A DNA stretch of 64,000 bases, from positions 45,816 through 109,815 of the forward strand of contig CAZSRA010000001.1 of the NCBI GenBank assembly GCA_964609585.1. Direction: 5' to 3'. A program made the position numbers and the translations under genes. The notes below the pieces were generated by a model. That model did not search any database, was not told where the DNA came from, and saw nothing but the letters and a program-made list of their open reading frames with translations. This stretch comes from an uncultured Candidatus Saccharimonadales bacterium (GTDB taxonomy: Bacteria > Patescibacteriota > Saccharimonadia > UBA4664). Positions 1 to 64,000 of the stretch are shown in pieces; within the stretch, counting starts at the first letter, position 1; each line of letters opens with the position of its first letter.

Positions 1-2
1 AA

Positions 3-3000
3 ATTTATGTAAATACGTCTGGTACGGCCCACACGGTGGCCGCGACTGATAGCGCAGCGAGCGGGGCGACGACGCTTTCGGCTGAGGCGATTAACCTGAC
101 GGGTACCGATAACGCTAGTGGCTCGAACGCCCTAACGGGTCTTAATTTCGGAAACGTGACGGCGCACACAAACAACAGCTACTACGGTCTCAATTTTGGC
201 ACTGGTTTGACGGACATTCTGCGCTACAACAACACGACGCAGTTGATCTCGGGAACGGGGATTTTGCAAAATGCGGCGATTGGGTCGGGGGTAAACTATT
301 CGAACCTAACGCAAGTGGGAACGCTTACAAGTGGGGCGTTGGGGACGGGTTTTACCACTGTGGCGCCGGCTCAGGGTGGCACGGGGCAAACGACGTATAC
401 GGATGGGCAACTCCTGATTGGTAATTCGACTGGCAATACGCTTACCAAAGCCACACTTACCGGGACGGCAAACCGCCTGAGCGTGACGAATGGTAGCGGT
501 TCGATCACGCTGAATGTAGATACAACGCAGTTTCCGAGCTCGGCTGGGGCGAATACGGTTTTGGTGTCGTCTGGTGCGAATGCAGCGAGTTGGGTGGCCA
601 ATACAGCTGCCAATGTCTGCTCGGACTGTATCGTGAAAGTGCCGGCGGTGGGGCAAAACGTGATTGCGCCGACGGCAGCTAGCGTGGTGGGTCTGACCGT
701 GAAGGGGACGACGAACGGGACAACCGGCAATGTGCTCGAGATCTTTAATGCTAATGCGTCGCCAACGCGGCAGGATTTCTTTGATGCGGCTGGATCTTTG
801 AATGTGGCTCAGGTAGTCCAGCCGACGACTAACAATGCGGTTGACTTGGGTGTGTCGGGTACGGCGTTTCGAACGGGCTATTTTGGTACCAGCGTGCTAG
901 CACCTACATTTGATACGCCAAGTGGTACGACGACGCTCAATGTGGGCACGACGAATGCGACGGCAGGCATAAACTTGAATCAATCAACGACGGTGGCGGC
1001 TAATAAGAACCTTACCTTGGCGGGTGGGGCGGGTACGTTTAGCCAAGCTTACACATCGGCTTCGGTGTCGAGCGCACAGGTGGTTTCGATTACGAACACC
1101 AATACGGGTGCCGGGGTGGCGATCCAGGGAGTGGACTTGACGCCCAATAACACTGCGACGGCGACTTCGGGCTCGAATGTCGTGAATGTGGTGAACTTTA
1201 ATGGTAGCGGGGCTCTAGGCGGCACGGATATCACGAACGGGATTAACTTTGCGTCGGCGACGGGATACACGAATTATTTGAAGACGCCGACGGCGGTGCT
1301 AACAAGTGGCGGCGCGTTTACGGGTTTGACGGGGGTGACGCTTGCGAGTGGGAATATAACGACGCCTGGGAATATTTCCACGAGTAGTAGCGGGACGATA
1401 ACTTCGGCTAGTACGGTGACGGTAGGTTCGTTTGCGGCGGCGACGAGTAATGTGGTGTGCTCGAATGCGGGGACGTTGTCTACTTGTAATGCTAACCCGT
1501 CGGGCGTGACGCTGCAGCAAGCGTATAACGCAGGAAATACGATCCTAACGGGTGCTAACGATATTGCGTTTACGCTTGCGGGTAGCCAAAACTTCACGGT
1601 GGCGACGGCGGCAGCGGCGACGGGATCAACGACGTTTTCGTTGACGAATGGCTCAAATCCAACGCCGCCAGCTCAGTTGGTCTTGATAACGAATAATGAT
1701 ACAGATCAAACGTTGGCGGCAGGACTGAAGGTGACGAGCGCGGCCGGGACGATTACGACCGCGATTGATGTGTCTGGGGCAAACTTTACGAACGCGATTG
1801 CGCTGGGTGCGAATAAGGTGCTGGGTGGGGCGGCGTCGATTGCGTTTACGAACTTTACAGTGTCGGGTGCGGGCGCGGTGGTGGGTGTGGGCGTGAATTC
1901 GGGGACGGGTCTTTTGCAGGGGACAGGTGGGTTGACGGTGACGGGTGCCACGAACATTAATGCAACCGGTACAGCGCTCACGAATTTGGGGAACTCAACT
2001 GGGGTGCTAACGGTGGCATCGGGTGGGTCGAGTGCTTGGGCGAATACGGCTGGGAATTTGGCGATTTCAACGGTGACGTCGGGCAACATCAGTGTGGCCT
2101 CGGTGGGAACCTTAGCTCTTTCGGGTACTAATTTTACCTTATCGACGGCAGGAGCGGTGACGCTGCTTGGTGGGCAGACGGCGGACATCACGACACTCGC
2201 CGGTGCGGCGCCGACAGCTTTGGTTTTCCAGCCTGGTAGTAATAATACGGCGACTTCGACGGGAGCAGCGTTTACGCTCCAGGCGGGTAATGATTCGGGA
2301 ACGACGGCTTCGACGGGCGGGCTTTTGACGCTTAAAGGTGGTAATGCTACGGGTTCTGCGCAGGTTGGGGGCGGGGTGACGATTGACTCGGGCAGTGGGA
2401 CGACGGGGGGTGCGATTGCGGTGGGGACAGCGAATGCTGCGTCGCTTGCGCTTGGCCGTAGCGGGGTAACAACGACGGCGAATGGAACGCTGCAAGTCGG
2501 GGCATCGGCAGGAACTGGGGCGTTTGTAAATAACGGCACCACGAAGAACGCGACGCTAGCGATTGGCGATACGGCTTCGGGGCCGATTGGTTCGGCTGCG
2601 ACTACGGTGGATATTTACACTTCCTTTACCATTAATCAGACTACAACGGTGGGTGCGACGTTGACGGTGCCAACGCCTACCGCGGGGGCAGGGCCTTCCA
2701 CGGGACGAGTGATTTATGTGGCGAACATTGGTACGAAGGGCTTTACGCTGCTAACGGGGGGAGCTACTTTGAGTCCGAGTAGTAGTGCCACCCTGGTGTT
2801 TAACGGCACTGCTTGGACGTTTGCTGGAGCGGATGGGAGTGGAATTTTGAATCAAAACACCACGGACCAGACGGCTGATTTTCGGATTTCGGGGACGGGC
2901 CGGGCGAATACCAGCTTCATTTCGCCAACGTTTGACGCGATTGCGGCGGGGACTTTGAATTTTGGTAACGCGACGGCGACGACGATTCAGGTGGGTACAA

Positions 3001-6000
3001 ATGGTGCGAGTAACCCGATTATCAATTTGGACTCCGGTACAAGCAACATCAACATTGGTACGGGTGGACAGGCGCGGACGATTGCGATAGGAACAGGTGC
3101 ATCGGTGGTGCAGACGATTAATATTGGCGGGAACGGCTCTAATGTGATTGGCCTCGGTAATGCACAGGCGTCGGGGTCGGTAGGCATCGGAACGGCCATG
3201 ACTACCGGTAGCGTGACCATTGGTGGTGGTACGAGCGCGACTACTACTTTGCAGGCAGGGTCGGGCAACATTAATTTGAATGCTGCTGCGGTGGCTACGA
3301 ATCAGACGACGATCGCTCTCTTTAATGCGACGGCTACGACGGTGAACGCTTTTGGCGCGGCAACTGCAATTACGATGGGGACGACGAATGCAGTGGTGAC
3401 ATACGGTGGCGGTGCGGCAGCTACTTTGCGGACGAGTGGGGGCGCACTAACGGTGACATCGGCGGCGGCGGCTACCTGGAGCACGGCGGCTGGGGCATTG
3501 ACGATATCGGGTGCCGGTGGGGCGACGGTGACTTCGGGCAATGTCTCTGGGGCAGCTACAAATGACGTACTTTTGACATCCGGTAACGTGACCTCAGGGG
3601 CGTTTGCTTCGGGTAACGCGAAAGTGGATGTGGGTACTTCAACGGGTACAACGGGCACGGTAAGCATTGGGGCAACGAATGCCAGCGGGGTGACGATTGG
3701 GAGGTCGACGACCACCACGACGAACGTGGGTAACTTAACGACGGGTACGGCGGGGAGCTCAGTATTTACCAACAACAGTGCCACATTGAATACGGCGCTG
3801 GCGTTAGGGGATTTGGCGACAGGTTTCATGGGTGCCTCGGCGGCAGCTACGGTGGACGTGTACACGGCGTTTACCATCGCGCCGGCGGCTTCGGGGCGAT
3901 CTTACACGATACGATCACCCACGAGCACGGCGGCTGGACGGGTGATTTATGTGAGCAATATTCATGCCACGAGTAGTTTTACCTTGGTGGCTAACTCGAG
4001 CGTTTTGATTAATCCGGGGGTGACGGCCACGCTGGTATGGAATGGGGCGGCGTGGACGTTTGCCGGGACGGACGCGAGTAGTTTGCAGGCGGCGTACAAC
4101 AACTCGACTGATCCGGAAATTACGTTGGGACCGGCTTCGACCGCAGGTATTTCGATTCGAGATAATGCAACGCCGATTAGTGGAAACTTGCTAGAGGTCC
4201 AAAACAATGGTGGTACTACTTCGTATCTGGCCGTGACGGCAGCGGCGGCAACGCTGAATAATGATTTGCTGTTCGTAAAAGAGACGAACCACAAAATCCA
4301 GATTAGTGATTCGACAACTGCGGCAGCGGCTGGAGGTAATCTGACGGTGCAGGCGGCAGCGGGTAACACCTCTGGGCTAGGCGGCAACTTGGTACTCAAC
4401 GCGGGTGCCGGTGGGAATGCGGCGGCCGGCGGACAAGTACAGATTACGGCTGGGGCAGCGGGTGGCGGCAATAATAATGGTGGCCAGGCTTATTTGCAGG
4501 GTGGTACGGCTACTGGCAGCGGAACGGGGGGCACGGCCAGCCTCTTGGGCGGTCTGGCGAACTCGACGGCTGGTTCGTTGTCGGTAGGTGGGGCTGTGGC
4601 AATAACGGGGCAAACCGGTGCTACCGGCTTGAATGCGACCTCGGGTGCAGCGGGTGGTGCCGTGACGATTACCAGTGGATCTGGTGGTGCGGGTACGGTT
4701 ACAAACTCTTCGGGTGGCAATGCGGCAGATGTGGTGATTACCGCTGGAAATGGTGGAGCGGCTACCGGATCGGGGACGAATGGTAATGGTGGAAATGTGC
4801 GAATAACCGCGGGTAATGCTGGCGGTACGGCCAATGGTACGCCTGGTGTGGTGCAGATTGATACACCGGTATTTACGGCCAACACTGAGACGTTTACGCA
4901 GACGTCGAATAACCAGGCATTTAACTCGGGCACAGATCCGGCACTTCAGACGAATATCGATAGCTTTAGCACGATCGTTATGAATGTGACGGGTGCTTTT
5001 TCAGGCGCCACCATTACGGTTCCGTCGCCCCGCAATACCTTGTCGGGCCGGGTGGTTTACATTACGGTAGCAAACGGATCGGTGTCGTTTACGATGTCGG
5101 CCACGAGTATGCCGAACTTGAACATGTTGCCGAATGATATTGCGATGCTGGTATGGAATGGAACGAACTGGACAGCCAGTATTGCCGCGAACTCATTGCA
5201 ACAGGTGTACAACAGTACTTCGACGGCGCCGGCTTCGATTGTAACGACATCGACGACGAAGACTATTACGGTACAGGCAGGGGCTGGATTTAACGCCGCG
5301 AACTTGTTTGTGGTGGCTAACTCTAATAGCTCGAGCGTGATAGCGGTGGATTCAACGCCGATTAACACGATTATTTCGAATCAGAGCTTTGAGGGTCCGA
5401 GTGTGGCTGGTTGGACGTATTCGGGGACGCCGGGTAGCGTGGCCACTAACTCAACTGAGCACTATATTGGCGCGAGTAGCATGGCTGTGACTACCACAAA
5501 CAATACGAACCAGGGTGCGAAATATGTGACGGGCAATACTTCGCCAACTCAGCTGGCCGTTTCCACGACTTACACGTTGTCGTGGTACGCAAAATCGTCG
5601 AACGCTTTTACTGATATGATGGCGGCCTATGCTCGTGCGGGTAGTGCTGAAACTCAGACATGTACGCCGAGTGATCAGGTGGTGTCAACGAGCGGTTGGA
5701 AGCGGTTTACCTGCTCGTTTACGACTGATAGCACAGCGCCAGCCTCGACGGCGTTCATTGTGATCCGCGATACGGCGGCGAGTGTGCGTACCTTCTATGT
5801 GGATGGGGTGCAGATTGAAGCAGCGGCCGTGGCGAACCCATTTCATGAAGCGGCGGTGCAGTTAAACGGAGTGGTGACTTCGCCGGTGGCATTGCAGAAT
5901 GCGAGCGATTCTACTACGGCGCTCCTTATACAGAACTCGACGGCATCGAACACGCTTTTGCGGGTGGATACGCTCAATAACGTGCTCGTAATGGGTGATT

Positions 6001-6617
6001 CTACCAATAATGTGACGATTGCCTCTACTCGCGAGCCGACGTTGAACGGCACGGCACGGCATGCAAAATCAATTCGGCTGAATGCAGAATATGCAGGTGC
6101 GATTCTCGATACTGGCGGTTCGTCGAGCATTTTGGGAACGATGACGGCGGCGATTGATACGGGGCAGAATCCGGACCTGACATACTACAAATGGACGACG
6201 TCTCAGGCGACAGCTCAAAGCTATGATGTGGTGGTGAACGTGCCGGTGCCGGATGATTGGGCGGCTTGGACAGGTAGCCCGACGTTTAAGGTGTACACCA
6301 GTGGTGGTACGGGTTATAGCGTAGTCGCGACGATTACAGAGACGAACGGCACCACGAACGACCCGAGCTATAACACGTTTACTATGTTGGATGGTAGCCA
6401 CAACAACACGACGGCGACGTGGCTGACGGTGAGCAACCCGAACGGAGCGACGTACACCAATAATACGACGGCGCCGGCGCTAGCTTCGGGTGCGGCGTAT
6501 GCGGCGGGTGGGATTATGACAGTGCGGATTCACTTGGTGGCGGCACCGCCGGTGTCGAATGTGGCGCAGGAGGTACGGATTGGCGACATTACCTTCCCAT
6601 ACGTGAGCCGGTGGTAG
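3..6617 (+). CDS. Giant secreted/surface protein, 5'-partial. The frame is open from the window edge and the track starts it at GTG 36. It is Thr/Gly/Ser/Ala/Asn-rich, with three ~100-aa internal repeat units, a Gly-rich 'ITAG(N)GG' repeat block and a CBM4_9-like carbohydrate-binding domain near the C-terminus.
   Basis: There is no in-frame stop between position 3 and 36. The composition is low-complexity TGSAN-rich. The motif GRV(I/V)Y(V/I)...LVWNG(A/T)AWTF occurs three times (nt ~2611-2890, ~3853-4130, ~4955-5215). A segment at nt ~5377-5820 has the CBM4_9 pattern (NQSFE..W.....Y.LSWYAKSS....W..F....FYVDGVQIE). A shared motif 'YNxSTxPEI...GNLLEVQNNGGTTSY' also occurs in the 987-aa protein. 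Confidence 0.75.
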   Translation: MYVNTSGTAHTVAATDSAASGATTLSAEAINLTGTDNASGSNALTGLNFGNVTAHTNNSYYGLNFGTGLTDILRYNNTTQLISGTGILQNAAIGSGVNYSNLTQVGTLTSGALGTGFTTVAPAQGGTGQTTYTDGQLLIGNSTGNTLTKATLTGTANRLSVTNGSGSITLNVDTTQFPSSAGANTVLVSSGANAASWVANTAANVCSDCIVKVPAVGQNVIAPTAASVVGLTVKGTTNGTTGNVLEIFNANASPTRQDFFDAAGSLNVAQVVQPTTNNAVDLGVSGTAFRTGYFGTSVLAPTFDTPSGTTTLNVGTTNATAGINLNQSTTVAANKNLTLAGGAGTFSQAYTSASVSSAQVVSITNTNTGAGVAIQGVDLTPNNTATATSGSNVVNVVNFNGSGALGGTDITNGINFASATGYTNYLKTPTAVLTSGGAFTGLTGVTLASGNITTPGNISTSSSGTITSASTVTVGSFAAATSNVVCSNAGTLSTCNANPSGVTLQQAYNAGNTILTGANDIAFTLAGSQNFTVATAAAATGSTTFSLTNGSNPTPPAQLVLITNNDTDQTLAAGLKVTSAAGTITTAIDVSGANFTNAIALGANKVLGGAASIAFTNFTVSGAGAVVGVGVNSGTGLLQGTGGLTVTGATNINATGTALTNLGNSTGVLTVASGGSSAWANTAGNLAISTVTSGNISVASVGTLALSGTNFTLSTAGAVTLLGGQTADITTLAGAAPTALVFQPGSNNTATSTGAAFTLQAGNDSGTTASTGGLLTLKGGNATGSAQVGGGVTIDSGSGTTGGAIAVGTANAASLALGRSGVTTTANGTLQVGASAGTGAFVNNGTTKNATLAIGDTASGPIGSAATTVDIYTSFTINQTTTVGATLTVPTPTAGAGPSTGRVIYVANIGTKGFTLLTGGATLSPSSSATLVFNGTAWTFAGADGSGILNQNTTDQTADFRISGTGRANTSFISPTFDAIAAGTLNFGNATATTIQVGTNGASNPIINLDSGTSNINIGTGGQARTIAIGTGASVVQTINIGGNGSNVIGLGNAQASGSVGIGTAMTTGSVTIGGGTSATTTLQAGSGNINLNAAAVATNQTTIALFNATATTVNAFGAATAITMGTTNAVVTYGGGAAATLRTSGGALTVTSAAAATWSTAAGALTISGAGGATVTSGNVSGAATNDVLLTSGNVTSGAFASGNAKVDVGTSTGTTGTVSIGATNASGVTIGRSTTTTTNVGNLTTGTAGSSVFTNNSATLNTALALGDLATGFMGASAAATVDVYTAFTIAPAASGRSYTIRSPTSTAAGRVIYVSNIHATSSFTLVANSSVLINPGVTATLVWNGAAWTFAGTDASSLQAAYNNSTDPEITLGPASTAGISIRDNATPISGNLLEVQNNGGTTSYLAVTAAAATLNNDLLFVKETNHKIQISDSTTAAAAGGNLTVQAAAGNTSGLGGNLVLNAGAGGNAAAGGQVQITAGAAGGGNNNGGQAYLQGGTATGSGTGGTASLLGGLANSTAGSLSVGGAVAITGQTGATGLNATSGAAGGAVTITSGSGGAGTVTNSSGGNAADVVITAGNGGAATGSGTNGNGGNVRITAGNAGGTANGTPGVVQIDTPVFTANTETFTQTSNNQAFNSGTDPALQTNIDSFSTIVMNVTGAFSGATITVPSPRNTLSGRVVYITVANGSVSFTMSATSMPNLNMLPNDIAMLVWNGTNWTASIAANSLQQVYNSTSTAPASIVTTSTTKTITVQAGAGFNAANLFVVANSNSSSVIAVDSTPINTIISNQSFEGPSVAGWTYSGTPGSVATNSTEHYIGASSMAVTTTNNTNQGAKYVTGNTSPTQLAVSTTYTLSWYAKSSNAFTDMMAAYARAGSAETQTCTPSDQVVSTSGWKRFTCSFTTDSTAPASTAFIVIRDTAASVRTFYVDGVQIEAAAVANPFHEAAVQLNGVVTSPVALQNASDSTTALLIQNSTASNTLLRVDTLNNVLVMGDSTNNVTIASTREPTLNGTARHAKSIRLNAEYAGAILDTGGSSSILGTMTAAIDTGQNPDLTYYKWTTSQATAQSYDVVVNVPVPDDWAAWTGSPTFKVYTSGGTGYSVVATITETNGTTNDPSYNTFTMLDGSHNNTTATWLTVSNPNGATYTNNTTAPALASGAAYAAGGIMTVRIHLVAAPPVSNVAQEVRIGDITFPYVSRW

Positions 6618-6620
6618 GGT

Positions 6621-9600
6621 TTGATACTGAGAGCGCGACAGATTATGCTTATGGTAATGAGTGATGGAGCCCAGAAATTTTGGCGTAGGTTGATGCTGGA
6701 GCGCAGGCGGGCGCTGGGTTCGGCTGCGCGCCTGCGAGCTAGGGGCTGGCAAGGAGTCAAACGGGTCGACATTCGAAAGCCGCTTCATGCGTTATCGATA
6801 GCTGTGATACTAGCTGGAATCGTAGCGCCAATTGCGGATTGGGTGGCGACCAACGAGCAATATCGGATGAGTGACGCTATTAAAGCAGTAGCGGAGAGTG
6901 CGGCACCGGATTTTGAGAATAAGTTGCTGTATGACGGGTCTAAGCATGCCAGCATTTTTAATGCAGCAGGTGGGGATGTGGGTAAGGACGCCCTGGCTGG
7001 GGAGGTAGGTGGCGGGAAAAATCAGCTTTATACGAGTACGCTGCCGGATGATCCGTCGCAGGGAGTTGAAGTAGCGGACAATGTGAACCATGTGTCGGTA
7101 AGATTTGTGCCGCAGATGGGGCTTTTGGGTGGGCGCACCGAGAATGGGCATGTGGTGTATCCGCTCAAAGACGCAGCCGGGCAAATGATTTTTACGCCCA
7201 AAGGCAACGGATTGAAGGAAGATATTGTTTTAACAACTGCGCCGAAGAACGACGTGGTGGAATTTCATTATCATTTAGTGTTTCCGAGTTCACTCGTGGC
7301 CCGGCTGGAAGATGATGGGAGCATTGGGTTTTATAGTGGTGACCCGCAGCTGTTTGGCAACATTAGCTATGGGAGCGACAAAGACCGAGCGGCGGTGGAT
7401 AAGGCTCGTGAGAATTCCCCAAAGACGTACCTGATGTTTAGGATTCCGGCGCCGCGAATACGGGAGACCGGTAAGAGCACGACTGTGGCGGCGCGGTTTA
7501 ACCTGAGTGGAAACGATTTGACGGTGAGAGCGGCGGGTCTGGGTAAGGCCCATTATCCGCTTTCGATCGACCCAACGTTTTTGCTGACGTCGACGGCGGA
7601 TTTTGTGTTGGGCTCAATTGATGACAACATTGATCTTTCGGTAGCAAACCAGGTGGGGCGGCAGGCCTTGGTGGGTGGGTCGACACCAGGCTGGACGGCT
7701 CTTGCAGCACCGAACCTTACGTATGCGAACTTTGCTTCGTCGCTCGTGGCCTACAACGGATTTTTGTATCTGATTGGTGGTGGTAGTGGCAACAACACCA
7801 CGAATGGTGGGGCCGGTGCTTCGGGTACAACGAGTAATGATGTGCGTTATATTTGTTTGAACCCGACCACGGGGGCGCTCGGGACGAACGGTGGTTGTAC
7901 GCCGGCGGCCTGGACCAACACGGGCAACTCGCTTTTGGGGACGGCGCGCCAGGGATTGGTGGCATTTGGTTTTAATGGGTATTTGTACGCGATTGGTGGA
8001 GAAGACAATAGCGGCAACCCTATCACGACAGCGTCGGGTCACACGGTGGAATACGCCAAGATTAACTCGGACGGGACGGTGGGGACGTGGAATTATGGGT
8101 CGAGTTTGAATACGGCGCGGAGTTATCCGGCGGGGGCGATTTATCAGGGAATTTTGTATGTGATGGGGGGTACAAGCGCCAACAATAACACGACGCCGGT
8201 GTCGACGATTGAATGGGCGCGGATAAAAGGTGACGGGACGCTTGGCACCTGGACGCAATCGACGTCGTCGGCGACGGGGAATTTAACAAGTGCGCGGAGT
8301 AAGTTTCAAGGGGGAGCTTATAACGGATTTGTGTATGTGTCCGGAGGGCAGACTTCTTCGACGACGGTTATTAATACCATCCAGTATGCGCCGATTCACA
8401 GCGATGGGTCGCTCGGCGCGTGGGTGACGACGACGGCGTTTCCGACGGCCAGACGAGATCATGGTATGGCCATTAATAATGGCTATGTGTATGTGTTTGC
8501 CGGGTGTACGGGGGCGGCGGAGCCGTGTGCGAGCTTCATTAAGGATATGCAGTACGCGGTGATTAATCCGGATGGGAGTATTGGGCAATGGCAGAGTTCG
8601 TTGCCCTATGACAGTGGGCACGTCGACAATGTGGCCGATTATAACACGCGTATGCCGGCGGGGGTAACGTCGTACAGTAACCACCTTTATTTTGTGGGTG
8701 GATGCAGTGCTGAGACGGCTACGAATAACTGTGGAACGCAGCTGGTGGGAACGTTTATTTCCAATATTGATGCGGTGGGGCGGTTTGACCAGGGGTTGTC
8801 GAACTTGCAGACGACGGTGCCGTACAACAATAATGCATCGACAGTGGCGCGCATGGGCGGTGGGGCGGTGGCGCTCAATGGGTATTTGTACTACATCAGT
8901 GGGTCGGCGACATCGGGTGGAACGGCGTATTCGAGCGTCGTTGAGGATACGCCGATTAATGCCGATGGAACGCTCGGGACGTTTTCCACGACAACGGCTT
9001 TGCCAGCGTCGGTGGCGGGGGACAATGCTGGACGCGTGGGATTTACGGTGGCGGCGTACAATAATAAGATTTATGTGATTGGTGGCGTGGAGTTGCTCAC
9101 GGCAGGTGGGGACAACTTCATGAAGTATGTGCTCACGGGCACACAAGGTTCGTCGGGGGCGATTACGGGCTGGGTGGTAGAAACGAATACGATCCCGCGG
9201 TTTGTGGGCTCGACTAGTGATGGTGTTGGGTATCATACGACGGTGCAGTGGCACAACTACATTTATGTTATTGGTGGCTTCAACGGCACCCAGGTGAGCG
9301 CGGATATTATGTATTCGCAAATTCAATCCAACGGGACGCTTGGGACCTGGAATACTACTACCAATGGACTGTCGCAGGCGCGATGGGCAGCTGCGGGGGG
9401 GATTTGGGGGAATTGGTTGTACGCCGTCGGAGGAGAGGCGAACGCGGCCGGGACAACATTTGTGGGCACAACGGGCGCCAACCACGCGGTGGAGCAATTT
9501 ACCATTCAAAGTAACGGCAATATTACCTCGGCCTCTACGGGGTATGCATATCCGATATCGCAGCGGCATGCAAATGGGTTTGTGCAAAATGGGTATTTGT

Positions 9601-11378
9601 ACACCTTTGGGGGCATTACGAGTGGTTCAACGGCCGCGACCAATAACATTTACTGGGCACGGCTGGATCCCAGTACGGGTGGACCGGCAACTTTTGTGAA
9701 TACAAATATTGGTAATACCCCTGCGGGCACAGCGGGGCTGACGACGGCTCGGCATCAGATCGCTGCGGTGACAGCAAATGGGGTGATGTATATTCTCGGA
9801 GGATGCACGAGTACCCTGGCGCTAGGGGCAACAAACTTTGACGCCTGTACGGCTTTTGTGACTACGGCGCACACGACGGAAGTATTTTTGCCAAATAATG
9901 GCGGGACGGGGGACGTAAATGCGTTTAGTTCGGCTACGGCACTTTCGACGGCCACGGCGGATCATGCGACGGTGGCGTATAACGGCGTTTTGTACGAGAT
10001 TGGTGGGTGTACCGCGTATACCACGGGCGTGTGTACATCGGGGTCGAACTCGAACGCGATTTCGCAGGCGCCGATTAATCCGGATACGGCGACTGCGCCG
10101 GGGCAGCTGGGGAGCTGGTCGACTTCGGCAACGACGATTCCGGTGGCGGGGCGGTCGCTGCTTCAGGCAGTGGCGTATAACGGGTATCTGTATGTGATTG
10201 GCGGTCGGACGGATTCCACGGCGGCGGTTGGGACTGTGGCATATACGACGATTGGTAGTACCGGAACCCTCGGGACTTCGTGGAATAATGCCGACCTCCC
10301 GAGTGGTGCGGAGCGCAATGCCTTTGGGGCGACGGTTTTGAACGGCTTTATTTATGTGGCGGGTGGCGATAACGGCTCCGGGACGAAGAAGAGTGACGTG
10401 TATTATGCGCAGATTAGTACTGTGGACGGAAGTCTGGGGACATGGACACAGAATACCAACTCGTTTACGACGGCGCGGTCGGCCTTGAGCGTGGTGGGTT
10501 ATAACGGGCGGCTGTATGTGATTGGAGGAACAGATGGTACGAATACTTTGACGGATGTGCAGTTCGCGACTCAAGCGAATGATGGGTCGCTTGGGACGTT
10601 TAGCTACACCGGGGATGTGTCGAGGGGTATGAGTTTTAGGCAAGCGGTGGGGGCGAATGGCTACTTGTATTTTGTGGGCGATGAAGGCGACGGTACGGAA
10701 CTTCAGTATGCGGACATTAATGCCAATGGAACGCTTGGGCCGATGAGCCGGGCAACGCACGTGATGGCTGGGGCTCATGCGCATGGGGCCATGTCGTGGT
10801 TTGGTGGGTTTTTCTACGAAATTGGTGGCTGTACGATGACGGCAGGTGCATGTACGACGGGCGGGCTTTTGACATCCGACGAGTTTGCGGGCCAGGAAGT
10901 GATTTCGCGAGTGGGGCATTATTCGAAATTGTTTAATACGCAGGTGGATACATCGCCGACGCAGCTGGTAATTAATGGGGCCAACAATGGACCTGGGGCG
11001 GCGGTGGAGTTTAAACTGCAAACGGCGAGCTCGGCGGACCCGGTGTTGGGCGTGGCGCAATTGATTCGGCCGGTGATTTTTAACAATTTCTACAATGTGC
11101 AGGCGTTGAACTCGAGCGGCGCGAATGTGGGGGTGGCGCTGAACTATCTATTTTTGATCACGCTTGATGACAGCCGGTCTGGGACGTTTCCGGATGTGTC
11201 TTACGCTGGGGCGACCGGTTTTGCGCAGACGGCCGTAACAGATATTACCTTGTACTACCACGCAAACCCGGGTCGTCGCCTCAGGCACGGAGCGTCGTTT
11301 ACGTCGACGGACTGCAACCCGGCGATTCCGGCATCATTGCCGTCGACGGCGGGGTGTTTGCTCGATACGGCGCCGTAA
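6621..11378 (+). CDS. Giant Kelch-repeat beta-propeller protein (1585 aa) with an N-terminal TM anchor. The start is TTG 6621, with an alternative ATG at 6645.
   Basis: There are more than 20 Kelch-type repeats of the form 'YNG(Y/F)(L/I)Y(V/A)IGG' (e.g. YNGFLYLIGGGSG, LNGFIYVAGGDNG, YNGRLYVIGGTDG). The N-terminal hydrophobic helix is ALSIAVILAGIVAPIADWV. The gene begins 4 nt after the stop of the upstream giant gene. Confidence 0.8.
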   Translation: MILRARQIMLMVMSDGAQKFWRRLMLERRRALGSAARLRARGWQGVKRVDIRKPLHALSIAVILAGIVAPIADWVATNEQYRMSDAIKAVAESAAPDFENKLLYDGSKHASIFNAAGGDVGKDALAGEVGGGKNQLYTSTLPDDPSQGVEVADNVNHVSVRFVPQMGLLGGRTENGHVVYPLKDAAGQMIFTPKGNGLKEDIVLTTAPKNDVVEFHYHLVFPSSLVARLEDDGSIGFYSGDPQLFGNISYGSDKDRAAVDKARENSPKTYLMFRIPAPRIRETGKSTTVAARFNLSGNDLTVRAAGLGKAHYPLSIDPTFLLTSTADFVLGSIDDNIDLSVANQVGRQALVGGSTPGWTALAAPNLTYANFASSLVAYNGFLYLIGGGSGNNTTNGGAGASGTTSNDVRYICLNPTTGALGTNGGCTPAAWTNTGNSLLGTARQGLVAFGFNGYLYAIGGEDNSGNPITTASGHTVEYAKINSDGTVGTWNYGSSLNTARSYPAGAIYQGILYVMGGTSANNNTTPVSTIEWARIKGDGTLGTWTQSTSSATGNLTSARSKFQGGAYNGFVYVSGGQTSSTTVINTIQYAPIHSDGSLGAWVTTTAFPTARRDHGMAINNGYVYVFAGCTGAAEPCASFIKDMQYAVINPDGSIGQWQSSLPYDSGHVDNVADYNTRMPAGVTSYSNHLYFVGGCSAETATNNCGTQLVGTFISNIDAVGRFDQGLSNLQTTVPYNNNASTVARMGGGAVALNGYLYYISGSATSGGTAYSSVVEDTPINADGTLGTFSTTTALPASVAGDNAGRVGFTVAAYNNKIYVIGGVELLTAGGDNFMKYVLTGTQGSSGAITGWVVETNTIPRFVGSTSDGVGYHTTVQWHNYIYVIGGFNGTQVSADIMYSQIQSNGTLGTWNTTTNGLSQARWAAAGGIWGNWLYAVGGEANAAGTTFVGTTGANHAVEQFTIQSNGNITSASTGYAYPISQRHANGFVQNGYLYTFGGITSGSTAATNNIYWARLDPSTGGPATFVNTNIGNTPAGTAGLTTARHQIAAVTANGVMYILGGCTSTLALGATNFDACTAFVTTAHTTEVFLPNNGGTGDVNAFSSATALSTATADHATVAYNGVLYEIGGCTAYTTGVCTSGSNSNAISQAPINPDTATAPGQLGSWSTSATTIPVAGRSLLQAVAYNGYLYVIGGRTDSTAAVGTVAYTTIGSTGTLGTSWNNADLPSGAERNAFGATVLNGFIYVAGGDNGSGTKKSDVYYAQISTVDGSLGTWTQNTNSFTTARSALSVVGYNGRLYVIGGTDGTNTLTDVQFATQANDGSLGTFSYTGDVSRGMSFRQAVGANGYLYFVGDEGDGTELQYADINANGTLGPMSRATHVMAGAHAHGAMSWFGGFFYEIGGCTMTAGACTTGGLLTSDEFAGQEVISRVGHYSKLFNTQVDTSPTQLVINGANNGPGAAVEFKLQTASSADPVLGVAQLIRPVIFNNFYNVQALNSSGANVGVALNYLFLITLDDSRSGTFPDVSYAGATGFAQTAVTDITLYYHANPGRRLRHGASFTSTDCNPAIPASLPSTAGCLLDTAP

Positions 11379-11393
11379 AGGTGCTAGCTATCG

Positions 11394-11468
11394 GAATAAT
11401 AATATCGGTTGCTGCGGAACTCGCTGAGCTCAGACAGTCCTCGCTAACCGATATATTATTATTCTTTT
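11394..11468 (+). terminator. Long hairpin followed by a T-tract after the Kelch giant gene.
   Basis: Stem gaataataatatcggtt (11394-11410) pairs with aaccgatatattattattc (11446-11464). It is followed by tttt at 11465-11468. Confidence 0.5.
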
Positions 11469-11528
11469 AGCTTTGTCGCCCGATAATGTGCCGGGCTCCT
11501 TGGCTACGGACATGGTAGAATAACGCTA

Positions 11529-13838
11529 ATGCTTAGTTTTAGAAGACGGCTTGGGATGGTCGGACTGGCGGCAGCTCTCGTAGTGGGCTTGCTGCCGGTG
11601 CCGGTTGGGGCAAGCATTGATTCGTGTGGCGCGTCGATCTCGCCGTCGTCGATGGGGCCGGGGACCGATACGGTCATTAATGTGCAGGTGATGAATGTAT
11701 CGGGTCCGACGATGGTATGGGTGCAGATTGTGCGGCCAAATAGCGATTATACGATTAGTGGAGCTACGCTAGACGGCTGGAGCGGGAACGTGTCGGCTAA
11801 TGCGGTGGTGTTTACGGGTGGAACTTTGGATGGGGACGGCCGGATGACGGCTCAGCTAACGGTGCATGCGGTGGCTTGGCAGAGCGCGCCGGCCAACTGG
11901 ACGGTGCGGGCTTCGGATAGCACGTTTGGGGCGAGCGCATTGGATTGCACCGGCTCACGGTCGACGACGATTCAGACTTACTTATCGCCGGATAATCAGG
12001 GAGCGGGTATTTCGGCGGTAACAGCGCAGCCGACGGCTACAACGGCAGTGGTGCGTTGGCATAGTGATGTGCCAACGGGATCTGGTGTGGCGTACGGTAC
12101 GACGAGTGATTATAGCTCGAGTTCGCCGTACGATTCGACCCTGGTGACGGATCATGCGGTGACGCTTGGAGGACTGGAGCCGGCTACTGGCTATCATTTT
12201 CAAGTGGCAGGACTTGATGATGGGAATGCGCCGTATTATTCGGGAGATAACACATTTTTGACTGCGGTGGCTCCGCCGAGCGGAGGCGGCGGATCGAGCG
12301 GGGGAGGCGGGAGTTCGGCCAATGCTGGAGGGGCCACAAACCCTACCAAGGTTGTGACGAGTGGCCTGACAGCACCGCGCGGGACCATTGCGATTAGCCA
12401 GGCGCCGACTGAGGTAGTGCCACCAACAGTGGTGGTAACTACGAGCATGGCCCGGCCTTTTACGGTGGATCCGGTGATTACGGGCGCAGCGGGTGATAAT
12501 GTGGCGGTGGCGAGGATAGATTACTCGCTTGATGGTGGGAAGAGCTGGATTGTGGTGCCGAGTCCGTCTGGGCTGGGCACGAAGCGAGTGGTTTTTACCT
12601 TTACGGCAGCAGGGCTCGATGATGCCAATTATATTCTGGTGGTAAGGGCCACCGATACTTCGGGAAATATTGCTACCACGGCACCTGCGACGCTGGTGGT
12701 AGACCGGGAGCCGCCACGGATCGGGGCGGAGCTGGTGTCGTTTGGGTCACAGGTAGCCTCACTGGACGGGGCGGGACAGCAGCATGCGGCCGTGGGAGTA
12801 GACCAGATGGTGACATTAAATGCTGTAGGAGGGCCGGTAACAATAACGATTGGCGCGACTCGAATTGGGGCTACACGGTTTGGGCAGAGCTTTTCTTTGC
12901 GCCATGATTTGGATAGTGGTTTGTGGTCGGGAGTGTTGGCGTTTAGTGCCGCGGGGACCTACCGGCTGGTGGTGACGGCGGTAGACGGGGCGGGTAATCA
13001 GACGGTTCGGAGTTTGTCGGACGTGGTGGTGAGCGCACCGGCACGGGTGGTGGGGGCAGAGCATGGGCGAGCCTTGGCCGGAGCTCGGGTGACGTTGTAT
13101 TCATTTCTCGCAGCTTCAAGCCAATGGGTGGAATGGGACGGTGGGGCTTATGGAGAGGCCAATCCGCTCCATACTAAGGTTGACGGGACGTTTGCAATGC
13201 TGGCGCCGGTAGGCAAGTACTACTTGAAGGTTGAGGCGCCAGGGTATCAGACGCTGGTAACTCAGGAATTTAGCGTGAATCATGCGACGGCGCTGGTACC
13301 AATTTTGCGACTGGCGGCTACGCCGCTGCTGCATCTGGGAAGCTGGTCGTGGCCACTGCCAGGCATAACATTGTCGCAGACGCGAGTGTCGGCTGAGGGC
13401 GTGACGAACGCAACAAACGCGGTCAGTTCTGCCTCGGAGGGTGGGCGTTTGCCGACTTTTCGACTGCCGACAACGGCTGATGGTACGGATACTCCGGTGG
13501 GACTTCAGGGTAAACCTACACTGATAACAATGCTTGCAACCTGGGCGCCTACTACGGCTGAGCAATTGCCGGCTTTGGCCGAGCTTGGTAAATCCCGGAG
13601 TGACGTAAATGTGGTGCCGCTTTATCTGGGTGAGCGGTTGGGTAAGGTGCAAACGACCCTTGCCCAGGCGGGTTACGACCTAGTCGCTATGGTAGATACC
13701 CAGGCATTGCTTGGGGACGAGCTGGGTGTACCGAACGTACCGAAGCACTATTTTGTGGATAGTAATGGCAAGGTGATGGCGAGCTATGTGGGTGTTCTAT
13801 CGGCCAAAGAGCTTGCGGACCGATTGAGCGGATTGTAG
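11529..13838 (+). CDS. Secreted multi-domain protein (769 aa). Order: signal peptide, Ig-like domain with two Cys, FN3/PAP-N-like domain, Gly/Ser linker, Ig-like domain, CarboxypepD_reg/Cna-B-like domain, C-terminal Cys-less TlpA/ResA-like thioredoxin fold.
   Basis: The N-terminus MLSFRRRLGMVGLAAALVVGLLPVPVGA is a signal peptide. 'VVRWHSDVPTGSGVAYGTT...GYHFQVAG' is FN3-like. 'ARIDYSLDGGKSW' is Ig-like. The C-terminus 'GKPTLITMLATWAPTTAEQLPALAEL...HYFVDSNGKVMASYVGVLSAKELADRL' aligns to the TlpA WCxPC region, but both Cys are replaced (WAPTT). It is a paralog of 34736..37039. Confidence 0.75.
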   Translation: MLSFRRRLGMVGLAAALVVGLLPVPVGASIDSCGASISPSSMGPGTDTVINVQVMNVSGPTMVWVQIVRPNSDYTISGATLDGWSGNVSANAVVFTGGTLDGDGRMTAQLTVHAVAWQSAPANWTVRASDSTFGASALDCTGSRSTTIQTYLSPDNQGAGISAVTAQPTATTAVVRWHSDVPTGSGVAYGTTSDYSSSSPYDSTLVTDHAVTLGGLEPATGYHFQVAGLDDGNAPYYSGDNTFLTAVAPPSGGGGSSGGGGSSANAGGATNPTKVVTSGLTAPRGTIAISQAPTEVVPPTVVVTTSMARPFTVDPVITGAAGDNVAVARIDYSLDGGKSWIVVPSPSGLGTKRVVFTFTAAGLDDANYILVVRATDTSGNIATTAPATLVVDREPPRIGAELVSFGSQVASLDGAGQQHAAVGVDQMVTLNAVGGPVTITIGATRIGATRFGQSFSLRHDLDSGLWSGVLAFSAAGTYRLVVTAVDGAGNQTVRSLSDVVVSAPARVVGAEHGRALAGARVTLYSFLAASSQWVEWDGGAYGEANPLHTKVDGTFAMLAPVGKYYLKVEAPGYQTLVTQEFSVNHATALVPILRLAATPLLHLGSWSWPLPGITLSQTRVSAEGVTNATNAVSSASEGGRLPTFRLPTTADGTDTPVGLQGKPTLITMLATWAPTTAEQLPALAELGKSRSDVNVVPLYLGERLGKVQTTLAQAGYDLVAMVDTQALLGDELGVPNVPKHYFVDSNGKVMASYVGVLSAKELADRLSGL

Positions 13839-13850
13839 AAAGTTTGTTTT

Positions 13851-14552
13851 TTAAGCGCTTGGAGTAGTGGACGGAGGCGTGACGGTTGGCGCTTCGGTGA
13901 CTGGAGCTTGAGCGGGTGCGGGCATAGCTGCGGGTGCAGTTGGTGCCACTGCTGGAATAGCGGCGGGTGCTGCGGCCTCTGACGGCGGCGTAGCAGGAGC
14001 TGCTGGGGCTGTTGCCGGAGCGGCGGGTGTGGGCGTCGAAGGAATTGCGGGTGCTGCCGGAGTGGTGGGTGCTGGAGCTGTTGCTGCCGGCACTGCAGGA
14101 GTGGGTACGGCAGCGGGAGCTGCTGCCGGCGCGGTTGTTGCGGCCGGAGCCGGAGCCGCGGCACTGGCGGTTAAGACTTCTTTAACGATACTTGCCACAT
14201 CTTTGGGGTCGTGTTCACTTTTAATGATGTATTTGACGGCACCTTTGGCAATGGCGGATTCAGCGTCTTGTTGACCGGCGAGGTTGGTGAGCATAATAAC
14301 GGGAGTGGCCTTGAGTTTGGGGTCGGCTTTGACCTGCTCGAGAGCAGCAAGGCCGTTTAGCCGGGGCATCATGACGTCTAGAATCATGAGAGTCGGTGGA
14401 TTTTCGCGAGCTTTGTCGAGGGCATCTTGGCCGTCAACGGCCATTTGGACTTGGTAGCCTTCGAAATTGAAAACTTTTTCGTAAAGGCGAGCCATCATTG
14501 GGTCATCTTCTGCGATAAGGATGCGTGTAATCATGGCTTGATTGTACCTCAT
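13851..14552 (-). CDS. Stand-alone response-regulator receiver domain (CheY-like) with a ~110-aa Pro/Ala/Thr-rich C-terminal low-complexity tail and no DNA-binding output domain.
   Basis: Receiver signature residues are present: AEDDPMM, LMILDVMMP (phospho-acceptor Asp), LTNL (Thr) and KYIIK (Lys). The tail is APAPAATTAPAAAPAAVPTPAVP... It sits last in a minus-strand operon after the 311-aa surface protein and the sensor-like membrane protein. Confidence 0.8.
   Translation of the reverse strand: MRYNQAMITRILIAEDDPMMARLYEKVFNFEGYQVQMAVDGQDALDKARENPPTLMILDVMMPRLNGLAALEQVKADPKLKATPVIMLTNLAGQQDAESAIAKGAVKYIIKSEHDPKDVASIVKEVLTASAAAPAPAATTAPAAAPAAVPTPAVPAATAPAPTTPAAPAIPSTPTPAAPATAPAAPATPPSEAAAPAAIPAVAPTAPAAMPAPAQAPVTEAPTVTPPSTTPSA
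13860..14200. repeat. Low-complexity GC-rich coding repeat (gctgc/gccgg periodicity) encoding the Pro/Ala/Thr tail of the receiver protein.
   Basis: Direct reading shows imperfect short tandem repeats. The opposite-strand ORF 14029..14274 (Gly/Ala/Val-rich) is its antisense artefact. Confidence 0.6.
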
Positions 14553-14565
14553 ATTTTAGGAGTTA

Positions 14566-16152
14566 TTAATGGAGTTGGCGAGAAATTTGGCTGGCAAGGG
14601 CAAAAACGGGAATTGTGATTACGAGCAGGGCAAGCGATGCGCCGATAAAAGTGAGGCCAACAGCGCTTTTGGCGCTACTTAGCACCACGTCTTGGGGCTG
14701 GCCGACAAAGAGCATGCCGACAACGGTATTATTAATGTTTTTGAGTGGTAGGTACACGGATAAATAGGGTTGGCCCGCGATAGTAAAGATGCCTTTGGAG
14801 ATTTGGCCGTGTTTGATGGTGGTATCGAGTACTTGAGCGTGCGTTTCCTTGGTGCCGATGGAGCGCGAAACACCATCTAGCTCGGTGAGGGTGCTGGCGG
14901 CTCTAATGGTGCCGCTATAAACGGCGCTGTCAAGACCGGTTTTGTGTTTGAGGCCGTCGGCGAAGGCGTTGTCGAGTGCTAGGCTTACCAGGGCGGTGCC
15001 AATGATCTGGCCATTTTGTTTGATGGGGCTGGCGGTGGTGATGACGAGGGTGGGGGCGAGGGCGCCGGAATGGGCGGCGAAGCTGGAGTTGGTAGCGTTG
15101 TTTAGGGCTCGCTGTACCAGTGGGTCGTTTGAAAGTGAGTCGCCGGAGCGCTCAGGATCGGAGGCGCGGGACAAGATTCTGCCGGCGTCGTCGGTGATGA
15201 TGACCTCAGAGAGCTGTTTATTTATGAGGAGGCTACCGGTGATGTTCGTAAGTGCGGTGTGATCGTGGGCGGTGGTGGCGGCGATTGTTGCGGGGTCGCT
15301 TGCTAGAACTTCGGCATTGGTGCGGGTGTCGGCGGTTTTGCTATCGACGGCGTAGCTGAGAACTTTGCTGGTGGTTTCGAGGCTTGCGAGCGAATCGCGC
15401 TGGAGACTGCTTAGCAGGAGGGCGGAAACGCTGGTGGTGGCCGTTAGAACGATGGCGAAGGTGAGACTTGTGATGGTGAGGAATAACTGGCCGAGGAGGC
15501 GTTTGGTGAGATAACGCCAGACCCAGCGGGCAAGGAGGGCGGAACCAACGAGAATGGCCAGGTGTTCTAGTATCCAAAAAGGGCCGAAAACGGTAATGAA
15601 TGGCTGGAGGAGGGGATTACTACTGGTGCTCCAAAGTTGCGAGACGGCGAAGCTGTCGGAGAGCGTGAACGTGAGAAAAACGACAGCCAGGGGCTTTAAA
15701 TGTCGTTCAAGGCCGCGGGTGGCAATGCGCCAGTAGACGAGGCTTGTTGTGAAAGCGGCGATAGGTAAGAGGCTGGTGAGGCCGGTAGTGACTTGGGGCG
15801 GGATGATGGCGGCTGGAATCCAAGCTGGGGACGGGGTGTAGCCAGTGGTTTTGGGGCGGGGTTGAAGCGGGACAATGAGATTTCCGGTGATAATGCCGAT
15901 GTAGCCGGCAAACTTGAGCAGGTTTGCGATGAGGCCGATAAGACCAGGATTTCCCCAGGTGGCTCCGTTCATGAGGAAACCGGCGGCGAGTAATAGAAAA
16001 CCGCCACCTTTCGTGATCTCGGTGAGGTGGCGACGTTCGACCCAGGCATCCAGAAACAGCCAGGCGGCGGAGAGGCAGGCAAGAGCTGCGAATAAGTTGA
16101 TGCCGAAATGAAGGCTTTGGCCAATGAATTGGACAGAGATGACGTCTGGCAT
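14566..16152 (-). CDS. Polytopic membrane protein (528 aa). It has ~6 N-terminal TM helices, an extracytoplasmic Cache-like sensor domain and one C-terminal TM helix. No kinase, HAMP or MCP output domain is present.
   Basis: Hydrophobic helices run through residues ~1-290. TM-embedded motifs RGLERHLKP and FGPFWILEH are conserved in the paralog 37056..38804. The C-terminal part '...YLSVYLPLKNINNTVVGMLFVGQPQ' followed by a TM helix resembles the end of a Cache/sensor domain before TM2 of histidine kinases. The protein stops right after that helix. Confidence 0.65.
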   Translation of the reverse strand: MPDVISVQFIGQSLHFGINLFAALACLSAAWLFLDAWVERRHLTEITKGGGFLLLAAGFLMNGATWGNPGLIGLIANLLKFAGYIGIITGNLIVPLQPRPKTTGYTPSPAWIPAAIIPPQVTTGLTSLLPIAAFTTSLVYWRIATRGLERHLKPLAVVFLTFTLSDSFAVSQLWSTSSNPLLQPFITVFGPFWILEHLAILVGSALLARWVWRYLTKRLLGQLFLTITSLTFAIVLTATTSVSALLLSSLQRDSLASLETTSKVLSYAVDSKTADTRTNAEVLASDPATIAATTAHDHTALTNITGSLLINKQLSEVIITDDAGRILSRASDPERSGDSLSNDPLVQRALNNATNSSFAAHSGALAPTLVITTASPIKQNGQIIGTALVSLALDNAFADGLKHKTGLDSAVYSGTIRAASTLTELDGVSRSIGTKETHAQVLDTTIKHGQISKGIFTIAGQPYLSVYLPLKNINNTVVGMLFVGQPQDVVLSSAKSAVGLTFIGASLALLVITIPVFALASQISRQLH

Positions 16153-17072
16153 TATTGGGCTACAAGATAGTCATAGTTTAGGGCGGAACCGGTGGGGGCG
16201 GGAGAGTCGGTGTGAACCTGGAAACCGCTGGTGGTGCGCGTGATGTAGGCTGGCGTGCTGGCGGCGGCACCGGTGAGTGGGGTGAGCATGACATGCACGG
16301 TACTTGAGTAAGCGGCGCGGAAGGTGATGGTGCCGAGGACGCCAGCGGCGGTGCTCCCGCCAGTATTGAAGTTCAGGGTACCGGTAGTATCGTTGCCGCT
16401 GAGACTCACGGTGCCGCCAGCACCAACGGCGGCACCAGCGACAGCGCCGGGAGCAGCGCCTTGGGTTTGGAGGTGGCTAATGAGAAGCGGGCCGCTGATG
16501 GTGAGCGTATTCACGGCGATGGAGCTGGCATTGAGGGCATTTACACTGGTGGCGCCGGTGACGCTGAGATTGCCGTTGACGGCCGCAAGTCCGGTAACGC
16601 TTAAGCTCTTTTGAAAGGTGGCGAGGCCGGCTACAGTGAGATTTGAGCCGACGTTGAGTCCAGTGAGAGCAGTGGTGCCGGAAATGTTGAGCTCAGAGAG
16701 GGTGACAGGACCATTGGCATTGAAGTGGCCGCCCACACTGAGGTCCCCGCCAACATCGATTTTGCCGCGGAAGATGGTGTCGGCGCCGATGTTTAAGTTT
16801 TGCCCGTTGCTACCGAGGGTGGAGCCGACTTGGCTGAGCCGACTGAGCTCGGCTGGGGTGAGATTGGTGATAGAGGGAGTATTTGTTTTGGGGGCTGGTT
16901 GTTTACTTTTGGCATAAAAATAACCGACGGCGACGCCAATAACTATGAGAAACACGAAAAGCGCCGTGATACTGGCGGCTGTCGTGGCTCTGGCTTGGAG
17001 TTGGTTCCAGCGTGGTCCTTTCGGGCTTGCCTGTGGTTTTATAGGGTTTTGGGAAGGCGTGACTGGGGGCAT
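16152..17072 (-). CDS. Membrane-anchored surface protein (~306 aa) with beta-helix-like S/T/G/N repeats. The ATG at 17072 is preferred; the ORF track starts at TTG 17087.
   Basis: The RBS gaggaact lies 4 nt before ATG 17072. The TM helix is ITALFVFLIVIGVAVGYFYA. Repeats include 'LNISGTTALTGLNVGSNLTVAGLATFQKSLSVTGLAAVNGNLSVTGATSVNALN'. Its stop overlaps the start of the next gene (TAATG), suggesting translational coupling. Confidence 0.6.
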   Translation of the reverse strand: MPPVTPSQNPIKPQASPKGPRWNQLQARATTAASITALFVFLIVIGVAVGYFYAKSKQPAPKTNTPSITNLTPAELSRLSQVGSTLGSNGQNLNIGADTIFRGKIDVGGDLSVGGHFNANGPVTLSELNISGTTALTGLNVGSNLTVAGLATFQKSLSVTGLAAVNGNLSVTGATSVNALNASSIAVNTLTISGPLLISHLQTQGAAPGAVAGAAVGAGGTVSLSGNDTTGTLNFNTGGSTAAGVLGTITFRAAYSSTVHVMLTPLTGAAASTPAYITRTTSGFQVHTDSPAPTGSALNYDYLVAQ

Positions 17073-17100
17073 AGTTCCTCGAACCAATTGATGATTGTAG

Positions 17101-17125
17101 GCATTATAACGCTTATGCCTGGCTG
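17101..17125. promoter_or_regulatory. Conserved -10-like motif 'ttataacgcttatgcctggctga' in the divergent intergenic region. On the minus strand it reads as a perfect TATAAT 34 nt upstream of ATG 17072.
   Basis: The motif recurs upstream of 18104 (tttataatgcttatgttaggctga). Similar motifs lie upstream of 21149 (tataagcttaag) and 38910 (tataagcgttag). Confidence 0.35.
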
Positions 17126-17200
17126 ATGCTATTTAAGCTGAGCCAAGCCAAGCATGAGCGGATTTGCGAAATGTGTTCTAATGCGCCAAGATGATACTTA

Positions 17201-18019
17201 ATGAGACGATGGAATCGCCAGGTTGTGATTGTTGTGGCCCTATGTTTGGGGGTTTCGGGTATGGCTCATGCGACGCTGGGTGATCCGACTTCAACGTCGA
17301 CGAGTTATAAGGTCGTGGAAAGCGAGATAGGTGGAAGTGGCTGCGCAAATAAGACTGTTCCAGCTTGCGGCGGTTCGACCTCGTATTCGCTCGACCCGAA
17401 TGTGGATGATGGCGGTTCGACGTTGGGTGATACGGCTGTTGGAAACTCGAGTTCGACGAGTTATCAGACGAACAGCGGCTTTGATACTACGGCGCAACCG
17501 GGGCTTACAATGACAGTAAGCGGGACGCCTGCGGACTTGGGGGCGCTTTCGACGTCTGCGGCGAGTACTGCGACAGCGACTTTTAATGTTAAGAACTATA
17601 CGGCTTGGGGTTATGCAGTGCAGATCATAGGTTCGCCCCCGACCAACAGTGGACATGCGCTAACAGCTATGACGACAACTTCATATGGTGATGCTTCGGT
17701 AAATAATACGGAGCAGTTTGGACTGAACCTTGTGCACAATACGAGCCCAGTGGCTGTAGGGACTAATCCGGCTCAGATACCAAGCAGTTCGTTTAGCTAT
17801 GGCGTAGCAGGAGATGGCGCAACTGGGACATTTGGTACTAACCGGCCATATACCGTCGATGGACGATACCGGTTTGTGTCGGGGGAGACTGTGGCGAGTG
17901 CGCCAAAGTCTTCAGGTGAGACGGATTATACGATAACGTTTTTAGCGAATATGGGGCCGACAACGCCGGGTGGTAAATATAGTGGAGCATTGCAAATTGT
18001 GGCAACGGGGACTTATTGA
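17201..18019 (+). CDS. Secreted beta-rich protein, paralog family member P1 (272 aa).
   Basis: Signal peptide MRRWNRQVVIVVALCLGVSGMAHA. Shared motifs with P2-P4 are 'EQFGLNLVHN' and a C-terminal strand 'GGKYSGALQIVATGTY' that ends exactly at the stop. Confidence 0.7.
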   Translation: MRRWNRQVVIVVALCLGVSGMAHATLGDPTSTSTSYKVVESEIGGSGCANKTVPACGGSTSYSLDPNVDDGGSTLGDTAVGNSSSTSYQTNSGFDTTAQPGLTMTVSGTPADLGALSTSAASTATATFNVKNYTAWGYAVQIIGSPPTNSGHALTAMTTTSYGDASVNNTEQFGLNLVHNTSPVAVGTNPAQIPSSSFSYGVAGDGATGTFGTNRPYTVDGRYRFVSGETVASAPKSSGETDYTITFLANMGPTTPGGKYSGALQIVATGTY

Positions 18020-18023
18020 CGCG

Positions 18024-18048
18024 TTTATAATGCTTATGTTAGGCTGAC
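18024..18048 (+). promoter_or_regulatory. Conserved promoter-like motif with a plus-strand TATAAT (18026-18031) upstream of P2.
   Basis: About 20 of 29 nt are identical to the motif at 17101-17129. Confidence 0.35.
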
Positions 18049-18103
18049 TGTAGTTATTGCGTAGATGGCTGTAAAAGCGTAAGGGTAAAGGAAAACTGAG
18101 ACA

Positions 18104-19234
18104 ATGAATAAGAGAGAGATTTTAAGAGCTCACTATATCGGGTTGCTGAGAAAGGCGATGAACTGGGCTGGGCTTTTTGCCTTACTCTCTACGACACTCA
18201 TGGCGAGCCCGGTGAGTGCTACGGCTGGTGTGCTTGGCACAAGGAGTTCTACGCTCAACAACTCAAAGGGTGCGGCAACAAACGTTACGTCCACATTTCT
18301 TGTGACTCCTGGTACGAGCGCAACAATTAAGGGTGTGAAGTTTTCTTTGTGTACTTCGCCGCTTCTGTCTGTCTCATGTGCATCACCCGCAGGAGCGACT
18401 CTGGCTGCTGCTACGGCTGGATCGCAGCTAAAGAATGCTGGTGCTATCACAAACCCCTACGCTAGCCCGGCATACACAAGCACGACCGATGTGTGTTTTA
18501 CGAACGCTACCGGTAACGCTTTTAACGGCTCGTCGGACACGTTTACTTTTCCGCTTCAGGTTATAAGCTTGCCAACAGCCGTAAATACTCAGTTCTACTT
18601 CCGTGAGCAAACGTTCTCTAGTGCTGACTGTACCACGACTGCAGTTGACTTTGGTGGCTTTGCCGAGTCGACAACTCAGCAGCTTTCTGTGACAGCGAGC
18701 GTTCAAGAAAACTTGGCATTTTGTGTAGGTAACGCGAACCCTTCAGGTACATGTGCATCGATTGGGACTGGTACTGTAACCTTAAGCCCATCTGTTATGA
18801 CAACGAGCGCTCCGTCGATTGGTAACGCTTGGATGATGGTAACGACCAATGCTGGTACAGGTTATGTCATTACGTATAACGCAACTTCGTTTACTGATAC
18901 GACCTCCGATACCATCACAGCTGCTCCATCGGGTGGAGCTGCCCTTGGAGCAGGCGGCAGTGAACAGTTTGGCTTCAACTTGGTGGCAAACTCGGGTGGT
19001 AACTTCGGAACGTTCGGTGCTGCGCCAACGAACAGTGGTGCCGCAACGAGCCCCTATGGCACTAACAACCAGGTGGCCTATAACACTGCGGGCGCTACGC
19101 AGGTTGCGAGCTTTGGTAGCCCGACCGCGAGTCCGCAGACCTACACCATCTCATACGGTGCTAACGTAGCAGCTACTACTAAGGCTGGTGTTTACACATC
19201 GACGCAGACGTTTATCGCGACCGGCACTTTTTAA
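18104..19234 (+). CDS. Secreted beta-rich protein, paralog P2 (376 aa). An alternative start at 18158 is possible.
   Basis: The hydrophobic signal is LFALLSTTLMASPVSATAG. Shared motifs are 'EQFGFNLVANSGG' and the C-terminus 'AGVYTSTQTFIATGTF'. Confidence 0.7.
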   Translation: MNKREILRAHYIGLLRKAMNWAGLFALLSTTLMASPVSATAGVLGTRSSTLNNSKGAATNVTSTFLVTPGTSATIKGVKFSLCTSPLLSVSCASPAGATLAAATAGSQLKNAGAITNPYASPAYTSTTDVCFTNATGNAFNGSSDTFTFPLQVISLPTAVNTQFYFREQTFSSADCTTTAVDFGGFAESTTQQLSVTASVQENLAFCVGNANPSGTCASIGTGTVTLSPSVMTTSAPSIGNAWMMVTTNAGTGYVITYNATSFTDTTSDTITAAPSGGAALGAGGSEQFGFNLVANSGGNFGTFGAAPTNSGAATSPYGTNNQVAYNTAGATQVASFGSPTASPQTYTISYGANVAATTKAGVYTSTQTFIATGTF

Positions 19235-19247
19235 CCACTCGTCTTTC

Positions 19248-19281
19248 AAATACACGCACTTGGAATGGTGCGTGTATTTTT
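19248..19281 (+). terminator. Rho-independent terminator after P2.
   Basis: Stem aaatacacgcac pairs with gtgcgtgtattt across loop ttggaatg and is followed by a T-tract. The RBS aggagag lies before ATG 19297. Confidence 0.65.
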
Positions 19282-19296
19282 AATCAGGAGAGAGAT

Positions 19297-21057
19297 ATGA
19301 AGCAATTTATCCGTTTCAGGAGTCGCACGAAAAAATCGCTTGCTGTGGTCGCAACATTGGTGATTGAAATGGGTAGCTTGTTTCTGCCAGCAATGTCAGG
19401 GGTTGCTCAGGCGTCGCCTAGTATTACTGAGTATTCTGTTCCGACAGCTAGCGCCACGCCGGAGGGGATAACATTTGGTCCTGACGGGGCTTCTTGGTTT
19501 GTAGAATACAGCGGTAATAACATCGGACGTATTGATGCGGATGGTTCTGTTGTAGAATATGCGATCCCGACAAGCGGTGCTAACCCTTACAGTATTACGA
19601 CTGGGCCAGATAATGCTCTTTGGTTTACGGAATTTAGCAGCGGCAAAATTGGACGTATCACTACGTCGGGTACTATAACGGAGTTTTCAATCCCTTCGAG
19701 CACCCCGCGGCCGTATGGTATCGCCACTGGGCCCGATGGGGCTTTGTGGTTTACTGAGACCAACGCAGGAAAAATCGGGCGAATTACTACTTCGGGTAAT
19801 ATTACTGAGTTTAGTATTACGGGTAGTTTGACTCTTGTTCCGACTGGCATTGCTTCCGGTTCAGACGGCGCTCTCTGGTTTGCAAATTATTCAGACAATA
19901 GCATTGGCCGCATCACGACGAATGGGGTGGTTACGATATACCATATTCCGTCGACTGCTCAAGGTGGAGCTACGACTGGACCTTACGAAATTACAAACGG
20001 ACCCGATGGCGCCTTATGGTTTAGCGAGCTTTCCAACGCGAATCACATTGGCAGGATTACTACTTCGGGTGTAATAACCGAATTTCCGATACCGACATCA
20101 TCTGCATACCCTCTAGGGATTACGGTGGGATCGGATGGGGCTCTATGGTTTACTGAACTCGCAGGAAATAAAATTGGTCATATAACGACTTCGGGTGATG
20201 TGACTGAGATTTCAGTACCGACGGATGGTGCTGAGCCGGCTGAGATTACGGCGGGAGCTAATGGTTCGTTATGGTTTACGGAGGACACCGGAAAGATCGG
20301 TTATATCTCTACTGCACCAGTTGCATCATCTGCTCCGACTGGTTTGAGCGCTGTAACTCCTACAAATAATGCTCCGGTTCTAACTTGGAACTCGGTACCT
20401 ACGGCTGCGAGCTACCAGGTGTGGCGGCAGGATACTTTGACTGGCTTGACGGTGGAGGCGGCATCTAATGTGGCGACGAATAATTTCACGGATGTGTATT
20501 CGCCGGGCGTCTACAATTATACGGTGGTGGCTGTGAATGGTGCCGGGGCAATGAGCGCGCCGTCGACGGCTTTTCAGGTGGCGGTTACGAATACGGCAGC
20601 GACAAACTCACGCAATCTTATGGCCCAGGGTCAGTCCCAGGTGCTACCTGCTTTTGGTAGGGACATTTTGCCTGGTTTGGCTTCTGGTAATGCAATTCAA
20701 GCTTCGTTTGACTTTGATTTGGGGTATCCGGGTGGTGTGTTTACGGTAACTCGTCCACTTACTTTTACGTTTAATGCTGGTGGACACACGTTGTTCATTG
20801 CTGCAACAAGCTCCGATTGGTTGGTGATAAATGGTGCGAATAACGCTCAAGGGACATTCCAGGGGGTTGCTAGGGTTGATCTTGATAATGTGACGACGGC
20901 TGGACTGCCTTACACGGTGACGGCGGTGGATGGTATGCAGGCTGGGGGCGGTGTGTCTAGTAGCTTTAAACTTACGGTTTTTGCCGATAGCTCTCGTTCT
21001 ACCGTTTTGTATTCGGTAAACGGACCGCTGACAAAAGGCAAGATTAAGGTGAATTAG
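19297..21057 (+). CDS. Secreted protein with a 7-bladed Vgb-like (streptogramin-lyase-type, COG4257) beta-propeller, then an FN3-like domain and a C-terminal domain of unknown function.
   Basis: The blade repeat 'ITE(F/Y)(S/P)(I/V)P...P(Y/E)GIT.GPDGALWFTE...(N/G)KIGRITTSG' occurs seven times. 'PTGLSAVTPTNNAPVLTWNSVPTAASYQVWRQ' is FN3-like. An N-terminal signal peptide is present. Confidence 0.75.
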   Translation: MKQFIRFRSRTKKSLAVVATLVIEMGSLFLPAMSGVAQASPSITEYSVPTASATPEGITFGPDGASWFVEYSGNNIGRIDADGSVVEYAIPTSGANPYSITTGPDNALWFTEFSSGKIGRITTSGTITEFSIPSSTPRPYGIATGPDGALWFTETNAGKIGRITTSGNITEFSITGSLTLVPTGIASGSDGALWFANYSDNSIGRITTNGVVTIYHIPSTAQGGATTGPYEITNGPDGALWFSELSNANHIGRITTSGVITEFPIPTSSAYPLGITVGSDGALWFTELAGNKIGHITTSGDVTEISVPTDGAEPAEITAGANGSLWFTEDTGKIGYISTAPVASSAPTGLSAVTPTNNAPVLTWNSVPTAASYQVWRQDTLTGLTVEAASNVATNNFTDVYSPGVYNYTVVAVNGAGAMSAPSTAFQVAVTNTAATNSRNLMAQGQSQVLPAFGRDILPGLASGNAIQASFDFDLGYPGGVFTVTRPLTFTFNAGGHTLFIAATSSDWLVINGANNAQGTFQGVARVDLDNVTTAGLPYTVTAVDGMQAGGGVSSSFKLTVFADSSRSTVLYSVNGPLTKGKIKVN

Positions 21058-21148
21058 ACGCTCGTTTTGAGTATGAGGTTCGTTGACTGTTCTCACCTAG
21101 GCGCGTAGTATAAGCTTAAGCAATTTATATGAGCTTGTTTTGTAGATT

Positions 21149-22261
21149 ATGAAAATAAAAAACCTGCTTGCTAGAAGTCTGATTGTAATGATTGCGGTGG
21201 CGCTTGTGCCTGCATTTGTGAGCGAGGCAGCGCAGCCCACAAACCGGGTGTTGGCACTAGGAAGTTCGGCTACTAGTGCGGTTACGACATACGCGTTTAG
21301 TTTTAAACCTGCAACGACCGGGAATATTGGGGCGATAAAATTTGAGGTTTGCGACTCGCCACTTGAGGCTTTTGGTTGTGTGAATACGGGCGACTCAAAT
21401 GGTGTTAGTTTTACTTCCAGTGGCGCGAGTATCCAAAGTCAATCAGGTATTTCGGGTTTTACGGCTGGTACGGGGACACCGCCCGCTCCTACTACAAATA
21501 CGTTTTGGATTACAAATGGCACACCGCAGAATATAAATTCGAGTACGACAGTAACGGTAACATTTCAAAATGTGCGGAACCCTTCAGCTGCAAATAAGGA
21601 GTTTTATGGCCGGATGACGACTTATTCGGATTCGGCAGGAACTGCTGAGGTAGATTTTGGGGCAGTCGCAGTGGATACGGTGAGTCAAATTACGGTAACG
21701 GGTAATATGCCCGAGAGCCTGGTGTTTTGTGTGGGGACGAGTGGGACGGACTGCACGAATCTCACAGGAACGGCCGTAACGCTCGGGACGTTTTCGCCGG
21801 TGAGTACAAATGTGGGCACGAGTTTGATGAGTGCGAGTACAAATGCTGGTTTTGGATATGCGATTACGCTCGTGGGAACGACGCTCACGAGTGGGTCGAA
21901 TACGATTCCGGCTATGGGGACGCAGTCGCTGAACTCGACTGGCTGTGCAGTGAGCTGTACGTCGGCTACGGGGACGAGCCAGTTTGGTTCGAATGTGCGG
22001 GCGAATAATGTGGCGTCTGCCGGTGGAGTCTTTGGGGCGGACGTGACGCCAACGGGGGCTGGTTTTAACGGTGTAGGAGCGGGCGGGTACAATACGGCAA
22101 ATTCGTTTCGGTTTTTTAATGGTGATACGGTGGCGAATTCGGGTGGAACAACGTCTAAGGCACAGTTATTTACCAATTCGTATCTGGTGAATGTAGGTGG
22201 GGATCAGGCCGCGGGAGTGTATACAGCTACGATGACTTATATCTGTACGGCGACGTTCTAA
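21149..22261 (+). CDS. Secreted beta-rich protein, paralog P3 (370 aa).
   Basis: Signal MKIKNLLARSLIVMIAVALVPAFVSEAA. Shared motifs are 'SQFGSNVRANNV' and the C-terminus 'AGVYTATMTYICTATF'. Confidence 0.7.
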   Translation: MKIKNLLARSLIVMIAVALVPAFVSEAAQPTNRVLALGSSATSAVTTYAFSFKPATTGNIGAIKFEVCDSPLEAFGCVNTGDSNGVSFTSSGASIQSQSGISGFTAGTGTPPAPTTNTFWITNGTPQNINSSTTVTVTFQNVRNPSAANKEFYGRMTTYSDSAGTAEVDFGAVAVDTVSQITVTGNMPESLVFCVGTSGTDCTNLTGTAVTLGTFSPVSTNVGTSLMSASTNAGFGYAITLVGTTLTSGSNTIPAMGTQSLNSTGCAVSCTSATGTSQFGSNVRANNVASAGGVFGADVTPTGAGFNGVGAGGYNTANSFRFFNGDTVANSGGTTSKAQLFTNSYLVNVGGDQAAGVYTATMTYICTATF

Positions 22262-23406
22262 TGAAGACTTTGCGCAGCGTATTGCGGCGTCACAATCTCC
22301 GCTTCGCATTCGGGGTACGTCTGAGTACTCCTCATTTGCGATGCTCATTGTTCCTTGCACTCCATCTGCGCAAAGCCTTCATTAATGCAGCTACATTGCG
22401 GCGCTCACTGGCTTGGATGCTGGTGTGGGCGCTGGGGCTAGTGCCGTTTACGGCATCGGCGGCGGGTTTGTCGCCGCGCAACATTGCGGTGGGATCGAGT
22501 GCGCAAGGGGTGACGACGAGCTATACGGCGAATTTCACGACAGCAACGACGGCCAATATTGGCTCGATTAAGTTTGCTTTTTGTGATAGTGCCACGGGTA
22601 CGTGCAATGTGCCGGCGGGGGTGGTGACGACATCGGCGACGCTATCGGCGCAGTCGGGAGCGGTCGGGTTTTCGATGGTGAATGCGACGAACGGCGCACC
22701 TTACATTACGCGCGGGGCGGCGAATTTGAATAGCGGCACGGCGGTGAGTTATACGCTGGGCTCGATTACGAACCCAGCAGCGACCAATACCAGCTACTAT
22801 GTGCGGATTACGACATATACGGGGTCGGACGGAGCTACCGGGGCGACTGATACGGGTACGGTGGCGCTCAGCACAGCTCAGCCGGTGCAGCTTACCGGGG
22901 TGACGCCGGAGATTTTGGTATTTTGTGCTGGTACGTCGATTACGAGTGACTGCACGACGGTATCGGGTAATACGATTGATTTTGGGGACTTTTCGCCGGT
23001 AGGGACGCGTAGTGGTACGAGCGTAATGCAGGCGCAGACGAATGCAGCGAACGGTTACTCGATAACGGTGAACGGTACCACGCTGTCGTCGGGCATCAAT
23101 ACGATTCCGGCGCTGGCGTCGCAGACGGCGAGTGCTCTGGGGGTGGGTCAATTTGGGCTGAATGTACGGGCTAATACGGTGCCGGCGGTGGGGGCGGATC
23201 CAACGGGCAGCGGGAGTGGGACGTTTTCGGCGAACTATGGCACAGCCAACCTATACCGATTTGTGAGTGGGGATAGTGTGGCCCAGGCAGCGGCGCCAAC
23301 GAACGCAAATACGTTTACTTCGAGTTATATTGTAAATATTGGTGGAGCGCAGGCAGCGGGCGTGTATACGGCGACAATGACGTATATTTGTACAGCTAGT
23401 TTTTAG
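22261..23406 (+). CDS. Secreted beta-rich protein, paralog P4. It is the closest paralog of P3. The true start is probably TTG 22396 or ATG 22420, which gives a normal signal peptide.
   Basis: ATG 22261 overlaps the P3 stop (TAATG), but it would add a 45-aa Arg-rich N-extension. The region 'RRSLAWMLVWALGLVPFTASAAG' aligns to the P3 signal peptide. The C-terminus is 'AGVYTATMTYICTASF'. Confidence 0.6.
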   Translation: MKTLRSVLRRHNLRFAFGVRLSTPHLRCSLFLALHLRKAFINAATLRRSLAWMLVWALGLVPFTASAAGLSPRNIAVGSSAQGVTTSYTANFTTATTANIGSIKFAFCDSATGTCNVPAGVVTTSATLSAQSGAVGFSMVNATNGAPYITRGAANLNSGTAVSYTLGSITNPAATNTSYYVRITTYTGSDGATGATDTGTVALSTAQPVQLTGVTPEILVFCAGTSITSDCTTVSGNTIDFGDFSPVGTRSGTSVMQAQTNAANGYSITVNGTTLSSGINTIPALASQTASALGVGQFGLNVRANTVPAVGADPTGSGSGTFSANYGTANLYRFVSGDSVAQAAAPTNANTFTSSYIVNIGGAQAAGVYTATMTYICTASF

Positions 23407-23451
23407 CTTCAGGGTTGCACATGATCTGGGCTTTGGGATACACTTCAGGTA

Positions 23452-24432
23452 ATGCTTAAGAAGTTTGTGAGTGGTGTTATGTTGGCGGGGAGTGCAGTTG
23501 TGGCACTCTCATCTTGGGCGGTGGCTGCGACGCCACCGACAGGTGCGTCTACGGGTTCGCCGGGGCAGGGACTTGAGATTTCGCCGCCGGTGATTGAGCT
23601 GTCGGCTGATCCGGGTCAAACGGTAACGGCTAGCATTCGTGTTCGCAATGTGACTCAGGGCGAGCTGATCGCGAAGGGTAAGGCCGATGACTTTGGCGCC
23701 AGTACGGATGAGACGGGTCAGCCGAGGCTGCTCCTCGATGAGACGGGTGAGACCCGGTTTTCTTTGAAATATTGGGTACAGGGTGTGCCGGATTTGCGGC
23801 TCGCACCACAAGAGTTGAAAACGAACGTCGTTAAGATTGTGGTCCCGGCAAATGCGGAACCGGGCGGACATTTTGGGGTGATCCGGTTTACCGCGGTACC
23901 GCCAGATTTAAATGGTACGGGTGTGGCGTTGTCGGCTAGTGTTGGGGCGCTTGTGCTCCTGAAGGTAAGCGGGACCATTACTGAAAAGGTGAGCTTGGCG
24001 GAGTTTTCAGCCCTTCAGGGTGGAAAGAAAAGCGGCTTTTTTGAGCATGGGCCGATAGACTTTTTGGTGCGGGTGCGAAATGAGGGGAGTGTGCACGAGA
24101 AGGCTCAGGGCAGCATTTCGGTGACCAATTGGCAAGGTAAGCAGATTGCATCGATACCGGTGAATGCAAAGGGTGGGAATGTATTGCCGGATAGTATTCG
24201 GCGATTTGAGCAGAGTTTGAGCGAAAAGCAACTATTCGGGCATTATTCCGCTAAATTAGCTTTGAATTATGGTGGTGGCAAGCTGCTAAGTGCATCGCTT
24301 GGGTTTTGGGTGATTCCGTGGAAGCTTATCCTGCTGGTTTTGCTCGGAATTATCGTAGTAGGCTATCTGCTTAGAATTGGCCTACGTAAGTACAATGAGC
24401 ATATTATTGCGCAAGCAAGACGTCGCCGCTAA
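23452..24432 (+). CDS. Cell-surface protein (326 aa) with an N-terminal signal peptide and a C-terminal TM anchor plus basic tail. It is DUF916/DUF3324-like (CscA-like).
   Basis: Signal MLKKFVSGVMLAGSAVVALSSWAVAA. 'ISPPVIELSADPGQTVTASIRVRNVTQGEL' fits the DUF916-type pattern (..PGQ.qtl.v.v.N.s..). The C-terminal 'WKLILLVLLGIIVVGYLLRIGLRKYNEHIIAQARRRR' is a TM helix followed by a charged tail. Confidence 0.45.
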   Translation: MLKKFVSGVMLAGSAVVALSSWAVAATPPTGASTGSPGQGLEISPPVIELSADPGQTVTASIRVRNVTQGELIAKGKADDFGASTDETGQPRLLLDETGETRFSLKYWVQGVPDLRLAPQELKTNVVKIVVPANAEPGGHFGVIRFTAVPPDLNGTGVALSASVGALVLLKVSGTITEKVSLAEFSALQGGKKSGFFEHGPIDFLVRVRNEGSVHEKAQGSISVTNWQGKQIASIPVNAKGGNVLPDSIRRFEQSLSEKQLFGHYSAKLALNYGGGKLLSASLGFWVIPWKLILLVLLGIIVVGYLLRIGLRKYNEHIIAQARRRR

Positions 24433-24456
24433 GCCGCTTGTGCTAAACTGTGAAGC

Positions 24457-25413
24457 ATGAAAGCTGGTTTATTACAGCTCGTAGCGCACGAGCATAGTGG
24501 CAAAATGCGGCCGCATGCTCACACTTCGTATGCGAGCCTTGTGTTTTTGTTGATCTTGAGCGGTATAGTGCTGCTGGCCTCAAGTCTGGCTGTGCAGGCG
24601 GCACCACCGGCGGTAAATCCGCAGAGCGGCTCGGTGGGTCTATCTGGAACCGTGCCGGGACCGCCGCCTACGACGTCGGCGGTGATTTTGAGCCCGCAGT
24701 CGGGTTCGCATGTTTCGAGTAGCCCGGTGACGGTGTCTGGGACGTGTCCGTTGCATACGTTTGTGAGCGTAGAAAACAATCAGGTATTCGCGGGCGTAAC
24801 GAGTTGTGGGGCGAATGGGACATTTTCGCTATCTATAGATTTGTTTGCTGGAGCGAATGTACTTGTGGCTAGGGTGTCGGATGCGCTTGGGCAATTTGGG
24901 CCGGATTCGGCCGCGGTAACTGTATTTTATGATGTGTCTAGTCCGAGTTTGGCTGGTGGTTTGGCGGGGAAGCCGTTGTTTTTGCAGTCGACTTCGATGG
25001 TGCTCGGCACAAGTCCTGCTCAGATTCTGGTGCGGAGCGTGACGATCGTTGGGGGTGTGGGGCCGTACGCCGTTAGTTTTGATTGGGGAGATGGCAAGAG
25101 TGATCTTGTGAGTACAGAGGCCGAGGGTGCAGTGGAGGGTCGTCATGCGTATAGCCAGCCGGGCAATTATCAGGTGATTGTAAGGGCGACAGACGCTCGG
25201 GGCAACAATGCCTTACTTGAGCTTGTGACGGTGGTGAATGGGCCAATCGCCGCATACGGCGCAAATAACGATACAGGACTGGGTGCAATGCCCGGGGTAC
25301 TCTTGACGGCTTGGCCTTTGTACACTTTGGCTTTTTTTATGGTTGGGTTTTTTTGGCTCGGTGAGCGGCACGAAAATCGCAAATCGCGACGCAATCAGTT
25401 GCATTTGCAATAG
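24457..25413 (+). CDS. Membrane-anchored protein with Ig-like domains, a PKD domain and a C-terminal TM helix.
   Basis: PKD signature 'VSFDWGDGKSDL...GRHAYSQPGNYQVIVRATDARGN'. The N-terminal hydrophobic segment is SLVFLLILSGIVLLASSLA. The C-terminal helix is LLTAWPLYTLAFFMVGFFWL. Confidence 0.7.
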   Translation: MKAGLLQLVAHEHSGKMRPHAHTSYASLVFLLILSGIVLLASSLAVQAAPPAVNPQSGSVGLSGTVPGPPPTTSAVILSPQSGSHVSSSPVTVSGTCPLHTFVSVENNQVFAGVTSCGANGTFSLSIDLFAGANVLVARVSDALGQFGPDSAAVTVFYDVSSPSLAGGLAGKPLFLQSTSMVLGTSPAQILVRSVTIVGGVGPYAVSFDWGDGKSDLVSTEAEGAVEGRHAYSQPGNYQVIVRATDARGNNALLELVTVVNGPIAAYGANNDTGLGAMPGVLLTAWPLYTLAFFMVGFFWLGERHENRKSRRNQLHLQ

Positions 25414-25460
25414 GGTAGTAAATTAGGCTTGTCTAAGGCAATTTTCAGCATGAACAATGC

Positions 25461-25489
25461 TTGTGCTTGAGCTCAAGAAGGCCTATAAT
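25461..25489 (+). promoter_or_regulatory. Sigma70-like promoter for the 2452-aa giant gene.
   Basis: -35 ttgtgc (25461-25466), a 17-nt spacer, -10 tataat (25484-25489). The RBS agagg lies 6 nt before ATG 25521. Confidence 0.5.
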
Positions 25490-25520
25490 TTGTACGTTAG
25501 TTATAGTTTGCTAGAGGTAC

Positions 25521-28500
25521 ATGATTTTCAAGCTTATCAAAAAGCATTTGAGTAATCTGATAAATCCTCGTACTGCTCTGGCCTTTATTGGGCTTGGGCT
25601 TGTTTCGGTTGGAATTGCGGGACTTAATGCGCAATCGGCTCAGGCCGTGGGTGCCGCTGGAATCAATCAGACTATCAACTACCAAGGCCGGCTCCTCAAT
25701 GCGGCTGGGGCCGTGATTGCTGATGGTACTTACAACATGGAATTTAAAATCTACCAAGATGGTGATGGTTGTGTGTCTGGTGGTACCTCGCCGTGTAGCG
25801 GTACTTTGAAGTGGACGGAAGATTGGATCAATAGCGGTACGGACAAACGGGTGGTCGTGAAGAATGGTTACTTTTCGGTAAACCTGGGGAGTGTTACCGC
25901 TTTCGGTGGTTCGGTGAACTGGAACTGGGACACTTTGTGGCTAACTCAGACGGTGGCTTCGGGGAATCCTACTGGGAGCTGTACGCCTTTCTCGACTTGC
26001 AATAGTGGTAACGAGCCGGAAATGCTGCCGATGAAGCGGTTGTCGAGTGCGGTGTACGCCTTGAATTCGCAGCAACTTGGAGGACTGACGGCGGGGCAAT
26101 ACGTACAGCTAGCGCAGGGAGTGCAAGCAGATTCGAGCACGACTAACCCATCAATTTTTATCAATAAGACGGGTGCGACGGCCAACATTTTGGAGCTGCA
26201 AAAGGCAGGGGGAGATGTGTTGACGGTGAATAATGCTGGTGCGACTACTTTGCAAAATAGTACCGACTCGGCAACGGGCTTCTTGGTGAAGTCGGCCTCT
26301 GGTTCGCTGAATGCGTCGGTGTTTGATGTAGACACTTTGAACCAGCGCATCGGGGTCAACACGAATGCTCCGAGTGATACATTCCAGATTAATCAAGGGA
26401 CGACGGCGCTGCCGGGGACAGTATCGAACAGCGCTAGTTCGCCGAATGTGACGGGCTCTGCTACGACATTTACCACGAGCTTTTTGGTAGGGGATACGTT
26501 TACCGTTACTTCTACGACTAATACTTGTACGATTTTAAGCATTACCGACAATACTCATTTGGTTTGTACGGGAAATTTGAGCACGCTTTCGTCGAACTCG
26601 GCTTACACGATGGGTAACATTGGGCGGATTGGTGTTTTGGCCAATGGCTCTTTGGGCGTGGGGACGACGAGTCCGACGCAATCCTTGCAGGTGACGGATG
26701 CGGGTGGAAATACGGCATTTTCGGTAGACACGCGCAACCTCCGGGTGGGCATTGGGACGGCAAACCCAACGAACCGATTTACGGTAAATGGTGGCAATAG
26801 CTTATTTACCAATACTTCGACTACGAGTACGACGCCAACGTTGTCGGTAACCACTACGGCGACTCCGACGACGGGTAATACGATTACGAGCTTGTCGAAC
26901 ACCCTTACGAACACGCCGACGAGTGTGGCTAACACGGCAATTGGGCAGGCTGTGACGGTGACAGATGCGACGACGCTTGCGAACACGCTCCAAGGTTTCA
27001 GCTTGGTCGTGAGCGACACCGGGACTGGGGCGAAAGTGGTGCGGGGACTGAGCGTGGATACCACTGGTACGACGAACGGGTCGGCCGCGGTGACGACGGC
27101 ATTGTTTAAGGCGGCCACTTCAACTACGGCTTTCCAGGTGCAAAATACTAGTTCGCAGGCGATTTTGGCTGTGGACACTTCGGCTAATGTAGTGGCGATT
27201 GGCGGCACCCAGCCGACGGTACAAAGTGCTTCGGGTAATTTGACGGTACTGGCCCAGGGCACTAATCAGTTGTCGCTTGATACGGGTAGTACTGGAACAG
27301 TGGTGGTGGGTAGCAGCAATGCGGCAACGGTAACGATTGGTAATTCGAACACGGCAACGAATGTGACCGGGATTTTGGGTGGTGCGGGGGCGAGCGGCGG
27401 TGGGATTAATATTGGTGGTGGGACCAATGCCCAGACTGTCAATATTGGTAGTACGGTGGCGGCAACAGCGGTCAATATTCAGGGTGGTTCGACTGGCGGT
27501 ATTAACATTGGTACTTCGGGTAGTCCGACGATCACGATTGGTAACTCGGCCACGACAACCAAGATGGGCGGACGCGTCGGTGTCGGCACTGCGGCTCCGA
27601 CGGAGCAGCTGGACGTTGAAGGCCAACTTCCCTCTGCGACTATAGGTAGCGCCTTTACAACCGGAAATCCCGCCTACGATGTAGCTACCGAAGGGCAGTA
27701 CGCCTACACTGCTTCTTACGGTAAGTTTGATACTTGGGACGTTACTCGCCCAAGCGCACCGGTCAAGTTGGGAACTCTCTCCATCTCTACCGGCATCGTT
27801 TATGTGAAGGTTAGTGGTAAATATGCCTTCGTAGTAAATGGCACAACCAGTCAGCTCTACATCATAAACATTAGTAATCCTGCTAGCCCGTCACTGACTG
27901 CTACAGTTGGCACCTCAGTAACTGTGGGTACCCTAACCCAGTTAAATACGGTGGCGATACAGGGCCGTTATATGTACCTCGGCGCATCTACGGTTAGCAA
28001 TAATTACGTTCTTGTCTATGACATTAGCAATCCAGCAACTCCGCAGTATGTGGCGAACGTTATCGAAACACAAGGCGTAGACTCCATAGCGATCCAAGGT
28101 ACTTACCTTTATGCCACGATTGCTGCCACCGGTTTGCAGATAGTTGATATCTCCAATCCCGCAGCGCCTGTCAACAAGGGGTCTCTTTCTTCCTCCTCAA
28201 CTAATACCGTTATCGTACAAGGCCGGTACGCCTACTTGTCTCTCGGTACTACTTTGCAGGCGGTCAACGTATCTGATCCAACCGCTCCCGTGAGCGCGGG
28301 GACCGTCACGCTTGATAGCTCAGAATCAAATATGGTTATGCAGGGAAAATACATATATGTAGCTATCAGCACCTCGCATGAGCTTCAGGTAGTTAACGTT
28401 TCGAACCCGGCTTCAATGAGCATCACGGGAACTATCGCCACCGGAACCGAAGTCCGATCCGTCGCCCTAGCCGGCAACTACGCTTATGTATCCGACTATA

Positions 28501-31500
28501 CCAACGGCAAAATCCTCGTGTACGACATGGGGGGTGCTTATATACAGCAATTGCAAGCTGGAGGTATAGCCGCCACAACGCTCGATGTCAGCAACAGCCT
28601 ACAGGTGGAGGGCGCCGCAAGCTTTTCGAATGGCCTGCGTGTAAATCAAGGATTTAGCGCAGATGGAAATAGCAGCGTTCAGGGTAGTTTCCAGGTACAA
28701 AATGCGAGCGGTACAACAGTACTCAATGCCGACGCGACTCAGGGTACGCTCACGACTAACGGGGGCAGCTTAACTATAAACGGTATAGCGAATCCCGCTG
28801 CGCCCACACTTACTAGCAGTAGTACGGGCGGATCGCTGGCTGCTAATACCTACTTCTATAGGCTCGATGCGGTAGGTACGGGTGGCAGTGGGACAACCGC
28901 GGGAATTCCATCTAGCCCTGGGTCAGTCACGACCTCTGGAAGTGCTAGCCAAAACACGTTGTCATGGACTGCGGTACCTAATGCCACTGCCTATGACGTT
29001 TACCGCTCGATCGATGGCGGAAATACTTGGTTTTATAACCAATTCAGTAGCGCTACAACCTCTATTATCGACAATGGCAGCACCTATACATGGGCTACGA
29101 GTGGTTCTTTCTCCAATTTCAGCAATGCTGGTGGTATAAACTTACAAAAAAGTACGGGAATTACCTTCGACGCGGGTTCTGGGGGGACGTATCAGATGGA
29201 AATATTTGATAACGTTAACGGCGGCAATACCCTGACGATGGGCAACTATAACGCTGGTGGGAGTGTAGACATACAGGGTCAGAATTTTTACCTAACTGAT
29301 ACTAGCACGTATAACCACGACTTTAGCATGACAAATACGGGTGCAATCACTCTCAAAAACAGTGTGAATTCATCGGCGGCGTTTCAGGTGCAGAACTCGA
29401 GCGGAGCGAGTTTGCTGGGGGTAAATACGTTGACGAGCAATTTGAATTTGGTTGCTAATCCGTCGTTTGAAGTGACGACGAATGGGTGGAGCCTGCGTGG
29501 GGCAGCGACGGTCACTTATGACGATGCGGCTGGTAACGCACTCTACGGCGGCTCGACGCTTAAAATGGTGAATACGGCTTCGGGTGATGGGGCGAAGTAT
29601 TCATATCCTTTACTGCCGTCGCAACAATATTCGCTGAGTATGTGGGCCAAGGCGTCGGTAGCGACGACGATGATCCTGGGTCGGCAAGAAAATGGGTCCG
29701 ATGTGGAGACGGGTTGTGTGGCGGCTAGTGTAACCACGAGCTGGACTCAGGTGACTTGTACGTTTACGACGGGTGCAACGATTAACACGGCGAGCAATAT
29801 TTACATTCGCCAGACGGTGGCGGGAACTCCGACCGTGTATCTGGACGGGGTAATGCTTGTGACTGGCGCGACGGTCCAATCGTATGTGGCTCCGTCCAAT
29901 AACTTACAGGTGGATGCTGGGTCGAGCAATCTGACCCTAAACAACGCGAATACGGGTGAGCTCCAATCATGGCGGCAAACTAATGCCATGGGGACGGGCC
30001 GGCGGTACGCCAGCACCGTAACTGCTAATGGTTACATCTATTATATTGGTGGCTGTACCGGAGCTTGTAGTGCTGGGCTTGGCGTTACCACGGTGGACTA
30101 TGCCAAGATTAACGCGGATGGATCGGTGGGGACTACGACATGGTCTACCACAACGGCTTTGCCGCAAGCACGTTATGGTCACACGGCGTTTACCCTTAAC
30201 GGGTATCTTTATGTCGTAGGTGGAGATAATGCTACAGGAGCTCTAAATGCCGCGCCCCAAACCACGGTGTATTATAGTCGGCTAAACCAGACTGATGGTA
30301 CTTTGGGCAGTTGGCAGACATCGGCGAACTCCCTGCTGGCAGCGAGAGAGTTTCATACGTCAGTTACTGCTAACGGCTATGCTTACGTGATTGGTGGCGA
30401 CAATGCTGGGGCGCAGTCTACGGCATACTATGCAAAGCTGTACTCCGATGGTTCAACCGCGGCGTGGGCTACTACAACACCTCTAAGCACCGGCGCTGCC
30501 GTTCGCCGGGAGGCGGATTCGGTGGTAGCGAATGGCTACGTGTATGTGATAGGTGGCGATAGTGCCGGAACGGCGCAGTCGACCGTGTATTACAACAGCT
30601 TAAACGCCGACGGTACATTGGGTGCTTCTTGGGCTAGTACAACGGCATTGCCACAGATACGGCGCTACGAGACGACTGTTACGGCAAATGGCTATATTTA
30701 TGCGATTGGCGGTGATAACGGTAGTGGTGTTGCTACCAACACTGTTTATTATGCGGCAATTACGGCGGGTGGTCTGATTGGCTCATGGTTTACGAACGGA
30801 ACAACCTTGCCGGCTGCACGGTGGGGGCAGTCGACTATGCTTGCTAACGGGTATGTCTATGCTTTGAGCGGTTATGACGGCTCTAATCCTCAGCCAACCG
30901 TTTATTATGCTAGTACTTCACGAGTGATGCTTGGTGGTTCTTTGGATCTTGTGGGTCTTAATTCGCAGACCTTGACGGACCCGGGCGGGGCGGGATCGAT
31001 TGTTGCTGGTAATATTCGAGCCGTGGGTGCGCTTCAAGTGGAGGGATTTGCTGACTTTAATACGGGTCTGGCGGTGGCCAGTGGCCTCACTATCAATACG
31101 GTGGGCTCAAGTGCTGGGCAAACGATTCTTAATGCCAACGATTCAAGCGGCAACAGTATTTTTGGGCTTAAATATCTAGCAGGGAATTTCGGTGCTTTCG
31201 CGTCCGCGGGTGCGTTTGTGAGCAAGAACAACTATTGGGGCGAGGAGTTTAACGTTACCCAGACGAACGTCTGTAGCCGCACGACCACAACGAATGGCTG
31301 GAAGGCGCGTGGTGACTTTGGAAGTAATGGTGGTACGGCCTGTACTCCAGGTGACGGCGAACTCGCCTTTAGTTCCGTTTTGGGAGTAGCAGCTAGTGGT
31401 AATACGAGCGCGGCTTGTACTTCTAACTCGGGGGCCTGTGGTGGTAGCTTGCCAGCGGCAAACTACGGGCTTGAGCGAATATCGGCGGTGTCTACGATTA

Positions 31501-32879
31501 CTGCCTCAAACACGGCGGCTAGCCTTGAATATATCGCTACCAATGCAGCTGGAGGTACGGCTTCGGGACTAACGGCGGCAAATAACTTGCCGGTGTTTAC
31601 GGCTAAGGTGAAGCCAAGTTTAACCGCTTCGGGTAGCAATGCTCGGTTCTTTGTGGGCCTGGGAGATAAGGGTGTAGCTAGCGGACTATTTCCGAATAAC
31701 GGGGTATTTTTCAGCAACTGTACGGCCACTGCTGTACCAGCGTGTGCCGGTACGAACTGGATAGGTGTGGTAACAAGCGCATCGGCGGTGGTGGGGACGG
31801 TGACGTGCAATGTTGGACTGGATAACTCCAATAACATCAATACAGTGAGTTTTAACTATCTTCGGATTGAGGTCCGGTCCAATACTGATTATCATTTCTT
31901 CGTTGATACGGACACATCTAACGGCGTGAACGAAAAAGAGTGTGGCTCTGGTATATCGGGCACTGGCCCGGGTGCTACTGGTTTATCGCCAATGCTTGAG
32001 ACTGCTTTTATGACCGCAACGGCAACGACTGAAAACATGGACGTAGACTTCGTGCGCATTTGGCAGGACGACCCGCCGGCAGGTGGCCAGCAGGCAGAAG
32101 TCCTGCAGCAAAGTGGTGGCGGCGAAGCGCCGCTTGTGCCCGATGTAGCGCCCGGCGATCGATCTGGTTGGGCGAATTCGCCGTTGGTAGACTTTACGGC
32201 GGCCACGAATGAGGACACGATTTTTGACCATGACGTGTATGTGAAGGGGACATTGTATGCCGACAAGATTAAGGCTAACCAAATAGAGGGATTGGACGTT
32301 TTGACTAATAGCGTGGACAGTTTGCAGGCGAAATTGGCTGCAAGTGGGCAGCCTGCTGGTCCGGCTTTGCCTAGTGCGCCCTTGGCAAGTCCCGGTGTGA
32401 ATTTGAATGGACTGAAGATTGACAATGGCTCAGTGTCGGCCGACATGAATGTGAAGGGAGGTTTGACGGTCGGGGGAGCGGCTGACTTCCAGGGCAGCGC
32501 ATTCTTCCGCGGACTGGTGACGTTTGTTCAGAAAACGGTCTTTAACAATGATGTGAGTTTCGAAGGTCGGCCGACATTTAATAGTGACACGGCTGGATAC
32601 GCGACGATTTACCCCACTCAGCAAGAGGTGAGTGTGAAATTTGACCGGCCATACGATCAGACGCCGGTCGTGGTGGTGTCGCTCAAGAATGGATTGTTTG
32701 AGCAGTTTTCGTACAAAGATGCGACTACAACGGGCTTTACGATTGTCTTGCCGAAGGCAGCGACCGAGGAACTAGACTTTTCATGGTATGCCGTGAGCGT
32801 GAAAGATGCGAAAACAACGGCTTTACCAACGCCAAGTCCGTCGGTGAGTCCGAGGCCGAGCCCGGCTTTGTCGCCGTAA
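25521..32879 (+). CDS. Giant mosaic surface protein (2452 aa). Order: N-terminal anchor/signal, conserved N-domain, T/S/N-rich beta repeats, LVIVD repeats, FN3, CBM4_9-like domain, six Kelch repeats, ConA-like domain, C-terminal H-type-lectin-like domain.
   Basis: The N-domain 'INYQGRLLNAAGAVIADGTYNMEFKIY...SCTPFSTC...MLPMKRLSSAVYALNSQQLGGL' is shared with the 987-aa protein. LVIVD-type repeats lie at nt ~27640-28530 (e.g. GQYAYTASYGKFDTWDV, GKILVYDMGG). The CBM4_9 pattern lies at nt ~29445-29860 (NPSFE..NGW...YSLSMWAKAS...VYLDGVMLV). Kelch repeats lie at nt ~30000-30880 (ANGYIYYIGG, LNGYLYVVGGDNATG...). The C-terminal 'FDRPYDQTPVVVVSLKNGLFEQFSYKDATTTGFTIVLPKAATEELDFSWYAVS' matches the H-type lectin pattern, as in the discoidin C-terminus. 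Confidence 0.8.
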   Translation: MIFKLIKKHLSNLINPRTALAFIGLGLVSVGIAGLNAQSAQAVGAAGINQTINYQGRLLNAAGAVIADGTYNMEFKIYQDGDGCVSGGTSPCSGTLKWTEDWINSGTDKRVVVKNGYFSVNLGSVTAFGGSVNWNWDTLWLTQTVASGNPTGSCTPFSTCNSGNEPEMLPMKRLSSAVYALNSQQLGGLTAGQYVQLAQGVQADSSTTNPSIFINKTGATANILELQKAGGDVLTVNNAGATTLQNSTDSATGFLVKSASGSLNASVFDVDTLNQRIGVNTNAPSDTFQINQGTTALPGTVSNSASSPNVTGSATTFTTSFLVGDTFTVTSTTNTCTILSITDNTHLVCTGNLSTLSSNSAYTMGNIGRIGVLANGSLGVGTTSPTQSLQVTDAGGNTAFSVDTRNLRVGIGTANPTNRFTVNGGNSLFTNTSTTSTTPTLSVTTTATPTTGNTITSLSNTLTNTPTSVANTAIGQAVTVTDATTLANTLQGFSLVVSDTGTGAKVVRGLSVDTTGTTNGSAAVTTALFKAATSTTAFQVQNTSSQAILAVDTSANVVAIGGTQPTVQSASGNLTVLAQGTNQLSLDTGSTGTVVVGSSNAATVTIGNSNTATNVTGILGGAGASGGGINIGGGTNAQTVNIGSTVAATAVNIQGGSTGGINIGTSGSPTITIGNSATTTKMGGRVGVGTAAPTEQLDVEGQLPSATIGSAFTTGNPAYDVATEGQYAYTASYGKFDTWDVTRPSAPVKLGTLSISTGIVYVKVSGKYAFVVNGTTSQLYIINISNPASPSLTATVGTSVTVGTLTQLNTVAIQGRYMYLGASTVSNNYVLVYDISNPATPQYVANVIETQGVDSIAIQGTYLYATIAATGLQIVDISNPAAPVNKGSLSSSSTNTVIVQGRYAYLSLGTTLQAVNVSDPTAPVSAGTVTLDSSESNMVMQGKYIYVAISTSHELQVVNVSNPASMSITGTIATGTEVRSVALAGNYAYVSDYTNGKILVYDMGGAYIQQLQAGGIAATTLDVSNSLQVEGAASFSNGLRVNQGFSADGNSSVQGSFQVQNASGTTVLNADATQGTLTTNGGSLTINGIANPAAPTLTSSSTGGSLAANTYFYRLDAVGTGGSGTTAGIPSSPGSVTTSGSASQNTLSWTAVPNATAYDVYRSIDGGNTWFYNQFSSATTSIIDNGSTYTWATSGSFSNFSNAGGINLQKSTGITFDAGSGGTYQMEIFDNVNGGNTLTMGNYNAGGSVDIQGQNFYLTDTSTYNHDFSMTNTGAITLKNSVNSSAAFQVQNSSGASLLGVNTLTSNLNLVANPSFEVTTNGWSLRGAATVTYDDAAGNALYGGSTLKMVNTASGDGAKYSYPLLPSQQYSLSMWAKASVATTMILGRQENGSDVETGCVAASVTTSWTQVTCTFTTGATINTASNIYIRQTVAGTPTVYLDGVMLVTGATVQSYVAPSNNLQVDAGSSNLTLNNANTGELQSWRQTNAMGTGRRYASTVTANGYIYYIGGCTGACSAGLGVTTVDYAKINADGSVGTTTWSTTTALPQARYGHTAFTLNGYLYVVGGDNATGALNAAPQTTVYYSRLNQTDGTLGSWQTSANSLLAAREFHTSVTANGYAYVIGGDNAGAQSTAYYAKLYSDGSTAAWATTTPLSTGAAVRREADSVVANGYVYVIGGDSAGTAQSTVYYNSLNADGTLGASWASTTALPQIRRYETTVTANGYIYAIGGDNGSGVATNTVYYAAITAGGLIGSWFTNGTTLPAARWGQSTMLANGYVYALSGYDGSNPQPTVYYASTSRVMLGGSLDLVGLNSQTLTDPGGAGSIVAGNIRAVGALQVEGFADFNTGLAVASGLTINTVGSSAGQTILNANDSSGNSIFGLKYLAGNFGAFASAGAFVSKNNYWGEEFNVTQTNVCSRTTTTNGWKARGDFGSNGGTACTPGDGELAFSSVLGVAASGNTSAACTSNSGACGGSLPAANYGLERISAVSTITASNTAASLEYIATNAAGGTASGLTAANNLPVFTAKVKPSLTASGSNARFFVGLGDKGVASGLFPNNGVFFSNCTATAVPACAGTNWIGVVTSASAVVGTVTCNVGLDNSNNINTVSFNYLRIEVRSNTDYHFFVDTDTSNGVNEKECGSGISGTGPGATGLSPMLETAFMTATATTENMDVDFVRIWQDDPPAGGQQAEVLQQSGGGEAPLVPDVAPGDRSGWANSPLVDFTAATNEDTIFDHDVYVKGTLYADKIKANQIEGLDVLTNSVDSLQAKLAASGQPAGPALPSAPLASPGVNLNGLKIDNGSVSADMNVKGGLTVGGAADFQGSAFFRGLVTFVQKTVFNNDVSFEGRPTFNSDTAGYATIYPTQQEVSVKFDRPYDQTPVVVVSLKNGLFEQFSYKDATTTGFTIVLPKAATEELDFSWYAVSVKDAKTTALPTPSPSVSPRPSPALSP

Positions 32880-32902
32880 GGTGATTTGAGCTGATGCAAG
32901 CT

Positions 32903-32929
32903 AAAAGGAGCCTGAAATGGGCTCCTTTT
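32903..32929. terminator. Bidirectional rho-independent terminator between convergent genes.
   Basis: Stem aaaaggagcc, loop tgaaat, stem gggctcctttt. It has A-tracts 5' and T-tracts 3'. Confidence 0.7.
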
Positions 32930-32957
32930 AGTGTGGGATGCTAAGCCGTTTTAAGAT

Positions 32958-34073
32958 TTAAGGCACTAAATGGCCGGTGCAGGTGTTGCCATTATTGTTG
33001 CTATTGGTGCCGTCTGGACAGGTCGTGTTTGACCAGGTTGGATTTGAGAGAGTGCCGGTACCAAGGTTTTGGGCACCGGTAAGGTTTGAGCCGGTGAAAT
33101 TTGGATTGGTTAAGTTAGTGTTGGTAAAACCAGTGGCATTGCCGATACTTGGGTTTATTGACAGGTCTGTTCCGGTAAAATTGGCGCCTGTAAAACTTGA
33201 ATTGCTCAGATCGGCGCCGCGCAAATCGGCGTTGGTAAAATTGGGATTTGTTCCGGTTGAGCCGGTAATGCGAACGCGGCTCGGGAGGTCACCGAAGGAG
33301 GTGCCAATGAATTTGGTGTTCGTGATATTTGAGGAGTCGAAGGTGAGCATGGTGCCGTTTAGGGCTTTGGCCGAGGTGAGGTCGGCTCCGGTGAGATTGG
33401 TATTGGAGAAGGAGGCTGCGTTGCCGAAGTCGACATTGCTAAAAATTACACCCGATAGATCGGAGTTAGCGAAGTTAATCGAGGTGAGCTGATTGGCGGT
33501 GAGATTTCGGTTGGCTAGTCCGCTAACGTTGGTGAGGGATGTGCCGGTGAAATCAATGCCGCTAAGGCTGGTTGCTCCGAGTGCGATGGTGTTGAGGGTG
33601 GTGCCGTTGAGATTTGAGTTCGTAAGATTTGTGCTTGAGAAATCTTCGTGATCTAAAGCGGCATTGGTGAGGTCGACTCCAGATACATTGGCATTTGTGA
33701 GATCGGTGTGAGAGAGCCTGGTGCTTGTGAGCGAAGCATTGGATAAATCAGCGCTCCGGAAGTCTCGGTAGCGCAAATCCATGCCGTCGAGCGCAGCCCC
33801 GGCTAGATTGGTTATGAATTGGCCGGGGGCGGCGGAATTCCAAGACAGTGCGGTTTCGCCGCTATTGCAGGTTTGGCTTGGACTATCGATGATGCGAACT
33901 TTGCCGAGCAAGCCCGTGCTATTACAGGCGTGAATGACGCCGCCGGTATCTGGAATGGAGGCAAGTACCGTAGCGGATCCAACGAGCGTGAGCGTTATGC
34001 CTGCGGCAACTCCGGTAAAGAATTTGGGCTGTTGCCTAACGGTACGGACTAGCATGCGGAGTAAGTTGCGCAT
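32958..34073 (-). CDS. Secreted pentapeptide-repeat protein (371 aa).
   Basis: Signal peptide MRNLLRMLVRTVRQQPKFFTGVAAGITLTLVGSATVLA. There are ~50 consecutive A(D/N)LxX pentapeptides (e.g. ADLSNASLTSTRLSHTDLTNANVSGVDLTNAAL). Cys pairs flank them at both ends. Confidence 0.8.
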   Translation of the reverse strand: MRNLLRMLVRTVRQQPKFFTGVAAGITLTLVGSATVLASIPDTGGVIHACNSTGLLGKVRIIDSPSQTCNSGETALSWNSAAPGQFITNLAGAALDGMDLRYRDFRSADLSNASLTSTRLSHTDLTNANVSGVDLTNAALDHEDFSSTNLTNSNLNGTTLNTIALGATSLSGIDFTGTSLTNVSGLANRNLTANQLTSINFANSDLSGVIFSNVDFGNAASFSNTNLTGADLTSAKALNGTMLTFDSSNITNTKFIGTSFGDLPSRVRITGSTGTNPNFTNADLRGADLSNSSFTGANFTGTDLSINPSIGNATGFTNTNLTNPNFTGSNLTGAQNLGTGTLSNPTWSNTTCPDGTNSNNNGNTCTGHLVP

Positions 34074-34195
34074 GGATACCTCCTTAATTTTTTAGTAATT
34101 TTAAGCATAAGAGTTATGAATGAGCGATACAATAGTTCGGTATACACGACGCGAGTTGCTGTTGAGCGACATGTTCGTTACACTGAGCATAAGCA

Positions 34196-34693
34196 ATGAG
34201 TGAGATGAAGTTACAACCCGGCATGTCTTCGGAAAAAGCCCGTATATATAGTGACGGTCTGCGTGGCGGTCAACTTCCAGCGAAGACAGTGAGCCCACAG
34301 CGGTCTTGGCGCGACAATTTTTGGAAGCGTCGATGGTGGCAGGTGGCGATAGCGGCTGTACTCGTGGCAGCGGTGGGTTACTTGGTATATGGCTACGCTA
34401 ATGCGCAGACGGAACTGGCTCGTTTGAACGGCGGTTCGGGTAGTGAGGTGCAGTCGCTCGTAAATCAGATAGGCCGGTATCTGGTTTTGCCCGATGAGGC
34501 GCCAACGCTCGCGACAGTGAATGATGTTTCAAAATTGAAGAACCAAGAATTCTTCAAGAATGCTCAAAATGGCGATAAAGTGCTCATTTTTTCAAAGGCA
34601 GGTCGGGCTTTGCTGTACCGGGTGTCGACGAAAAAGATTATTGAGTACTCGAAGGTGGATTTGAGTTCGTCGGGGACCGGCTCTACGCCATAA
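34196..34693 (+). CDS. Small membrane-anchored protein (165 aa) of unknown function.
   Basis: It has an N-terminal cytoplasmic segment, one TM helix (WWQVAIAAVLVAAVGYLVYGY) and a ~100-aa extracytoplasmic domain. Confidence 0.5.
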   Translation: MSEMKLQPGMSSEKARIYSDGLRGGQLPAKTVSPQRSWRDNFWKRRWWQVAIAAVLVAAVGYLVYGYANAQTELARLNGGSGSEVQSLVNQIGRYLVLPDEAPTLATVNDVSKLKNQEFFKNAQNGDKVLIFSKAGRALLYRVSTKKIIEYSKVDLSSSGTGSTP

Positions 34694-34735
34694 TTTTGCT
34701 GGCTTGCAGGCGTAATTGAGGGTACAATAAAGCTA

Positions 34736-37039
34736 ATGCTTATCCGGCTAAAAAAGTTGGTAGCTTTGTGGGCGGTTATCGTTATTGTGGCCGTGGGTTT
34801 GCCTGCTCCGGCGGCCAGAGCGAGTTTGTCGAGCTGTACGGCCGATACGAGTCCGCGTGAGATGGCGCCCAATGCGACGATTGATGTTTCGTTTACGGTT
34901 CAAAATACCGATGTGAATCCTATCCGGTGGATGCGGGTGGTGGTGCCTTCGAGCGATTTTACTATCGTTAGTACGACGATTAGTGGCTGGAATGATGCGA
35001 CCTCGGGTGGATCGACTTCTACCTTTTTAACGGGTGGAACACTTAATCCTGGGGACACGCTTAATTTTACGATTTCGACCCAGGCAGCAAATACCAATGA
35101 TTCACCGGCAAACTGGGTGTATTATGCGTCGGATGATGCGGGTGGTAATAACTCTATTAACTGTACGGGCACGCAAGATTTGGCCATTGTGGGCGATGTT
35201 GTGCAGCCACTGGCGGTATCAAATGTGCAGCTTTCGGGGCTGACGGCGACCTCGGTACTTGTGACCTGGGATACGAATGCACCAGCGACTTCGCAGGTAG
35301 ACTATGGGCTAGACGAGACCTATGGTACGACGAAGGGTCCGGACGCCGGCTTGGTGACGCAGCATAGAATGACGCTTTCAGGGCTGACGGCGAACACGGG
35401 CTATCATTATATGGTAACAAGTACGCGACCGTCAGATTCGAGCACGTCTAGTTCGCCGGATGGGACTTTTTTGACGGCAGCGATTGTGCCGCCGGTGATT
35501 GTACAGGTGCCGGTGGCGGGTGGCGGCGGGAGTAGTGGTGGGCTAACGGGTGCAAATGTGCCGGGGGCAGTGGTGCAGACTACCCCGACCGAGAGTGTGC
35601 CTCCGACGGTAAGTCTTACGACCGATATGACGAGGCCGTTTAAGGTGGTGCCGAAACTTGCCGGAGTGGCGGCTGATAATGTGGCGGTGGCGCGGGTGGA
35701 TTATTCGACCGATGGGGGAAAGAATTGGTTGCCGGTTGATAGTGTGGTGCAGGCTACGACGACTACAACAACTGGTACCGGCAAAAAGAAAAAGTCGGTG
35801 ACGACGACCAGCCCAGCGAATGTGAGTTTTTCGTTTACGCCGGTGATTTTGGATGATGGCAATTATACCGTAATGGCGCGCGCGACGGATTCGAGCGGGA
35901 ACGTGTCGGTGACACCGGGCGCGGTACTGGTGCTCGATCAATTGCCGCCGCGATTTGGGACGAGCGTGGTGACGATTGGGCCACAAATGATTGAGCCGGG
36001 CGCAGATGGCAAACTGATAGTGCCGGCTGGGCTCGATTATAAGATGACAGTGAGTTTGGTGGGCGGTCCGACCAAGGTAACGGTTCACGCTCAGGTGGGG
36101 ACGGAGATGGGTCATAGTTTTAGCTTGACTCCATCATCGGAGCCAGGATTATGGGTGGGGATCTTGAGTTTTAGTGCTGCGGGGACCTACCAGCTTACGG
36201 GTGAGGCCGTGGATGGGGCGGGGAATACGGGCACGCGGATGCTGGCGACGGTAACAGCTGTACCGGCACTAAAGATTACTGGGGGCGCTGGCGCTTTAAA
36301 AGGGACGAAGGCTACGTTGTACAACTTTAGTGCCGAGTCGCATGCGTGGCAGGTGTGGGACGCGGCAGCATATGGCCAGCATAACCCACAGAATTTGAAT
36401 TCGCAGGGGGCTTTGAGCCTGCTGGTTCCTTCCGGCGAGTATTATTTGAAGCTAGAGTCGGCGGGGGGACCAGATACGCTGACGCGCAGTTTTACCGTGG
36501 ACACGCCGACGCCGCTCACGGGAGCGATTGCGCTTTCGAATAGCGCGGGTTTTAAGCTTGGGCCGTTGTCGGTATTTTGGCCCTGGACGACACTGGCTGC
36601 TCCGCCAGTGAAGGCGAGTAGTGCCGCGAGTGGGCTTGTAGAAAACGCGCGGTTGCCGCTGGTGAAGTTGCCAACCACGGATGGGCAGTTGATATCGCCG
36701 GTGGATTGGTACGGCAAGCCAACGGTACTGGCGGCGGTAGCCACTTGGGCGCCGACAACGGCCGAGCAATTGCCGGCACTGGCAAAGCTTTCGGCTAATA
36801 GTGATGTGAATGTGGTGATACTGGCCGAACAGCAGCGGGCAGAGACGGTGGCGGCCTATTTGCAGGTAGCGGACAGTACGCTTTCGGCGGTATGTGATCC
36901 GGACGGTTTGCTTAGTGGTACTTTGACTACGCCGGGTGTTCCGGCGCTGTATTTCATTGACCGGCACGGTATAATTAAAAAGGTTATGGTTGGGACGAGG
37001 TCGGCTGAAGAGATTTTGGCTGAGCTTAGTTTGCTTTAA
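34736..37039 (+). CDS. Secreted multi-domain protein (767 aa), paralog of 11529..13838. Order: Ig-like, FN3, Ig-like, Cna-B-like, Cys-less TlpA-like C-terminus.
   Basis: It has the same architecture as the first copy. The C-terminus is 'GKPTVLAAVATWAPTTAEQLPALAKL...ALYFIDRHGIIKKVMVGTRSAEEILAELSLL'. The 'ATWAPTTAEQLPALA' stretch is identical to the paralog. The FN3-like motif is 'TSQVDYGLDETYGTT...GYHYMV'. Confidence 0.75.
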   Translation: MLIRLKKLVALWAVIVIVAVGLPAPAARASLSSCTADTSPREMAPNATIDVSFTVQNTDVNPIRWMRVVVPSSDFTIVSTTISGWNDATSGGSTSTFLTGGTLNPGDTLNFTISTQAANTNDSPANWVYYASDDAGGNNSINCTGTQDLAIVGDVVQPLAVSNVQLSGLTATSVLVTWDTNAPATSQVDYGLDETYGTTKGPDAGLVTQHRMTLSGLTANTGYHYMVTSTRPSDSSTSSSPDGTFLTAAIVPPVIVQVPVAGGGGSSGGLTGANVPGAVVQTTPTESVPPTVSLTTDMTRPFKVVPKLAGVAADNVAVARVDYSTDGGKNWLPVDSVVQATTTTTTGTGKKKKSVTTTSPANVSFSFTPVILDDGNYTVMARATDSSGNVSVTPGAVLVLDQLPPRFGTSVVTIGPQMIEPGADGKLIVPAGLDYKMTVSLVGGPTKVTVHAQVGTEMGHSFSLTPSSEPGLWVGILSFSAAGTYQLTGEAVDGAGNTGTRMLATVTAVPALKITGGAGALKGTKATLYNFSAESHAWQVWDAAAYGQHNPQNLNSQGALSLLVPSGEYYLKLESAGGPDTLTRSFTVDTPTPLTGAIALSNSAGFKLGPLSVFWPWTTLAAPPVKASSAASGLVENARLPLVKLPTTDGQLISPVDWYGKPTVLAAVATWAPTTAEQLPALAKLSANSDVNVVILAEQQRAETVAAYLQVADSTLSAVCDPDGLLSGTLTTPGVPALYFIDRHGIIKKVMVGTRSAEEILAELSLL

Positions 37040-37055
37040 TGGATAGCGGCACCTA

Positions 37056-38804
37056 ATGTTACCTCTCGAATTTATCTTAACGGACGCGCATTTTGCCATC
37101 GGAATGTTGGCGGCTTTGGCGTGTTTTGCGACGTTTTGGTTGTATTTTGACGCTTGGACGGGAGACCGTGAGTGGAAAGAGTTTTTGAAATGGTTGGGAT
37201 ATGTGGTGCTGGCGCTTGGACTCATGCTGACGGCCACAGAAGTAGAGCCGGCTTTCTTGGGCCAAACAGGATTTGGGGAACTCGGATGGTTGGGCCTAGT
37301 ACTTAGGGGTGTAGGATATGCGGTTCTGGCCGTGGGGTTGGTGCTCGACCCGTTGCAGCCAGTGCCACAACATCCGCCAGAGGAGTCGATTGTGCCGACT
37401 ACTGGGGAACCTCTGGTGCCGGAGAAAAAGCATTGGTGGCAGCGTCGAAAGAAACCCAAAATGCAGCCACAACCACCACAACCTGCGCCAGCGCCGGTAC
37501 CAGCGACGGTGTCTGCGCCGGTGTCGCCGGAACCACCGCAACAACCATCGCAGTTTTCGGCGGGTTATGTGGTTACCTTCGGGAGTTTCAGGCTGGTAAT
37601 ACCGGTGTTGTCAGCTACGGTATGGTTTTTGTATTGGCGCCGGGCAAACAAAGGGTTAGAACGGCACTTAAAGCCGGTAATGTGGGCTTTTGCGTGGTTT
37701 ACGGCGTTTGAACTTGTGGATTTGTCGGCTTTGGCGCGGGGGACCGATGATCCCCGGCTGTACGGGATTGTGGCGCCGTTTGGGCCGTTGTGGATAGGCG
37801 AGCACATTCTTCTGGCAGTAGCGGCTGTGCTGCTGGGGGGATGGGTGTGGCAGTATTTGACGAAGCGGCTGCAGACGCAGTTGTTTATTGTTTTGACGAC
37901 AGCCTGCCTAGTGATCTTTTTGGTGACGACGGTGAGCTTCACGTTTCTTTTGATGGCTCGGGTGCAGGATCAGGCGTTCGGATCGCTTAATACTACGGCC
38001 AAAGTGCTCAACACGGCGATTGCAGGACAGCAGGCCCAAACCACGGCGGCGGCTCAGGTGGTGGCCGGGAGCTCTGCGGTGGCCGAGGCGGTGGCTGCTC
38101 GGGATCATGTGAAACTGGCGGCACTTGAAAGTACGTTTCTTTCGAGCCAGCATCAGTCGTCGCTGTTGATTACCAGTGATACGGCGCAGGTCCTTTTGCG
38201 AGCAGATGATCCCGCGCGATGGGGGGATTCGGTGTCGAGTGATTCGCTGGTAGTGCGAGCGCTGGTGGGCAAGACGAGTCACGGTTTGTCGGCGGAAGCA
38301 GGAGCTTTGACGCCGAGGTTGGTGATGCGTTCTTCGGCGCCAATTCGCAACGCGGCGGGGTTGATCGTTGGCACAGCGACGGTTGGGTTTACGGTCGATA
38401 GTGCCTTTGTGGATGGATTGAAGCAGAGTACGGGTCTGTCGGCGTCGATTTATAGCGGCTCGGTGCGGGTGGCGACAACGTTGGTCGCGGCAGACGGGCG
38501 GTCGCGGCTCGTGGGGGTGAAGGAGTCGAACGGGGCGATTACGGACTCGGTCTTGACCCATGGTAAAACCTGGAGTGGACTGATTTCTTCGGGCGGGCAA
38601 TCGTATTTGGCGGTGTACGCAGCGCTTAAGGATGCGGATAATGCGCCGGTTGGGATGTTGTTCATTGGCGAGCCGCAGGTGCTGCTTTTGCAGGCGGCGG
38701 GACGATCGATTGAGCTGACGTTTTTGATAGCGGTGGGGCTGTTGATACTTTCGATTGTGCCGATTCATCTCATTTCGAAATCGCTGGCGAGTCAGCTGCA
38801 TTAA
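37056..38804 (+). CDS. Polytopic membrane protein with an extracytoplasmic Cache-like domain and no output domain (582 aa). It is a paralog of 14566..16152 and lies 16 nt downstream of the FN3/TlpA-like gene.
   Basis: The conserved RGLERHLKP and FGPLWIGEH motifs are present. There is a Pro/Gln-rich linker. The sensor domain ends '...YLAVYAALKDADNAPVGMLFIGEPQ' and is followed by the terminal TM helix ELTFLIAVGLLILSIVPIHLI. Confidence 0.65.
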   Translation: MLPLEFILTDAHFAIGMLAALACFATFWLYFDAWTGDREWKEFLKWLGYVVLALGLMLTATEVEPAFLGQTGFGELGWLGLVLRGVGYAVLAVGLVLDPLQPVPQHPPEESIVPTTGEPLVPEKKHWWQRRKKPKMQPQPPQPAPAPVPATVSAPVSPEPPQQPSQFSAGYVVTFGSFRLVIPVLSATVWFLYWRRANKGLERHLKPVMWAFAWFTAFELVDLSALARGTDDPRLYGIVAPFGPLWIGEHILLAVAAVLLGGWVWQYLTKRLQTQLFIVLTTACLVIFLVTTVSFTFLLMARVQDQAFGSLNTTAKVLNTAIAGQQAQTTAAAQVVAGSSAVAEAVAARDHVKLAALESTFLSSQHQSSLLITSDTAQVLLRADDPARWGDSVSSDSLVVRALVGKTSHGLSAEAGALTPRLVMRSSAPIRNAAGLIVGTATVGFTVDSAFVDGLKQSTGLSASIYSGSVRVATTLVAADGRSRLVGVKESNGAITDSVLTHGKTWSGLISSGGQSYLAVYAALKDADNAPVGMLFIGEPQVLLLQAAGRSIELTFLIAVGLLILSIVPIHLISKSLASQLH

Positions 38805-38909
38805 TTTCCCCTGTTTTTGATTAAAAATGGGCTCGCAGTCTGGAAAAATCCATGCCTGTGAGCCCCAAATTATGATAAGATATAAGCGTTAGTATTTTGG
38901 TGTGAGGTA

Positions 38910-41873
38910 GTGATTTTTAGGCCGATCCTTAGCCTAAGACGGTTCGCATTATTCTCACGTATCTCCCTGACCAGTATTTTGGTGGGGCTTGTTTCGGTTG
39001 GACTAACAGGCCTGAACATCCGGCCCGTTCAAGCGGCTCCAAGTCCTGGCATTAACAGCCAGATTAATTTTCAGGGTCGATTACTCAATGCTGCGGGCGC
39101 CGTGATTGCCGACGGCAATTACAACATGCAGTTTAAAATCTACAAAAATGGCGATGGTCTAGCGGCTACGGACAATACTTGTACGATCGCTGATTGTGCT
39201 TCCACGACTGGTACCCTGCAGTGGACAGAAGAATGGCTCAACCAGGCAAGCCACGGGGTAACGGTGAAGAATGGTTATTTCTCGGTATCGCTTGGTGCCA
39301 TTACGAGTCTTGCAGGTATCGACCTGAACCAGCCAGTGCTGTGGCTATCCATGAACGTAGCCGGGGGTGCGAATGCAACCTCGGTAAGCTGTACACCGTT
39401 CTCAAGCTGTACGGGTGATGGCGAAATGCTCCCGATGAAGCGCATGGCAAGTGCAGTGTATGCGTTTAATGCGGGGCAGTTGGGGGGACTTACGTCGGCT
39501 GGTTTTATTCAAAACCAGGCTGCGAGCCCGCAGGCTGCGAGTCTTTACATTCAAAGTGTTAATAATGGTGATATTACCGGGGCCGTGCGGGCTAAATCCG
39601 GCCAAACAGCGGATGTTTTTGAGGTGCAGGCTAGTGGCGGTGGGGCGCTGTTTAAAGTGTCGTCTAATACCAATTTGAGTACTTTTACCGATAACCTACT
39701 AGTAAATGGCCAGGATCTTTCGCCGGCGGCTCTTACGGTGAAAGGCGCTGGTAATAGTGGGGGTAACTACATCATTGAAGCACAGCTCAATAACGGCAAT
39801 TCGGTGGCACGCATTACCGACAATGGCGAACTGGCTGTAGGTAATACTAGTGGGCTTGCCGGTACGCTTTTGCTTTCGGATGGTGGAAGTCATTATGGGC
39901 TTCTTAAAACGGCGACATTGGGATCAACTACGACCTACACTTTGCCTGACCCAGGTTCGAGTTCAGCCTCTATCTGTTTGAGTAGTGGCAATTGCACGGC
40001 GGCGACAACGCTACAGAATTCCTATAATAGCTCGACGAGTCCCGAGATTGTGCTCAACAGTACGAATGGTGCTCTAACGGTGCGTGATAGTTCCGGGGGT
40101 CTCGGTGCTAATTTGCTAGAGGTGCAAAATAACGCTGGCACTACTACTTATTTTGCGGTTGCGCCGGGGACGGGTACGGTTGGGACATTTACGGGGAATG
40201 TGGCCGTAAATGGCACGGGATCGAGCAGCAATACGGCTCTGGTCGTGAAAGGGAACGCTTCTCAGAGTGGTACCGATCTCATTACGGACATTCAGACAAG
40301 TGGTGGCACGACGCTGGCGCGTTTTACGGCGAATGGCGGTCTGTACCTGGGCAATCAGAGTAGCAGTATTGCGGGTAGTGTTAACTTAGCTCAGGGTAGT
40401 AATGGTTACGGTACGATCGACGCCACGAGTCTTACGGGCAATCGTACAGCGCATTTGCCGGATGCGACTGGGACAATTTGTTTGCAAACGGCTACAAGTT
40501 GCGGATTCATTAATAACCAGCTGGCTTCTGTTCAGAATGCCAATCTCTATGTAGCGAGTGCCGGAGCCGCCGGTGATCCAACGGCTCAACTTCAGCTTGC
40601 AAGTGGGCAGACCGGTGATCTGCTTCAATTCCGAAACGCTAGCGCTACACTTGTTACTAAATTTGATGCGTGGGGGTACGTTGTTGGGGCGGGTCTTCTA
40701 AGGGTGCTTGCGGTAGGCAAGGGTACGCTAGGGCTTGACACCGTGGGGGCCGGGACAGTGAGCATTGGTAATGCCAATGCCGCGACCATAAATATTGGTG
40801 CAAATGCGGCTGTTCATACCCTTCATGTAGCTGATGGCGCGGCGGTGCAGACGGTGACGATTGGGAGTACCAATAGTTCGAGTGGGCTTACACTCCAAGC
40901 TGGTTCTGGTAATGCCGCCGTAACCGCTGCGAGCGGGACTATTACCCTGCAGACGACAACTTCGGGGCAGATTAACATTATTCCCGGGGGTACGAGCAAT
41001 GTGGTGATCGGGACTTCGGACACTACTGGTACGTTGTTGGTGCTCGATACGAAGACAGATTCGGGCGATCCTACCGGGACTAATGGAGGTATGTATTATA
41101 ACTCAACTTATCATATGTTCCGTTGTTATCGTGACTCTGCGTGGGAGACCTGTGGTGTCAATCCTATTGATCGCGGTTTCTTGCTGGAGGATGACTTCAT
41201 TGGCGGAAGCTCGGGTGGCGGAACCATAGGTAATGCAGGATGGACAGCCAAGACGATTGGCGCGACCCCTCCAACGATAGGCTATAACCCTACTACGCCG
41301 GCGGTTACGGTTGATAGGCCGGGTATTTTGGATATTACGACAGCTGCAGCAACTGGCAACGGTGGCACTATAGCCACAGTACCCACGTCAAGCAATCCTG
41401 GTTTCGTTTTGGGAGCAGGCTATATTTTGAAAACAACCGCTGCCGTTGCGAGCGCCACCGCTACTACTCAAACGTTGCGCATTGGGCTGCATAACGAATA
41501 CGGCAGCACTACCGCTCCGACGACTGGTGTTTATTGGGAGGCTGATCCATCGACAAATACCGCTTGCGCTGGTAGTACTCCGTGTTGGCGGTATTGCTAC
41601 AACAACACAAGTACGCCAACTTGTGCTAATAGCGGTACGTCTATTGTTGCTAATACCTTTGCGCGCTTGGCTATTCAAATAAATTCGCTAGGTTCCGGTA
41701 CGTCATCTGTGACATTTACGATAAATGGCACATCTACTACGGTTCCAAGTGTTACGATCAATACAACGAATACGGTGAATCCTGCAATAACATGTTATTC
41801 GAACACGACTACTGCACAAGACTGTTTTGTTGATTACTTCCAGCTAAGAGGAGTGGCAACTGGAATAAGATAA
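38910..41873 (+). CDS. Large surface protein (987 aa). It has the N-terminal domain shared with the 2452-aa giant, beta-helix-like repeats and a C-terminal ConA-like domain. The start codon is GTG.
   Basis: The N-terminus 'MIFRPILSLRRFALFSRISLTSILVGLVSVGLTGLN' parallels 'MIF...IGLGLVSVGIAGLN' of the giant. The region 'INFQGRLLNAAGAVIADGNYNMQFKIY...SCTPFSSC...MLPMKRMASAVYAFNAGQLGGL' is ~55% identical by eye over ~170 aa. Confidence 0.75.
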   Translation: MIFRPILSLRRFALFSRISLTSILVGLVSVGLTGLNIRPVQAAPSPGINSQINFQGRLLNAAGAVIADGNYNMQFKIYKNGDGLAATDNTCTIADCASTTGTLQWTEEWLNQASHGVTVKNGYFSVSLGAITSLAGIDLNQPVLWLSMNVAGGANATSVSCTPFSSCTGDGEMLPMKRMASAVYAFNAGQLGGLTSAGFIQNQAASPQAASLYIQSVNNGDITGAVRAKSGQTADVFEVQASGGGALFKVSSNTNLSTFTDNLLVNGQDLSPAALTVKGAGNSGGNYIIEAQLNNGNSVARITDNGELAVGNTSGLAGTLLLSDGGSHYGLLKTATLGSTTTYTLPDPGSSSASICLSSGNCTAATTLQNSYNSSTSPEIVLNSTNGALTVRDSSGGLGANLLEVQNNAGTTTYFAVAPGTGTVGTFTGNVAVNGTGSSSNTALVVKGNASQSGTDLITDIQTSGGTTLARFTANGGLYLGNQSSSIAGSVNLAQGSNGYGTIDATSLTGNRTAHLPDATGTICLQTATSCGFINNQLASVQNANLYVASAGAAGDPTAQLQLASGQTGDLLQFRNASATLVTKFDAWGYVVGAGLLRVLAVGKGTLGLDTVGAGTVSIGNANAATINIGANAAVHTLHVADGAAVQTVTIGSTNSSSGLTLQAGSGNAAVTAASGTITLQTTTSGQINIIPGGTSNVVIGTSDTTGTLLVLDTKTDSGDPTGTNGGMYYNSTYHMFRCYRDSAWETCGVNPIDRGFLLEDDFIGGSSGGGTIGNAGWTAKTIGATPPTIGYNPTTPAVTVDRPGILDITTAAATGNGGTIATVPTSSNPGFVLGAGYILKTTAAVASATATTQTLRIGLHNEYGSTTAPTTGVYWEADPSTNTACAGSTPCWRYCYNNTSTPTCANSGTSIVANTFARLAIQINSLGSGTSSVTFTINGTSTTVPSVTINTTNTVNPAITCYSNTTTAQDCFVDYFQLRGVATGIR

Positions 41874-41884
41874 TGGAGGCCCGA

Positions 41885-42388
41885 TTATTTGGCAGAAGCA
41901 AGACTATCGGCGAGCTGCTCGACGGCGCTGCTCGGGATGTGGTCTTGGGAGTTCAGGAGAATTAGCGATTTATTGGTGACGATCGCGACAGTAACGCGGG
42001 TGTCGTATTCTACGAGGTAGCCGCGGCCGATAGGGGTGGCGATTTCGCGGGTGGCATTGAATGAGCTGATGTCGAGCTTGGGATCGAGGGGTTGGATACT
42101 GACTGAGACGGGATTACTTCCTTGGTAATTGTAGGCGTATGTTAGTACTTGCGAGGTCGAGCTAATGGAGGCGCGATCGAGGGTGAAGCCTATGGGTGGG
42201 TGTCTGGGGAAAAATACGGGAAAGGTGAGGTTTTCGTAGGCGGTTTTGGGGAGGCCGGCTAGAGTGGTGTACTCGCGAATGTAAAATATGGCGGCAACGG
42301 CTAGGGTCATTGAGAGTAGAATGCCTGCGAGAATAGTTATGAGCTGGCGGCGCGTAAGACCACTAAATTTGATGGTGAGTTCTGACAT
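41885..42388 (-). CDS. Small membrane-anchored protein (167 aa) of unknown function.
   Basis: TM helix LITILAGILLSMTLAVAAIFYI followed by an extracytoplasmic domain. Confidence 0.5.
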   Translation of the reverse strand: MSELTIKFSGLTRRQLITILAGILLSMTLAVAAIFYIREYTTLAGLPKTAYENLTFPVFFPRHPPIGFTLDRASISSTSQVLTYAYNYQGSNPVSVSIQPLDPKLDISSFNATREIATPIGRGYLVEYDTRVTVAIVTNKSLILLNSQDHIPSSAVEQLADSLASAK

Positions 42389-42479
42389 ATATTTAATGTA
42401 GCATGGTGCTCGTGGTATTCAGGGAGAAATGCTTTTGCTATACTGCTACATAGTTATCATGGGTGTGTGAAGAGACTTT

Positions 42480-43250
42480 ATGGCTAAAGTTATTGCGATT
42501 GCCAATCAAAAAGGTGGCGTGGGAAAGACAACTACCACGATTAATCTCGGTGCGTATCTTGCGGCCGGGAAAAAGCGCGTGTTGATTGTGGACCTTGATC
42601 CGCAGGGCAATACTTCGAGCGGTCTTGGGATTACGGCTGATAAGCTGAGCGGTGATTTGTACGATGTGCTCATGGACGATGTGGCGGCGGCGGCAGTGGC
42701 ACGGGAGACAGCGGTGGATGGTCTGCATGTGCTGCCGGCGAGCCCGGTGCTGGCGGCAGCGGAGGTGGAGTTGGTGGCGGCAAGCCAGCGCGAGTTTAAG
42801 CTACGTAAAGCGCTTGAGGGTTTGGATTATGATTATGTACTGATTGATTGTCCGCCGAGCCTGGGGATTTTAACGGTGAACGGGCTGGTGGCGGCGCAGG
42901 AGCTGATTATTCCGGTGCAGGCCGAATTTTACGCGATGGAAGGTTTGGGGCAATTGGTGCAGACAGTGCAACGGGTGCGCAAGGGGCTGAACCCAGGTTT
43001 GCGGCTGATGGGGGTGCTCGTGACGATGCACAACGGGCGGACGAGTTTGAGTGCGCAGGTGCACGAAGAGGTAAAGCGGCATTTTCCGGATACGGTGTTT
43101 GAGACGGTGATCCCGCGGAATGTGCGACTGGCTGAAGCGCCGAGTTTTGGCAAAAGTATTATGCATTATGATGGATGGAGTAAGGGCGCGCGAAGCTACA
43201 AGGCGCTGGCAAAGGAAGTAGAAAAAAGATCAGGAGCAAAGAAGAAATGA
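42480..43250 (+). CDS. parA: ParA/Soj chromosome-partitioning ATPase.
   Basis: Deviant Walker A '[18 protein letters not shown]', 256 aa. Its stop overlaps the parB start. Confidence 0.9.
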
Positions 43251-44176
43251 GCGAAAAGGTGGAACGCAGACGGGGTTTGGGACGAGGGTTTGACGCGCTC
43301 ATTCCGACTCAGGTAGTGGAAGACGAGTTTGATGTGACGGCGCCCGTGGATGCCGAGGGGCACCGGACTTCAGCGGATTTGGTGCGGGAAGTGGATCCGA
43401 TGCTCGTGGATCCGAACCCACATCAGCCGCGCCAGAATTTTGAAGCCAAGGCGCTTGAAGCATTGGCCGCGAGTATTCGGGTGCATGGGATTTTGCAGCC
43501 GCTGGTGGTAACGAGGGCTGGAGAGCGGTACGAGCTGATTGCGGGTGAACGACGACTGCGGGCGGCGAAACTGGCGAGCCTAGACGTAGTGCCGGTGATT
43601 GTGCGCAGCTTCGATGAACAGCAGAAGCTGGAGCTGGCACTCATTGAGAACTTGCAACGCGCAGAGCTCAATCCGATTGAGACGGCGACGGCGTACCGGA
43701 AATTGCTGGATCAGTTTAACTTGAAGCTGGAAGAGCTGGGCGCGCGGATTGGCAAAGATGTGTCGACGATTTCAAACACGACGCGGCTTTTGAATTTGCC
43801 GCATGAAGCGAAGCGAGCGTTGATTGAAGGGCGGATTACTGAGGGGCACGCGCGGGTGCTGCTTTCGGTGGTGGAGCAGGACAAGCAGATCGAGGAAGAG
43901 AAGCGCTTGGAACTTTTGGCCTTGATTGAGCGTCATAATTGGACTGTGCGGCAGACGGAGGAGTTTGCGCGTGGATATAAGGGCAAGACGGGTACGAAAG
44001 AGAAGGCGGCGGCCCGGATTGCGGCAGTGAATCAGCTGACGATGGACCTCGGTGATTATTTGGGGGCGAAGGTAACCCAGTTTCGGACGGCGAAGGGCGG
44101 GAAGCTGGTGATTGAGTATTACTCGGAAGAAGAGTTGGAACGGATTTATAAGGCGATTCGACGGGAAGTGGAATAG
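43247..44176 (+). CDS. parB: ParB/Spo0J partition protein.
   Basis: ParB-box '[11 protein letters not shown]' and HTH region '[21 protein letters not shown]'. Confidence 0.9.
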
Positions 44177-44301
44177 GGTTTTGCTTGTAAGGGGAGGGGG
44201 TTTGTGCGGGTTTGTGGTGTGGTTTTTTCGAGAGTTTTCTGACAGGTGTGGATGTATTCAGCGTTATACCCCTCATGAAAATGGCTTTGTAGAGACATTT
44301 A

Positions 44302-44330
44302 CTTTGGCTTAAGAAAGCCAAAAGTTTGTT
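44302..44330. terminator. Hairpin followed by a T-tract between convergent parB and lepB.
   Basis: Stem ctttggctt, loop aagaa, stem aagccaaag, then tttgtt. Confidence 0.4.
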
Positions 44331-44404
44331 CGGTATATAACGTTGTTATACATCTGGGTATTCGAGGTTGACGAACGCCAACGAAGGGGTGACCCGGAAC
44401 GGCG

Positions 44405-45166
44405 CTAGAGAACCTTGACCTGGTCGAGGGGCAGGAGGCGCAGGACGGCATCGCCGATGATGTCGGCCGAAGGGACTTCGCCCCATTCGCGCGAGTCGTA
44501 GGAGCCGTTTGGTGTACGATTGTCGCCCATCACGAAAACATTGCCGGACTGAACGACTTCATCGGTGTCAATAAGGGTGACGGTGTCTTTGCTCTCGTAA
44601 TTTGTGTCGGGATTGAAGCCGTTTGGATGTTGGGGATTGTAGACGGTGACGGTGCCATTTTTGACCACGACACGATCGCCAGGAAGGCCAATAACTCGCT
44701 TCACGAAGACTCGAGAGGTGTCCTTGGGGAATTTAAAGACAATAATTTGGCCGCGGCTGGGGATATATTTTTTGTCCTGGCCTAGCGTGCGCTCGATGAG
44801 ACTTTGAGTGTAGCCAAGCTTTGAGATAATGAGGTAATCGGTGTCGTGGAGTGTGGAGACCATGCTCGTACCGACCACATGGTAGGCCTGGAAAACAAAG
44901 TTGTGGAGGATGAGTACTACGGCGATGGGAAAAATAACCCACGAAAATATAGCACCCAGGATTGTGGAGAAACCGCTCGCTATGGATGATAGTGCTGAGC
45001 TGGTGCTAGCTGTGGGTGCTTGGGCAACATCTTGGCTTAAGGCTGAGTTTTGCAATATTTTTGGAGTAGCTGCAGGGTCATTTGTGCCAGGAGTATTGGG
45101 GCTTGTGGGATTTGGGTTTTGGTTGTCCATTGGATATGAGTATAACTGGGTTTGACGGGTTGGCAC
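44405..45166 (-). CDS. lepB: Signal peptidase I (S26) with a ~70-aa Pro/Thr/Asn-rich N-terminal extension before the TM anchor.
   Basis: Box B 'GTSMVSTL', box D 'FVKRVIGLPGD', box E 'VMGDNRTPNGSYDSREWG'. Confidence 0.85.
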   Translation of the reverse strand: MPTRQTQLYSYPMDNQNPNPTSPNTPGTNDPAATPKILQNSALSQDVAQAPTASTSSALSSIASGFSTILGAIFSWVIFPIAVVLILHNFVFQAYHVVGTSMVSTLHDTDYLIISKLGYTQSLIERTLGQDKKYIPSRGQIIVFKFPKDTSRVFVKRVIGLPGDRVVVKNGTVTVYNPQHPNGFNPDTNYESKDTVTLIDTDEVVQSGNVFVMGDNRTPNGSYDSREWGEVPSADIIGDAVLRLLPLDQVKVL

Positions 45167-45241
45167 AAGTGCAGCTTAATCATGTGCGGTAAGTGTTCTG
45201 TGCTTGTGGGGTGTGGGTGATATTGGTTATACTTAGTCGCA

Positions 45242-46792
45242 ATGAGCACGTTAAACTCGGGCGGTCGACGCTCTATTGATGGACCGGTTCGCCGCCGATT
45301 GAGCGCGAAAGACAACCATTTATCTAATAATACTGAGGAGCTTCCAGACATAAACTCCGAAGTAGTGGAGTCTCCGGTAGCTGTTGCCGAGGAGGCTGTT
45401 TCTGTAGCGCCAGAAGAGCCGATTTTTGTTTACCATAAGGCGAGGAAGCCTGGTCTTGGACTAAAATGGATGCGGACCTTGGCAGTGGGAGTTTTGGTGG
45501 TCGGGGTGGCGGCTGGCGGATGGTTTGGCTATAAGGCGGTGAGTGCTGCTCATACTATTATTGCGCGGTCGAATGGTGGGGCTCCGGCTCTAACGGCGAA
45601 GAAGCTTGATTTGAGTCAGCTGAAGAATGAGGGTGATGGTCGAATCAACATTTTGATTTTGGGTATCGGAGGTCAAGGGCACGAGGCGCCGAATTTGTCG
45701 GATACGATTATGGTGATGAGCGTGGATCCGCAAACCAAGGATGCGGCGATGCTATCAATTCCACGCGATTTATACGTGAAGATTCCGGCGACGGCCCGTA
45801 CCGGAGTGCAGTATGGCAAGATTAATGCCGCCAATGCCTATGGTGGGCCGGAACTTGCGGCCCAGGTGGTGTCGAATGTGATTGGTGTGCCGATTCATTA
45901 CTATGTGCTTCTGGATTTTTCGGGTTTCCGACAAGCGGTGGATGCTGTGGGCGGGGTAGACATTAATGTAGCAACGGCGCTGTATGATTCGACGTACCCC
46001 TGTGACGATGAGCGTGGTGGGTTCTGTCCGCTTTCGATTGCAGCGGGTCTTCAGCATATGAATGGGACGATAGCGCTGCGGTATTCACGGTCTAGGCACT
46101 CAACGAGCGATTTCGACCGAGCAGCCAGGCAGCAGCAAGTGATTGTAGCGCTGCGCCAAAAGTCGCTGCAACTTTCGACACTCACGAATCCAGTGAAGCT
46201 AACAGGCTTGATTGATGCTGTCGGGAGTCATGTGAAGACAGATTTGCAGCCGACTGAGCTTACGAAAATGGCGGCTTTGATGAAGGACATTGATCTGGCA
46301 AAGATGCCGCAGAAGGTGCTTGATACGAGTTCAGCCGAGGCGCTCCTTAACGGGGGGATTAATATTATTCCGGCAGCTGGCTATATAGAGGTGCCGAAAG
46401 CGGGCACGTTTGATTACTCTGAAATTCAGAATTTAGTGAAGAATCTGTTTTCGGATCATTATGTGATCCAAGAAAACGCTCGGGTTGAGGTTCAGAATGG
46501 TTCTGGGGTGGCGGGACTTGGAGGTGTCGTAGCTACGAGCTTGAAGGCTGCTCACTATAATGTAGGCGATCCGGTGAACGCTTCTAGTCACTATGGGGCG
46601 ACGATGATTTATGACTATACTGGCGGGAAGAAGCCATATACGATAAACTATCTGGAGCATCGGTTTGGGGTGAAGGCACAGAAGGCAACGGCCCCAACGC
46701 CGACCGTGGGTGCCGGTGGAGTAGCGGTGCCGGCACCTGAGATAAGGATTATTCTTGGCAGTGATTACAAATCAGCTCGTACGTCTGGGTAA
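45242..46792 (+). CDS. LytR-CpsA-Psr (LCP) family cell-envelope transferase with a C-terminal LytR_C-like domain.
   Basis: TM helix near the N-terminus. LCP core 'INILILGIGGQGHEAPNLSDTIMVMSVDPQTKDAAMLSIPRDLYVKIP'. Confidence 0.8.
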   Translation: MSTLNSGGRRSIDGPVRRRLSAKDNHLSNNTEELPDINSEVVESPVAVAEEAVSVAPEEPIFVYHKARKPGLGLKWMRTLAVGVLVVGVAAGGWFGYKAVSAAHTIIARSNGGAPALTAKKLDLSQLKNEGDGRINILILGIGGQGHEAPNLSDTIMVMSVDPQTKDAAMLSIPRDLYVKIPATARTGVQYGKINAANAYGGPELAAQVVSNVIGVPIHYYVLLDFSGFRQAVDAVGGVDINVATALYDSTYPCDDERGGFCPLSIAAGLQHMNGTIALRYSRSRHSTSDFDRAARQQQVIVALRQKSLQLSTLTNPVKLTGLIDAVGSHVKTDLQPTELTKMAALMKDIDLAKMPQKVLDTSSAEALLNGGINIIPAAGYIEVPKAGTFDYSEIQNLVKNLFSDHYVIQENARVEVQNGSGVAGLGGVVATSLKAAHYNVGDPVNASSHYGATMIYDYTGGKKPYTINYLEHRFGVKAQKATAPTPTVGAGGVAVPAPEIRIILGSDYKSARTSG

Positions 46793-46802
46793 ATTACCCG
46801 CA

Positions 46803-47549
46803 AAAATGTGGACTCGGTTGGCCTGGGCGCTGTTTGAGGCTGTCGTGGTATATCAGCTGGGTCGACAGAGTGGTTGGGCGTGGCTGGCTGGGGTTGTGAT
46901 CGTAGCAACAGAGTTGCGCACGCTTGGAACAATGCGGCAGTGGGATAGATCTAGGGTGATGAAAGCGCTTTGGGATCGTTTGCCCGGCCTCATTATGGGG
47001 GTTGGAGTCTTGCTTATTGTGATGCTTATGCCAAGACTCGTGACCCAGGCTGTGGTGGCGGGGCTATACGCGGCTTGGCTTTTGTGGCGCGAATGGTCGC
47101 CGGCGGAGGTTTCAACGGGCTTAACTCATCTTTTGCTGGTCCAGGGGGTGATGTTTGAAGCTATATTCCTCATGGCGGCGATTTGGCAAACATCGGACTT
47201 GCTCATTTTGACCTTGGTATGGATTGGTTCGTATGCCGGAGTATATGGAGTGTTGAAGCGGCGTGGCGACCGGCTTGCCGGGGTGATGGCGGCAACGTGG
47301 GGAGTGATTGCGACAGAAGTGTCTTGGGTGCTTTTGCAATGGCTCATTACCTATACGATGCGCGGAGGTTACGTGTTGGTGCCGCAGCCGGCATTGATTT
47401 TGACGGCTTTGTCGTATGTGTTTGGGAGTATTTTGGCATCGTCGAGGCAGGGGAGTCTGAGTCGGGCGCGGCTGGGAGAATACATTGTGATTGCGATCGT
47501 CTTGGTGGGAATTGTGGTGATGGGAACTTCGTGGCGAGGGAACGTTTAG
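46803..47549 (+). CDS. Polytopic integral membrane protein of unknown function. The ORF track start 46755 overlaps the LCP gene; the internal ATG 46803 is preferred.
   Basis: There are 6-7 hydrophobic helices. The gene begins just after the LCP stop. Confidence 0.5.
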   Translation, partial: KMWTRLAWALFEAVVVYQLGRQSGWAWLAGVVIVATELRTLGTMRQWDRSRVMKALWDRLPGLIMGVGVLLIVMLMPRLVTQAVVAGLYAAWLLWREWSPAEVSTGLTHLLLVQGVMFEAIFLMAAIWQTSDLLILTLVWIGSYAGVYGVLKRRGDRLAGVMAATWGVIATEVSWVLLQWLITYTMRGGYVLVPQPALILTALSYVFGSILASSRQGSLSRARLGEYIVIAIVLVGIVVMGTSWRGNV

Positions 47550-47626
47550 GAGCTTTAAGAGGTTTCTCAGGGTGGAGTGTCAGACTAGGAGCAACATATA
47601 ATTATGATAGTTAAACGAGGGATATC

Positions 47627-48802
47627 ATGACTGAAACGCGTGAGCATGAATTGGTGGTACCGACACCACCAGTCCGAACATCAAAGGGTATAAACGTGAG
47701 CATGCGAGTGATTACCGTGACGCTCGTGGTGGGGCTCGTTGGCGGGATGTTGGGATCGTATGGATTCTTGCGCTTTTTTGCGACAGCGATTCCGGCAGAT
47801 CGAAAGCAGTTGGTGGTGCAAGAGAGTTCGGCCGTGATTGATGTGGCGAAGCAGGTGAGCCCGAGTGTAGTATCGATCACCTCGAAGGCGATAACGCAGG
47901 GCTTCTTTGGTAGTGCTCAGGAGGCTGATGGTGCGGGAACAGGTATGATTGTAACGAGTGACGGACTAATTTTAACGAACCGGCATGTCGTGGCCGATAC
48001 GTCCGCGACGTATACGGTGGTGATGAGTGATGGCAAGACCTATCCGGCACATGTGGTATCGCGCGATACGGTCAACGATGTGGCGTTTGTGCGAATTGCG
48101 GCGACGAATTTGAAGCCGGTTGAGCTAGCCGACTCGGGTTCGGTGAAGGTAGGCCAGCGTGTAGTAGCTATTGGTAACGCTCTGGGTCAGTTCCAAAATA
48201 CGGTGACGGATGGGATTATTTCAGGCTTATCGCGCGGCATTACGGCTGGAGATGGGAGCGGTATCTCGGCGAGCTCCGAGCAACTGCAGAATGTATTTCA
48301 GACGAATGCGGCGATTAATCCCGGAAATTCGGGCGGTCCGCTCGTGAATCTGGACGGGCAAGTGGTGGGTATGAATACAGCGGTGGCCGGGCAAGGAGCG
48401 CAAAACATTGGTTTTGCGATTCCGATTAACGACGTGAAGCCGTTGATTGCAAGTGTGAAGAATGATGGTCGGATCGTGCGGGCGTACTTGGGTGTGCGGT
48501 ATGTGGCGATTGATAGCTCGGTGGCGCAGGCTAATGGGTTGAGTGTGAGCGCCGGAGCTTGGGTGCAGGCGGCCGACGATGCAAATCCGGGTGTGGTGGC
48601 GGGATCGCCAGCGGACAAGGCTGGGATTAAAGAGGGTGACATTATCACGAAAATTGGTAATGATACGGTGAATTCGACGAACAGTTTGCAGTCGCTGATT
48701 GGTAAGCATAAGGTGGGGGATAAGATTTCGGTAACGGTGCTGCGCGACGGGAAGACGCAGAGCTTAAGTGTGACGCTGGAGGCGGCGCCGGCGGGGAATT
48801 AG
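47627..48802 (+). CDS. htrA: HtrA/DegP-family serine protease with a PDZ domain.
   Basis: Catalytic triad motifs 'TNRHVV', 'DVAFV' and 'GNSGGPLVNLDGQVVGMNTA'. The C-terminus carries a PDZ domain (GIKEGDIITKIGNDTV). Confidence 0.9.
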   Translation: MTETREHELVVPTPPVRTSKGINVSMRVITVTLVVGLVGGMLGSYGFLRFFATAIPADRKQLVVQESSAVIDVAKQVSPSVVSITSKAITQGFFGSAQEADGAGTGMIVTSDGLILTNRHVVADTSATYTVVMSDGKTYPAHVVSRDTVNDVAFVRIAATNLKPVELADSGSVKVGQRVVAIGNALGQFQNTVTDGIISGLSRGITAGDGSGISASSEQLQNVFQTNAAINPGNSGGPLVNLDGQVVGMNTAVAGQGAQNIGFAIPINDVKPLIASVKNDGRIVRAYLGVRYVAIDSSVAQANGLSVSAGAWVQAADDANPGVVAGSPADKAGIKEGDIITKIGNDTVNSTNSLQSLIGKHKVGDKISVTVLRDGKTQSLSVTLEAAPAGN

Positions 48803-48818
48803 GCTCAAACGTCGAACA

Positions 48819-48855
48819 CCCCGCTTCGCGCGGAGGTTCAACGCGCGAAGCGGGG
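48819..48855. terminator. GC-rich perfect 14-bp hairpin between convergent htrA and the downstream minus-strand gene.
   Basis: Stem ccccgcttcgcgcg, loop gaggttcaa, stem cgcgcgaagcgggg. There are no clear U-tracts. Confidence 0.45.
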
Positions 48856-48859
48856 CGGG

Positions 48860-49387
48860 TCAGGCGACTGCGTCGCCGAGGTATATGACTCTGGGTAGCC
48901 GGTCGCCGCCCTCTTCGATCTGCAGCGTGCGAATTTCCCCTTCTCGCACATGCTGGACGAAGATGTGTGAGAAGTTTGGCAGTGATGCTGCGAAGACGAA
49001 GTGAGTAGCTCCCGTGGTTTCAGCGATCTTTCGTAGCCTCGCCGTGAACGGCCAGATCTCTGAACTCGTAGTCCAGTGGTCGTCTGGCTGGGGCCACACG
49101 CTGGACCAGTAGTGGAGGTCGATCATCTGGCCTGGCTCGGCGAGTGTGTCCGGGCCGAGTACTGATGCCACGACCCTGGCTGTCGCTTCCCTTGTCTCTC
49201 CGACTCCGGAGACCCAGAACTGGGCTTCAGGATACGCTGCCTTCAGGGCATTTCCGGCGGCGATAGCCTGTTCGTCATTGTCGCAGCGACGAACCAGAGT
49301 GAGTGTGAGGGGCGGTGGCGAGATGCGGGGTTCGTGGAGCCTTTTGGCCCAACTTTTGATCAGGTTGAGGAGGCTCAAGGGCCTCAC
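48860..49387 (-). CDS. Hypothetical protein (175 aa). It may be a degenerate histidine-phosphatase-like fold.
   Basis: 'LTLTLVRRCDNDE' sits where an RHG motif would be, but it has no His. Otherwise there are no recognisable motifs. Confidence 0.35.
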   Translation of the reverse strand: MRPLSLLNLIKSWAKRLHEPRISPPPLTLTLVRRCDNDEQAIAAGNALKAAYPEAQFWVSGVGETREATARVVASVLGPDTLAEPGQMIDLHYWSSVWPQPDDHWTTSSEIWPFTARLRKIAETTGATHFVFAASLPNFSHIFVQHVREGEIRTLQIEEGGDRLPRVIYLGDAVA

Positions 49388-49427
49388 CTTTCTGGAGGTG
49401 CAGTAGGACCTTATTACTATACAATAA

Positions 49428-50243
49428 TTATTGCTTTTTTGTCAACCTAAAGCCGAGGATGAAATAGCCTTGTTCGATAGGATGTAGATGGTGTTTGGCG
49501 GCTTCGGTGATGAGGCTTTCGTGTTGCCAGGGATCGCATTCGGTGAAAAGATGGCCGCCAGCGGCTAAATGTGCGGGAAGGTCTTTTAGGAAGCGACGAT
49601 AGAGATCAAGGCCGTCTTGGCCGCCGAAGAGAGCGACAGCGGGTTCTTTCGTGACTTCGGGCATGAGATCAGCATCAGTACGAAGGTAGGGGAGGTTGGT
49701 GACGATAGTGTCGTAGGTGCCAGGGACGTTTTGCCAGAGATCGGATTCGATGAGGGTGATGCTGGCGTGGTGCTTTCGGGCATTACGACGGGCAATGTCT
49801 AGTGCTTCGGGGCTGATTTCGGTGGCAGTGATGGCGAGATCTGGCCGGTGAGCAGCAATGGCTATCGCGATGGCACCGGAGCCGGTACCAATGTCGATAA
49901 GACGGGAATCTTTGGGCGTATATTTAATGGCCCAGTCGACGATTTGCTCGGTTTCGACGCGGGGTGTGAGGACGTCCGGGGTAATGATTATATCTAGGCC
50001 ATAAAACTCGCGGGTGCCGGTGAGGTGAACAACGGGGGTGTGCTCGGAACGGCGCGAAATGTAAGCTTCGAAATCGGCTTCTTGGTGGAGGGTGAGGATT
50101 TCGTCGTCGTGGGCGAGAAGCCACGCGCGATCGCGGCGGAGAGTGTGGGCAAGCAAAAGCTCGGCGTCTAAGCGGGCGCCGGCAATATTTTGGCTCTCTA
50201 GGAATGTAATGGCGGCGATGAGGGCTTCACGAACGGTACTCAC
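49428..50243 (-). CDS. prmC: Release-factor glutamine N5-methyltransferase PrmC/HemK.
   Basis: SAM motif 'LIDIGTGSGAIAIA' and substrate motif 'IVTNLPY' (NPPY-type). It lies downstream of prfA. Confidence 0.85.
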   Translation of the reverse strand: MSTVREALIAAITFLESQNIAGARLDAELLLAHTLRRDRAWLLAHDDEILTLHQEADFEAYISRRSEHTPVVHLTGTREFYGLDIIITPDVLTPRVETEQIVDWAIKYTPKDSRLIDIGTGSGAIAIAIAAHRPDLAITATEISPEALDIARRNARKHHASITLIESDLWQNVPGTYDTIVTNLPYLRTDADLMPEVTKEPAVALFGGQDGLDLYRRFLKDLPAHLAAGGHLFTECDPWQHESLITEAAKHHLHPIEQGYFILGFRLTKKQ

Positions 50244-50779
50244 GGGGCGGTTTTGAGGTGGGCAACGAGGGCGGCAACAACATCCTTGAGGGGTTTGGTG
50301 GCGTCGATGGTAATGGCGCCGAGAGAAGCCATTTTTTCTTTGAATGGGGCTGCCCAGCGGATGAGTTGTTGTTGTTCTTCGACGCGCTGACCGAAGCTGT
50401 GATCGGTTTTGCTGCCGGTGACGCGCTCGATCATAATATTTTCTGGGATATCGAGGTAAAAGACATTGGCGAAGAGATCCCAGGCTTTGTCGATGTTGCC
50501 GGCGTTGCCGAAGAGGAGGATAGGGCTAGGTGAGTCTTCGAGGGTTCCGATGAGTTTTTTGAGGCGGTCAATTTCCCATACGTAGGAATGATTTGCCCAC
50601 CAGGCGGCATCGGCGCCTTGAGGGTAGGGGACGGGTTTGCCGGCTTTATTGATGAAATAGCAGAGGCCGGGGGTGCTGTCGGCTTCAATGCACGTATAGC
50701 CTAGATCATTAAAATGATCTGATAAGGCGGTCTTGCCTGAACCCGAGGGCCCAGTAATTAAGTAGACGGGTTGGTTCAT
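50240..50779 (-). CDS. Small P-loop NTPase, kinase-like (179 aa).
   Basis: Walker A '[16 protein letters not shown]'. The size and layout resemble nucleoside/nucleotide kinases. It sits between prfA and prmC with overlapping stop and start codons. Confidence 0.5.
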
Positions 50780-51837
50780 GTGGCGGCCTGCTCCAGCTTG
50801 AGACGCAGATCTTCACTGCGAAGGGCTTCTAGCATATCAGATATTTGTCCAATCATAAAGCCCGGCAAGCCATGTTGGGTGCGGCTGATGCGATGATCGG
50901 TGACACGGTCTTGCGGAAAATTGTAAGTGCGGATTTTTTCGGAGCGGTCGCCGGTGCCAATTTGACCGAGGCGAGCCTCGCGATTTTCGCGTTGTTCGTC
51001 TTCGAGCTTTTGAGCGAGAAGGCGTGAGCGCAAGACGCCCATGGCTTTGAGTTTGTTTTTAAGCTGGGATTTTTCATCCTGGCAGGTAACGACGAGCCCG
51101 GAGGGAATGTGTGTGATGCGAACGGCAGAGTCGGTAGTGTTTACCGACTGGCCGCCGTGGCCGCCGGAGCGGTAGACGTCGATGCGCAGATCGGACTCTT
51201 TGATCTCGAGATCGGTTTCTTCAGCCTCGGGCAGGACGGCGACGGTGACGGTAGAGGTATGGATGCGCCCGCCGGATTCGGTTTCGGGGACGCGCTGCAC
51301 ACGGTGCACACCGGATTCGTACTTGAGCCAGCCGTAAGCCTCGGTGCCTTTGACTTCGAAGATAATTTCTTTGTAGCCGCCAACGTCGGAGGGGGATTCA
51401 GATACAAGCTCGATGCGCCAGCCGGGCCTAGTTTCAATGTAGCGGGCGTACATGCGGTAGAGCTCCCCGGCAAAGAGGCTGGCTTCGTCGCCACCGGCGC
51501 CGGCGCGGATTTCGACGATGGCGTTTTTGGCATCGGCTGGGTCTTTTGGAACGAGGGCGAGGCGGAGGTCGTCGTTTACGGCAACGAGAGCGGCTTCGAG
51601 ATCGGGGATCTCGGCTTGGGCGAGCTCGCCCAGCTCAGGGTCGGTGGCCATTTCCTGGTTTTGAGCCAGATGGTCGGCGATTTGGGCGCGGCGGTCGTAG
51701 AGTGTAATGAGGGGGGTGAGTTCGGCCTGACGTTTGGCAAGGCTGACCATTTCGGGGGTGCCAAAAAGACTCGGTTCAGTCATACGAGAGGCGAGATCTT
51801 CGGTTTCGGCGCGGATTTTTTGTTCGGTAGGGTCCAT
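50776..51837 (-). CDS. prfA: Peptide chain release factor 1. Preferred start is ATG 51837 (MDPTEQKI...); the ORF track extends to 51876.
   Basis: GGQ motif '[26 protein letters not shown]'. The PxT tripeptide 'PET' and '[15 protein letters not shown]' are present. The RBS gagga lies 5 nt before ATG 51837. Confidence 0.85.
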
Positions 51838-51874
51838 GGTGTCCTCAGGGTGGTTTCTTGTACCTTTGGCTAAC

Positions 51875-51912
51875 AAAAAACGCTCGTCAACTAATATTGT
51901 ATCAGAGCGTTT
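51875..51912 (-). terminator. Rho-independent terminator after rpmE, on the minus strand.
   Basis: On the minus strand the stem aaacgctc pairs with gagcgtttttt; the T-tract is the rc of aaaaaa at 51875-51880. Confidence 0.55.
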
Positions 51913-51923
51913 GAGGAGAGGGG

Positions 51924-52244
51924 CTAAGCTTCAGCAGTGGTGTCGGTGTCGACGGTGTCGGCCTGGAGTTCTTCTTGAATTTTAGCCACTTCCGGATCTG
52001 CTTTTTTGTTTGTGGTGGCGGCTTTGGCTTCGGCGCGCTTGGTAGCTTCGGCCTGGCGAGCCTTGAATTTGTCGACGCGGCCAGCGGTGTCGATGAGTTT
52101 TTGCTTACCCGTATAGAAGGGGTGGCAGTTGGAGCAAATTTCCACGTTAATCTCAGCCACAGTGGAGTGGCTCTTGAAGGTGGTGTTGCAACCGTTGCAG
52201 TGAACGGTGGTTTCGAAGACTTCGGGGTGGATGGCGGTTTTCAT
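51924..52244 (-). CDS. rpmE: Ribosomal protein L31 with a ~40-aa charged C-terminal extension. The start is the internal Met (MKTAIHPE).
   Basis: '[48 protein letters not shown]' carries the C-x-x-C...C-x-x-H zinc ribbon of L31 type A. The tail is '[25 protein letters not shown]...'. Confidence 0.8.
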
Positions 52245-52382
52245 AACTTGGTGATTGTACCTGATATATGTGCGGTGGTCAAGGCTTGTGTGGGCAATGA
52301 TTGCGGTTGGGCCAGACGAAGCGAGCACGAGGCTCGGCTTCGTCTGGCGGGGCTTGCCGGCGGCGGATGCGGCCGGAGCGGT

Positions 52383-52580
52383 TTACTCGCTGACGGGCCG
52401 GACGTCGGTCGGGCGAACGGTGAGATGGTCGCCTGCGAGGTCATCGAGGTTGACGGCGATTCGGTCTCCCCCTATCCGTGCGATCGTGGCGTCGGTGCCC
52501 GCCGGAGCCATGTCGACATAGCTGGTTCTGACCGGCTTGGTCAGCTGCACGTGATCGCCGACTTTGAGCCTAGTACTCAT
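52383..52580 (-). CDS. Small hypothetical protein (65 aa), divergent from rpsB.
   Basis: A strong RBS gaggag lies 5 nt before ATG 52580. The sequence is 'MSTRLKVGDHVQLTKPVRTSYVDMAPAGTDATIARIGGDRIAVNLDDLAGDHLTV'. The ORF track extends it to 52670 without RBS support. Confidence 0.4.
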   Translation of the reverse strand: MSTRLKVGDHVQLTKPVRTSYVDMAPAGTDATIARIGGDRIAVNLDDLAGDHLTVRPTDVRPVSE

Positions 52581-52793
52581 GTATGCTCCTCGGTTGGAGG
52601 TAGTGTGCGGGCGCCCACTGAAATTTCTTGTAGGCTTTGATATTAAGCTGGAATGAATGTGTAAAGTCAATGCCTAGGCTTTTCATTTATAGTTGTTTCT
52701 GCTAAAGTACATGGGCTAAGTATTTTTTTAATGAATCAGTACGGCCGTAATCCTCCCGCTCGGGTGGTCGTATGAAGATGAAAGGACACAATT

Positions 52794-53516
52794 ATGGCTG
52801 ATGTAAGCCTAAAAGAATTACTGGAGGCTGGAGCTCACTTTGGGCACCAGACTCGTCGTTGGAATCCGAAGATGAAGCCTTATATCTTTGGCGTTCGCGG
52901 TGGCGTACACATTTTGGACCTCACGCAAACAGGCGTAATGCTCAAAGAGGCGACCGATTTTGCTCGTAAAACAGCGGCAAATGGTGGCAAGGTACTGCTC
53001 GTGGGCACGAAGCGCCAAGCGATGCCGGTAGTGAAGGAGATTGCAGAAACCAATGGCTTGCCGTTTGTGACTGAGCGCTGGCTCGGTGGTATGCTCACGA
53101 ACTTCCGTACGATTCGGTTGCAGGTGCAGCGTTTGAAGAAGCTGGAAGCCGGCATGGACAGCGGTGATTTTGCTTCTAAGTACAACAAGAAAGAGCTGCT
53201 CGATTTCTCGAACGAAATTGCGGCCTTGACCCGGGTATTTGGTGGCATTAAGCACATGGACGGTCTGCCTGGTGCAATATTTGTAGTGGACGTGCCAAAA
53301 GAGAGTATTGCGGTAGCTGAGGCGCGCAAACTGGGTATTCCGGTGATTGCGATTGTGGATAGCAATGCTGATCCAGATCTCGTGGATTACAAAATCCCAG
53401 CCAACGACGATGCTATTAAAGCGGTGCGGGTTATTACGCAAGCTATCGCCGAGGCGGCGGCTGAGGGCACCAAACTTCATGCAAGTAAAGCGGCCGATAA
53501 GGCGGTGGAGGTTTAA
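52794..53516 (+). CDS. rpsB: 30S ribosomal protein S2.
   Basis: '[25 protein letters not shown]...[29 protein letters not shown]'. Confidence 0.95.
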
Positions 53517-53517
53517 G

Positions 53518-54105
53518 ATGGCGATCGCTGTAGAAGACATTAAGAAGCTGCGCGACCAGACGGGTGCTGGCATGATGAAAGCTAAAGAAGCTTTGGAGCA
53601 CGCTGAGGGCGATTTTGATAAGGCCGTGAAGTACCTGCGCGAAAAGGGTGAAGCGACGGCCGCGAAAAAGAGCGACCGCGAAGCCCGCGCTGGCCTCATT
53701 GAAAGCTATGTGCACGGCGGTCGGATTGGTGTACTCGTGGAAGTGAACTGCGAGACCGATTTTGTGGCTCGCACTGAAGACTTTAAGACGTTTGTGCGCG
53801 ACATCGCTATGCATATTGCGGCGAGTGCGCCCCAGTACTTGAACGCCGAGGCGGTGCCGGCAGATGTGGTTGAGAGTGAAAAGGGGATTTACCGCAAAGA
53901 GGTTGAAGGAAAACCTGCAGAGATTATTGAAAAGATTGTGGACGGGAAGCTGGCCAAGTTTTATGAGCAGGTTTGTCTGGTAAACCAGCCGTTTGTGAAA
54001 GATCCGGATGTCACGATTGGAAAATTGACTACTGACTTGATCGCGAAATTGGGAGAGAATATTGTCATTCGCCGGTATGAGCGAATGGAACTTGGAGGCG
54101 TATGA
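53518..54105 (+). CDS. tsf: Elongation factor Ts, short form (195 aa). It starts at the internal Met; the track ORF begins at 53347 inside rpsB.
   Basis: '[44 protein letters not shown]...[17 protein letters not shown]'. It starts 2 nt after the rpsB stop. Confidence 0.9.
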
Positions 54106-54662
54106 TTCGAGCATTAGTTGAAGAAGCCGGTCCGAAGATGGAGAAGGCGGTCGCGCATTTTGGGGAAGACCTGAAGAGTTTGCGTACGGGCCGAGCATCG
54201 GTGAGTTTACTCGACGGCATTATGGTAGAGCTTTATGGGGCAGTGCAGCCGCTGAAGGCAGTTGCGAGTGTGAACACGCCGGATGCGCGCACGATCGCCG
54301 TGGCACCGTGGGATAAGGGTGCGATGGGGCCGATTGAAAAGGCGATTCGTGAGAACCAGGCGCTGGGGCTCAATCCGAGTAGTGATGGCAATGTGATTCG
54401 CATGAGTATTCCACCGTTGACTGAAGAACGGCGGCGGGAAATCGTGAAGAGCTTGGGTGGCAAGGTGGAAGATTGCCGGATTGCGCTGCGCAACATCCGC
54501 CACGAAGTGCTCAACGAGGTGAAGCGACTGGAGAAGGCCAAAGAAGCCACTACAGATGATATCAAGTTTGCCGAAAACGAACTCAACAAGAAGATTGAGC
54601 AATTTCAGCGCAAAATCGAAGAGCTCGAAGCGGCTAAGGCCAAGGAGATCATGGAGGTCTAG
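54102..54662 (+). CDS. frr: Ribosome recycling factor.
   Basis: 186 aa, with '[39 protein letters not shown]' and a C-terminal coiled coil. It directly follows tsf; no pyrH lies between them. Confidence 0.9.
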
Positions 54663-54665
54663 CTT

Positions 54666-55373
54666 TTGAATGAGGGCGATGCATCTTATGGTGATACGCC
54701 GGTTCATTTGGGGCTGATTCTTGATGGGAACCGGCGTTGGGCCAGGGAGAGGGGACTGCCGGCACTCGAGGGGCACCGACGAGGTTACGACCGACTTCAC
54801 GCCGTAGCGCGAGCCGCCGCCGATAAAGGGGTGCGTTATATTTCGGCCTACGTTTTTTCGACGGAAAATTGGAGTCGCACGCAGGAAGAGGTCGATTTTT
54901 TGATGGACTTGTTGCTCTGGGTGGTGAAGCATGAGGTCGACAAATTTGTGAAAGAGGGTCTGCGGATCGTATTCTTGGGCTCAAAAGAACGGCTATCCGC
55001 AAAGGTGCTCCAGGCGATACTGGCAGCTGAGACAAAGACGAGAGACGGCGCACGGGCAGTGGTAGCCTTGTGTTTTAATTACGGTGGAGAGATGGAGCTC
55101 GCTGAGGCAGCGGCCGGGCTGGTGCGTGATGGAGTGCCGGCAGTGGAAGTGACGCCCAGGAAGTTGGCTGAGTATTTGTATCATCCTGAAATCCCGCCGG
55201 TAGATCTTATAATTCGAACATCGGGTGAACAGCGGCTTAGTGGATTTATGCTGTGGCGAGCGAGCTATGCTGAATTGTACTTTACTGAGGTGCTTTGGCC
55301 GGCTTTTGGTGTGGCAGATTTGGACGCAGCTTTAGCGGAGTATGGTAGGCGCAAGCGTCGGTTTGGGAAATAG
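54666..55373 (+). CDS. uppS: Undecaprenyl-diphosphate synthase (cis-prenyltransferase).
   Basis: 'HLGLILDGNRRWARERGLP' and 'RRFGK' at the C-terminus. Confidence 0.9.
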   Translation: MNEGDASYGDTPVHLGLILDGNRRWARERGLPALEGHRRGYDRLHAVARAAADKGVRYISAYVFSTENWSRTQEEVDFLMDLLLWVVKHEVDKFVKEGLRIVFLGSKERLSAKVLQAILAAETKTRDGARAVVALCFNYGGEMELAEAAAGLVRDGVPAVEVTPRKLAEYLYHPEIPPVDLIIRTSGEQRLSGFMLWRASYAELYFTEVLWPAFGVADLDAALAEYGRRKRRFGK

Positions 55374-55398
55374 TTAACATCGGGTACAATGAGAGAGA

Positions 55399-56511
55399 AT
55401 GTTAACCATTGTAGTTGTCATTATTTTGTTTTCGTTGCTCGTGATTTTGCACGAGTGGGGTCATTTCATTATGGCGCGACGTGGGGGTGTGGAGGTCGAG
55501 GAATTTGGCATTGGTTTTCCGCCACGGATCGGGGGCAAAAAGGTAGGCAAAACCTTTTACTCGGTGAACTGGCTGCCTTTGGGCGGATTTGTAAGGCTTA
55601 AAGGTGAAGATGCGAGTGAGGTGGGGCCGGGGACGTTTAGCGAGGCTAGCTATGGCGTGAAGGCCCGAGTATTACTGGCGGGCGTGGGGATGAATTTGCT
55701 GACGGCTGTGGTGATTTTGTATGGGCTGTGTGTGATTGGTCTGCCGGCACTGGGGGCATCGTTTGAACCTAGCTTTTTGAAGCATACCTATGCCCAGACG
55801 CCAAGACTTACGCTAACGGAGGTGACGAGCGGTTCACCAGCTGCGCAGGCCGGTCTAGTGCGAGGAGATTTTTTACTCAAAGCTAACGATACGGTCTTGT
55901 CCGATGACGGGGTTTTGCGAACCTTTACCAAAGAACATGCTGGCCAGAATGTGGTACTTACAGTGCAGTCTGGCGAGGCGATCCGCAGCGTGGTGGTGAA
56001 GCTTCGGCCGGCATCGGCTGGATCTGCGTTTTTGGGTGTGGCCGGCCAGCAGGTGTATAAGCTGCGGTATGATCCTTTAAGAGCTGTTGTGGCGGCTTTC
56101 TACATTACGGGGGCTTTGTTTGTGGCAACGATTGCGGGGGTCTTTGAGCTTATTATCCATTTGCCCCAACTCATTTTTGGATTGTTTGCGACGACGGTGC
56201 CTAAGGCAGCCGAGAGCGCTTCGGGTCCACTCGGGATTATTTATATTCTGAAGAGTTTGTCGTCGCTTGGATATAGCTATATTTTCTTATTTATGGCAAA
56301 CATTGCGGTGGCGCTGGCGGCTTTTAACGTCTTGCCGTTGCCGGCGCTCGATGGCGGGAGACTTGCAATTATCTCGGCGCAGCGCTTTTTGAAGCGCCAG
56401 ATTTCGGCAGATACGGAAGCCAGGATTCATGCGACGGGGTTTTTGGCTCTCATTGGGCTTATGCTGGTTGTAAGCATATATGACGTGCGAAAGATTTTCT
56501 TTCATGGCTAA
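55399..56511 (+). CDS. rseP: RseP/S2P family M50 zinc metalloprotease with a PDZ domain.
   Basis: HExxH 'LHEWGHFIMARRGGV', PDZ 'GSPAAQAGLVRGDFLLKANDTVL' and an LDG motif 'NVLPLPALDGGRL'. Confidence 0.9.
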   Translation: MLTIVVVIILFSLLVILHEWGHFIMARRGGVEVEEFGIGFPPRIGGKKVGKTFYSVNWLPLGGFVRLKGEDASEVGPGTFSEASYGVKARVLLAGVGMNLLTAVVILYGLCVIGLPALGASFEPSFLKHTYAQTPRLTLTEVTSGSPAAQAGLVRGDFLLKANDTVLSDDGVLRTFTKEHAGQNVVLTVQSGEAIRSVVVKLRPASAGSAFLGVAGQQVYKLRYDPLRAVVAAFYITGALFVATIAGVFELIIHLPQLIFGLFATTVPKAAESASGPLGIIYILKSLSSLGYSYIFLFMANIAVALAAFNVLPLPALDGGRLAIISAQRFLKRQISADTEARIHATGFLALIGLMLVVSIYDVRKIFFHG

Positions 56512-57253
56512 ATGGTTCGGAAGAAAAAAACGCGAAGTCCCGGATTTTTTACAAGTGCCTTGGGGTGTTCGCGACGTGCTGGTGTTTATTGGTCTTTGGA
56601 TTGGACTGCAGATTTTGATTGGCGGGATTCTGGCTCTCACAGCGAGCAAGGTTCCGGCGGTGAAGATGTTTTGGGTGGGCGCTCAAAATGGCGAGATGGT
56701 AGCTTCATTCGTTATGTATTTGGTGAGTGTGGCGGTGGGCTTTGGGCTGGTAGGCTTGTTTCTGCGCCGGTATAAGGTGAACTGGCGAACAGTGGGTTGG
56801 CGCAAGGTGGGGGTGGGGAGAGCTATGAAGTATCTCCTCGGAGTTTTAGTAGTCTTTGTGGTTTTGGCCAATTTAGCTTTGGTAGCAGCAAAATTTTTGT
56901 TTCCGGGTTTTAATGCGGATCAGCCCCAAACGAATGACTTTATTTCGGGAGCGGGAGTAAATCATACTTTGGCGCTGGTGGCGCTTGTGATTTTGCCGCC
57001 GATTTTTGAGGAGACGATTTTTCGAGGTTTTTTGTTTCCGGCGTTGTCGAAACGCGGCGGGGTAATATGGGGTGCGGTACTATCCTCGATGATTTTTGGA
57101 GCAGCGCATGGACAGCCGAATCTGTTTGTATATACCTCAATCTTGGGGCTATTGCTGTGCTTTATGTACATGCGGCTACGGAGTATTGTGCCGGGCATTT
57201 TTTTGCACATGCTCAATAATTATTTGGCTTTCATTGCGTTGTCCGGGAAATAG
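56504..57253 (+). CDS. CPBP (CAAX protease/Abi) family intramembrane metalloprotease. The ORF track start 56480 overlaps rseP, so the exact start is ambiguous.
   Basis: Motif 1 'EETIFRGFLF', motif 2 'FGAAHG' and a C-terminal 'HMLNN'. Confidence 0.8.
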   Translation: MAKWFGRKKREVPDFLQVPWGVRDVLVFIGLWIGLQILIGGILALTASKVPAVKMFWVGAQNGEMVASFVMYLVSVAVGFGLVGLFLRRYKVNWRTVGWRKVGVGRAMKYLLGVLVVFVVLANLALVAAKFLFPGFNADQPQTNDFISGAGVNHTLALVALVILPPIFEETIFRGFLFPALSKRGGVIWGAVLSSMIFGAAHGQPNLFVYTSILGLLLCFMYMRLRSIVPGIFLHMLNNYLAFIALSGK

Positions 57254-57261
57254 TTTTTTGA

Positions 57262-57468
57262 CTTGAGGTGAATTGTTCGTTATAGTTGGGCACAAAGCTG
57301 TGAAGGGGTATCCCGCCCTGGAGCTGCCGGCGATGAGCCGTGTCGGGTGCACCCGTAACAAGCGTAATTTGAGGCCGCAGTTGTCTGCGGTGAAGGCAGG
57401 ATGGTACCACGAGTGAAGCCTCGTTCTTGCTAAACACTTCTTTGTGTTTGGTTGGAACGAGGTTTTTA
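57262..57468 (+). promoter_or_regulatory. Putative T-box leader (tRNA-sensing riboswitch) with a terminator/antiterminator upstream of proS.
   Basis: A T-box-like box 'aaggcaggatggtaccacgag' (57394-57414; compare the consensus AANNNGGGTGGNACCGCG) lies immediately 5' of a terminator. The terminator stem cctcgttc (57419-57426) pairs with gaacgagg (57456-57463) and is followed by ttttt. Pro codons (ccc/ccg/cct) occur in the upstream stem region around 57310-57320. Confidence 0.55.
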
Positions 57469-57486
57469 ACGTTTTAAGGAGAGATT

Positions 57487-58728
57487 ATGAAATTATCACA
57501 GACATTTGTGCGGCCAACGAAAACGGTGAGTGGTGACGGGGACACACTGAATTATCAGCTGCTGACGAAGGGTGGTTTTGTGGACCAGTTGATGGCGGGG
57601 GTCTATACGTATTTGCCGCTCGGCCTTCGGGTGCTACGAAACATTGAGCAGATTGTGCGCGAAGAAATGGACGGGCTGGGGGCCGAGGAGATTCTGATGC
57701 CAACATTGCATCCAAAGGTACCATGGGTGACCACGGGTGGATGGGACAACATTGATGTTTTGTTTAAGATTAAAAGTCGTACGGGTAACGATTACGCGCT
57801 GGGCCAGAGTGAGGAAGAGGTAGTGACGCCGGTGGTGATGAGCCGGGTGGTGAGCTACAAGCAGTTGCCACAGAAGGTGTACCAAATTCACTGGAAATAC
57901 CGGGATGAGCTGCGAGCGAAGAGCGGGATAATGCGCGGGCGCGAGTTCTTTATGAAGGATATGTATTCGTTTCATACGAGCCAGGAGGATTTTGACAAGT
58001 TTTATGCCGAGGTGAAGGCGGCCTATTTGCGGATTTATAAGCGGCTGGGACTTACGGCTAAGGTAACAGAGGCTTCGGGAGGAGCTTTTACTACGAAGGT
58101 GTCATACGAATTTATGGTGCTGACGGATGCGGGTGAGGATGACATTTTGTACTGTGAGAAGTGCGATTTTTGCGTAAACACCGAGATTGCCAAGGTGAAG
58201 GAAGGGGACGAATGTCCGCTTGGTAAGGATGGCAAGCTGAAAATGGCACGGGCGAGTGAGGTGGGGAATGTATTTGATCTGGGACGCAAGTATGGTAAGG
58301 ATTTTGATCTGGGCTATGTGGACGAGCACGACCAGAAACAGTATCCGATTATGGGCTGTTATGGGATTGGTATTTCGCGTGTGATGGGGGTGATTGTGGA
58401 AAAATATGCCGATGAGAAGGGGATTGTGTGGCCCAAGACGGTGGCACCGGCGGCGGTTCATGTGGTGCGGCTTGGTACGGATAAAGAGGTGATCCAGGCA
58501 GCCGATAACTTGTATAGTGAGCTGACGAAGGCTGGCATTGCGACATTGTACGACGACCGAGACGCGCCGGCTGGTGCGAAATTTGCGGATGCGGATTTGA
58601 TTGGCGTGCCGATTCGCTTGACGCTGAGCACGCGAACATTGGCGCAGAAGCAGGTAGAACTAAAGCGGCGTAGTAGCGAACAGGTGGAGATGGTGGACTT
58701 GGCTGAGGTTTTGAAAAAGCTAAGCTAG
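57487..58728 (+). CDS. proS: Prolyl-tRNA synthetase, compact form (413 aa) without the bacterial INS editing domain.
   Basis: Class II motifs are present. 'LLTKGGFVDQLMAGVYTYLPLGLRVLRNIEQIVREEM' and 'FFMKDMYSFH' are ProRS-like. Confidence 0.85.
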   Translation: MKLSQTFVRPTKTVSGDGDTLNYQLLTKGGFVDQLMAGVYTYLPLGLRVLRNIEQIVREEMDGLGAEEILMPTLHPKVPWVTTGGWDNIDVLFKIKSRTGNDYALGQSEEEVVTPVVMSRVVSYKQLPQKVYQIHWKYRDELRAKSGIMRGREFFMKDMYSFHTSQEDFDKFYAEVKAAYLRIYKRLGLTAKVTEASGGAFTTKVSYEFMVLTDAGEDDILYCEKCDFCVNTEIAKVKEGDECPLGKDGKLKMARASEVGNVFDLGRKYGKDFDLGYVDEHDQKQYPIMGCYGIGISRVMGVIVEKYADEKGIVWPKTVAPAAVHVVRLGTDKEVIQAADNLYSELTKAGIATLYDDRDAPAGAKFADADLIGVPIRLTLSTRTLAQKQVELKRRSSEQVEMVDLAEVLKKLS

Positions 58729-58754
58729 TGAACTTCGACATAAAGCGGCTCAAC

Positions 58755-58790
58755 GGCCCACAGCGAAAGATTTCTCTTTCACTGTGGGCC
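58755..58790. terminator. Hairpin between convergent proS and the lipoprotein gene.
   Basis: Stem ggcccacag pairs with ctgtgggcc across an 18-nt loop. There is no U-tract. Confidence 0.4.
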
Positions 58791-58821
58791 GCATGGGGGC
58801 CGGGTGTTGAGCGCACTCTCT

Positions 58822-59571
58822 CTACGAGGTCGGGTACTGGAGGTTCCCTGAGTCTACCGGATCGAGATTGTCGGCACACACAGCTTGTACGAAGTGTGGT
58901 AGTGTCTCGACCCATCCAGGACAGGGGCTGTCCAAGACCTCGTTGGCTGGATGAGAACAGAAGAATTTCTCCGTCTTCAGGTCGTGTGTTCGGCCGATGT
59001 AGGGAGCGTCGCAGTTTCGGGTGAACAAGCTGGCTTTTGTGGCTACCAGCTTGGTTCCGCCGTCTTCGACCGCATAGATCTCGCCCGAGGGGCAGATGAA
59101 GCCCCGATGGATGAACGGCGAGATCGAGTGCCCTGTCTCGGTGGGCGGCATTATGGAGCCGATGGCACCGGAGCCGTCGAGCCCGCCATTGTCGAGCAAC
59201 ACATCGATGATGTGAGAGGGATCCGTGGTCGACGGGTAGCCGCCCTTCACGATGGCGGCGTCGGACTGGTCGTGCGTGAGCGTGGCAACGGTGCTTGCGT
59301 TGCAGCTCATAGTGGCGGCGTCGGCGATGTTGCCGCCGGTGGGTAGGGCCGGCGGCGGCGAGGCGGTGAGCGGTGCTTGTCCGCCTTCCACGCCAAAGCC
59401 GGGTTGGGGCGATGCCGACGTCTGAGACGCGGGAGCCGGTACGCCGACGACGGCGATGGACTGGGTGGTGGGCTTGCTGGCGCAGCCAGCGGCAGAAACA
59501 AGTACAGCTATTGCAGCCACGACCGCTGCGATGAGAGTGCGAACGTGTCGAAGAGCTTTCGGAGGTCGCAT
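58822..59571 (-). CDS. Putative lipoprotein (~249 aa). The start is the internal Met with a strong RBS.
   Basis: 'aaggaggagg' lies 4 nt before ATG 59571. The signal plus lipobox is 'MRPPKALRHVRTLIAAVVAAIAVLVSAAGC'. The mature part contains several Cys. Confidence 0.6.
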   Translation of the reverse strand: MRPPKALRHVRTLIAAVVAAIAVLVSAAGCASKPTTQSIAVVGVPAPASQTSASPQPGFGVEGGQAPLTASPPPALPTGGNIADAATMSCNASTVATLTHDQSDAAIVKGGYPSTTDPSHIIDVLLDNGGLDGSGAIGSIMPPTETGHSISPFIHRGFICPSGEIYAVEDGGTKLVATKASLFTRNCDAPYIGRTHDLKTEKFFCSHPANEVLDSPCPGWVETLPHFVQAVCADNLDPVDSGNLQYPTS

Positions 59572-59616
59572 GACCTCCTCCTTTCGAGATAGATCATGGA
59601 CAACGCGATTGATGTA

Positions 59617-59646
59617 TTTATAGAATGACTTGCCAGTAAAAGTCAA
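59617..59646 (-). promoter_or_regulatory. Sigma70-like promoter on the minus strand for the lipoprotein gene.
   Basis: On the minus strand: -35 ttgact (rc of 59641-59646), an 18-nt spacer, -10 tataaa (rc of 59617-59622). Confidence 0.45.
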
Positions 59647-59673
59647 GATGATTTTACTACAAAGTATCTCGAG

Positions 59674-62562
59674 CTATTTCTGGAAAAGTTCGAGAAGGTC
59701 CTTTTCCGCATAGTGTTTTGCAATACCGGTTTGAGCTAGCATGTAGTCGACAGCTGTTTGCATATTGATTTTTTTGTCTTGAGAAAGACCTTTGTAGAGT
59801 ATCCGAGCATACTGGGGTGATGGTGGGACGTGTGGTGTTTGGGGTCTGGCGGCGGTAAGGGTAAAGATGGGGTAGCCGTCTTTTTCGCCACAGTAGAGCA
59901 AAAGATTATAGTAACCGGTATCTTTGCCTACGAGGGCGCGGCCTTTTTCGATAGCTTCCTTAAAAGGAAGTGGCGTGGATGTTTTGAGATCATTTTGCTG
60001 GGCTATGATGTCTTCGAATTGCTCGACAGTGATAAGGTGAGCTCGCGATATGGTATGAGCCTCGGCATTATATTCGGGGTTAATAATTGCCATCCCACCG
60101 GTCCAGGTTTTTGATTCACCAGCAAAATAAAGGGTATGGGGGAGAGCCATGAAGCGATTTTGAGGCGGCAGGGTCTTGTCGCGACAGCCGGGATACACTT
60201 CTGTACCATCAGCCGTGCGCCCACCCAGTATGACGTGCTTAAAATGCTCGCGTGACAGCCCTGTGCCATAGGTGGCATACCATACATGTGTGGTTTTCGC
60301 GATGCTCGTGAGTGCCGCAGAGGGTTTTATAGCAACTTGTTTTATATAGGTTTCGAGAATGGTACCAAATTGTTCGAAGCTGCTTTTTGAGAGCCACTCT
60401 GCATCGGTATGGCGGCCGCCACTTATGGGCGAGACGACAATCGTGGGTATGCCAAGGGCACTGAAGTAGCGGCCGTCGGTAGCACCATAACTATATGACG
60501 CCACAGGTTTTAGGCCGGTGACATTGCCAATAAGTGTTTGGAATTTCTTGGTGTAGGGGCTATTGACGTCGTTAATACAGGGTGCCGCACTGGCGACTAG
60601 ACGACAGCTTATGTCGTGAGTTTGGCAGATGGCTTGGATTTTGGGATAGAGCTGGTTGTAGTCGTCAAGGCTTCCGAAGCGGATGTCGAGAAGCGCTGAA
60701 GCCTCGGTTGAAATTTGGTTGCTGACTCCACCGCCCTCAATGGCGCCGATTGATAAGGTGGTGTTTTTACGATTTTTGCTAGATGGGATGAGTTTTTCAA
60801 TGGCCTGGAGGGCGCCAAGCAGCTTGCCGATGGCGCTTATGCCCTCCCAAGGTCTAGAGGCATGACCTCTTTGACCGCTAGCTTTGAGCTCAATGGCCTG
60901 GACACCTTTGGCAAAGGCTTCGATTTGCCAATTTTCGCCGCCATCAGGCACGATGACGACACTGGGGCGAAGGTTAATTTGATTAAGGACGCCACCGACA
61001 CCATTTACCCCGCCAACCTCTTCATCGGTGGTGATGAGGATGCCGAAGTCGTAGGCTTCAAGATTGTCCCCCAGAGCGTCGACGACGGCGAGGTAACTGG
61101 CAATGGCAAATTTCATGTCGGCTACACCGCGGCCGCGGAAGTTGCCATTTTTTAGCGTTAGTCTAAAATCTTCTGGGTTGGCCGGCACAACATCGACATG
61201 AGCATTTAAGAGCACGGTGGGCGTGAGATTCTCGGGTGTGGTGGTGGCTAGTAATGAACTGACGCCATTTTGTTCGTAACGGGTAATATGCAGACCGCGT
61301 TTGGCGAGAAATTGCTCAATAAAACGCAGGGCAGCTTCGTTGGCCGCGGTATCGCTTGTGACGGTGGGCATGGCAATGAGTTGCTCAAGGAGGCTTGTTT
61401 GGAGTGACTGGAGGTTGACTGCCGGCTCGATCTGTGGCGTGGCTGGACCGGCTGGTAGGGGGTTTTGCAGATAGGCGAGTAAGATGGAGCGGTATTCGTC
61501 AAAGGACGCAAGCTCGACGCATTCATCGTCACTATGCGAACCCGAACCGTAGAGGCCGAACTCAATAATGTCGTTGCCGACTGCAGCGAAGTGGCGACCA
61601 TCACTGGCGGCTGGTCGACCAAGGAATTGCGGTTTGTGTCCGGTAACTTGTAGCATTGCTGCACTGAGGCCTTGGACGTAAGGGTTGAGCTCTTCCACGT
61701 TAATGGCGGGCTCAAAAGTAGCCAGGTTTATGAGCTCGGCTTCGGGATCGAGGCTCTTGATGAAGGCTTCTAGATTGTCGCGCGATTGGAAAACGGGGTC
61801 TTCTTGCGTGAAGCGGAAGTCGATTTTGAGAATGGCGCTGTCGGGGACTTTGTTGTAAGCGTCGTTGGGGGTGTAGAGGTTGGCGACACTGGCTGTGGTT
61901 GTCCAGGTTTCTTTGTCTGGGGTGGGGTAGTGCTTGAGGACGGCGCCAGCGAAGTCCCCGGCTTTGACGACGGCGTTTGTGCCATGCCATAAATGGCCGC
62001 CATGGGCTGATTTGCCTTTGATTCTAATTTCGGCCCAGCAGATTCCGCGAGCGGCGTTGTAGATGGCGTGACGATTGTTGGCGTATTCACCCATGATGAC
62101 AAAATTGGCTCGTACACCTTGCTCGATTTGGTATTGAGCGCCGCCATGGCCACCGATTTCTTCGTCGGTGACGATTTGTAGGCCAAGAGCATAGGGGACT
62201 TTATCTGCAAGTTCACAAAAAACACTGGTGAGTACAGCAGCGGTGCCTTTCATGTCGAGGGCGCCACGTCCATAGAGTTTGCCGTTTCGGATGGTGGGCT
62301 TGAAGAGTTTTGGGGTGCCGGGGACGACGTCGACGTGAGCATTGAGCAGGATATCGAATTTTTTTGGCCTAGTGGGGCCGTAGTAGGCGAGGAAGCTTGG
62401 TTTGTCGCCACGATTAAAATGCTCGATGGTGAGCTCAGGATTTTTGGCAACTTGGGCTTCGATTAGATCAATGGCTGCCTGCAGCGCGGCAGGATTGTCG
62501 GCTGAAGAGGGTATGGCGATGAGTTGTTTGGTGGTTTCGATGATTTGATCGGTGGTGCGCAT
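59674..62562 (-). CDS. Fusion protein (962 aa). It has two tandem M20-family (ArgE/DapE/dipeptidase-type) peptidase domains and a C-terminal GGCT/ChaC-like (gamma-glutamyl cyclotransferase-like) domain.
   Basis: Domain 1 motifs are 'LLNAHVDVVPG', 'GRGALDMKG' and 'IVTDEEIGGHGG'. Domain 2 motifs are 'LLNAHVDVVPAN', 'GRGVADMKF' and 'ILITTDEEVGGVNG'. The C-terminal ~190 aa start 'HVWYATYGTGLSREHF', which resembles the GGCT 'YFAYGSNLxxxR' motif. Confidence 0.7.
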   Translation of the reverse strand: MRTTDQIIETTKQLIAIPSSADNPAALQAAIDLIEAQVAKNPELTIEHFNRGDKPSFLAYYGPTRPKKFDILLNAHVDVVPGTPKLFKPTIRNGKLYGRGALDMKGTAAVLTSVFCELADKVPYALGLQIVTDEEIGGHGGAQYQIEQGVRANFVIMGEYANNRHAIYNAARGICWAEIRIKGKSAHGGHLWHGTNAVVKAGDFAGAVLKHYPTPDKETWTTTASVANLYTPNDAYNKVPDSAILKIDFRFTQEDPVFQSRDNLEAFIKSLDPEAELINLATFEPAINVEELNPYVQGLSAAMLQVTGHKPQFLGRPAASDGRHFAAVGNDIIEFGLYGSGSHSDDECVELASFDEYRSILLAYLQNPLPAGPATPQIEPAVNLQSLQTSLLEQLIAMPTVTSDTAANEAALRFIEQFLAKRGLHITRYEQNGVSSLLATTTPENLTPTVLLNAHVDVVPANPEDFRLTLKNGNFRGRGVADMKFAIASYLAVVDALGDNLEAYDFGILITTDEEVGGVNGVGGVLNQINLRPSVVIVPDGGENWQIEAFAKGVQAIELKASGQRGHASRPWEGISAIGKLLGALQAIEKLIPSSKNRKNTTLSIGAIEGGGVSNQISTEASALLDIRFGSLDDYNQLYPKIQAICQTHDISCRLVASAAPCINDVNSPYTKKFQTLIGNVTGLKPVASYSYGATDGRYFSALGIPTIVVSPISGGRHTDAEWLSKSSFEQFGTILETYIKQVAIKPSAALTSIAKTTHVWYATYGTGLSREHFKHVILGGRTADGTEVYPGCRDKTLPPQNRFMALPHTLYFAGESKTWTGGMAIINPEYNAEAHTISRAHLITVEQFEDIIAQQNDLKTSTPLPFKEAIEKGRALVGKDTGYYNLLLYCGEKDGYPIFTLTAARPQTPHVPPSPQYARILYKGLSQDKKINMQTAVDYMLAQTGIAKHYAEKDLLELFQK

Positions 62563-62584
62563 GATGATTTTCCGGTGGTTATTA

Positions 62585-62617
62585 AAAAGCCGCTCCTATT
62601 TTTTTGGAGCGGCTTTT
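62585..62617 (-). terminator. Strong hairpin with flanking A/T tracts, ~25 nt upstream of the M20-fusion start codon. It is a terminator for the upstream GCS2-like gene or a leader attenuator.
   Basis: Stem aaaagccgctcc, loop tattttttt, stem ggagcggctttt. The flanking tracts are aaaaa on one side and tttt on the other. Confidence 0.5.
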
Positions 62618-62925
62618 CTGGGTTCGTGTTTCGGAGATTAACGCGTTAGCCAGTTGCCGCTCGGGGCATAATGAATACCCAAGGCAGAATAACCAGGCTC
62701 AGACGGAGGTTGGCGACACGAGTAACGGCATGTTCTGTCCGTGCGTTTTTCATAACTTAGAGCCTAGCATGGGTATCTGGTGGTTGTCAAAAATTATAAG
62801 CATTAAGGCTTTTAGATAATTTCATGGAGTCTTGGGGAGGAGCGAGCGCTTGTGGCGCCCGCTCCTCCTCGGTTGAGCTGATCAGCAGCGGGTGAGCGCT
62901 GATCAGAGGATGGTTGTACGAACGA

Positions 62926-64000
62926 CTATGCAGCAGCCATGAGCCATTCTCCGCAGGGACGACCGAGACCGCCGGCGCTGTGCTCGGAGTCGAGATACGT
63001 TGCGGTGACTCGGTGCAGCCGCTGGCCGATCGAACCGTGTTCGGCGTTGTACTCGGCGCGGAACCATTGGTAGGGAGTTGCGCCGAGGGTGACGCGCTGT
63101 TCGACAATGCTAAGTTGCTTGTCGGCTTCGTCGCGCGAGATACCGCTTCGCACGAGAGCATCCGAGAGATCGGGGAAGAGCTGCAGGATGAACCGATCGG
63201 CGGCCCACTCGGTCATGCCGTTGGGTCCAGGGAACTGGAACTTAGCCTCCAGTCCAAGACGGGCGGCTTCGTAGAAGTTCCTCTTGGCGATGCCGATCTC
63301 AAAGCCATCACCGATCCATGACTCGATGCGATCGGCGAGTAGCTCGATGAGGGCGCAGACGAAGGCCGCGTTAGCTGCCATGTCTGCTACCGTCGGAGGG
63401 GCTCCGAGAGGACGGACTTCGTGCCTCAACCCATCCACGCCGGGAATGGGGCGGTTCCACGGATAGCTCGAGTGAAGTCCGGCACCAAGCTCTATCATCG
63501 CTCTGAGTCGTGTTGCTTCGTCCATCTCGCCGCTGAGATCCGGCAGAAGTGGACTAGAGGCGACGCTGCGACGGAAAAGCAGTATGGGGTCTGTAGCCCA
63601 CTCTTCGTCGAAGTAAGCCAAGCCTCGAGTAGCGGCTTCGAACACCGGGATGCGGGGTTCCGCACCTACGTCCTTGCCGAATAGGAATGTTCCACTTGCG
63701 CAAGCTGCCACCATCAGGGCGAGGGCCGCGAGTATGGCGTTGTGACGTCGGGCGAAGTTCTCCACTGAGGTTGAGCGGTGAACCTGGAAAGAGGTGTTCA
63801 CGCCCTCGAGCCCCACGCAGCGTGTGATTATGCTGAGGTGATCTCGACTTCCTTGGAGGTCGAGCTTGATGAGCCCGTAGAGCTGCTGAAGCCGTCGGTT
63901 GAGTTCGCGGTACCGCGGGCTGGCGCTCAGATTTCTCTCCCGCGTATCGCTCAATCTCATCGTGGGCAAGATGCCGAAGAAGCCAACTTGGCCTCCCAGT
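62926..64000 (-). CDS. Glutamate-cysteine-ligase family 2 / carboxylate-amine ligase (GCS2, YbdK-like). The N-terminus lies outside the window; the frame is open to position 64000.
   Basis: 'FQVHRSTSVENFARRHNAILAALALMVAACASGTFLFGKDVGAEPRIPVFE' parallels the YbdK core 'HVHVG...ALSAASPY..G.DTR...RPNIF'. The reading frame is open through the window end. Confidence 0.45.
   Translation of the reverse strand, partial: LGGQVGFFGILPTMRLSDTRERNLSASPRYRELNRRLQQLYGLIKLDLQGSRDHLSIITRCVGLEGVNTSFQVHRSTSVENFARRHNAILAALALMVAACASGTFLFGKDVGAEPRIPVFEAATRGLAYFDEEWATDPILLFRRSVASSPLLPDLSGEMDEATRLRAMIELGAGLHSSYPWNRPIPGVDGLRHEVRPLGAPPTVADMAANAAFVCALIELLADRIESWIGDGFEIGIAKRNFYEAARLGLEAKFQFPGPNGMTEWAADRFILQLFPDLSDALVRSGISRDEADKQLSIVEQRVTLGATPYQWFRAEYNAEHGSIGQRLHRVTATYLDSEHSAGGLGRPCGEWLMAAA

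Follow-up and report, generated by a model that had tools for sequence, protein, structure and literature searches.

The 64,000-nucleotide stretch of Saccharimonadales DNA analysed here (the window) encodes a membrane protein in which seven transmembrane (TM) helices are followed by a double Cache sensor domain, an eighth helix and a stop. On balance, we read this protein as a stand-alone co-sensor of a two-component cassette, one that would signal by contact to a separate histidine kinase and/or receiver. Since the gene nearly always lies beside genes for a kinase, a CheY-like receiver and a thioredoxin-fold protein, a separate sensing subunit is the most likely role, rather than an enzyme or a transporter. 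An initial annotation of the sequence had already described a polytopic N-terminus, a Cache domain, one TM helix and a stop, and apart from the number of helices this description was confirmed. The genes concerned are:

14566..16152, minus strand: gene for the protein with seven TM helices, a dCache_3 domain and TM8, without an output domain; 528 aa (ORF, Pfam, AF2, homologs)
13851..14552, minus strand: receiver (REC) gene, downstream in the same operon after a 13-nt gap (Pfam Response_reg, 2.1e-23)
16152..17087, minus strand: upstream gene, with a stop codon that overlaps the Cache gene start; 311 aa, N-terminally anchored, beta-helix-like
11529..13838, plus strand: partner gene 1, with a signal peptide, Ig/FN3/CarboxypepD_reg domains and a C-terminal thioredoxin fold (Pfam, motif census, synteny)
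34736..37039, plus strand: partner gene 2, paralog of 11529..13838, directly upstream of the second Cache gene
37056..38804, plus strand: second 7TM-dCache-TM8 gene, 582 aa, a member of the main clade

According to the ORF list, the Cache gene starts with an ATG that shares position 16152 with the stop of the upstream gene, and in the DNA it ends with H-TAA-TAA, a double stop, 13 nt short of the receiver gene. The product of the receiver gene consists of a single REC domain, with the DD/D/T/K set intact, and a ~100-aa Pro/Ala-rich tail. The upstream gene gave a weak Bactofilin match in Pfam (E 0.007, below the cut-off), and it has a counterpart in the same position in the nearest relatives only (L004 and L007). 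The second Cache gene, which had been recognized as a paralog from the letters alone, indeed aligned end to end with the window protein at 36% identity (E 8e-113). Main-clade members usually have a kinase and a REC gene next downstream, but both are absent after 37056..38804. No kinase was detected when a cognate kinase core was run by tblastn (1e-5) against the 64-kb window, and no HisKA or HATPase was found in Pfam scans of most of the larger window ORFs, a set without 25521..32879. As neither window copy has an adjacent kinase gene, the kinase must be encoded elsewhere in the genome.

The sensor part of the protein is the following:

14683..15405, minus strand: double Cache domain, probably extracytoplasmic, residues 250-490

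The dCache_3 profile (PF14827) matched residues 252-487 with 72.6 bits against a cut-off of 25.7, and the paralog with 65.9 bits, so that the domain previously termed Cache-like does have a Cache fold. It comprises a long N-terminal helix that carries two alpha/beta modules of PAS-like type, of which the distal one is CitA/DcuS-like and the proximal, membrane-near one is sCache_3_3-like. Formate-binding residues are known from related sCache_3_3 structures (PMC11804620), and in the proximal module these pocket residues are mostly kept (R417 in 35/44, Y467 in 40/44 and F482 in 31/44 sequences). Conservation was generally counted over 150 near-full-length relatives, while a separate 44-sequence alignment served for the Cache pocket and for E196 and H197. 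For CitA we take the binding residues to be numbered R66, H69, R107 and K109; R66, R107 and K109 are aligned with V, T and A in the window protein, and H69 with the invariant R329. Citrate or C4-dicarboxylate specificity as in CitA and DcuS was rejected because the window protein does not keep the basic residues that bind citrate in CitA. Compared with the dCache_3/PDC sensors (DctB, CitA, DcuS, LuxQ and the formate-sensing sCache_3_3 receptors), it has six extra TM helices ahead of the first flanking helix, and it lacks HAMP, HisKA, HATPase, MCP and GGDEF after the second one.

The membrane parts of the protein are:

15415..16152, minus strand: membrane bundle of seven helices, not belonging to any described family, residues 1-246, with TM7 running on into the Cache stalk helix
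14566..14670, minus strand: TM8, the conserved short tail (S/A)(R/K)QLx and the double stop, residues 495-528 (translation, DNA)

An AF2 model of the window protein (pLDDT 88, pTM 0.74) placed seven helices ahead of the Cache domain, at residues 4-40, 43-64, 70-93, 119-145, 150-174, 191-215 and 219-285, instead of the ~6 TM helices annotated before; residues 94-118 are a Pro-rich loop that is disordered and varies in length. Because seven helices precede the Cache domain, the final helix is TM8 and not, as had been stated, a second TM segment. The far sides of TM7 and TM8, which flank the Cache domain, are rich in K and R, with averages of 2.4 K+R in the TM6-TM7 loop and 2.1 in the tail, and loops on the side away from the Cache domain carry a net positive charge. 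Raw K+R counts for the two topologies were 7.8 and 6.6, a modest separation that improves when the long variable loop is left out. These counts are consistent with an extracytoplasmic position of the Cache domain between TM7 and TM8. With the Cache domain outside and seven helices before it, the N-terminus would be located inside the cell.

Behind TM8, the window protein has 9 residues and 149 of the 150 near-full-length relatives have 8-12, which identifies the ending as a family feature and not a truncation; this ending is conserved in relatives down to ~35% identity. The conservation effectively refutes the idea that the gene is a functionless remnant of a truncated sensor kinase or chemoreceptor (a pseudogene, a fission product or an assembly artefact), which we find barely credible. 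One locus (L001), where a soluble PAS-HisKA-HATPase gene begins 70 nt past the Cache gene, could pass as the outcome of such a fission. However, the tail motif is conserved, the gene ends in a double stop, both diverged paralogs are intact, and the neighbouring kinases mostly have complete membrane domains of their own.

A profile search with the membrane domain yielded 374 cluster representatives, and 48 close homologs were found by sequence. All near-full-length matches listed share the same architecture, and the named sources are Saccharibacteria or Patescibacteria; we found no literature specific to the 7TM-Cache family in these groups. As had been noted for HAMP, HisKA, HATPase, GGDEF and MCP, Pfam and NCBIfam (E <= 1) revealed no HAMP, HisKA, HATPase_c, GGDEF, EAL or MCPsignal in the window protein, nor any other domain besides Cache. 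An apparent 7TM-REC fusion (P0201) was rejected as a 'Rosetta stone': here a deletion joins mid-Cache (…GDSLSDDPLMSRM) to mid-REC, a junction that would put REC outside the cell. P0201 is a deletion or an assembly chimera and provides no evidence.

The initial annotation had considered that a known transporter or enzyme family might explain the N-terminal domain, but no transporter, channel or intramembrane enzyme family matched it by profile or sequence. When 26 N-terminal domains were scanned (E <= 10, with the 25 most-matched families listed and HMMER filters removing most matches above ~0.1), none of 7TMR-DISM_7TM, HisKA_7TM, 5TMR_LYT, MASE and MHYT was among the matches listed, and Pfam matched no bacterial 7TM receptor family in the window protein. 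Homology to the HisKA_7TM domains of neighbouring kinases was rejected at an hhalign probability of 1% against 15 such domains. Neither the profile nor the His/Asp zinc site of HlyIII (PAQR/hemolysin-III) was found in the 7TM domain, and Foldseek on PDB gave nothing significant for the membrane domain, seven-helix receptors such as GPCRs scoring E >= 0.15 and TM <= 0.5 at 5-14% identity. The window bundle is probably oriented oppositely to GPCRs, 7TMR-DISM and HisKA_7TM, with its N-terminus inside, and while the large sensor precedes helix 1 in 7TM receptors, it follows helix 7 in the window protein. DUF5985 (PF19447), an uncharacterised 86-residue membrane family without function or literature, matched TM1-TM3 of 2-3 of the 26 members over 75/86 profile positions, at best with 30.3 bits against a cut-off of 27.3, and the score dropped to 25.1 bits in full-length context. 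It was rejected as the identity of TM1-3, since these matches are borderline, the window protein itself gave none, and a search for intermediates returned fragments of the 7TM-Cache family only.

Among the 150 relatives, 14 of the 20 positions conserved at >=95% fall in the polytopic domain, which supports a functionally central role of this domain. The conserved stretches are:

16042..16062, minus strand: WLFLDAW, residues 31-37, at the Cache-side end of TM1 (translation)
15691..15714, minus strand: GLERHLKP, residues 147-154, in the TM4-TM5 loop (4 residues) and the opening turn of TM5 (translation, AF2)
15562..15588, minus strand: FGPFWILEH, residues 189-197, at the start of TM6 on the Cache side
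15496..15525, minus strand: WVWRYLTKRL, residues 210-219, the TM6-TM7 loop on the probable cytoplasmic face (translation)

In the first stretch W31, L32 and D35 are near-invariant (144-148/150), as are W210, Y214 and L215 in the last one. GLERHLKP, which is situated opposite the Cache side and, judging from the AF2 helices and the K+R per loop, on the presumptive cytoplasmic face, has G147 and E149 in 149/150 and H151 in 147/150 relatives, at pairwise identities of ~50% or lower. In FGPFWILEH, G190 and W193 alone are conserved (W193 in 148/150), with E196 present in 19/44 and H197 in 29/44 sequences. It had been noted that GLERHLKP and FGPFWILEH are conserved between the paralogs, in or next to TM helices, and suggested that they supply a catalytic or ion/ligand-binding Glu-His pair. 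The homolog alignment upheld the first motif with E149 and H151 but not the variable 'EH' of the second, and E149 and H151 reside in a short, probably cytoplasmic loop; a catalytic or ion-binding pair inside TM helices is not supported. The invariant residues gather at both membrane faces, and the only polar positions conserved at >=80% in the hydrophobic cores of all eight helices are H15 and Q222, both at helix ends.

The conservation of E149 and H151 is also compatible with a chemical role, be it as a catalytic or metal site (hydrolase, protease) or as a phospho-accepting histidine that would trade phosphate with the adjacent kinase and receiver in a membrane-embedded HPt-like step. The loop faces the compartment of the kinase catalytic domain and REC, and loci with two or three RECs (L027, L029, L034, L039 and L042) suggest a relay. 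Nevertheless, we judge such chemistry very improbable: H151 is a lone histidine with no second metal ligand nearby in the sequence, no HisKA, Hpt, S2P, CAAX-protease, PAP2 or HlyIII model matched, and four loop residues at the surface of the membrane make a poor site for a substrate. Moreover, the likeness of H-L-K-P to the H-box, presumably H-E-L-R-T-P, is one residue out of register.

A polytopic domain without a transmitter could also belong to a ligand-gated channel or transporter, possibly oligomeric, in which the eight helices would line a pore or transport path with the Cache domain as its gate. Cache-ion channel fusions exist (Table 1 of PMC4822843), D35 is invariant at the outer end of TM1, and the DUF5985 matches to TM1-3 in 2-3 members weakly hint at a 3+3 layout. 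This function is nonetheless quite unlikely in view of helix cores with no conserved polar residues besides H15 and Q222, and it leaves the constant kinase and REC neighbours unexplained. In addition, TM1-3 and TM4-6 showed no significant repeat signal (hhalign probability 2.3%), which also ruled out an internal duplication of the membrane domain.

Gene order was compared at ~45 non-redundant loci with a radius of 8 kb, counting thioredoxin-fold genes over 45 loci and REC and kinase genes over 41. The gene context, comprising a kinase, a CheY-like receiver and a Cys-less thioredoxin-fold protein, had been overlooked in the initial annotation. An Ig gene with a thioredoxin fold was present in 41/45 loci, in 32 of them directly upstream on the same strand; REC was found in 38/41 loci, 13 of which have it immediately downstream. 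A kinase core was present in 33/41 loci, and in 24 it lies downstream of the Cache gene in the same orientation. The remaining 8/41 loci, which include both window copies, have no kinase nearby, and there the cytoplasmic motifs are still invariant. The Ig/thioredoxin-fold and Cache genes have been duplicated and passed on as a pair, as seen for copies 1 and 2 in the window and for tandem arrangements at L029, L040 and L043.

The neighbourhood resembles that of the TlpA/ResA thioredoxins and CcdA/DsbD in that a gene for an exported Redoxin/AhpC-TSA fold adjoins a gene for a polytopic membrane protein. In contrast to these systems, CxxC occurs in 0/47 aligned copies of the thioredoxin-fold partners, which read W-[A/S/L]-[P/S/G]-x-x instead (TWAPTT in partner gene 1), and the 7TM domain has no conserved cysteines across the family. 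Electron transfer is therefore excluded, and a redox partnership with the Redoxin-like neighbour was discarded.

Sixteen kinases begin directly behind the Cache gene; 11 of them are polytopic proteins with 5-8 TM and no large outside domain, and one is soluble, which implies that most partner kinases have no extracellular sensor of their own; the adjacent kinase at L005 is HisKA_7TM by Pfam. The N-terminal halves of the partner kinases are diverse (soluble PAS, CHASE4, dCache_1-HAMP, 7TM), and since they differ and some bring their own sensors, a single docking mode is not obvious. Kinases with CHASE4 or dCache_1 may not need a co-sensor, which would fit an inside-out effector, where the CheY-like receiver, once phosphorylated, would bind the conserved cytoplasmic face of the 7TM domain and thereby alter the grip of the Cache domain on the Ig/thioredoxin-fold protein, for instance in adhesion or surface display. 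REC is the steadiest neighbour, also directly downstream in 13 loci even without an intervening kinase, the pairing with the secreted Ig-rich protein is tight and co-duplicated, and giant surface proteins surround the loci. We consider such an effector unlikely, however, as Cache domains are input modules in all characterised proteins (PMC4822843), small-ligand-binding residues are kept in the proximal pocket, and the adjacent kinases, mostly 7TM without an outside domain, fit better to an input role.

The co-sensor reading is supported by the dCache sensor with its kept formate-pocket residues, the missing output domain, the fixed tail, the synteny and operon structure, the sensor-poor partner kinases, the paired duplication, the clustering of invariant residues at the membrane faces and the apolar helix cores. 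The diverse kinase N-termini, the 8/41 kinase-less loci, the modest K+R contrast and the possible chemistry of E149/H151 speak against it, so that we hold it as somewhat more probable than its negation. It had been proposed that the membrane domain is itself the output, as a transporter, protease or scaffold. The apolar helix cores and the lack of a matching family argue against the first two, and the context of a two-component cassette makes a scaffold, or co-sensor, the best of the three.

As the protein has no transmitter, information must pass sideways. The seven N-terminal helices would form a compact receptor-like bundle, the seventh extending as the Cache stalk and the eighth returning. 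The Cache domain would bind a small ligand, the secreted Ig protein with a Cys-less thioredoxin fold that is encoded alongside it, or both, and this binding would move TM7 and TM8 relative to the other six helices. This movement may remodel the invariant cytoplasmic surface (LYWRRAT-GLERHLKP, WVWRYLTKRL and the RQLx tail), and a separate histidine kinase and/or CheY-like receiver could then be regulated by that surface or by the intramembrane helices. A bolder version, which we regard as improbable, is that the 7TM bundle acts as a receptor-type transducer, Cache binding being read out on the E-x-H/Arg-rich face to recruit the receiver without a kinase, or by phosphotransfer through phospho-H151. 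If true, this would represent a new mode of coupling an extracellular sensor to two-component proteins, with a redox-dead thioredoxin-fold co-receptor on episymbiotic Saccharibacteria.

Membrane proteins that control kinases without a transmitter of their own are well known, such as YycH/YycI for WalK, LiaF for LiaS, SaeP/SaeQ for SaeS, BceAB for BceS and LuxP for LuxQ. Like YycH/YycI, LiaF and the others, the window protein is anchored in the membrane, has a probably extracytoplasmic part and lacks a catalytic signalling domain, presumably acts by contact and is encoded in operons of the kinase/regulator type, given REC in 38/41 and a kinase core in 33/41 loci; the window itself has REC only. 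Unlike those systems, the cassette has a fourth conserved member in the Ig protein with the Cys-less thioredoxin fold, and the regulator is a single-domain receiver. The window protein has no known sequence or fold relationship to these accessory proteins, none of which is known to pair a 7TM bundle with a Cache domain.

Saccharibacteria have tiny genomes with few signalling genes and live attached to host bacteria, and to our knowledge it is largely unknown how they sense their host or surroundings. The 7TM-Cache family, which is group-wide, often duplicated and part of a fixed cassette among giant surface proteins, is a testable candidate for sensing the environment or contact with the host. 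For signal transduction, it offers a clean natural example of a Cache sensor split from any transmitter. Together with the membrane domain family, which is absent from Pfam and NCBIfam, and the pseudo-thioredoxin conserved as its partner, this transmitter-less sensor is a possible addition to the domain databases. One homolog (P0028) carries the JGI label 'methyl-accepting chemotaxis protein', yet Cache domains were all that it matched.

The Cache protein, to which all residue numbers refer, is encoded by the first of the following two features.

14566..16152, minus strand: 7TM-Cache open reading frame with an ATG start, 528 aa
15691..15714, minus strand: the motif GLERHLKP, located by translation

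The start of the Cache gene overlaps the stop of 16152..17087, and the gene closes with H-TAA-TAA, 13 nt from the next gene. Pfam assigned residues 252-487 to dCache_3 (E 4.7e-20) and residues 393-494 to sCache_3_3, with zero matches for residues 1-250. As the initial annotation had claimed, no HAMP, HisKA, HATPase_c, MCPsignal or GGDEF module was found by Pfam, and an NCBIfam scan added no further domain. The Cache part is an ordinary dCache_3 member; when the whole protein was considered as a histidine kinase, chemoreceptor or cyclase, the defining domains proved to be absent. An AlphaFold2 model, built from an alignment of 44 homologs, was confident (mean pLDDT 88, pTM 0.74). It placed helices at residues 4-40, 43-64, 70-93, 119-145, 150-174 and 191-215, a disordered Pro-rich loop at 94-118, a helix of 67 residues at 219-285 comprising TM7 and the Cache stalk, two alpha/beta modules in the Cache domain, and a last helix spanning 487-527. 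Of the layout proposed initially, the single helix after the Cache domain was retained, while the count of about six before it became seven. The suspected paralog at 37056..38804 (+, 582 aa; window copy 2) could indeed be aligned over its entire length, with 36% identity (E 8e-113). Its TM3-TM4 loop (residues ~100-175) is enlarged to ~70 residues, is Pro/Gln-rich and strongly basic, and contains EKKHWWQRRKKPKMQPQPPQP; family-wide, this loop measures 19 to 91 residues.

A sequence search yielded 48 relatives at 35-65% identity, all but four of which were 506-598 aa long, the others being two fragments and two longer proteins. Their named sources were Candidatus Saccharimonadia or Patescibacteria, their only recurrent Pfam domains were Cache families, and public annotation labels them simply 'cache domain-containing protein' or 'hypothetical protein'. 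When a profile built on the membrane domain alone (residues 1-240) was run against 1.84 billion cluster representatives at E <= 1e-3, 374 proteins matched, and the best 150 of these were all same-layout proteins of roughly 470-660 aa or short fragments. In a further search, which listed Pfam content, Cache domains were again the only ones present, with P0201 as the sole exception. In this homolog (446 aa, 20-kb contig) the 7TM domain is followed by only half a Cache domain, which runs straight into the middle of the neighbouring receiver (REC) protein; we rejected it as a domain fusion in favour of a chimeric ORF, a deletion or an assembly artefact. Since only 8-12 residues follow TM8 in 149 of 150 near-full-length members, the output-less architecture is a stable family trait, and a truncated kinase is ruled out by conservation. 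In one complete genome (CP064960.1; L047, 10001-11626) the Cache homolog appeared as three adjacent tblastn segments, 2-8 nt apart, which suggests frameshifts arising from sequencing errors or in a pseudogene.

For the Cache protein of 14566..16152, sequence relatives of the membrane domain were found in none of Pfam, NCBIfam and the PDB. Residues 1-240 modelled alone with AlphaFold2 gave a confident structure (pLDDT 87, pTM 0.82), for which Foldseek returned nothing significant (best E 0.15, TM-score <= 0.5). We read the model as a compact, receptor-like seven-helix bundle, the likeness being at fold level only, and its predicted orientation is the reverse of that of GPCRs. A comparison of TM1-3 with TM4-6 as an internal repeat lacked significance, and no kinship with the HisKA_7TM domains of neighbouring kinases was detectable. 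The uncharacterised DUF5985 matched TM1-3 at a borderline level in two or three members (30.3 bits vs 27.3), a lead that could not be extended.

Across the 150 near-full-length members, 20 positions were at least 95% conserved; 14 lie in the membrane domain (F16, W31, L32, D35, G51, P100, G147, E149, H151, W193, W210, Y214, L215, Q222) and six in the Cache domain or TM8. The conservation noted initially for GLERHLKP was borne out, as G147, E149 and H151 belong to this set. For the second motif, FGPFWILEH, it applied to G190 and W193 but not to the terminal EH, which varies (E196 in 19/44, H197 in 29/44). With the Cache domain outside, we infer that the N-terminus, the TM2-3, TM4-5 and TM6-7 loops and the tail lie inside. 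Mean K+R was 0.07, 0.23, 2.9, 2.4 and 2.1 for these segments, respectively, against 2.4 (TM1-2), 3.4 (long variable loop) and 0.8 (TM5-6) outside, so that the total favours this topology only modestly unless the long variable loop is left out; the non-Cache-side segments flanking TM7 and TM8 are clearly positive. On this topology E149/H151 would sit in a four-residue cytoplasmic loop rather than within TM helices, and would form one conserved patch with Y140/R142, W210/Y214/L215/R218 and Q222. W31/L32/D35/W37, P95/P100 and G190/W193 would make up another on the Cache side, beneath the Cache domain itself. That E149/H151 act as an enzyme or phospho-His site is highly improbable, given the single His and the lack of a family match, for all their conservation. 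A ligand-gated channel or transporter, likewise without a family match, is quite unlikely, as there are almost no polar residues in the membrane: in the hydrophobic cores of all eight helices only H15 and Q222 are polar positions conserved at 80% or more, and both are located at helix ends.

The proximal Cache module aligned with formate-binding sCache_3_3 structures (8py1, 4e-9), the pocket residues of which have been described (PMC11804620). Because it retains most of these (R417 in 35/44, Y467 in 40/44, F482 in 31/44; the Thr position is A/T/S), a small carboxylate would be a reasonable first guess for the ligand. The distal module resembles that of CitA, but lacks CitA's basic citrate ligands and has an invariant R329/D338/S339/S341 cluster of its own.

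Gene context was sampled from contigs encoding distant relatives and from a scan in which each GTDB species was represented by a single genome. The scan produced 44 loci, nearly all of them bearing a Saccharibacteria or Patescibacteria label, and four neighbours were then mapped by tblastn. An Ig/thioredoxin-fold partner gene lay within 8 kb of the Cache gene in 41/45 loci, and directly upstream on the same strand in 32. A single-domain receiver was within 8 kb in 38/41 loci (directly downstream in 13), and a histidine-kinase core was present in 33/41 (downstream on the same strand in 24), the commonest order being Ig/thioredoxin-fold, 7TM-Cache, kinase, REC. Sixteen kinases start immediately behind the Cache gene: 11 are polytopic (5-8 TM helices), among them a HisKA_7TM-PAS-HisKA-HATPase protein (L005), four contain CHASE4 or dCache_1 flanked by two TM helices, and one is a soluble PAS kinase. 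The partner, a large surface protein of ~750 aa, begins with a signal peptide, continues with Ig/FN3/CarboxypepD_reg domains and ends in a Redoxin/AhpC-TSA fold. CxxC was found in none of 47 aligned copies, nor was a cysteine at those positions in any; the site reads W-[A/S/L]-[P/S/G]-x-x in 47/47, and TWAPTT in both window copies, 11529..13838 (+) and 34736..37039 (+). As CxxC is missing from every copy, the conserved thioredoxin fold is, judged by its sequence, a redox-dead binding module.

Partner and Cache genes have been duplicated, and passed on, together. Window copy 1 clusters with L004, L006, L007 and L008, loci in which the partner gene is convergent; the operon of copy 1 reads anchored beta-helix protein, Cache, REC, again with a convergent partner gene. 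Window copy 2 belongs to the main clade and has the partner directly upstream and neither kinase nor REC; tblastn detected no kinase core across the whole 64 kb. Tandem partner-Cache pairs occur in L029, L040 and L043, with two Cache genes close together (10001-15442, 8083-13501 and 10001-15841, respectively). Both Cache genes in L029, and both in L040, are immediately preceded by a thioredoxin-fold Ig gene of their own; in L043 the alignment of the second Cache copy is split in two, a possible sign of disruption.

The most economical reading, which we hold with slightly better than even confidence, is that the Cache protein is a co-sensor, because its dCache domain is an input, it has no transmitter, most neighbouring kinases lack an outside domain, and the conserved patches sit where movements of TM7/TM8 could be relayed. 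From the observed architecture, conservation and synteny, we infer the contacts and direction of signalling as follows. The Cache protein would bind a ligand and/or the pseudo-thioredoxin Ig protein, binding would shift TM7/TM8 against the six-helix bundle, and the altered cytoplasmic or intramembrane surface would control the CheY-like receiver, the partner kinase or both. The constancy of REC as a neighbour, and the fact that certain kinases possess sensors of their own, would also fit an inside-out effector in which REC~P acts on the Cache protein to change the surface complex; this runs contrary to everything known about Cache domains and is unlikely. A co-sensor would functionally most resemble YycHI, LiaF, SaeQ and LuxP, which are accessory membrane components of three-component systems, although it has no sequence or fold in common with them and differs further in having a 7TM domain not described before and a pseudo-thioredoxin partner. 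A literature search covering Saccharibacteria/Patescibacteria and DUF5985 found nothing on the 7TM-Cache family. There is nothing paradoxical about the protein for workers in this field; it offers a clearly defined candidate sensor, amenable to testing, from a lineage whose signalling has hardly been explored.

Several further observations concern the surrounding genes. The receiver at 13851..14552 (-) has a Pro/Ala/Thr-rich C-terminal tail of ~100 residues (about 130-233), whereas orthologs at other loci are 132-139 aa with a REC domain only. Since its exact 233-aa sequence had no match in the protein collection, its annotated start may be the internal Met7. The gene at 16152..17087 (-), translationally coupled to the Cache gene, encodes 311 aa with an N-terminal anchor and a repetitive beta-helix-like region (weak Bactofilin match, E 0.007, below cut-off); counterparts in the same position occur in the closest relatives only (L004 6115-6981, L007 2474-3325; 56-66% identity). 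Two giant or long surface proteins, 25521..32879 (+) and 38910..41873 (+), have a ~250-aa N-terminal domain in common (48% identity); the latter, the one scanned, had zero Pfam matches. Many other genomes also have this domain, 5-10 kb upstream of the cassette (L001, L009, L013, L023, L025, L030, L031, L033, L035, L037, L039, L044, L048, L049), which suggests a larger conserved surface-protein neighbourhood. Seven consecutive genes at 17201..25413 (+) have a secreted look; five, Thr/Ser/Gly-rich and without a Pfam match, flank a 586-aa Vgb_lyase-family beta-propeller (19297..21057; very strong match, E 1.3e-102) and a PKD/Glucodextranase_B protein (24457..25413). GC skew was positive in every 2-kb window of 1..64000 (0.06 to 0.33, mostly > 0.2), over minus-strand genes too, and its cumulative curve rose monotonically with no switch.

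Follow-up and report, generated by a model that had tools for sequence, protein, structure and literature searches.

The Pam system of Candidatus Mycosynbacter amalyticus comprises the pilins PamA, PamB, PamE and PamT, the chaperones PamC and PamD, and PamR (Troman et al., bioRxiv 10.64898/2026.03.03.709456, a preprint that is not peer reviewed). Its pilins form polymers through donor-strand exchange with the help of membrane-anchored PapD-like chaperones, and neither an usher nor a sortase takes part. The exchange was seen by cryo-EM in filaments of PamA and PamB, while the roles of PamC/D, PamT, PamE and PamR are proposals from AlphaFold models in the same preprint. In the WxL/csc clusters of the Lactobacillales and Bacillales (PMC10599100; PDB 9i1y, 9i25), a WxLIP protein (DUF916-DUF3324-TM, also called CscA) accompanies WxL proteins, which are described as peptidoglycan-bound and whose beta-sandwich the WxLIP is predicted to complete with a strand.

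Gene content and order of the locus

The locus described here occupies positions 17201-25413 of the window, which is the whole 64,000-nucleotide stretch of DNA that was analysed. It is very probably a chromosomal pam operon (Pap/Fim-like pilus of Mycosynbacter) belonging to an uncultivated Saccharimonadia bacterium (CPR/Patescibacteria), and as such is one more example of the Pam pilus operon lately described in ultra-small CPR bacteria. A preliminary description of this DNA had recognised a cell-surface assembly locus with paralogous beta-rich exported proteins and a TM-anchored two-domain partner, and this stands. The ORF positions it gave are correct, all on the + strand, but of its eight consecutive same-strand genes only seven are within the locus; the eighth, which encodes 2452 aa, lies outside it at 25521-32879 (+).

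The seven products are putatively exported. Six of them show a hydrophobic segment at the N-terminus (Kyte-Doolittle scan), and the h-region of the remaining one, P2 (WAGLFALLSTTLMASPVSA), is under the hydropathy threshold used yet signal-peptide-like in appearance, which would suggest that all seven are exported. No usher, sortase or LPXTG motif is present among the ORFs of the locus (Pfam, NCBIfam and motif scan), in agreement with the earlier finding of no sortase or usher. The non-covalent assembly that had been proposed is expected of a Pam system too, although it can no longer be called undescribed for this kind of organism, as the CPR system is now reported in the preprint and modelled in NCBIfam 20.0.

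The gene order PamT, one to four two-domain pilins, TM-anchored chaperone, PamR and giant protein recurs in 36 Saccharimonadia loci. The P1 gene is the first of the operon in 30 of these, the chaperone gene is between the pilins and PamR in 35, the PamR gene is kept after the chaperone in 35, and a homologue of the giant protein is 3' of PamR in approximately 25. The giant secreted protein carries LVIVD (Pfam, E 9.6e-32) and Kelch (E 1e-15) propellers and is probably the 'tail fibre-like protein' of bioRxiv 10.64898/2026.03.03.709456 (Fig. 5). Upstream of PamT and divergent from it, at 16152-17087 (-), is a conserved neighbour encoding a TM-anchored repeat (beta-helix-like) protein with a weak bactofilin match (Pfam, E 0.007); 15 of the 36 loci have a homologue that is placed and oriented alike.

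The operon thus resembles that of M. amalyticus in its pilin C-terminal domain family, its PamT-like first gene, its two-domain pilins with a conserved linker, its TM-anchored two-Ig chaperone, its PamR-like last gene, its giant 'tail-fibre-like' neighbour, its CPR (Saccharimonadia) host and its lack of usher and sortase. It differs in having three two-domain pilins that are all of PamB/PamE size, with no 55-kDa PamA, one chaperone gene rather than two, and a Vgb-family propeller gene among the pilin genes. An ATP-synthase neighbourhood is reported in the preprint, whereas no ATP synthase genes are present in the 64-kb window.

The four pilin paralogues and the propeller gene

Similarity between P1 (17201-18019, +, 272 aa), P2 (18104-19234, +, 376 aa), P3 (21149-22261, +, 370 aa) and P4 (22261-23406, +, 381 aa from ATG 22261) is far above chance, supporting their description as paralogues. 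P3 and P4 are 48% identical (E 3e-78), P2 and P3 35% identical (E 5e-31), and P1 aligns with the C-terminal half of P2-P4 only (29%, E 5e-12 against P4). The shared internal motif previously noted is exact (EQFGLNLVHN, EQFGFNLVAN, SQFGSNVRAN and GQFGLNVRAN), with the Q, F, G, N and N of QFGxNxxxN invariant, and the common C-terminal strand likewise ends (A/C)T(G/A)(T/S)(F/Y) in all four. All four pass the curated cut-off of 55 bits for the Pam pilus pilin C-terminal domain, NF058581, at 131 (P1), 83.4 (P2), 119.8 (P3) and 171.4 (P4) bits, which identifies them as Pam pilins and not as components of the WxL/csc surface complex that had been proposed.

P1 also matches PamT (NF058579) over its full length at 224 bits (E 1.8e-66; cut-off 240), and by its sequence appears to be a PamT-like tip pilin: its one domain is a truncated Ig-like domain (Pam pilin C), and it lacks the hydrophobic linker that provides the donor strand. 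P2 is the most divergent paralogue, its orthologues in related loci being only 33-61% identical, and P4 the most conserved, at 63-81% identity to its orthologues in the 14 closest loci; by position and conservation P4 is probably the PamE-like, base-proximal pilin. Since the homologues of P4 are 336-349 aa, its start is probably TTG 22396 or ATG 22417 rather than ATG 22261. The AF2 model of P4 (pLDDT 87.7) has a 9-strand N-terminal domain, a linker strand at residues 174-179 and a C-terminal domain, reproducing the published pilin architecture and so counting in favour of a Pam pilus.

Directly 3' of the P2 stop there is a strong hairpin at 19248-19280 (+), a stem-loop with a 13-bp stem followed by a U-run, with a centroid fold of -18.5 kcal/mol (z = -5.3; none of 200 shuffles equally stable). 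It is not listed by the consensus terminator scan. This is a candidate attenuating terminator, which would raise expression of P2 relative to the downstream genes.

The next gene (19297-21057, +, 586 aa) encodes a putatively secreted beta-propeller of the Vgb-lyase family (PF24684, E 1.3e-102), followed by an FN3-like region and a C-terminal domain of approximately 160 aa; it scores 283 and 277 against the Vgb(A) and Vgb(B) equivalogs, where the cut-off is 600. As the operon departs from the type operon in its one chaperone, its lack of a large PamA and its extra propeller, it might be supposed that the Pam homologues build no long pilus and are instead surface adhesins, monomeric or oligomeric, or a coat resembling an S-layer, the propeller being a displayed part such as a host-binding head. 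That the propeller gene sits among pilin genes with a Shine-Dalgarno-like AGGAG of its own, in a slot that holds a second chaperone in one related locus, fits such a view. However, the protein has no similarity to P1-P4 or to the Pam pilin domain or linker, no propeller gene is found between the pilin genes in any of the 36 related loci, and its full-length homologues elsewhere are outside pam operons, adjoining giant-like and Dsb-like genes. From these sequence comparisons, the gene is a lineage-specific local insertion, and its product has no pilin features and is not a pilin. In addition, the linker GVTPEILVFCAG and the C-terminal strand QAAGVYTATMTY, which lines the acceptor groove, are the two most conserved 12-mers in the P4 family (0.97 and 0.98), as fits continued strand exchange and as reported for the donor strand and its groove in Pam pilins (bioRxiv 10.64898/2026.03.03.709456). 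An adhesin or coat is thus improbable, if the best placed of the alternatives to a pilus of the Pam type.

The WxLIP-like putative chaperone and the PamR-like protein

In the protein encoded at 23452-24432 (+, 326 aa), the N-terminus is signal-like and residues 53-68 read DPGQTVTASIRVRNVT; towards the C-terminus there are a hydrophobic helix, placed at 278-313 by hydropathy and at 290-325 by the AF2 model, and an RRRR tail. The protein has no NCBIfam match. Its AF2 model (pLDDT 86.3) consists of two Ig-like beta-sandwich domains and the TM helix, and by modelled fold, architecture and gene position it is a predicted membrane-anchored chaperone of the PamC/PamD type. In a Foldseek search of the PDB the top matches are Enterococcus faecium WxLIP, 9i1y_A (E 1.9e-11) and 9i25_C (E 4.6e-11), the latter from a WxLIP-WxL complex, followed by the chaperones CfaA, Caf1M, FimC, DraB, CsuC, SafB and CupB2 (E 1e-8 to 1e-6).

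These chaperone matches, together with those of the P4 model to Gram-positive shaft pilins and MSCRAMM tandem Ig domains, are all that could favour a misread classical chaperone-usher or sortase-dependent Gram-positive pilus locus, a most remote reading given that the locus has no usher- or sortase-like ORF and no LPXTG motif, that the chaperone is TM-anchored where PapD and FimC are periplasmic, that the pilins carry a further domain at the N-terminus and their donor strand is internal, not N-terminal, and that the Gram-positive matches of the modelled fold are low-TM and generic to Ig domains. The chaperone-usher pili of Gram-negative bacteria (Pap, Fim, CFA/I, Caf1, Csu) nevertheless share with this locus the logic of donor-strand complementation and exchange, the PapD-like two-Ig chaperone fold, a terminator subunit and a tip subunit that has no donor strand; they differ in their outer-membrane usher and soluble chaperone, and Pam fibres are, by homology, extended and not coiled.

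The resemblance to WxLIP is not confined to the fold. The 326-aa protein aligns over its full length with six Firmicute WxLIPs (hhalign Prob 93.7%, E 1.9e-7), its domain 1 alone aligns with DUF916 (E 2.1e-5; controls E>=0.14), and sub-threshold PF06030 (DUF916) matches are seen in 44 of 60 homologues. The DUF916/CscA-like character previously assigned to this protein is therefore supported, and with it the signal peptide, two Ig domains and TM helix of the partner agree. On this basis P1-P4 could be taken as WxL-like wall-bound proteins held by a TM protein of the CscA/WxLIP type, with the propeller and PKD proteins as cargo and no fibre, the more so as completion of a surface protein's incomplete beta-sandwich by a strand from the partner is predicted in both systems and both assemble non-covalently.

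The resemblance does not extend to the clients, which are unrelated to WxL proteins at the sequence, profile and fold-search levels. There is no PF13731 match in P1-P4 or in 61 P4 homologues, no W-x-L motif, single or dual, in mature P1-P4, a Prob of only 0.3% between the pilin family and eight WxL proteins (hhalign), and no WxL chain among the fold matches listed. The searches for TasA and SCPU gave nothing meaningful either (SCPU in one of 64 sequences, at E 0.038). Domain 2 of the partner has no DUF3324 (PF11797) match and no hhalign signal against DUF3324, no LPXTG CscD-like gene is present at the locus, and the CPR host belongs to neither the Lactobacillales nor the Bacillales. As P1-P4 also pass the Pam pilin model, and Pam clients form fibres, a csc/WxL-type complex is very unlikely, less so only than a chaperone-usher or sortase locus is. 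The similarity between the Pam chaperone and WxLIP is not mentioned in bioRxiv 10.64898/2026.03.03.709456.

In the Pam operon the chaperone gene is followed by that of a 318-aa protein (24457-25413, +) with a PKD domain (PF00801, 28 bits) and a TM segment at 280-299. It had been considered a cargo or partner protein, and instead matches PamR (NF058578) at E 2.3e-87 and 292.6 bits over profile positions 2-293 of 297. From its sequence it is proposed to be PamR-like and RbmA-like, with both a PKD/Ig domain and a TM helix at the C-terminus, and would act as pilus terminator and membrane anchor. The PamT and PamR matches both fall slightly under their equivalog cut-offs (240 and 300 bits), which would suggest a diverged lineage.

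A proposed mechanism of assembly

By homology to the characterised Pam system, all of the products would leave the cytoplasm via Sec, and the 326-aa protein would be kept in the membrane by the helix at its C-terminus. Its pair of Ig-like domains would donate a strand to each new pilin and so cap the pilin's Ig-like C-terminal domain, which is incomplete. P1 (PamT), having an acceptor domain only and no donor linker, would start the fibre at its tip. P2, P3 and P4, each predicted to combine a 9-strand sandwich at the N-terminus with a conserved hydrophobic linker strand (PE-I/S-L-V-F-C-x-G) and an acceptor domain, would then join successively by donor-strand exchange. As the linker of each pilin would fill the groove of the previous, more distal subunit, the fibre would grow at its base. 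In the final step the N-terminal strand of the 318-aa PamR would enter the last pilin, which is probably P4 (the PamE equivalent), and the TM helix of PamR would hold the fibre in the membrane. An usher, a sortase and an ATPase would all be unnecessary. Its most likely role is contact with a host bacterium, which the fibre would mediate.

Composition and probable identity of the pilin gene cluster

The region from 17,201 to 25,413 contains seven ORFs, all on the + strand and separated by -1 to 107 bp, which encode in 5' to 3' order P1 (17201-18019, 272 aa), P2 (18104-19234, 376 aa), a Vgb-like protein (19297-21057, 586 aa), P3 (21149-22261, 370 aa), P4 (22261-23406, 381 aa) and proteins of 326 aa (23452-24432) and 318 aa (24457-25413). 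Where eight consecutive genes for exported proteins had been described within this interval, the eighth is a 2452 aa ORF beyond it (25521-32879, +), and an N-terminal hydrophobic segment predictive of export is above threshold in six of the seven, that of P2 being signal-like but below threshold. In both the 326 and the 318 aa protein, a hydrophobic helix near the C-terminus precedes basic residues. The annotated start of P4 (ATG 22261) gives a 45-residue extension that is missing in its homologues (336-349 aa), and therefore TTG 22396 or ATG 22417 is more likely to be the start.

The paralogy of P1-P4 is borne out, P3 and P4 being 48% identical (E 3e-78) and P2 and P3 35% (E 5e-31), while P1 can be aligned solely to the C-terminal ~165 residues of P2-P4 (29% identity to P4, E 5e-12). 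The given positions of the QFGxNxxxN motif are invariant in all four proteins, all of which also finish in (A/C)T(G/A)(T/S)(F/Y), as the preliminary description had noted.

All four match the NCBIfam release 20 model NF058581, 'Pam pilus system pilin subunit' (P1 131, P2 83.4, P3 119.8 and P4 171.4 bits; cut-off 55). In the case of P1, there is in addition an end to end match to NF058579, 'CPR-type pilus protein PamT' (E 1.8e-66, 224 bits against an equivalog cut-off of 240), and its position and single-domain architecture fit PamT. The 318 aa protein, previously called a PKD protein and taken for cargo or a partner, instead aligns over 292 of the 297 positions of NF058578, 'pilus system RbmA-like protein PamR', just short of the equivalog cut-off (E 2.3e-87, 292.6 bits against 300), and carries the C-terminal TM segment. 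At the level of sequence families these matches are decisive for the Pam system. The locus, which has a single chaperone, three pilins of PamB/E size and a propeller gene inserted among these, is very probably a somewhat divergent further member of this system, which has already been described in the CPR (bioRxiv 10.64898/2026.03.03.709456), so that its assembly is not, as had been supposed, undescribed for this kind of organism.

According to that preprint, two pilins, PamA and PamB, were identified by cryo-EM of fibres from the CPR parasite Candidatus Mycosynbacter amalyticus. Both begin with a sandwich of nine strands, continue through a single linker strand to a truncated Ig-like domain at the C-terminus, and polymerise by donor-strand exchange (bioRxiv 10.64898/2026.03.03.709456). 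The same source adds to the operon the pilin PamE, the single-domain tip pilin PamT, the PapD/FimC-like chaperones PamC and PamD, each with a C-terminal TM helix, and the RbmA-like, TM-anchored PamR, a proposed fibre terminator and anchor; it describes neither an usher nor any other envelope-spanning machine, and even there the roles given to PamT, PamC/D and PamR come from AlphaFold models. The type neighbourhoods, as described there, include ATP synthase genes, whereas none was seen in this 64 kb window.

In an AlphaFold2 model of P4 (pLDDT 87.7), residues 28-159 contain nine strands; these are followed by a further strand at 174-179 and by a beta-rich C-terminal domain at 205-334. The two most conserved 12-mers among 62 P4-family sequences are in the C-terminal strand (QAAGVYTATMTY, 0.98) and in the linker (GVTPEILVFCAG, 0.97), and according to the preprint the donated strand and the site that binds it are likewise highly conserved (bioRxiv 10.64898/2026.03.03.709456). 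The linker is present in P2-P4, but P1 has at this position the non-hydrophobic stretch STLGDTAVGN, which fits a tip subunit that accepts but does not donate a strand. From homology and this conservation pattern, the subunits would polymerise into extracellular filaments by donor-strand exchange, and by homology P1 would be the tip, the 326 aa protein the chaperone and the PamR-like protein the anchor. Sequence searches of the PDB with P4, the 326 aa protein and both family profiles returned nothing meaningful, the PamA/B cryo-EM chains being undetected in the copy searched.

In a scan limited to one genome per species, 36 related loci were found, and each was compared ORF by ORF using BLAST. 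Of these, 31 are labelled as Saccharimonadia, Saccharibacteria or Patescibacteria MAGs and the remaining five only as 'bacterium' or 'uncultured bacterium'; the host of the system is thus the CPR/Patescibacteria, the named homologues being from Candidatus Saccharimonadia. The gene order is shared across the loci, namely the divergent gene for a 311 aa TM protein (15/36), PamT (30/36, the rest being truncated contigs), one to four two-domain pilins, the homologue of the 326 aa chaperone (35/36, in a conserved position), PamR (35/36) and the giant protein downstream (about 25/36).

The locus had originally been likened to the csc/WxL clusters of the Firmicutes, which are defined by at least two WxL-domain proteins (PF13731, with a dual W-x-L motif) adjoining a WxL-interacting protein, or WxLIP (PMC10599100). 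There is no PF13731 match at E≤1 in P1-P4 or 61 P4 homologues, the only W-x-L triplets are in the P4 leader with none in mature P1-P4, and a Prob of 0.3% results when the pilin family is aligned by hhalign with eight annotated WxL proteins. P1-P4 are not, then, WxL proteins, and membership of the WxL/csc family falls away. What is retained is the outline of a TM-anchored two-Ig protein and non-covalent assembly: by homology, the 326 aa protein would stabilise surface proteins with incomplete beta-sandwiches, and the locus would in outline work as the csc/WxL model does.

A classical chaperone-usher pilus would have an usher in the outer membrane and a chaperone that is soluble in the periplasm, but here the chaperone is TM-anchored and no usher family is found in the locus. 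A sortase-dependent pilus would have LPXTG pilins and a pilin-specific sortase, neither of which was detected: LPXTG is absent from all eight products of the locus, and the earlier statement that sortase and usher are lacking agrees with the Pfam and NCBIfam searches of the locus and with the annotated neighbours, among which there is no sortase either. An LPXTG-anchored small protein of the CscD type, and with it a Lactobacillales/Bacillales host, is likewise dismissed by the lack of LPXTG and by the Saccharimonadia host. TasA and SCPU are rejected for P1-P4, as Pfam finds neither in these or in the 61 homologues save for SCPU in 1 of 64 at E 0.038. Elsewhere in the 64 kb window, no further pilin genes and no second chaperone were found.

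The Pam pilus is an usher-less and sortase-less donor-strand-exchange fibre, probably for host contact by CPR episymbionts. This locus adds one more, somewhat divergent, pam operon, in which the core order is kept while the number of pilins varies from one to four between loci and accessory genes are exchanged.

The inserted propeller gene and the surrounding region

The Vgb-like protein belongs to the broad propeller family PF24684 (E 1.3e-102) and has a signal peptide, an FN3-like region and a C-terminal domain of ~160 aa. It is not the streptogramin B lyase Vgb, since it scores 283 and 277 bits with Vgb(A) and Vgb(B) against an NCBIfam equivalog cut-off of 600. Its best matches are mostly to the propeller only and from non-CPR bacteria, but there are full-length homologues, P0248 (50% identity over 100% of the length) and P0249 (57%), and P0248 adjoins giant-, o165- and Dsb-like genes, similar to the neighbours in this window. 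No similarity to P1-P4 was detected, and none of the 36 related loci has a Vgb-type gene between pilin genes. The contigs of the two closest chaperone relatives (P0002 and P0003) are too short to show whether these share the insertion. The protein does not look like the cargo or partner that had been suggested, or like a pilus subunit, and we infer that it is a secreted accessory protein of the surface-protein neighbourhood of this lineage that has landed inside the operon. A role as pilus tip adhesin is unsupported, no pilin domain or linker-like strand being detected.

In locus L002 (DIZX01000011.1, a Patescibacteria MAG), a second chaperone of 343 aa, 65% identical to that of the window, lies between the P2-like and P3-like genes. 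The fact that this is exactly the position of the Vgb-like gene suggests that the slot is a hotspot of gene gain and loss. In another, L001, there is a stand-alone ORF of 208 aa (2802-3428) upstream of the pam operon that corresponds to the C-terminal domain of the Vgb-like protein only (residues 402-585, 34% identity, E 6e-21), which would make this domain an independent module.

Straight after the P2 stop codon, and before the AGGAG of the Vgb-like gene, there is a 13 bp hairpin followed by a U-run (z = -5.3). A scan for consensus terminators showed no enrichment over shuffled sequences and missed this hairpin. The hairpin could attenuate transcription and leave P2 in excess, in the manner of the major pilins of Pap-type operons.

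The window is chromosomal, carrying parA/parB, prfA, prmC, rpsB, tsf, frr, uppS, rseP, proS, lepB and htrA, and is rich in giant secreted proteins whose propellers are of the LVIVD and Kelch types. Neither a tRNA scan nor an Rfam scan of the window gave a match. Over the 64 kb the GC content is 50-59% and the GC skew is positive in every 2 kb bin (0.06-0.33), which, as the genes are mostly on the + strand, may be either a leading-strand or a coding-strand bias.

Upstream of the operon, a 528 aa multi-TM protein with a dCache_3/sCache_3 sensor domain (E 4.7e-20) and without a kinase domain (14566-16152, -) has as its neighbour a response regulator (13851-14552, -) that is REC-only and has a long tail rich in Pro and Ala, and this pair is kept upstream of the pam operon in two related loci (L006 and L009). 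A paralogue of the Cache protein, 582 aa, is present 20 kb downstream (37056-38804, +). Paralogous exported proteins of ~768 aa with a C-terminal thioredoxin/DsbE-like domain (11529-13838 and 34736-37039, both +) each lie beside giant secreted proteins and a membrane protein of the Cache type. There are 6 cysteines in P2, 7 in P3 and 5-6 in P4, and the DsbE-like proteins could oxidise those that are paired.

Divergent from PamT is the gene for the 311 aa TM-anchored repeat protein (16152-17087, -), which is beta-helix-like with a weak bactofilin match and is not named in the accessible text of the Pam preprint (bioRxiv 10.64898/2026.03.03.709456). Between the gene of the giant protein and the surface-protein genes that follow, only one gene is on the minus strand (32958-34073, -), and it encodes a 371 aa pentapeptide-repeat protein with a signal-like N-terminus.

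The proposed membrane-anchored chaperone and WxLIP

In the AlphaFold2 model of the 326 aa protein (pLDDT 86.3), a signal helix is followed by two beta-sandwich domains, and a long (TM) helix lies at the C-terminus. A Foldseek search of the PDB with this model finds the chaperones CfaA, Caf1M, FimC, DraB, CsuC, SafB, CupB2 and YadV (E 1e-8 to 1e-6), and the predicted fold and conserved position agree with PamC/D as these are described in the preprint. Every one of these chaperones is outranked by crystal structures of the E. faecium WxLIP (9i1y_A, E 1.9e-11; 9i25_C, 'bound to long WxL', 4.6e-11). The suggestion that this protein is DUF916/CscA-like is supported by its top fold match; in Pfam, PF06030 stays at 13.7 bits, under the gathering threshold of 27.3, and PF11797 has no match. 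Weak PF06030 matches are present in 44 of 60 homologues (best E 2.4e-4), and the protein resembles WxLIP yet falls short of the Pfam criteria for DUF916 and DUF3324.

For a WxLIP profile, six proteins annotated as 'DUF916 and DUF3324 domain-containing' were taken from plasmids of Enterococcus, Melissococcus and Lactiplantibacillus. Against this profile, hhalign of the full-length 326 aa family gives a Prob of 93.7% (E 1.9e-7, 254 columns), which falls to 37% (E 3.5e-4) with the signal peptide and TM helix removed. Domain 1 against DUF916 alone gives 77% (E 2.1e-5) and domain 2 against DUF3324 no signal, while nine controls (column-shuffled, WxL and pilins) have a Prob of at most 0.4% and E of at least 0.14.

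WxLIP consists of two Ig-like domains and a TM helix, and in an AlphaFold2 prediction a strand of its hairpin completes the WxL sandwich (Hassan et al., PMC10599100), which would in effect be donor-strand complementation. Residues 83-110 of the 326 aa protein form a loop or hairpin of low pLDDT (63-83) that is nonetheless one of the best conserved segments of the family (ETGETRFSLKYW, 0.89), and hhalign aligns them with a conserved 'SLKY' stretch of WxLIP. These residues may supply the strand that the pilins receive.

Homology between the Pam chaperone and WxLIP is overall plausible but unproven. That the PamC/D type and the Firmicute WxLIP/CscA are homologous, as membrane-anchored 'donor-strand' chaperones in bacteria that lack an outer membrane, is put forward tentatively, with the balance leaning somewhat against it. 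The accessible text of the Pam preprint makes no mention of this link (bioRxiv 10.64898/2026.03.03.709456), nor, in the literature library searched, do the titles and abstracts of the four papers mentioning WxLIP refer to Pam or chaperone-usher pili. This structural and profile link is the sole point that goes beyond the published description of Pam, and the sole lead worth following. If it is true, the Pam pili of the CPR, the WxL/csc complexes of the Firmicutes and the Gram-negative chaperone-usher systems would belong to a single evolutionary continuum, and strand complementation or exchange may be used by WxL clusters as well. Common descent would link the strand-complementation chemistry of pili with a large and little understood class of surface clusters in Gram-positive bacteria.

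Follow-up and report, generated by a model that had tools for sequence, protein, structure and literature searches.

The closest described system is the Pam pilus of Candidatus Mycosynbacter amalyticus, a CPR-specific donor-strand-exchange pilus described in 2026 (bioRxiv 10.64898/2026.03.03.709456). The set comprises PamA, PamB, PamE, PamT, PamC/D and PamR. The family is seen as extracellular filaments, which are among the most abundant proteins of the epibiotic, parasitic Saccharibacterium and are thought to make the first contact with the host cell (10.64898/2026.03.03.709456). In the cryo-EM structures of PamA and PamB, the donor strand is the linker that joins the N-terminal to the C-terminal domain; the C-terminal domain is open, resembles truncated Ig pilins and takes up a linker strand. 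Conservation is highest in the linker and its binding site. In the same preprint (10.64898/2026.03.03.709456), PamR is proposed as terminator and anchor, with its N-terminal strand entering the last pilin. The PamA and PamB coordinates carry the PDB codes 25PZ and 25QA.

The closest structural analogue, CsuA/B, belongs to the archaic chaperone-usher systems (CsuA/B-CsuC of A. baumannii; CupE). [quoted passage not shown] In contrast to these systems, Pam has neither an usher nor an outer membrane, its chaperone is membrane-anchored, its donor is the internal linker and not an N-terminal extension, and its subunits bear an extra N-terminal domain. [quoted passage not shown] In AlphaFold predictions, the WxL sandwich is completed by a strand of the WxLIP. 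The WxL proteins themselves are described as surface proteins bound to peptidoglycan, not as filaments.

The pam operon in the window

The window, a stretch of 64,000 nucleotides from an uncultured Candidatus Saccharimonadales bacterium, contains a pam operon that encodes four pilins (a PamT-like tip pilin and three with two domains), a single chaperone anchored in the membrane, and PamR. The genes are listed below; the terminal-strand coordinates correspond to the last 16 codons of each ORF.

16152..17087, minus strand: divergent gene, product of 311 aa, with a repeat region of β-helix/bactofilin-like type and a transmembrane segment at the N-terminus
17201..18019, plus strand: ORF1, PamT-like tip pilin, 272 aa, with signal peptide; terminal strand GGKYSGALQIVATGTY at 17969-18016
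18104..19234, plus strand: ORF2, two-domain Pam pilin, 376 aa, with N-terminal β-sandwich, linker/donor region QQLSVTASVQENLAFCVGNANPSGTC at 18677-18760 and C-terminal acceptor domain; terminal strand AGVYTSTQTFIATGTF at 19184-19231
19297..21057, plus strand: secreted protein, 586 aa, with a Vgb-lyase-family β-propeller, an FN3-like domain and a C-terminal β region
21149..22261, plus strand: ORF4, two-domain Pam pilin, 370 aa; linker SQITVTGNMPESLVFCVGTSGTDC at 21683-21766; terminal strand AGVYTATMTYICTATF at 22211-22258
22396..23406, plus strand: ORF5, two-domain Pam pilin, 336 aa from a probable TTG start; linker QPVQLTGVTPEILVFCAGTSITSDC at 22879-22962; terminal strand AGVYTATMTYICTASF at 23356-23403
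23452..24432, plus strand: counterpart of PamC/PamD, membrane-anchored assembly chaperone, recognised by the chaperone profile; WxLIP homologue (DUF916 + DUF3324 + transmembrane helix)
24457..25413, plus strand: PamR, proposed terminator and membrane anchor, with RbmA-like and PKD-like domains and a C-terminal transmembrane helix

All four pilin proteins match the NCBIfam profile NF058581 (CPR_Pam_pilin_C; model length 148) above its curated cut-off of 55 bits, up to model position 148/148 and to their own last residue. The scores are 131 bits for ORF1 (E 3.5e-38, residues 107-272), 83.4 bits for ORF2 (E 1.7e-23, residues 223-376), 119.8 bits for ORF4 (E 1e-34, residues 206-370) and 171.4 bits for ORF5 (E 1.2e-50). 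Since every match exceeds the cut-off, the likeness of the four C-termini is attributed to homology and not to chance, and the profile evidence identifies the four genes as encoding subunits of a Pam pilus. ORF1 additionally aligns with the full length of the PamT model NF058579 (residues 7-272 vs 3-241/241), at 224 bits, below the equivalog cut-off of 240 bits. Despite this sub-threshold score it is PamT-like by architecture, with a unique N-terminal region bearing three S-T-S-Y repeats and then a single Pam pilin C-terminal domain. A motif search of ORF1 found no linker donor motif L-x-F-C-(V/A)-G; the linker motif is carried by ORF2, ORF4 and ORF5, shaft pilins of PamB/PamE size. The reading frame of ORF5 is open from 22261 (381 aa), and its start is most probably the TTG at 22396, because its orthologues, among 627 homologues, are 336-349 aa long. 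PamR scores 292.6 bits against NF058578, just under the equivalog cut-off of 300 bits, and its mature N-terminal strand, NPQSGS(I/V)GL(Q/E)GT(I/V)..PPP, is conserved in 73 orthologues.

The locus shares with M. amalyticus the same families, as defined by the curated HMMs NF058578, NF058579 and NF058581; in both, the tip pilin has a single domain, the chaperone bears a transmembrane helix at its C-terminus, PamR is present and the host belongs to the Saccharimonadia. It differs in having one chaperone where M. amalyticus has two (PamC/D), in the absence of a PamA-sized (55 kDa) pilin and of ATP synthase genes among the scanned neighbours, and in the Vgb-lyase-like β-propeller gene inserted between the pilin genes. 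The 586-aa product of the latter matches Pfam PF24684 (E 1.3e-102), a profile search found no Pam C-terminal domain in it, and just 2/80 related loci hold a homologue; it probably represents an insertion specific to the lineage rather than part of the pam core. The chaperone is present in 78/80 related loci and co-occurs with the pilins in 38/38 loci with full flanks, PamR in 37/38. The best 80 genome loci all come from MAGs of Saccharimonadia, Saccharibacteria or Patescibacteria, with the label Acidoferrum on a single 3.8-kb contig, and the named matches are Candidatus Saccharimonadia. Among these best 80 loci, the Pam system is restricted to CPR/Saccharimonadia.

Conservation and end position of the C-terminal strand

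Each of the four C-termini lies directly before the stop codon, as the initial annotation had stated, and the shared strand has the consensus G(-15)-x-Y(-13)-x-T-T-(L/M)-T-(Y/F)-(I/V)-(C/A)-(T/L)-(A/G)-x-(F/Y)-COOH. The strands of ORF4 and ORF5 are identical in 37/48 nt, and 9/10 differing codons differ by a synonymous third-position change alone. Gene conversion was discarded as the cause of the likeness on the grounds that the codon differences between ORF4 and ORF5 are nearly all synonymous.

Alignment with database homologues, which had been proposed as a check, extends the conservation to the whole family. The closest 120 orthologues of ORF5 all end in ...Y(I/V)(C/S)TAxF (120/120). A scan of 1.84 billion proteins gave 150 best cluster representatives, pairwise < 50% identical; in 148 of them the domain ends at the last residue of the protein, and 130 of the representatives terminate in F, 19 in Y and one in L. 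Among 185 domain-bearing pilin ORFs from 80 species-representative Saccharibacteria loci, 182 stop at the strand (F 140, Y 42) and another two have the ending ...VPTF, which brings the total to 184/185. A strict rule emerges: a Pam subunit ends in Phe or Tyr right after its last strand, without a tail. The Pam preprint (10.64898/2026.03.03.709456) makes no mention of this rule, and the tail-free aromatic end offers a testable handle on pilus assembly.

The last 15 residues reach 2.86 bits on average (whole domain 2.38), which ranks the strand second in conservation among the segments, behind QFGxNLxxNxxPxxG (residues 249-266). The QFGxNL and TxSYxxN strands are equally or more conserved, so part of the conservation of the terminal strand may reflect fold stability alone.

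Fold of the pilin domain and role of the strand

The AF2 model of ORF5 (pLDDT 84.3) comprises an N-terminal domain at residues 28-159, a linker strand at 174-179 and a last strand at 328-334; residues 161-170 have low pLDDT. The model of the C-terminal domain alone reaches pLDDT 89.1 and pTM 0.81, and its top 50 Foldseek matches are almost all FimA, PapA, PapE, FimG or Csu. The domain has the incomplete Ig-like pilin fold, the same fold class as the classical pilins, with which it also shares a similar C-terminal pattern: a Gly some 14 residues before the terminus, hydrophobic residues at alternate positions and an aromatic close to the end (in FimA, ...GAANADATFKVQYQ); this aromatic is penultimate in Fim pilins, whereas it is terminal in Pam. 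The analogy with chaperone-usher systems is structural only, as hhalign gives < 1% against FimA/I/F/G/H. No PDB sequence matches were obtained, SCPU (PF05229) is found in 2/149 family members at E about 1, PF00419 (Fimbrial) likewise in 2/149, and the four ORFs have no Pfam match.

The position of the strand within the domain is apparent from covariation in 346 sequences (Neff 240), which recovers C177-C186 and R258-D268 as positive controls. The terminal strand couples antiparallel to residues 222-234 (335-222, 328-229, 323-234), and strand 302-314 couples to 205-215 and 252-260. Together the couplings describe an Ig-like B-E-D / C-F arrangement in which F occupies the open edge. The linker motif L174-x-F176-C177...C186 is conserved; it covaries weakly with the terminal strand, at a block z of 1.1 that falls in the top 11% of blocks.

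Taken together, with a probability of about three in four, the shared C-terminal strand is the F-like strand lining the acceptor groove of the Pam pilin, with a role in assembly but not as a donor. It would be the last strand of a truncated Ig-like domain, equivalent to strand F of the chaperone-usher pilins, with one edge paired within the domain to strand 222-234 and the other bordering the groove that the absent seventh strand leaves open. After Sec export, we infer that this groove would be filled by a strand of the membrane-anchored WxLIP-like chaperone. Upon polymerisation, the following pilin would displace this strand with its linker strand; at the base, PamR would do so with its N-terminal strand. 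[quoted passage not shown] The initial annotation had proposed fibre subunits whose strand serves in assembly, which is borne out by the NF058581 matches and the donor-strand-exchange fold class. Of the resemblance it saw to donor or edge strands, the edge part probably holds, in the sense of a groove-lining strand, and the donated part very probably does not.

The strand could also be an ordinary β-sandwich strand conserved for folding stability alone, with no particular part in chaperone binding or strand exchange. Its conservation is exceeded by that of residues 249-266, its strongest covariation is intramolecular, with residues 222-234, and the structure prediction suggested earlier as a check shows it folded with confidence in the model of the monomer, at a pLDDT of about 87-90. 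However, stability alone leaves the tail-free stop in 184/185 ORFs and 148/150 representatives without an account: WxL domains have tails of 5-10 residues past a similar strand, and CsuA/B, the closest structural analogue, uses the same terminus for anchoring to its chaperone. This explanation is thus considered unlikely. Much less credible is a strand that leaves its own domain to complete the neighbouring subunit, a role to which its alternating hydrophobic residues and terminal position, reminiscent of the donor strands of some fibres, might point. The donor assigned by cryo-EM in PamA/PamB is the inter-domain linker, and the tip pilin, with no need to donate, retains the strand. Moreover, the model of the isolated C-terminal domain includes the strand as an integral element with high confidence, and if it were donated, the domain would be short of two strands.

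The likeness to the second WxL motif raises the question of whether the domain is a divergent WxL domain that anchors the protein to peptidoglycan and does not assemble fibres. The pattern Y-T-x-T-(L/M)-T-(Y/W)-x-(C/L)-T is common to Pam and the ...YTSTLTWELT... of E. mundtii WxL proteins, and the best local hhalign match is exactly that of the Pam terminal strand with this motif. Furthermore, the adjoining chaperone is a WxLIP homologue, and the WxL domain is likewise always C-terminal, in clusters of small and large WxL proteins with a WxLIP (PMC9772566), a location and clustering also found here. The domain itself is nevertheless not detectably WxL. Pfam WxL (PF13731) gave no match at E <= 1 for the four ORFs or at E <= 10 for 149 relatives, against the HMM of the Pam domain true WxL sequences do not outscore shuffled decoys, and direct hhalign is not significant (P = 0.029, probability 1.7%). 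The two Trp-x-Leu motifs are absent, the equivalent positions reading Q-F-G-L-N and T-Y-I-C/A with no Trp. In addition, WxL proteins carry a short tail after the motif and Pam proteins do not, and no LPXTG partner is present here, in contrast to WxL clusters. A WxL domain is accordingly regarded as quite improbable; the earlier comparison did lead towards a real relation, the WxLIP kinship of the neighbouring chaperone. An outer-membrane β-signal for barrel insertion, the other likeness drawn in the initial annotation, would be suggested by the terminal aromatic and the alternating pattern alone, and its likelihood is negligible: the models are two Ig-like sandwiches with no barrel, the matches are pilins and adhesins and not barrels, the family is seen as extracellular filaments, and the host lineage, Saccharibacteria, is regarded as monoderm.

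The chaperone and its relation to WxLIP

Gene 23452..24432 is the only match to the chaperone profile in the window. Judged by profile comparison, its product is a clear homologue of WxLIP (DUF916/DUF3324) and not a member of the PapD family. Aligned by hhalign with the WxLIPs of E. mundtii and E. faecium, it reaches a probability of 97-98% with E 1e-10 to 2e-12 over 217-283 columns (97.0% local, 217 columns; 97.9% global, 283 columns), and the homology extends over both domains and the C-terminal transmembrane helix. Pfam WxLIP_PGBD (PF06030) is matched by 47/51 diverse chaperone orthologues, with a best E of 4.3e-10, while the chaperone of the window itself remains below the cut-off (E 0.067). 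In Table S5 of PMC10599100 the TM7x orthologue is already entered as DUF916 (E 5.9e-11); the link between chaperone and WxLIP/DUF916 receives no mention in the Pam preprint (10.64898/2026.03.03.709456). Hhalign against FimC gives 0.2%, PapD_N is matched by 2/51 chaperone relatives (E 0.12), and no usher family match occurs among the neighbouring large ORFs; a PapD-type periplasmic chaperone with an outer-membrane usher was thus not found in the operon.

This homology connects a CPR pilus with the clusters of WxL surface proteins in enterococci, listeriae and lactobacilli, which are poorly understood. It suggests a mechanism of strand complementation that could be tested in genetically tractable organisms, and it could matter more than the terminal strand itself. 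Tentatively, the Pam operons of CPR and the WxL clusters of Firmicutes may be two branches of one ancient monoderm surface-assembly system, with WxLIP as a membrane-anchored donor-strand chaperone and the WxL and Pam C-terminal domains as diverged homologues, although the odds are somewhat against it. In that case, the aromatic-rich last strand, Y-T-x-T-L-T-[W/Y]-x-[L/C], would be a conserved docking edge for a chaperone or donor strand, and strand complementation would be what assembles or holds the long-enigmatic WxL proteins, with short fibres as a possible product.

Within the Pam chaperone, R145 in domain 1 and R207, the invariant R250 and Y273 in domain 2 are conserved, and from this conservation one may guess that they are candidate residues for anchoring the carboxylate. 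Upstream of the pilins, a homologue of the divergent 311-aa gene is found on the opposite strand in 51/80 loci. Its product gives a weak match to Pfam Bactofilin (E 0.007), and this frequent neighbour of the operon is at most a candidate for a link to the pilus.

The pilin genes and their operon

The C-terminal beta-strand under study (the terminal strand) closes the products of four pilin genes.

Pilin genes ending in the terminal strand (coordinates, strand, product)
17201-18019, forward strand: ORF1, 272 aa
18104-19234, forward strand: ORF2, 376 aa
21149-22261, forward strand: ORF4, 370 aa
22261-23406, forward strand: ORF5, 381 aa as open frame

The last 16 residues quoted for each protein in the initial annotation match exactly, with the stop codon directly after them, and the C-terminal ~150 residues of the four align at 31-59% identity. 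All four carry the Pam pilin C-terminal domain (Pam domain; NF058581, labelled in NCBIfam as the C-terminal domain of the "Pam pilus system pilin subunit") with E values of 1.7e-23 to 1.2e-50, all over the cut-off (NCBIfam release 20), and every match extends to the end of both model and protein. The Pam families originate from a 2026 preprint reporting cryo-EM structures of two Candidatus Mycosynbacter amalyticus filaments, in which the linker of one subunit is donated to the C-terminal domain of the adjacent subunit; conservation is reported to be highest in this linker and in the site that binds it (10.64898/2026.03.03.709456). The operon described there also codes for the chaperones PamC and PamD, each with a transmembrane helix at the C-terminus, for the tip pilin PamT, which has a single domain, and for the terminator PamR, which is anchored in the membrane (10.64898/2026.03.03.709456).

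In the window, the PamT model covers ORF1 at full length (224 bits, cut-off 240), the PamR model matches the gene at 24457-25413 (forward strand; 292.6 bits, cut-off 300), and the gene at 23452-24432 (forward strand) is the sole match to the chaperone profile. By these matches the window contains a pam operon: ORF1 is PamT-like, the other three pilins have two domains and the size of PamB/PamE, and a single chaperone gene and pamR complete the set. Saccharibacteria/Patescibacteria MAGs account for the named homologues and for every one of the 80 best species-representative loci, the host here being a member of Saccharimonadia; the window pilins are an addition to a family already described and curated.

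The three two-domain pilins have in common the linker motif (I/L)-S-(V/I)-S-(A/T)-x-V-P-P-x-L-x-F-C-(V/A)-G...C, which is absent from ORF1, as expected for a tip subunit that solely accepts a strand. Among 73 orthologues, the mature N-terminus of PamR shows a conserved short strand followed by PPP, a pattern that fits the predicted plugging of the last pilin by this segment (10.64898/2026.03.03.709456). ORF1 also has a unique N-terminal region (residues ~25-105; 17270-17520) with three spaced S-T-S-Y-x repeats (TSTSYKVVES, GSTSYSLDPN, SSTSYQTNSG), which might act as self-complementing strands or as a binding surface at the pilus tip. Weak secondary matches of the Pam domain HMM within the N-terminal domains (residues 112-147 of ORF5 and 81-100 of ORF4) hint that the two pilin domains arose by ancient duplication.

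Because the orthologues of ORF5 are 336-349 aa long, its true start is probably the TTG at 22396, and the first 45 codons of the 381-aa frame are probably untranslated. At the beginning of the stretch in question (22261-22395), the 381-aa frame shares an ATGA with the stop codon of the pilin gene before it, and a start at 22396 yields a normal signal peptide (RRSLAWMLVWALGLVPFTASA/AG). The terminal residues of ORF4 and ORF5 are the same at 15 of 16 positions, yet their codons agree at only 37 of 48 nucleotides. Nearly all of these codon differences are synonymous; the peptide has consequently been kept by selection, and recent gene conversion as the source of the identity is ruled out.

Conservation and placement of the terminal strand

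The strict conservation claimed for the strand holds well beyond the four paralogues. Each of the 120 closest ORF5 orthologues (62-100% overall identity) ends in ...Y(I/V)(C/S)TAxF. A profile built from the four C-terminal domains and searched against 1.84 billion cluster representatives returned 974 relatives; among the 150 best of these, with mutual identity under 50%, the domain finishes at the very last residue in 148, and 130 proteins terminate in F, 19 in Y and one in L. Furthermore, 182 of the 185 Pam-domain ORFs found in the 80 genome loci finish at the strand with F or Y, while the remaining three comprise two that end in ...VPTF as well and one fragment. The consensus reads (A/P)-G-x-Y-x-T-T-L-T-Y-I-(C/A)-(T/L)-(A/G)-x-F-COOH, with G(-15) and Y(-13) essentially invariant. 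At 2.86 bits against a domain mean of 2.38, the terminal 15 residues rank second in conservation among the segments of the domain, exceeded solely by QFGxNLxxNxxPxxG at residues 249-266. The observation is real, well above chance and family-wide in Pam pilins.

The AlphaFold2 model of ORF5 (pLDDT 84.3) comprises an N-terminal sandwich (28-159), a low-confidence segment (161-170), a short strand (174-179) and then the C-terminal domain, whose last strand spans 328-334. Modelled alone, this domain is predicted confidently (pLDDT 89.1, pTM 0.81), and Foldseek against the PDB retrieves almost solely chaperone-usher pilins (FimA, PapA, PapE, FimG, the PapG pilin domain, CS20, Csu; E 0.01-0.2, probability up to 0.98, TM 0.35-0.50). 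The predicted fold likeness is moderate, and the matches are very consistently donor-strand-completed fibre subunits. With the full-length model, the matches are unspecific Ig adhesins of two domains such as CfaE, FimH and PapG (TM about 0.2); 9i25_C, also among these matches, is the WxL-interacting protein (WxLIP) itself and not a WxL domain. At the sequence level, neither the full-length nor the C-terminal domain profile matched any PDB sequence at E <= 10, and hhalign of the Pam domain with E. coli Fim pilins remained below 1%.

Covariation was calculated from 346 family sequences (Neff 240), and the positive controls, the linker disulfide pair C177-C186 and R258-D268, rank at the top. The best partner of the terminal strand is the segment 222-234 in antiparallel register (335-222, 328-229, 323-234), and the long strand 302-314 covaries with 205-215 and 252-260. 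This pattern is that of an Ig-like pilin (B-E-D / C-F), with the last strand at F. In chaperone-usher pilins, the free edge of strand F faces the groove left by the missing G strand. By analogy, the free edge of the terminal strand would face the donor groove and contact the donor strand; direct coupling between terminal strand and linker is only weakly enriched (z = 1.1).

Pam pilin identity and the pilin-like fold bear out the general role in fibre assembly that had been proposed for the strand. The cryo-EM structures, in which the linker is the donor, and PamT both contradict its reading as a donor strand, and the outer-membrane beta-signal reading is rejected because the fold is the wrong one. 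A C-terminal sorting signal of the sortase/exosortase type was likewise rejected, as neither a hydrophobic helix nor a basic tail follows the strand. By analogy with known pilins, the strand would most likely serve instead as the accepting edge and as an anchor at the C-terminus.

The odd cysteine counts of ORF4 and ORF5 raised the question of an inter-subunit disulfide through C332. At position 332, within the terminal strand, the family alternates between C (61) and A (58) with no covarying cysteine column, so that such a bond was rejected as unsupported; the position behaves in a manner typical of a small buried residue.

The chaperone, a proposed C-terminal docking element and the WxL systems

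The best structural analogue, the CsuC-CsuA/B complex, offers an exact precedent, its subunit terminus lying right after the F strand and being anchored by Arg and Tyr. There, the chaperone G1 strand hydrogen-bonds subunit strand F, CsuA/B ends in Phe152 directly after this strand, and the Phe152 carboxylate is held in the inter-domain cleft by Arg89 of domain 1 and by Tyr196 and Arg174 of domain 2, mutation of which abolishes complex formation (PMC4654587). The Pam chaperone family conserves R145 in domain 1 and R207, the invariant R250 and Y273 in domain 2. By this analogy, the chaperone may dock on the free carboxylate and aromatic ring of the pilin, as may the subunit interface at a later stage; this is proposed as the reason for the near-absolute absence of C-terminal tails.

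As far as sequence can tell, the pam operon chaperone is clearly a homologue of the WxLIP of Firmicutes (DUF916, DUF3324 and a transmembrane helix) and not of PapD/FimC. The window protein itself matches Pfam WxLIP_PGBD (DUF916) weakly (E 0.067), and the model is matched by 34 of 46 close and 47 of 51 diverse orthologues (best E 4.3e-10). With hhalign, the chaperone profile aligns to the E. mundtii WxLIP and E. faecium EfmWxLIP1 (PDB 9i1y / 9i25_C) at 97.0-97.9% probability (E 1e-10 to 2e-12) over both Ig-like domains and the transmembrane helix, compared with 0.2% for FimC; against PDB sequences, the profile gave noise only. A tblastn search against 72,556 plasmids returned only four weak matches (E 2-3).

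The Pam preprint presents the chaperone solely as a structural homologue of FimC/PapD and makes no mention of WxL, DUF916 or Pfam (10.64898/2026.03.03.709456). The TM7x orthologue is already listed, as a lone "DUF916" hit, by Hassan et al. 2023 (PMC10599100, Table S5), and a library search for WxL/DUF916 with Saccharibacteria terms listed no paper mentioning both. The WxLIP link is the part deserving further attention. [quoted passage not shown] The window operon follows the same logic of single-domain and larger C-terminal-domain proteins with a membrane-anchored WxLIP homologue. E. mundtii plasmid pQY182 carries a full WxL cluster at 158699-164043, with genes for an LPXTG protein, a small WxL protein, WxLIP and a large WxL protein; since this 182-kb plasmid is conjugative, the WxL surface system is horizontally mobile in enterococci.

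The Pam domain itself fails every WxL test run (Pfam, HMM decoys, hhalign). PF13731 (WxL) matches neither the four ORFs nor any of 149 relatives, Enterococcus WxL domains score against the Pam domain HMM at the level of shuffled and reversed decoys, and hhalign of the two domains is not significant (P = 0.029, probability 1.7%), although its best local alignment notably pairs exactly the terminal strand ...AGVYTATMTYICT with the second WxL motif ...ATSYSTKLTWELS. The E. mundtii WxL domain has no match among PDB sequences. Homology of the Pam and WxL domains is conceivable, with the balance leaning against it.

Neighbouring genes

Genes around the pilins (coordinates, strand where given, product)
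19297-21057, forward strand: secreted protein, 586 aa; Vgb-lyase-family beta-propeller (Pfam E 1.3e-102), FN3-like domain, C-terminal beta region
16152-17087, reverse strand: 311-aa protein, divergent to the pilins; N-terminal transmembrane segment, beta-helix/bactofilin-like repeats
13851-16152, reverse strand: response-regulator-like protein (233 aa) and double Cache sensor membrane protein (528 aa), directly upstream of the operon
36-11378 and 25521-32879: three predicted surface proteins of very large size, rich in Thr, Ser and Gly (2193, 1585, 2452 aa)
11529-13838 and 34736-37039: two ~768-aa paralogues; C-terminal DsbE/ResA-like thioredoxin domain, OmpL47-type beta region

The beta-propeller gene, located between pilin genes, looks like a lineage-specific insertion because homologues occur in only 2 of the 80 related pam loci; its product could be an accessory adhesin or enzyme. 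In 51 of the 80 loci, a homologue of the 311-aa protein is kept upstream of the pilins; this protein is perhaps the conserved 'tail fibre-like' neighbour named in the preprint (10.64898/2026.03.03.709456). The regulator and sensor pair, in which a Pfam scan found no kinase domain, could be a sensory module controlling pilus expression. The three large surface proteins have no match in NCBIfam; the gene for the 2452-aa protein directly follows pamR, with a homologue downstream in 11 of the 80 loci. As candidates for disulfide formation outside the cytoplasm, the ~768-aa paralogues could be relevant to the conserved cysteine pairs of the pilins. GC skew is positive in all 2-kb windows of 1-64000 (0.06 to 0.33), the cumulative skew rises monotonically and nearly all long genes lie on the forward strand, a pattern that indicates one replichore and a strong strand bias.
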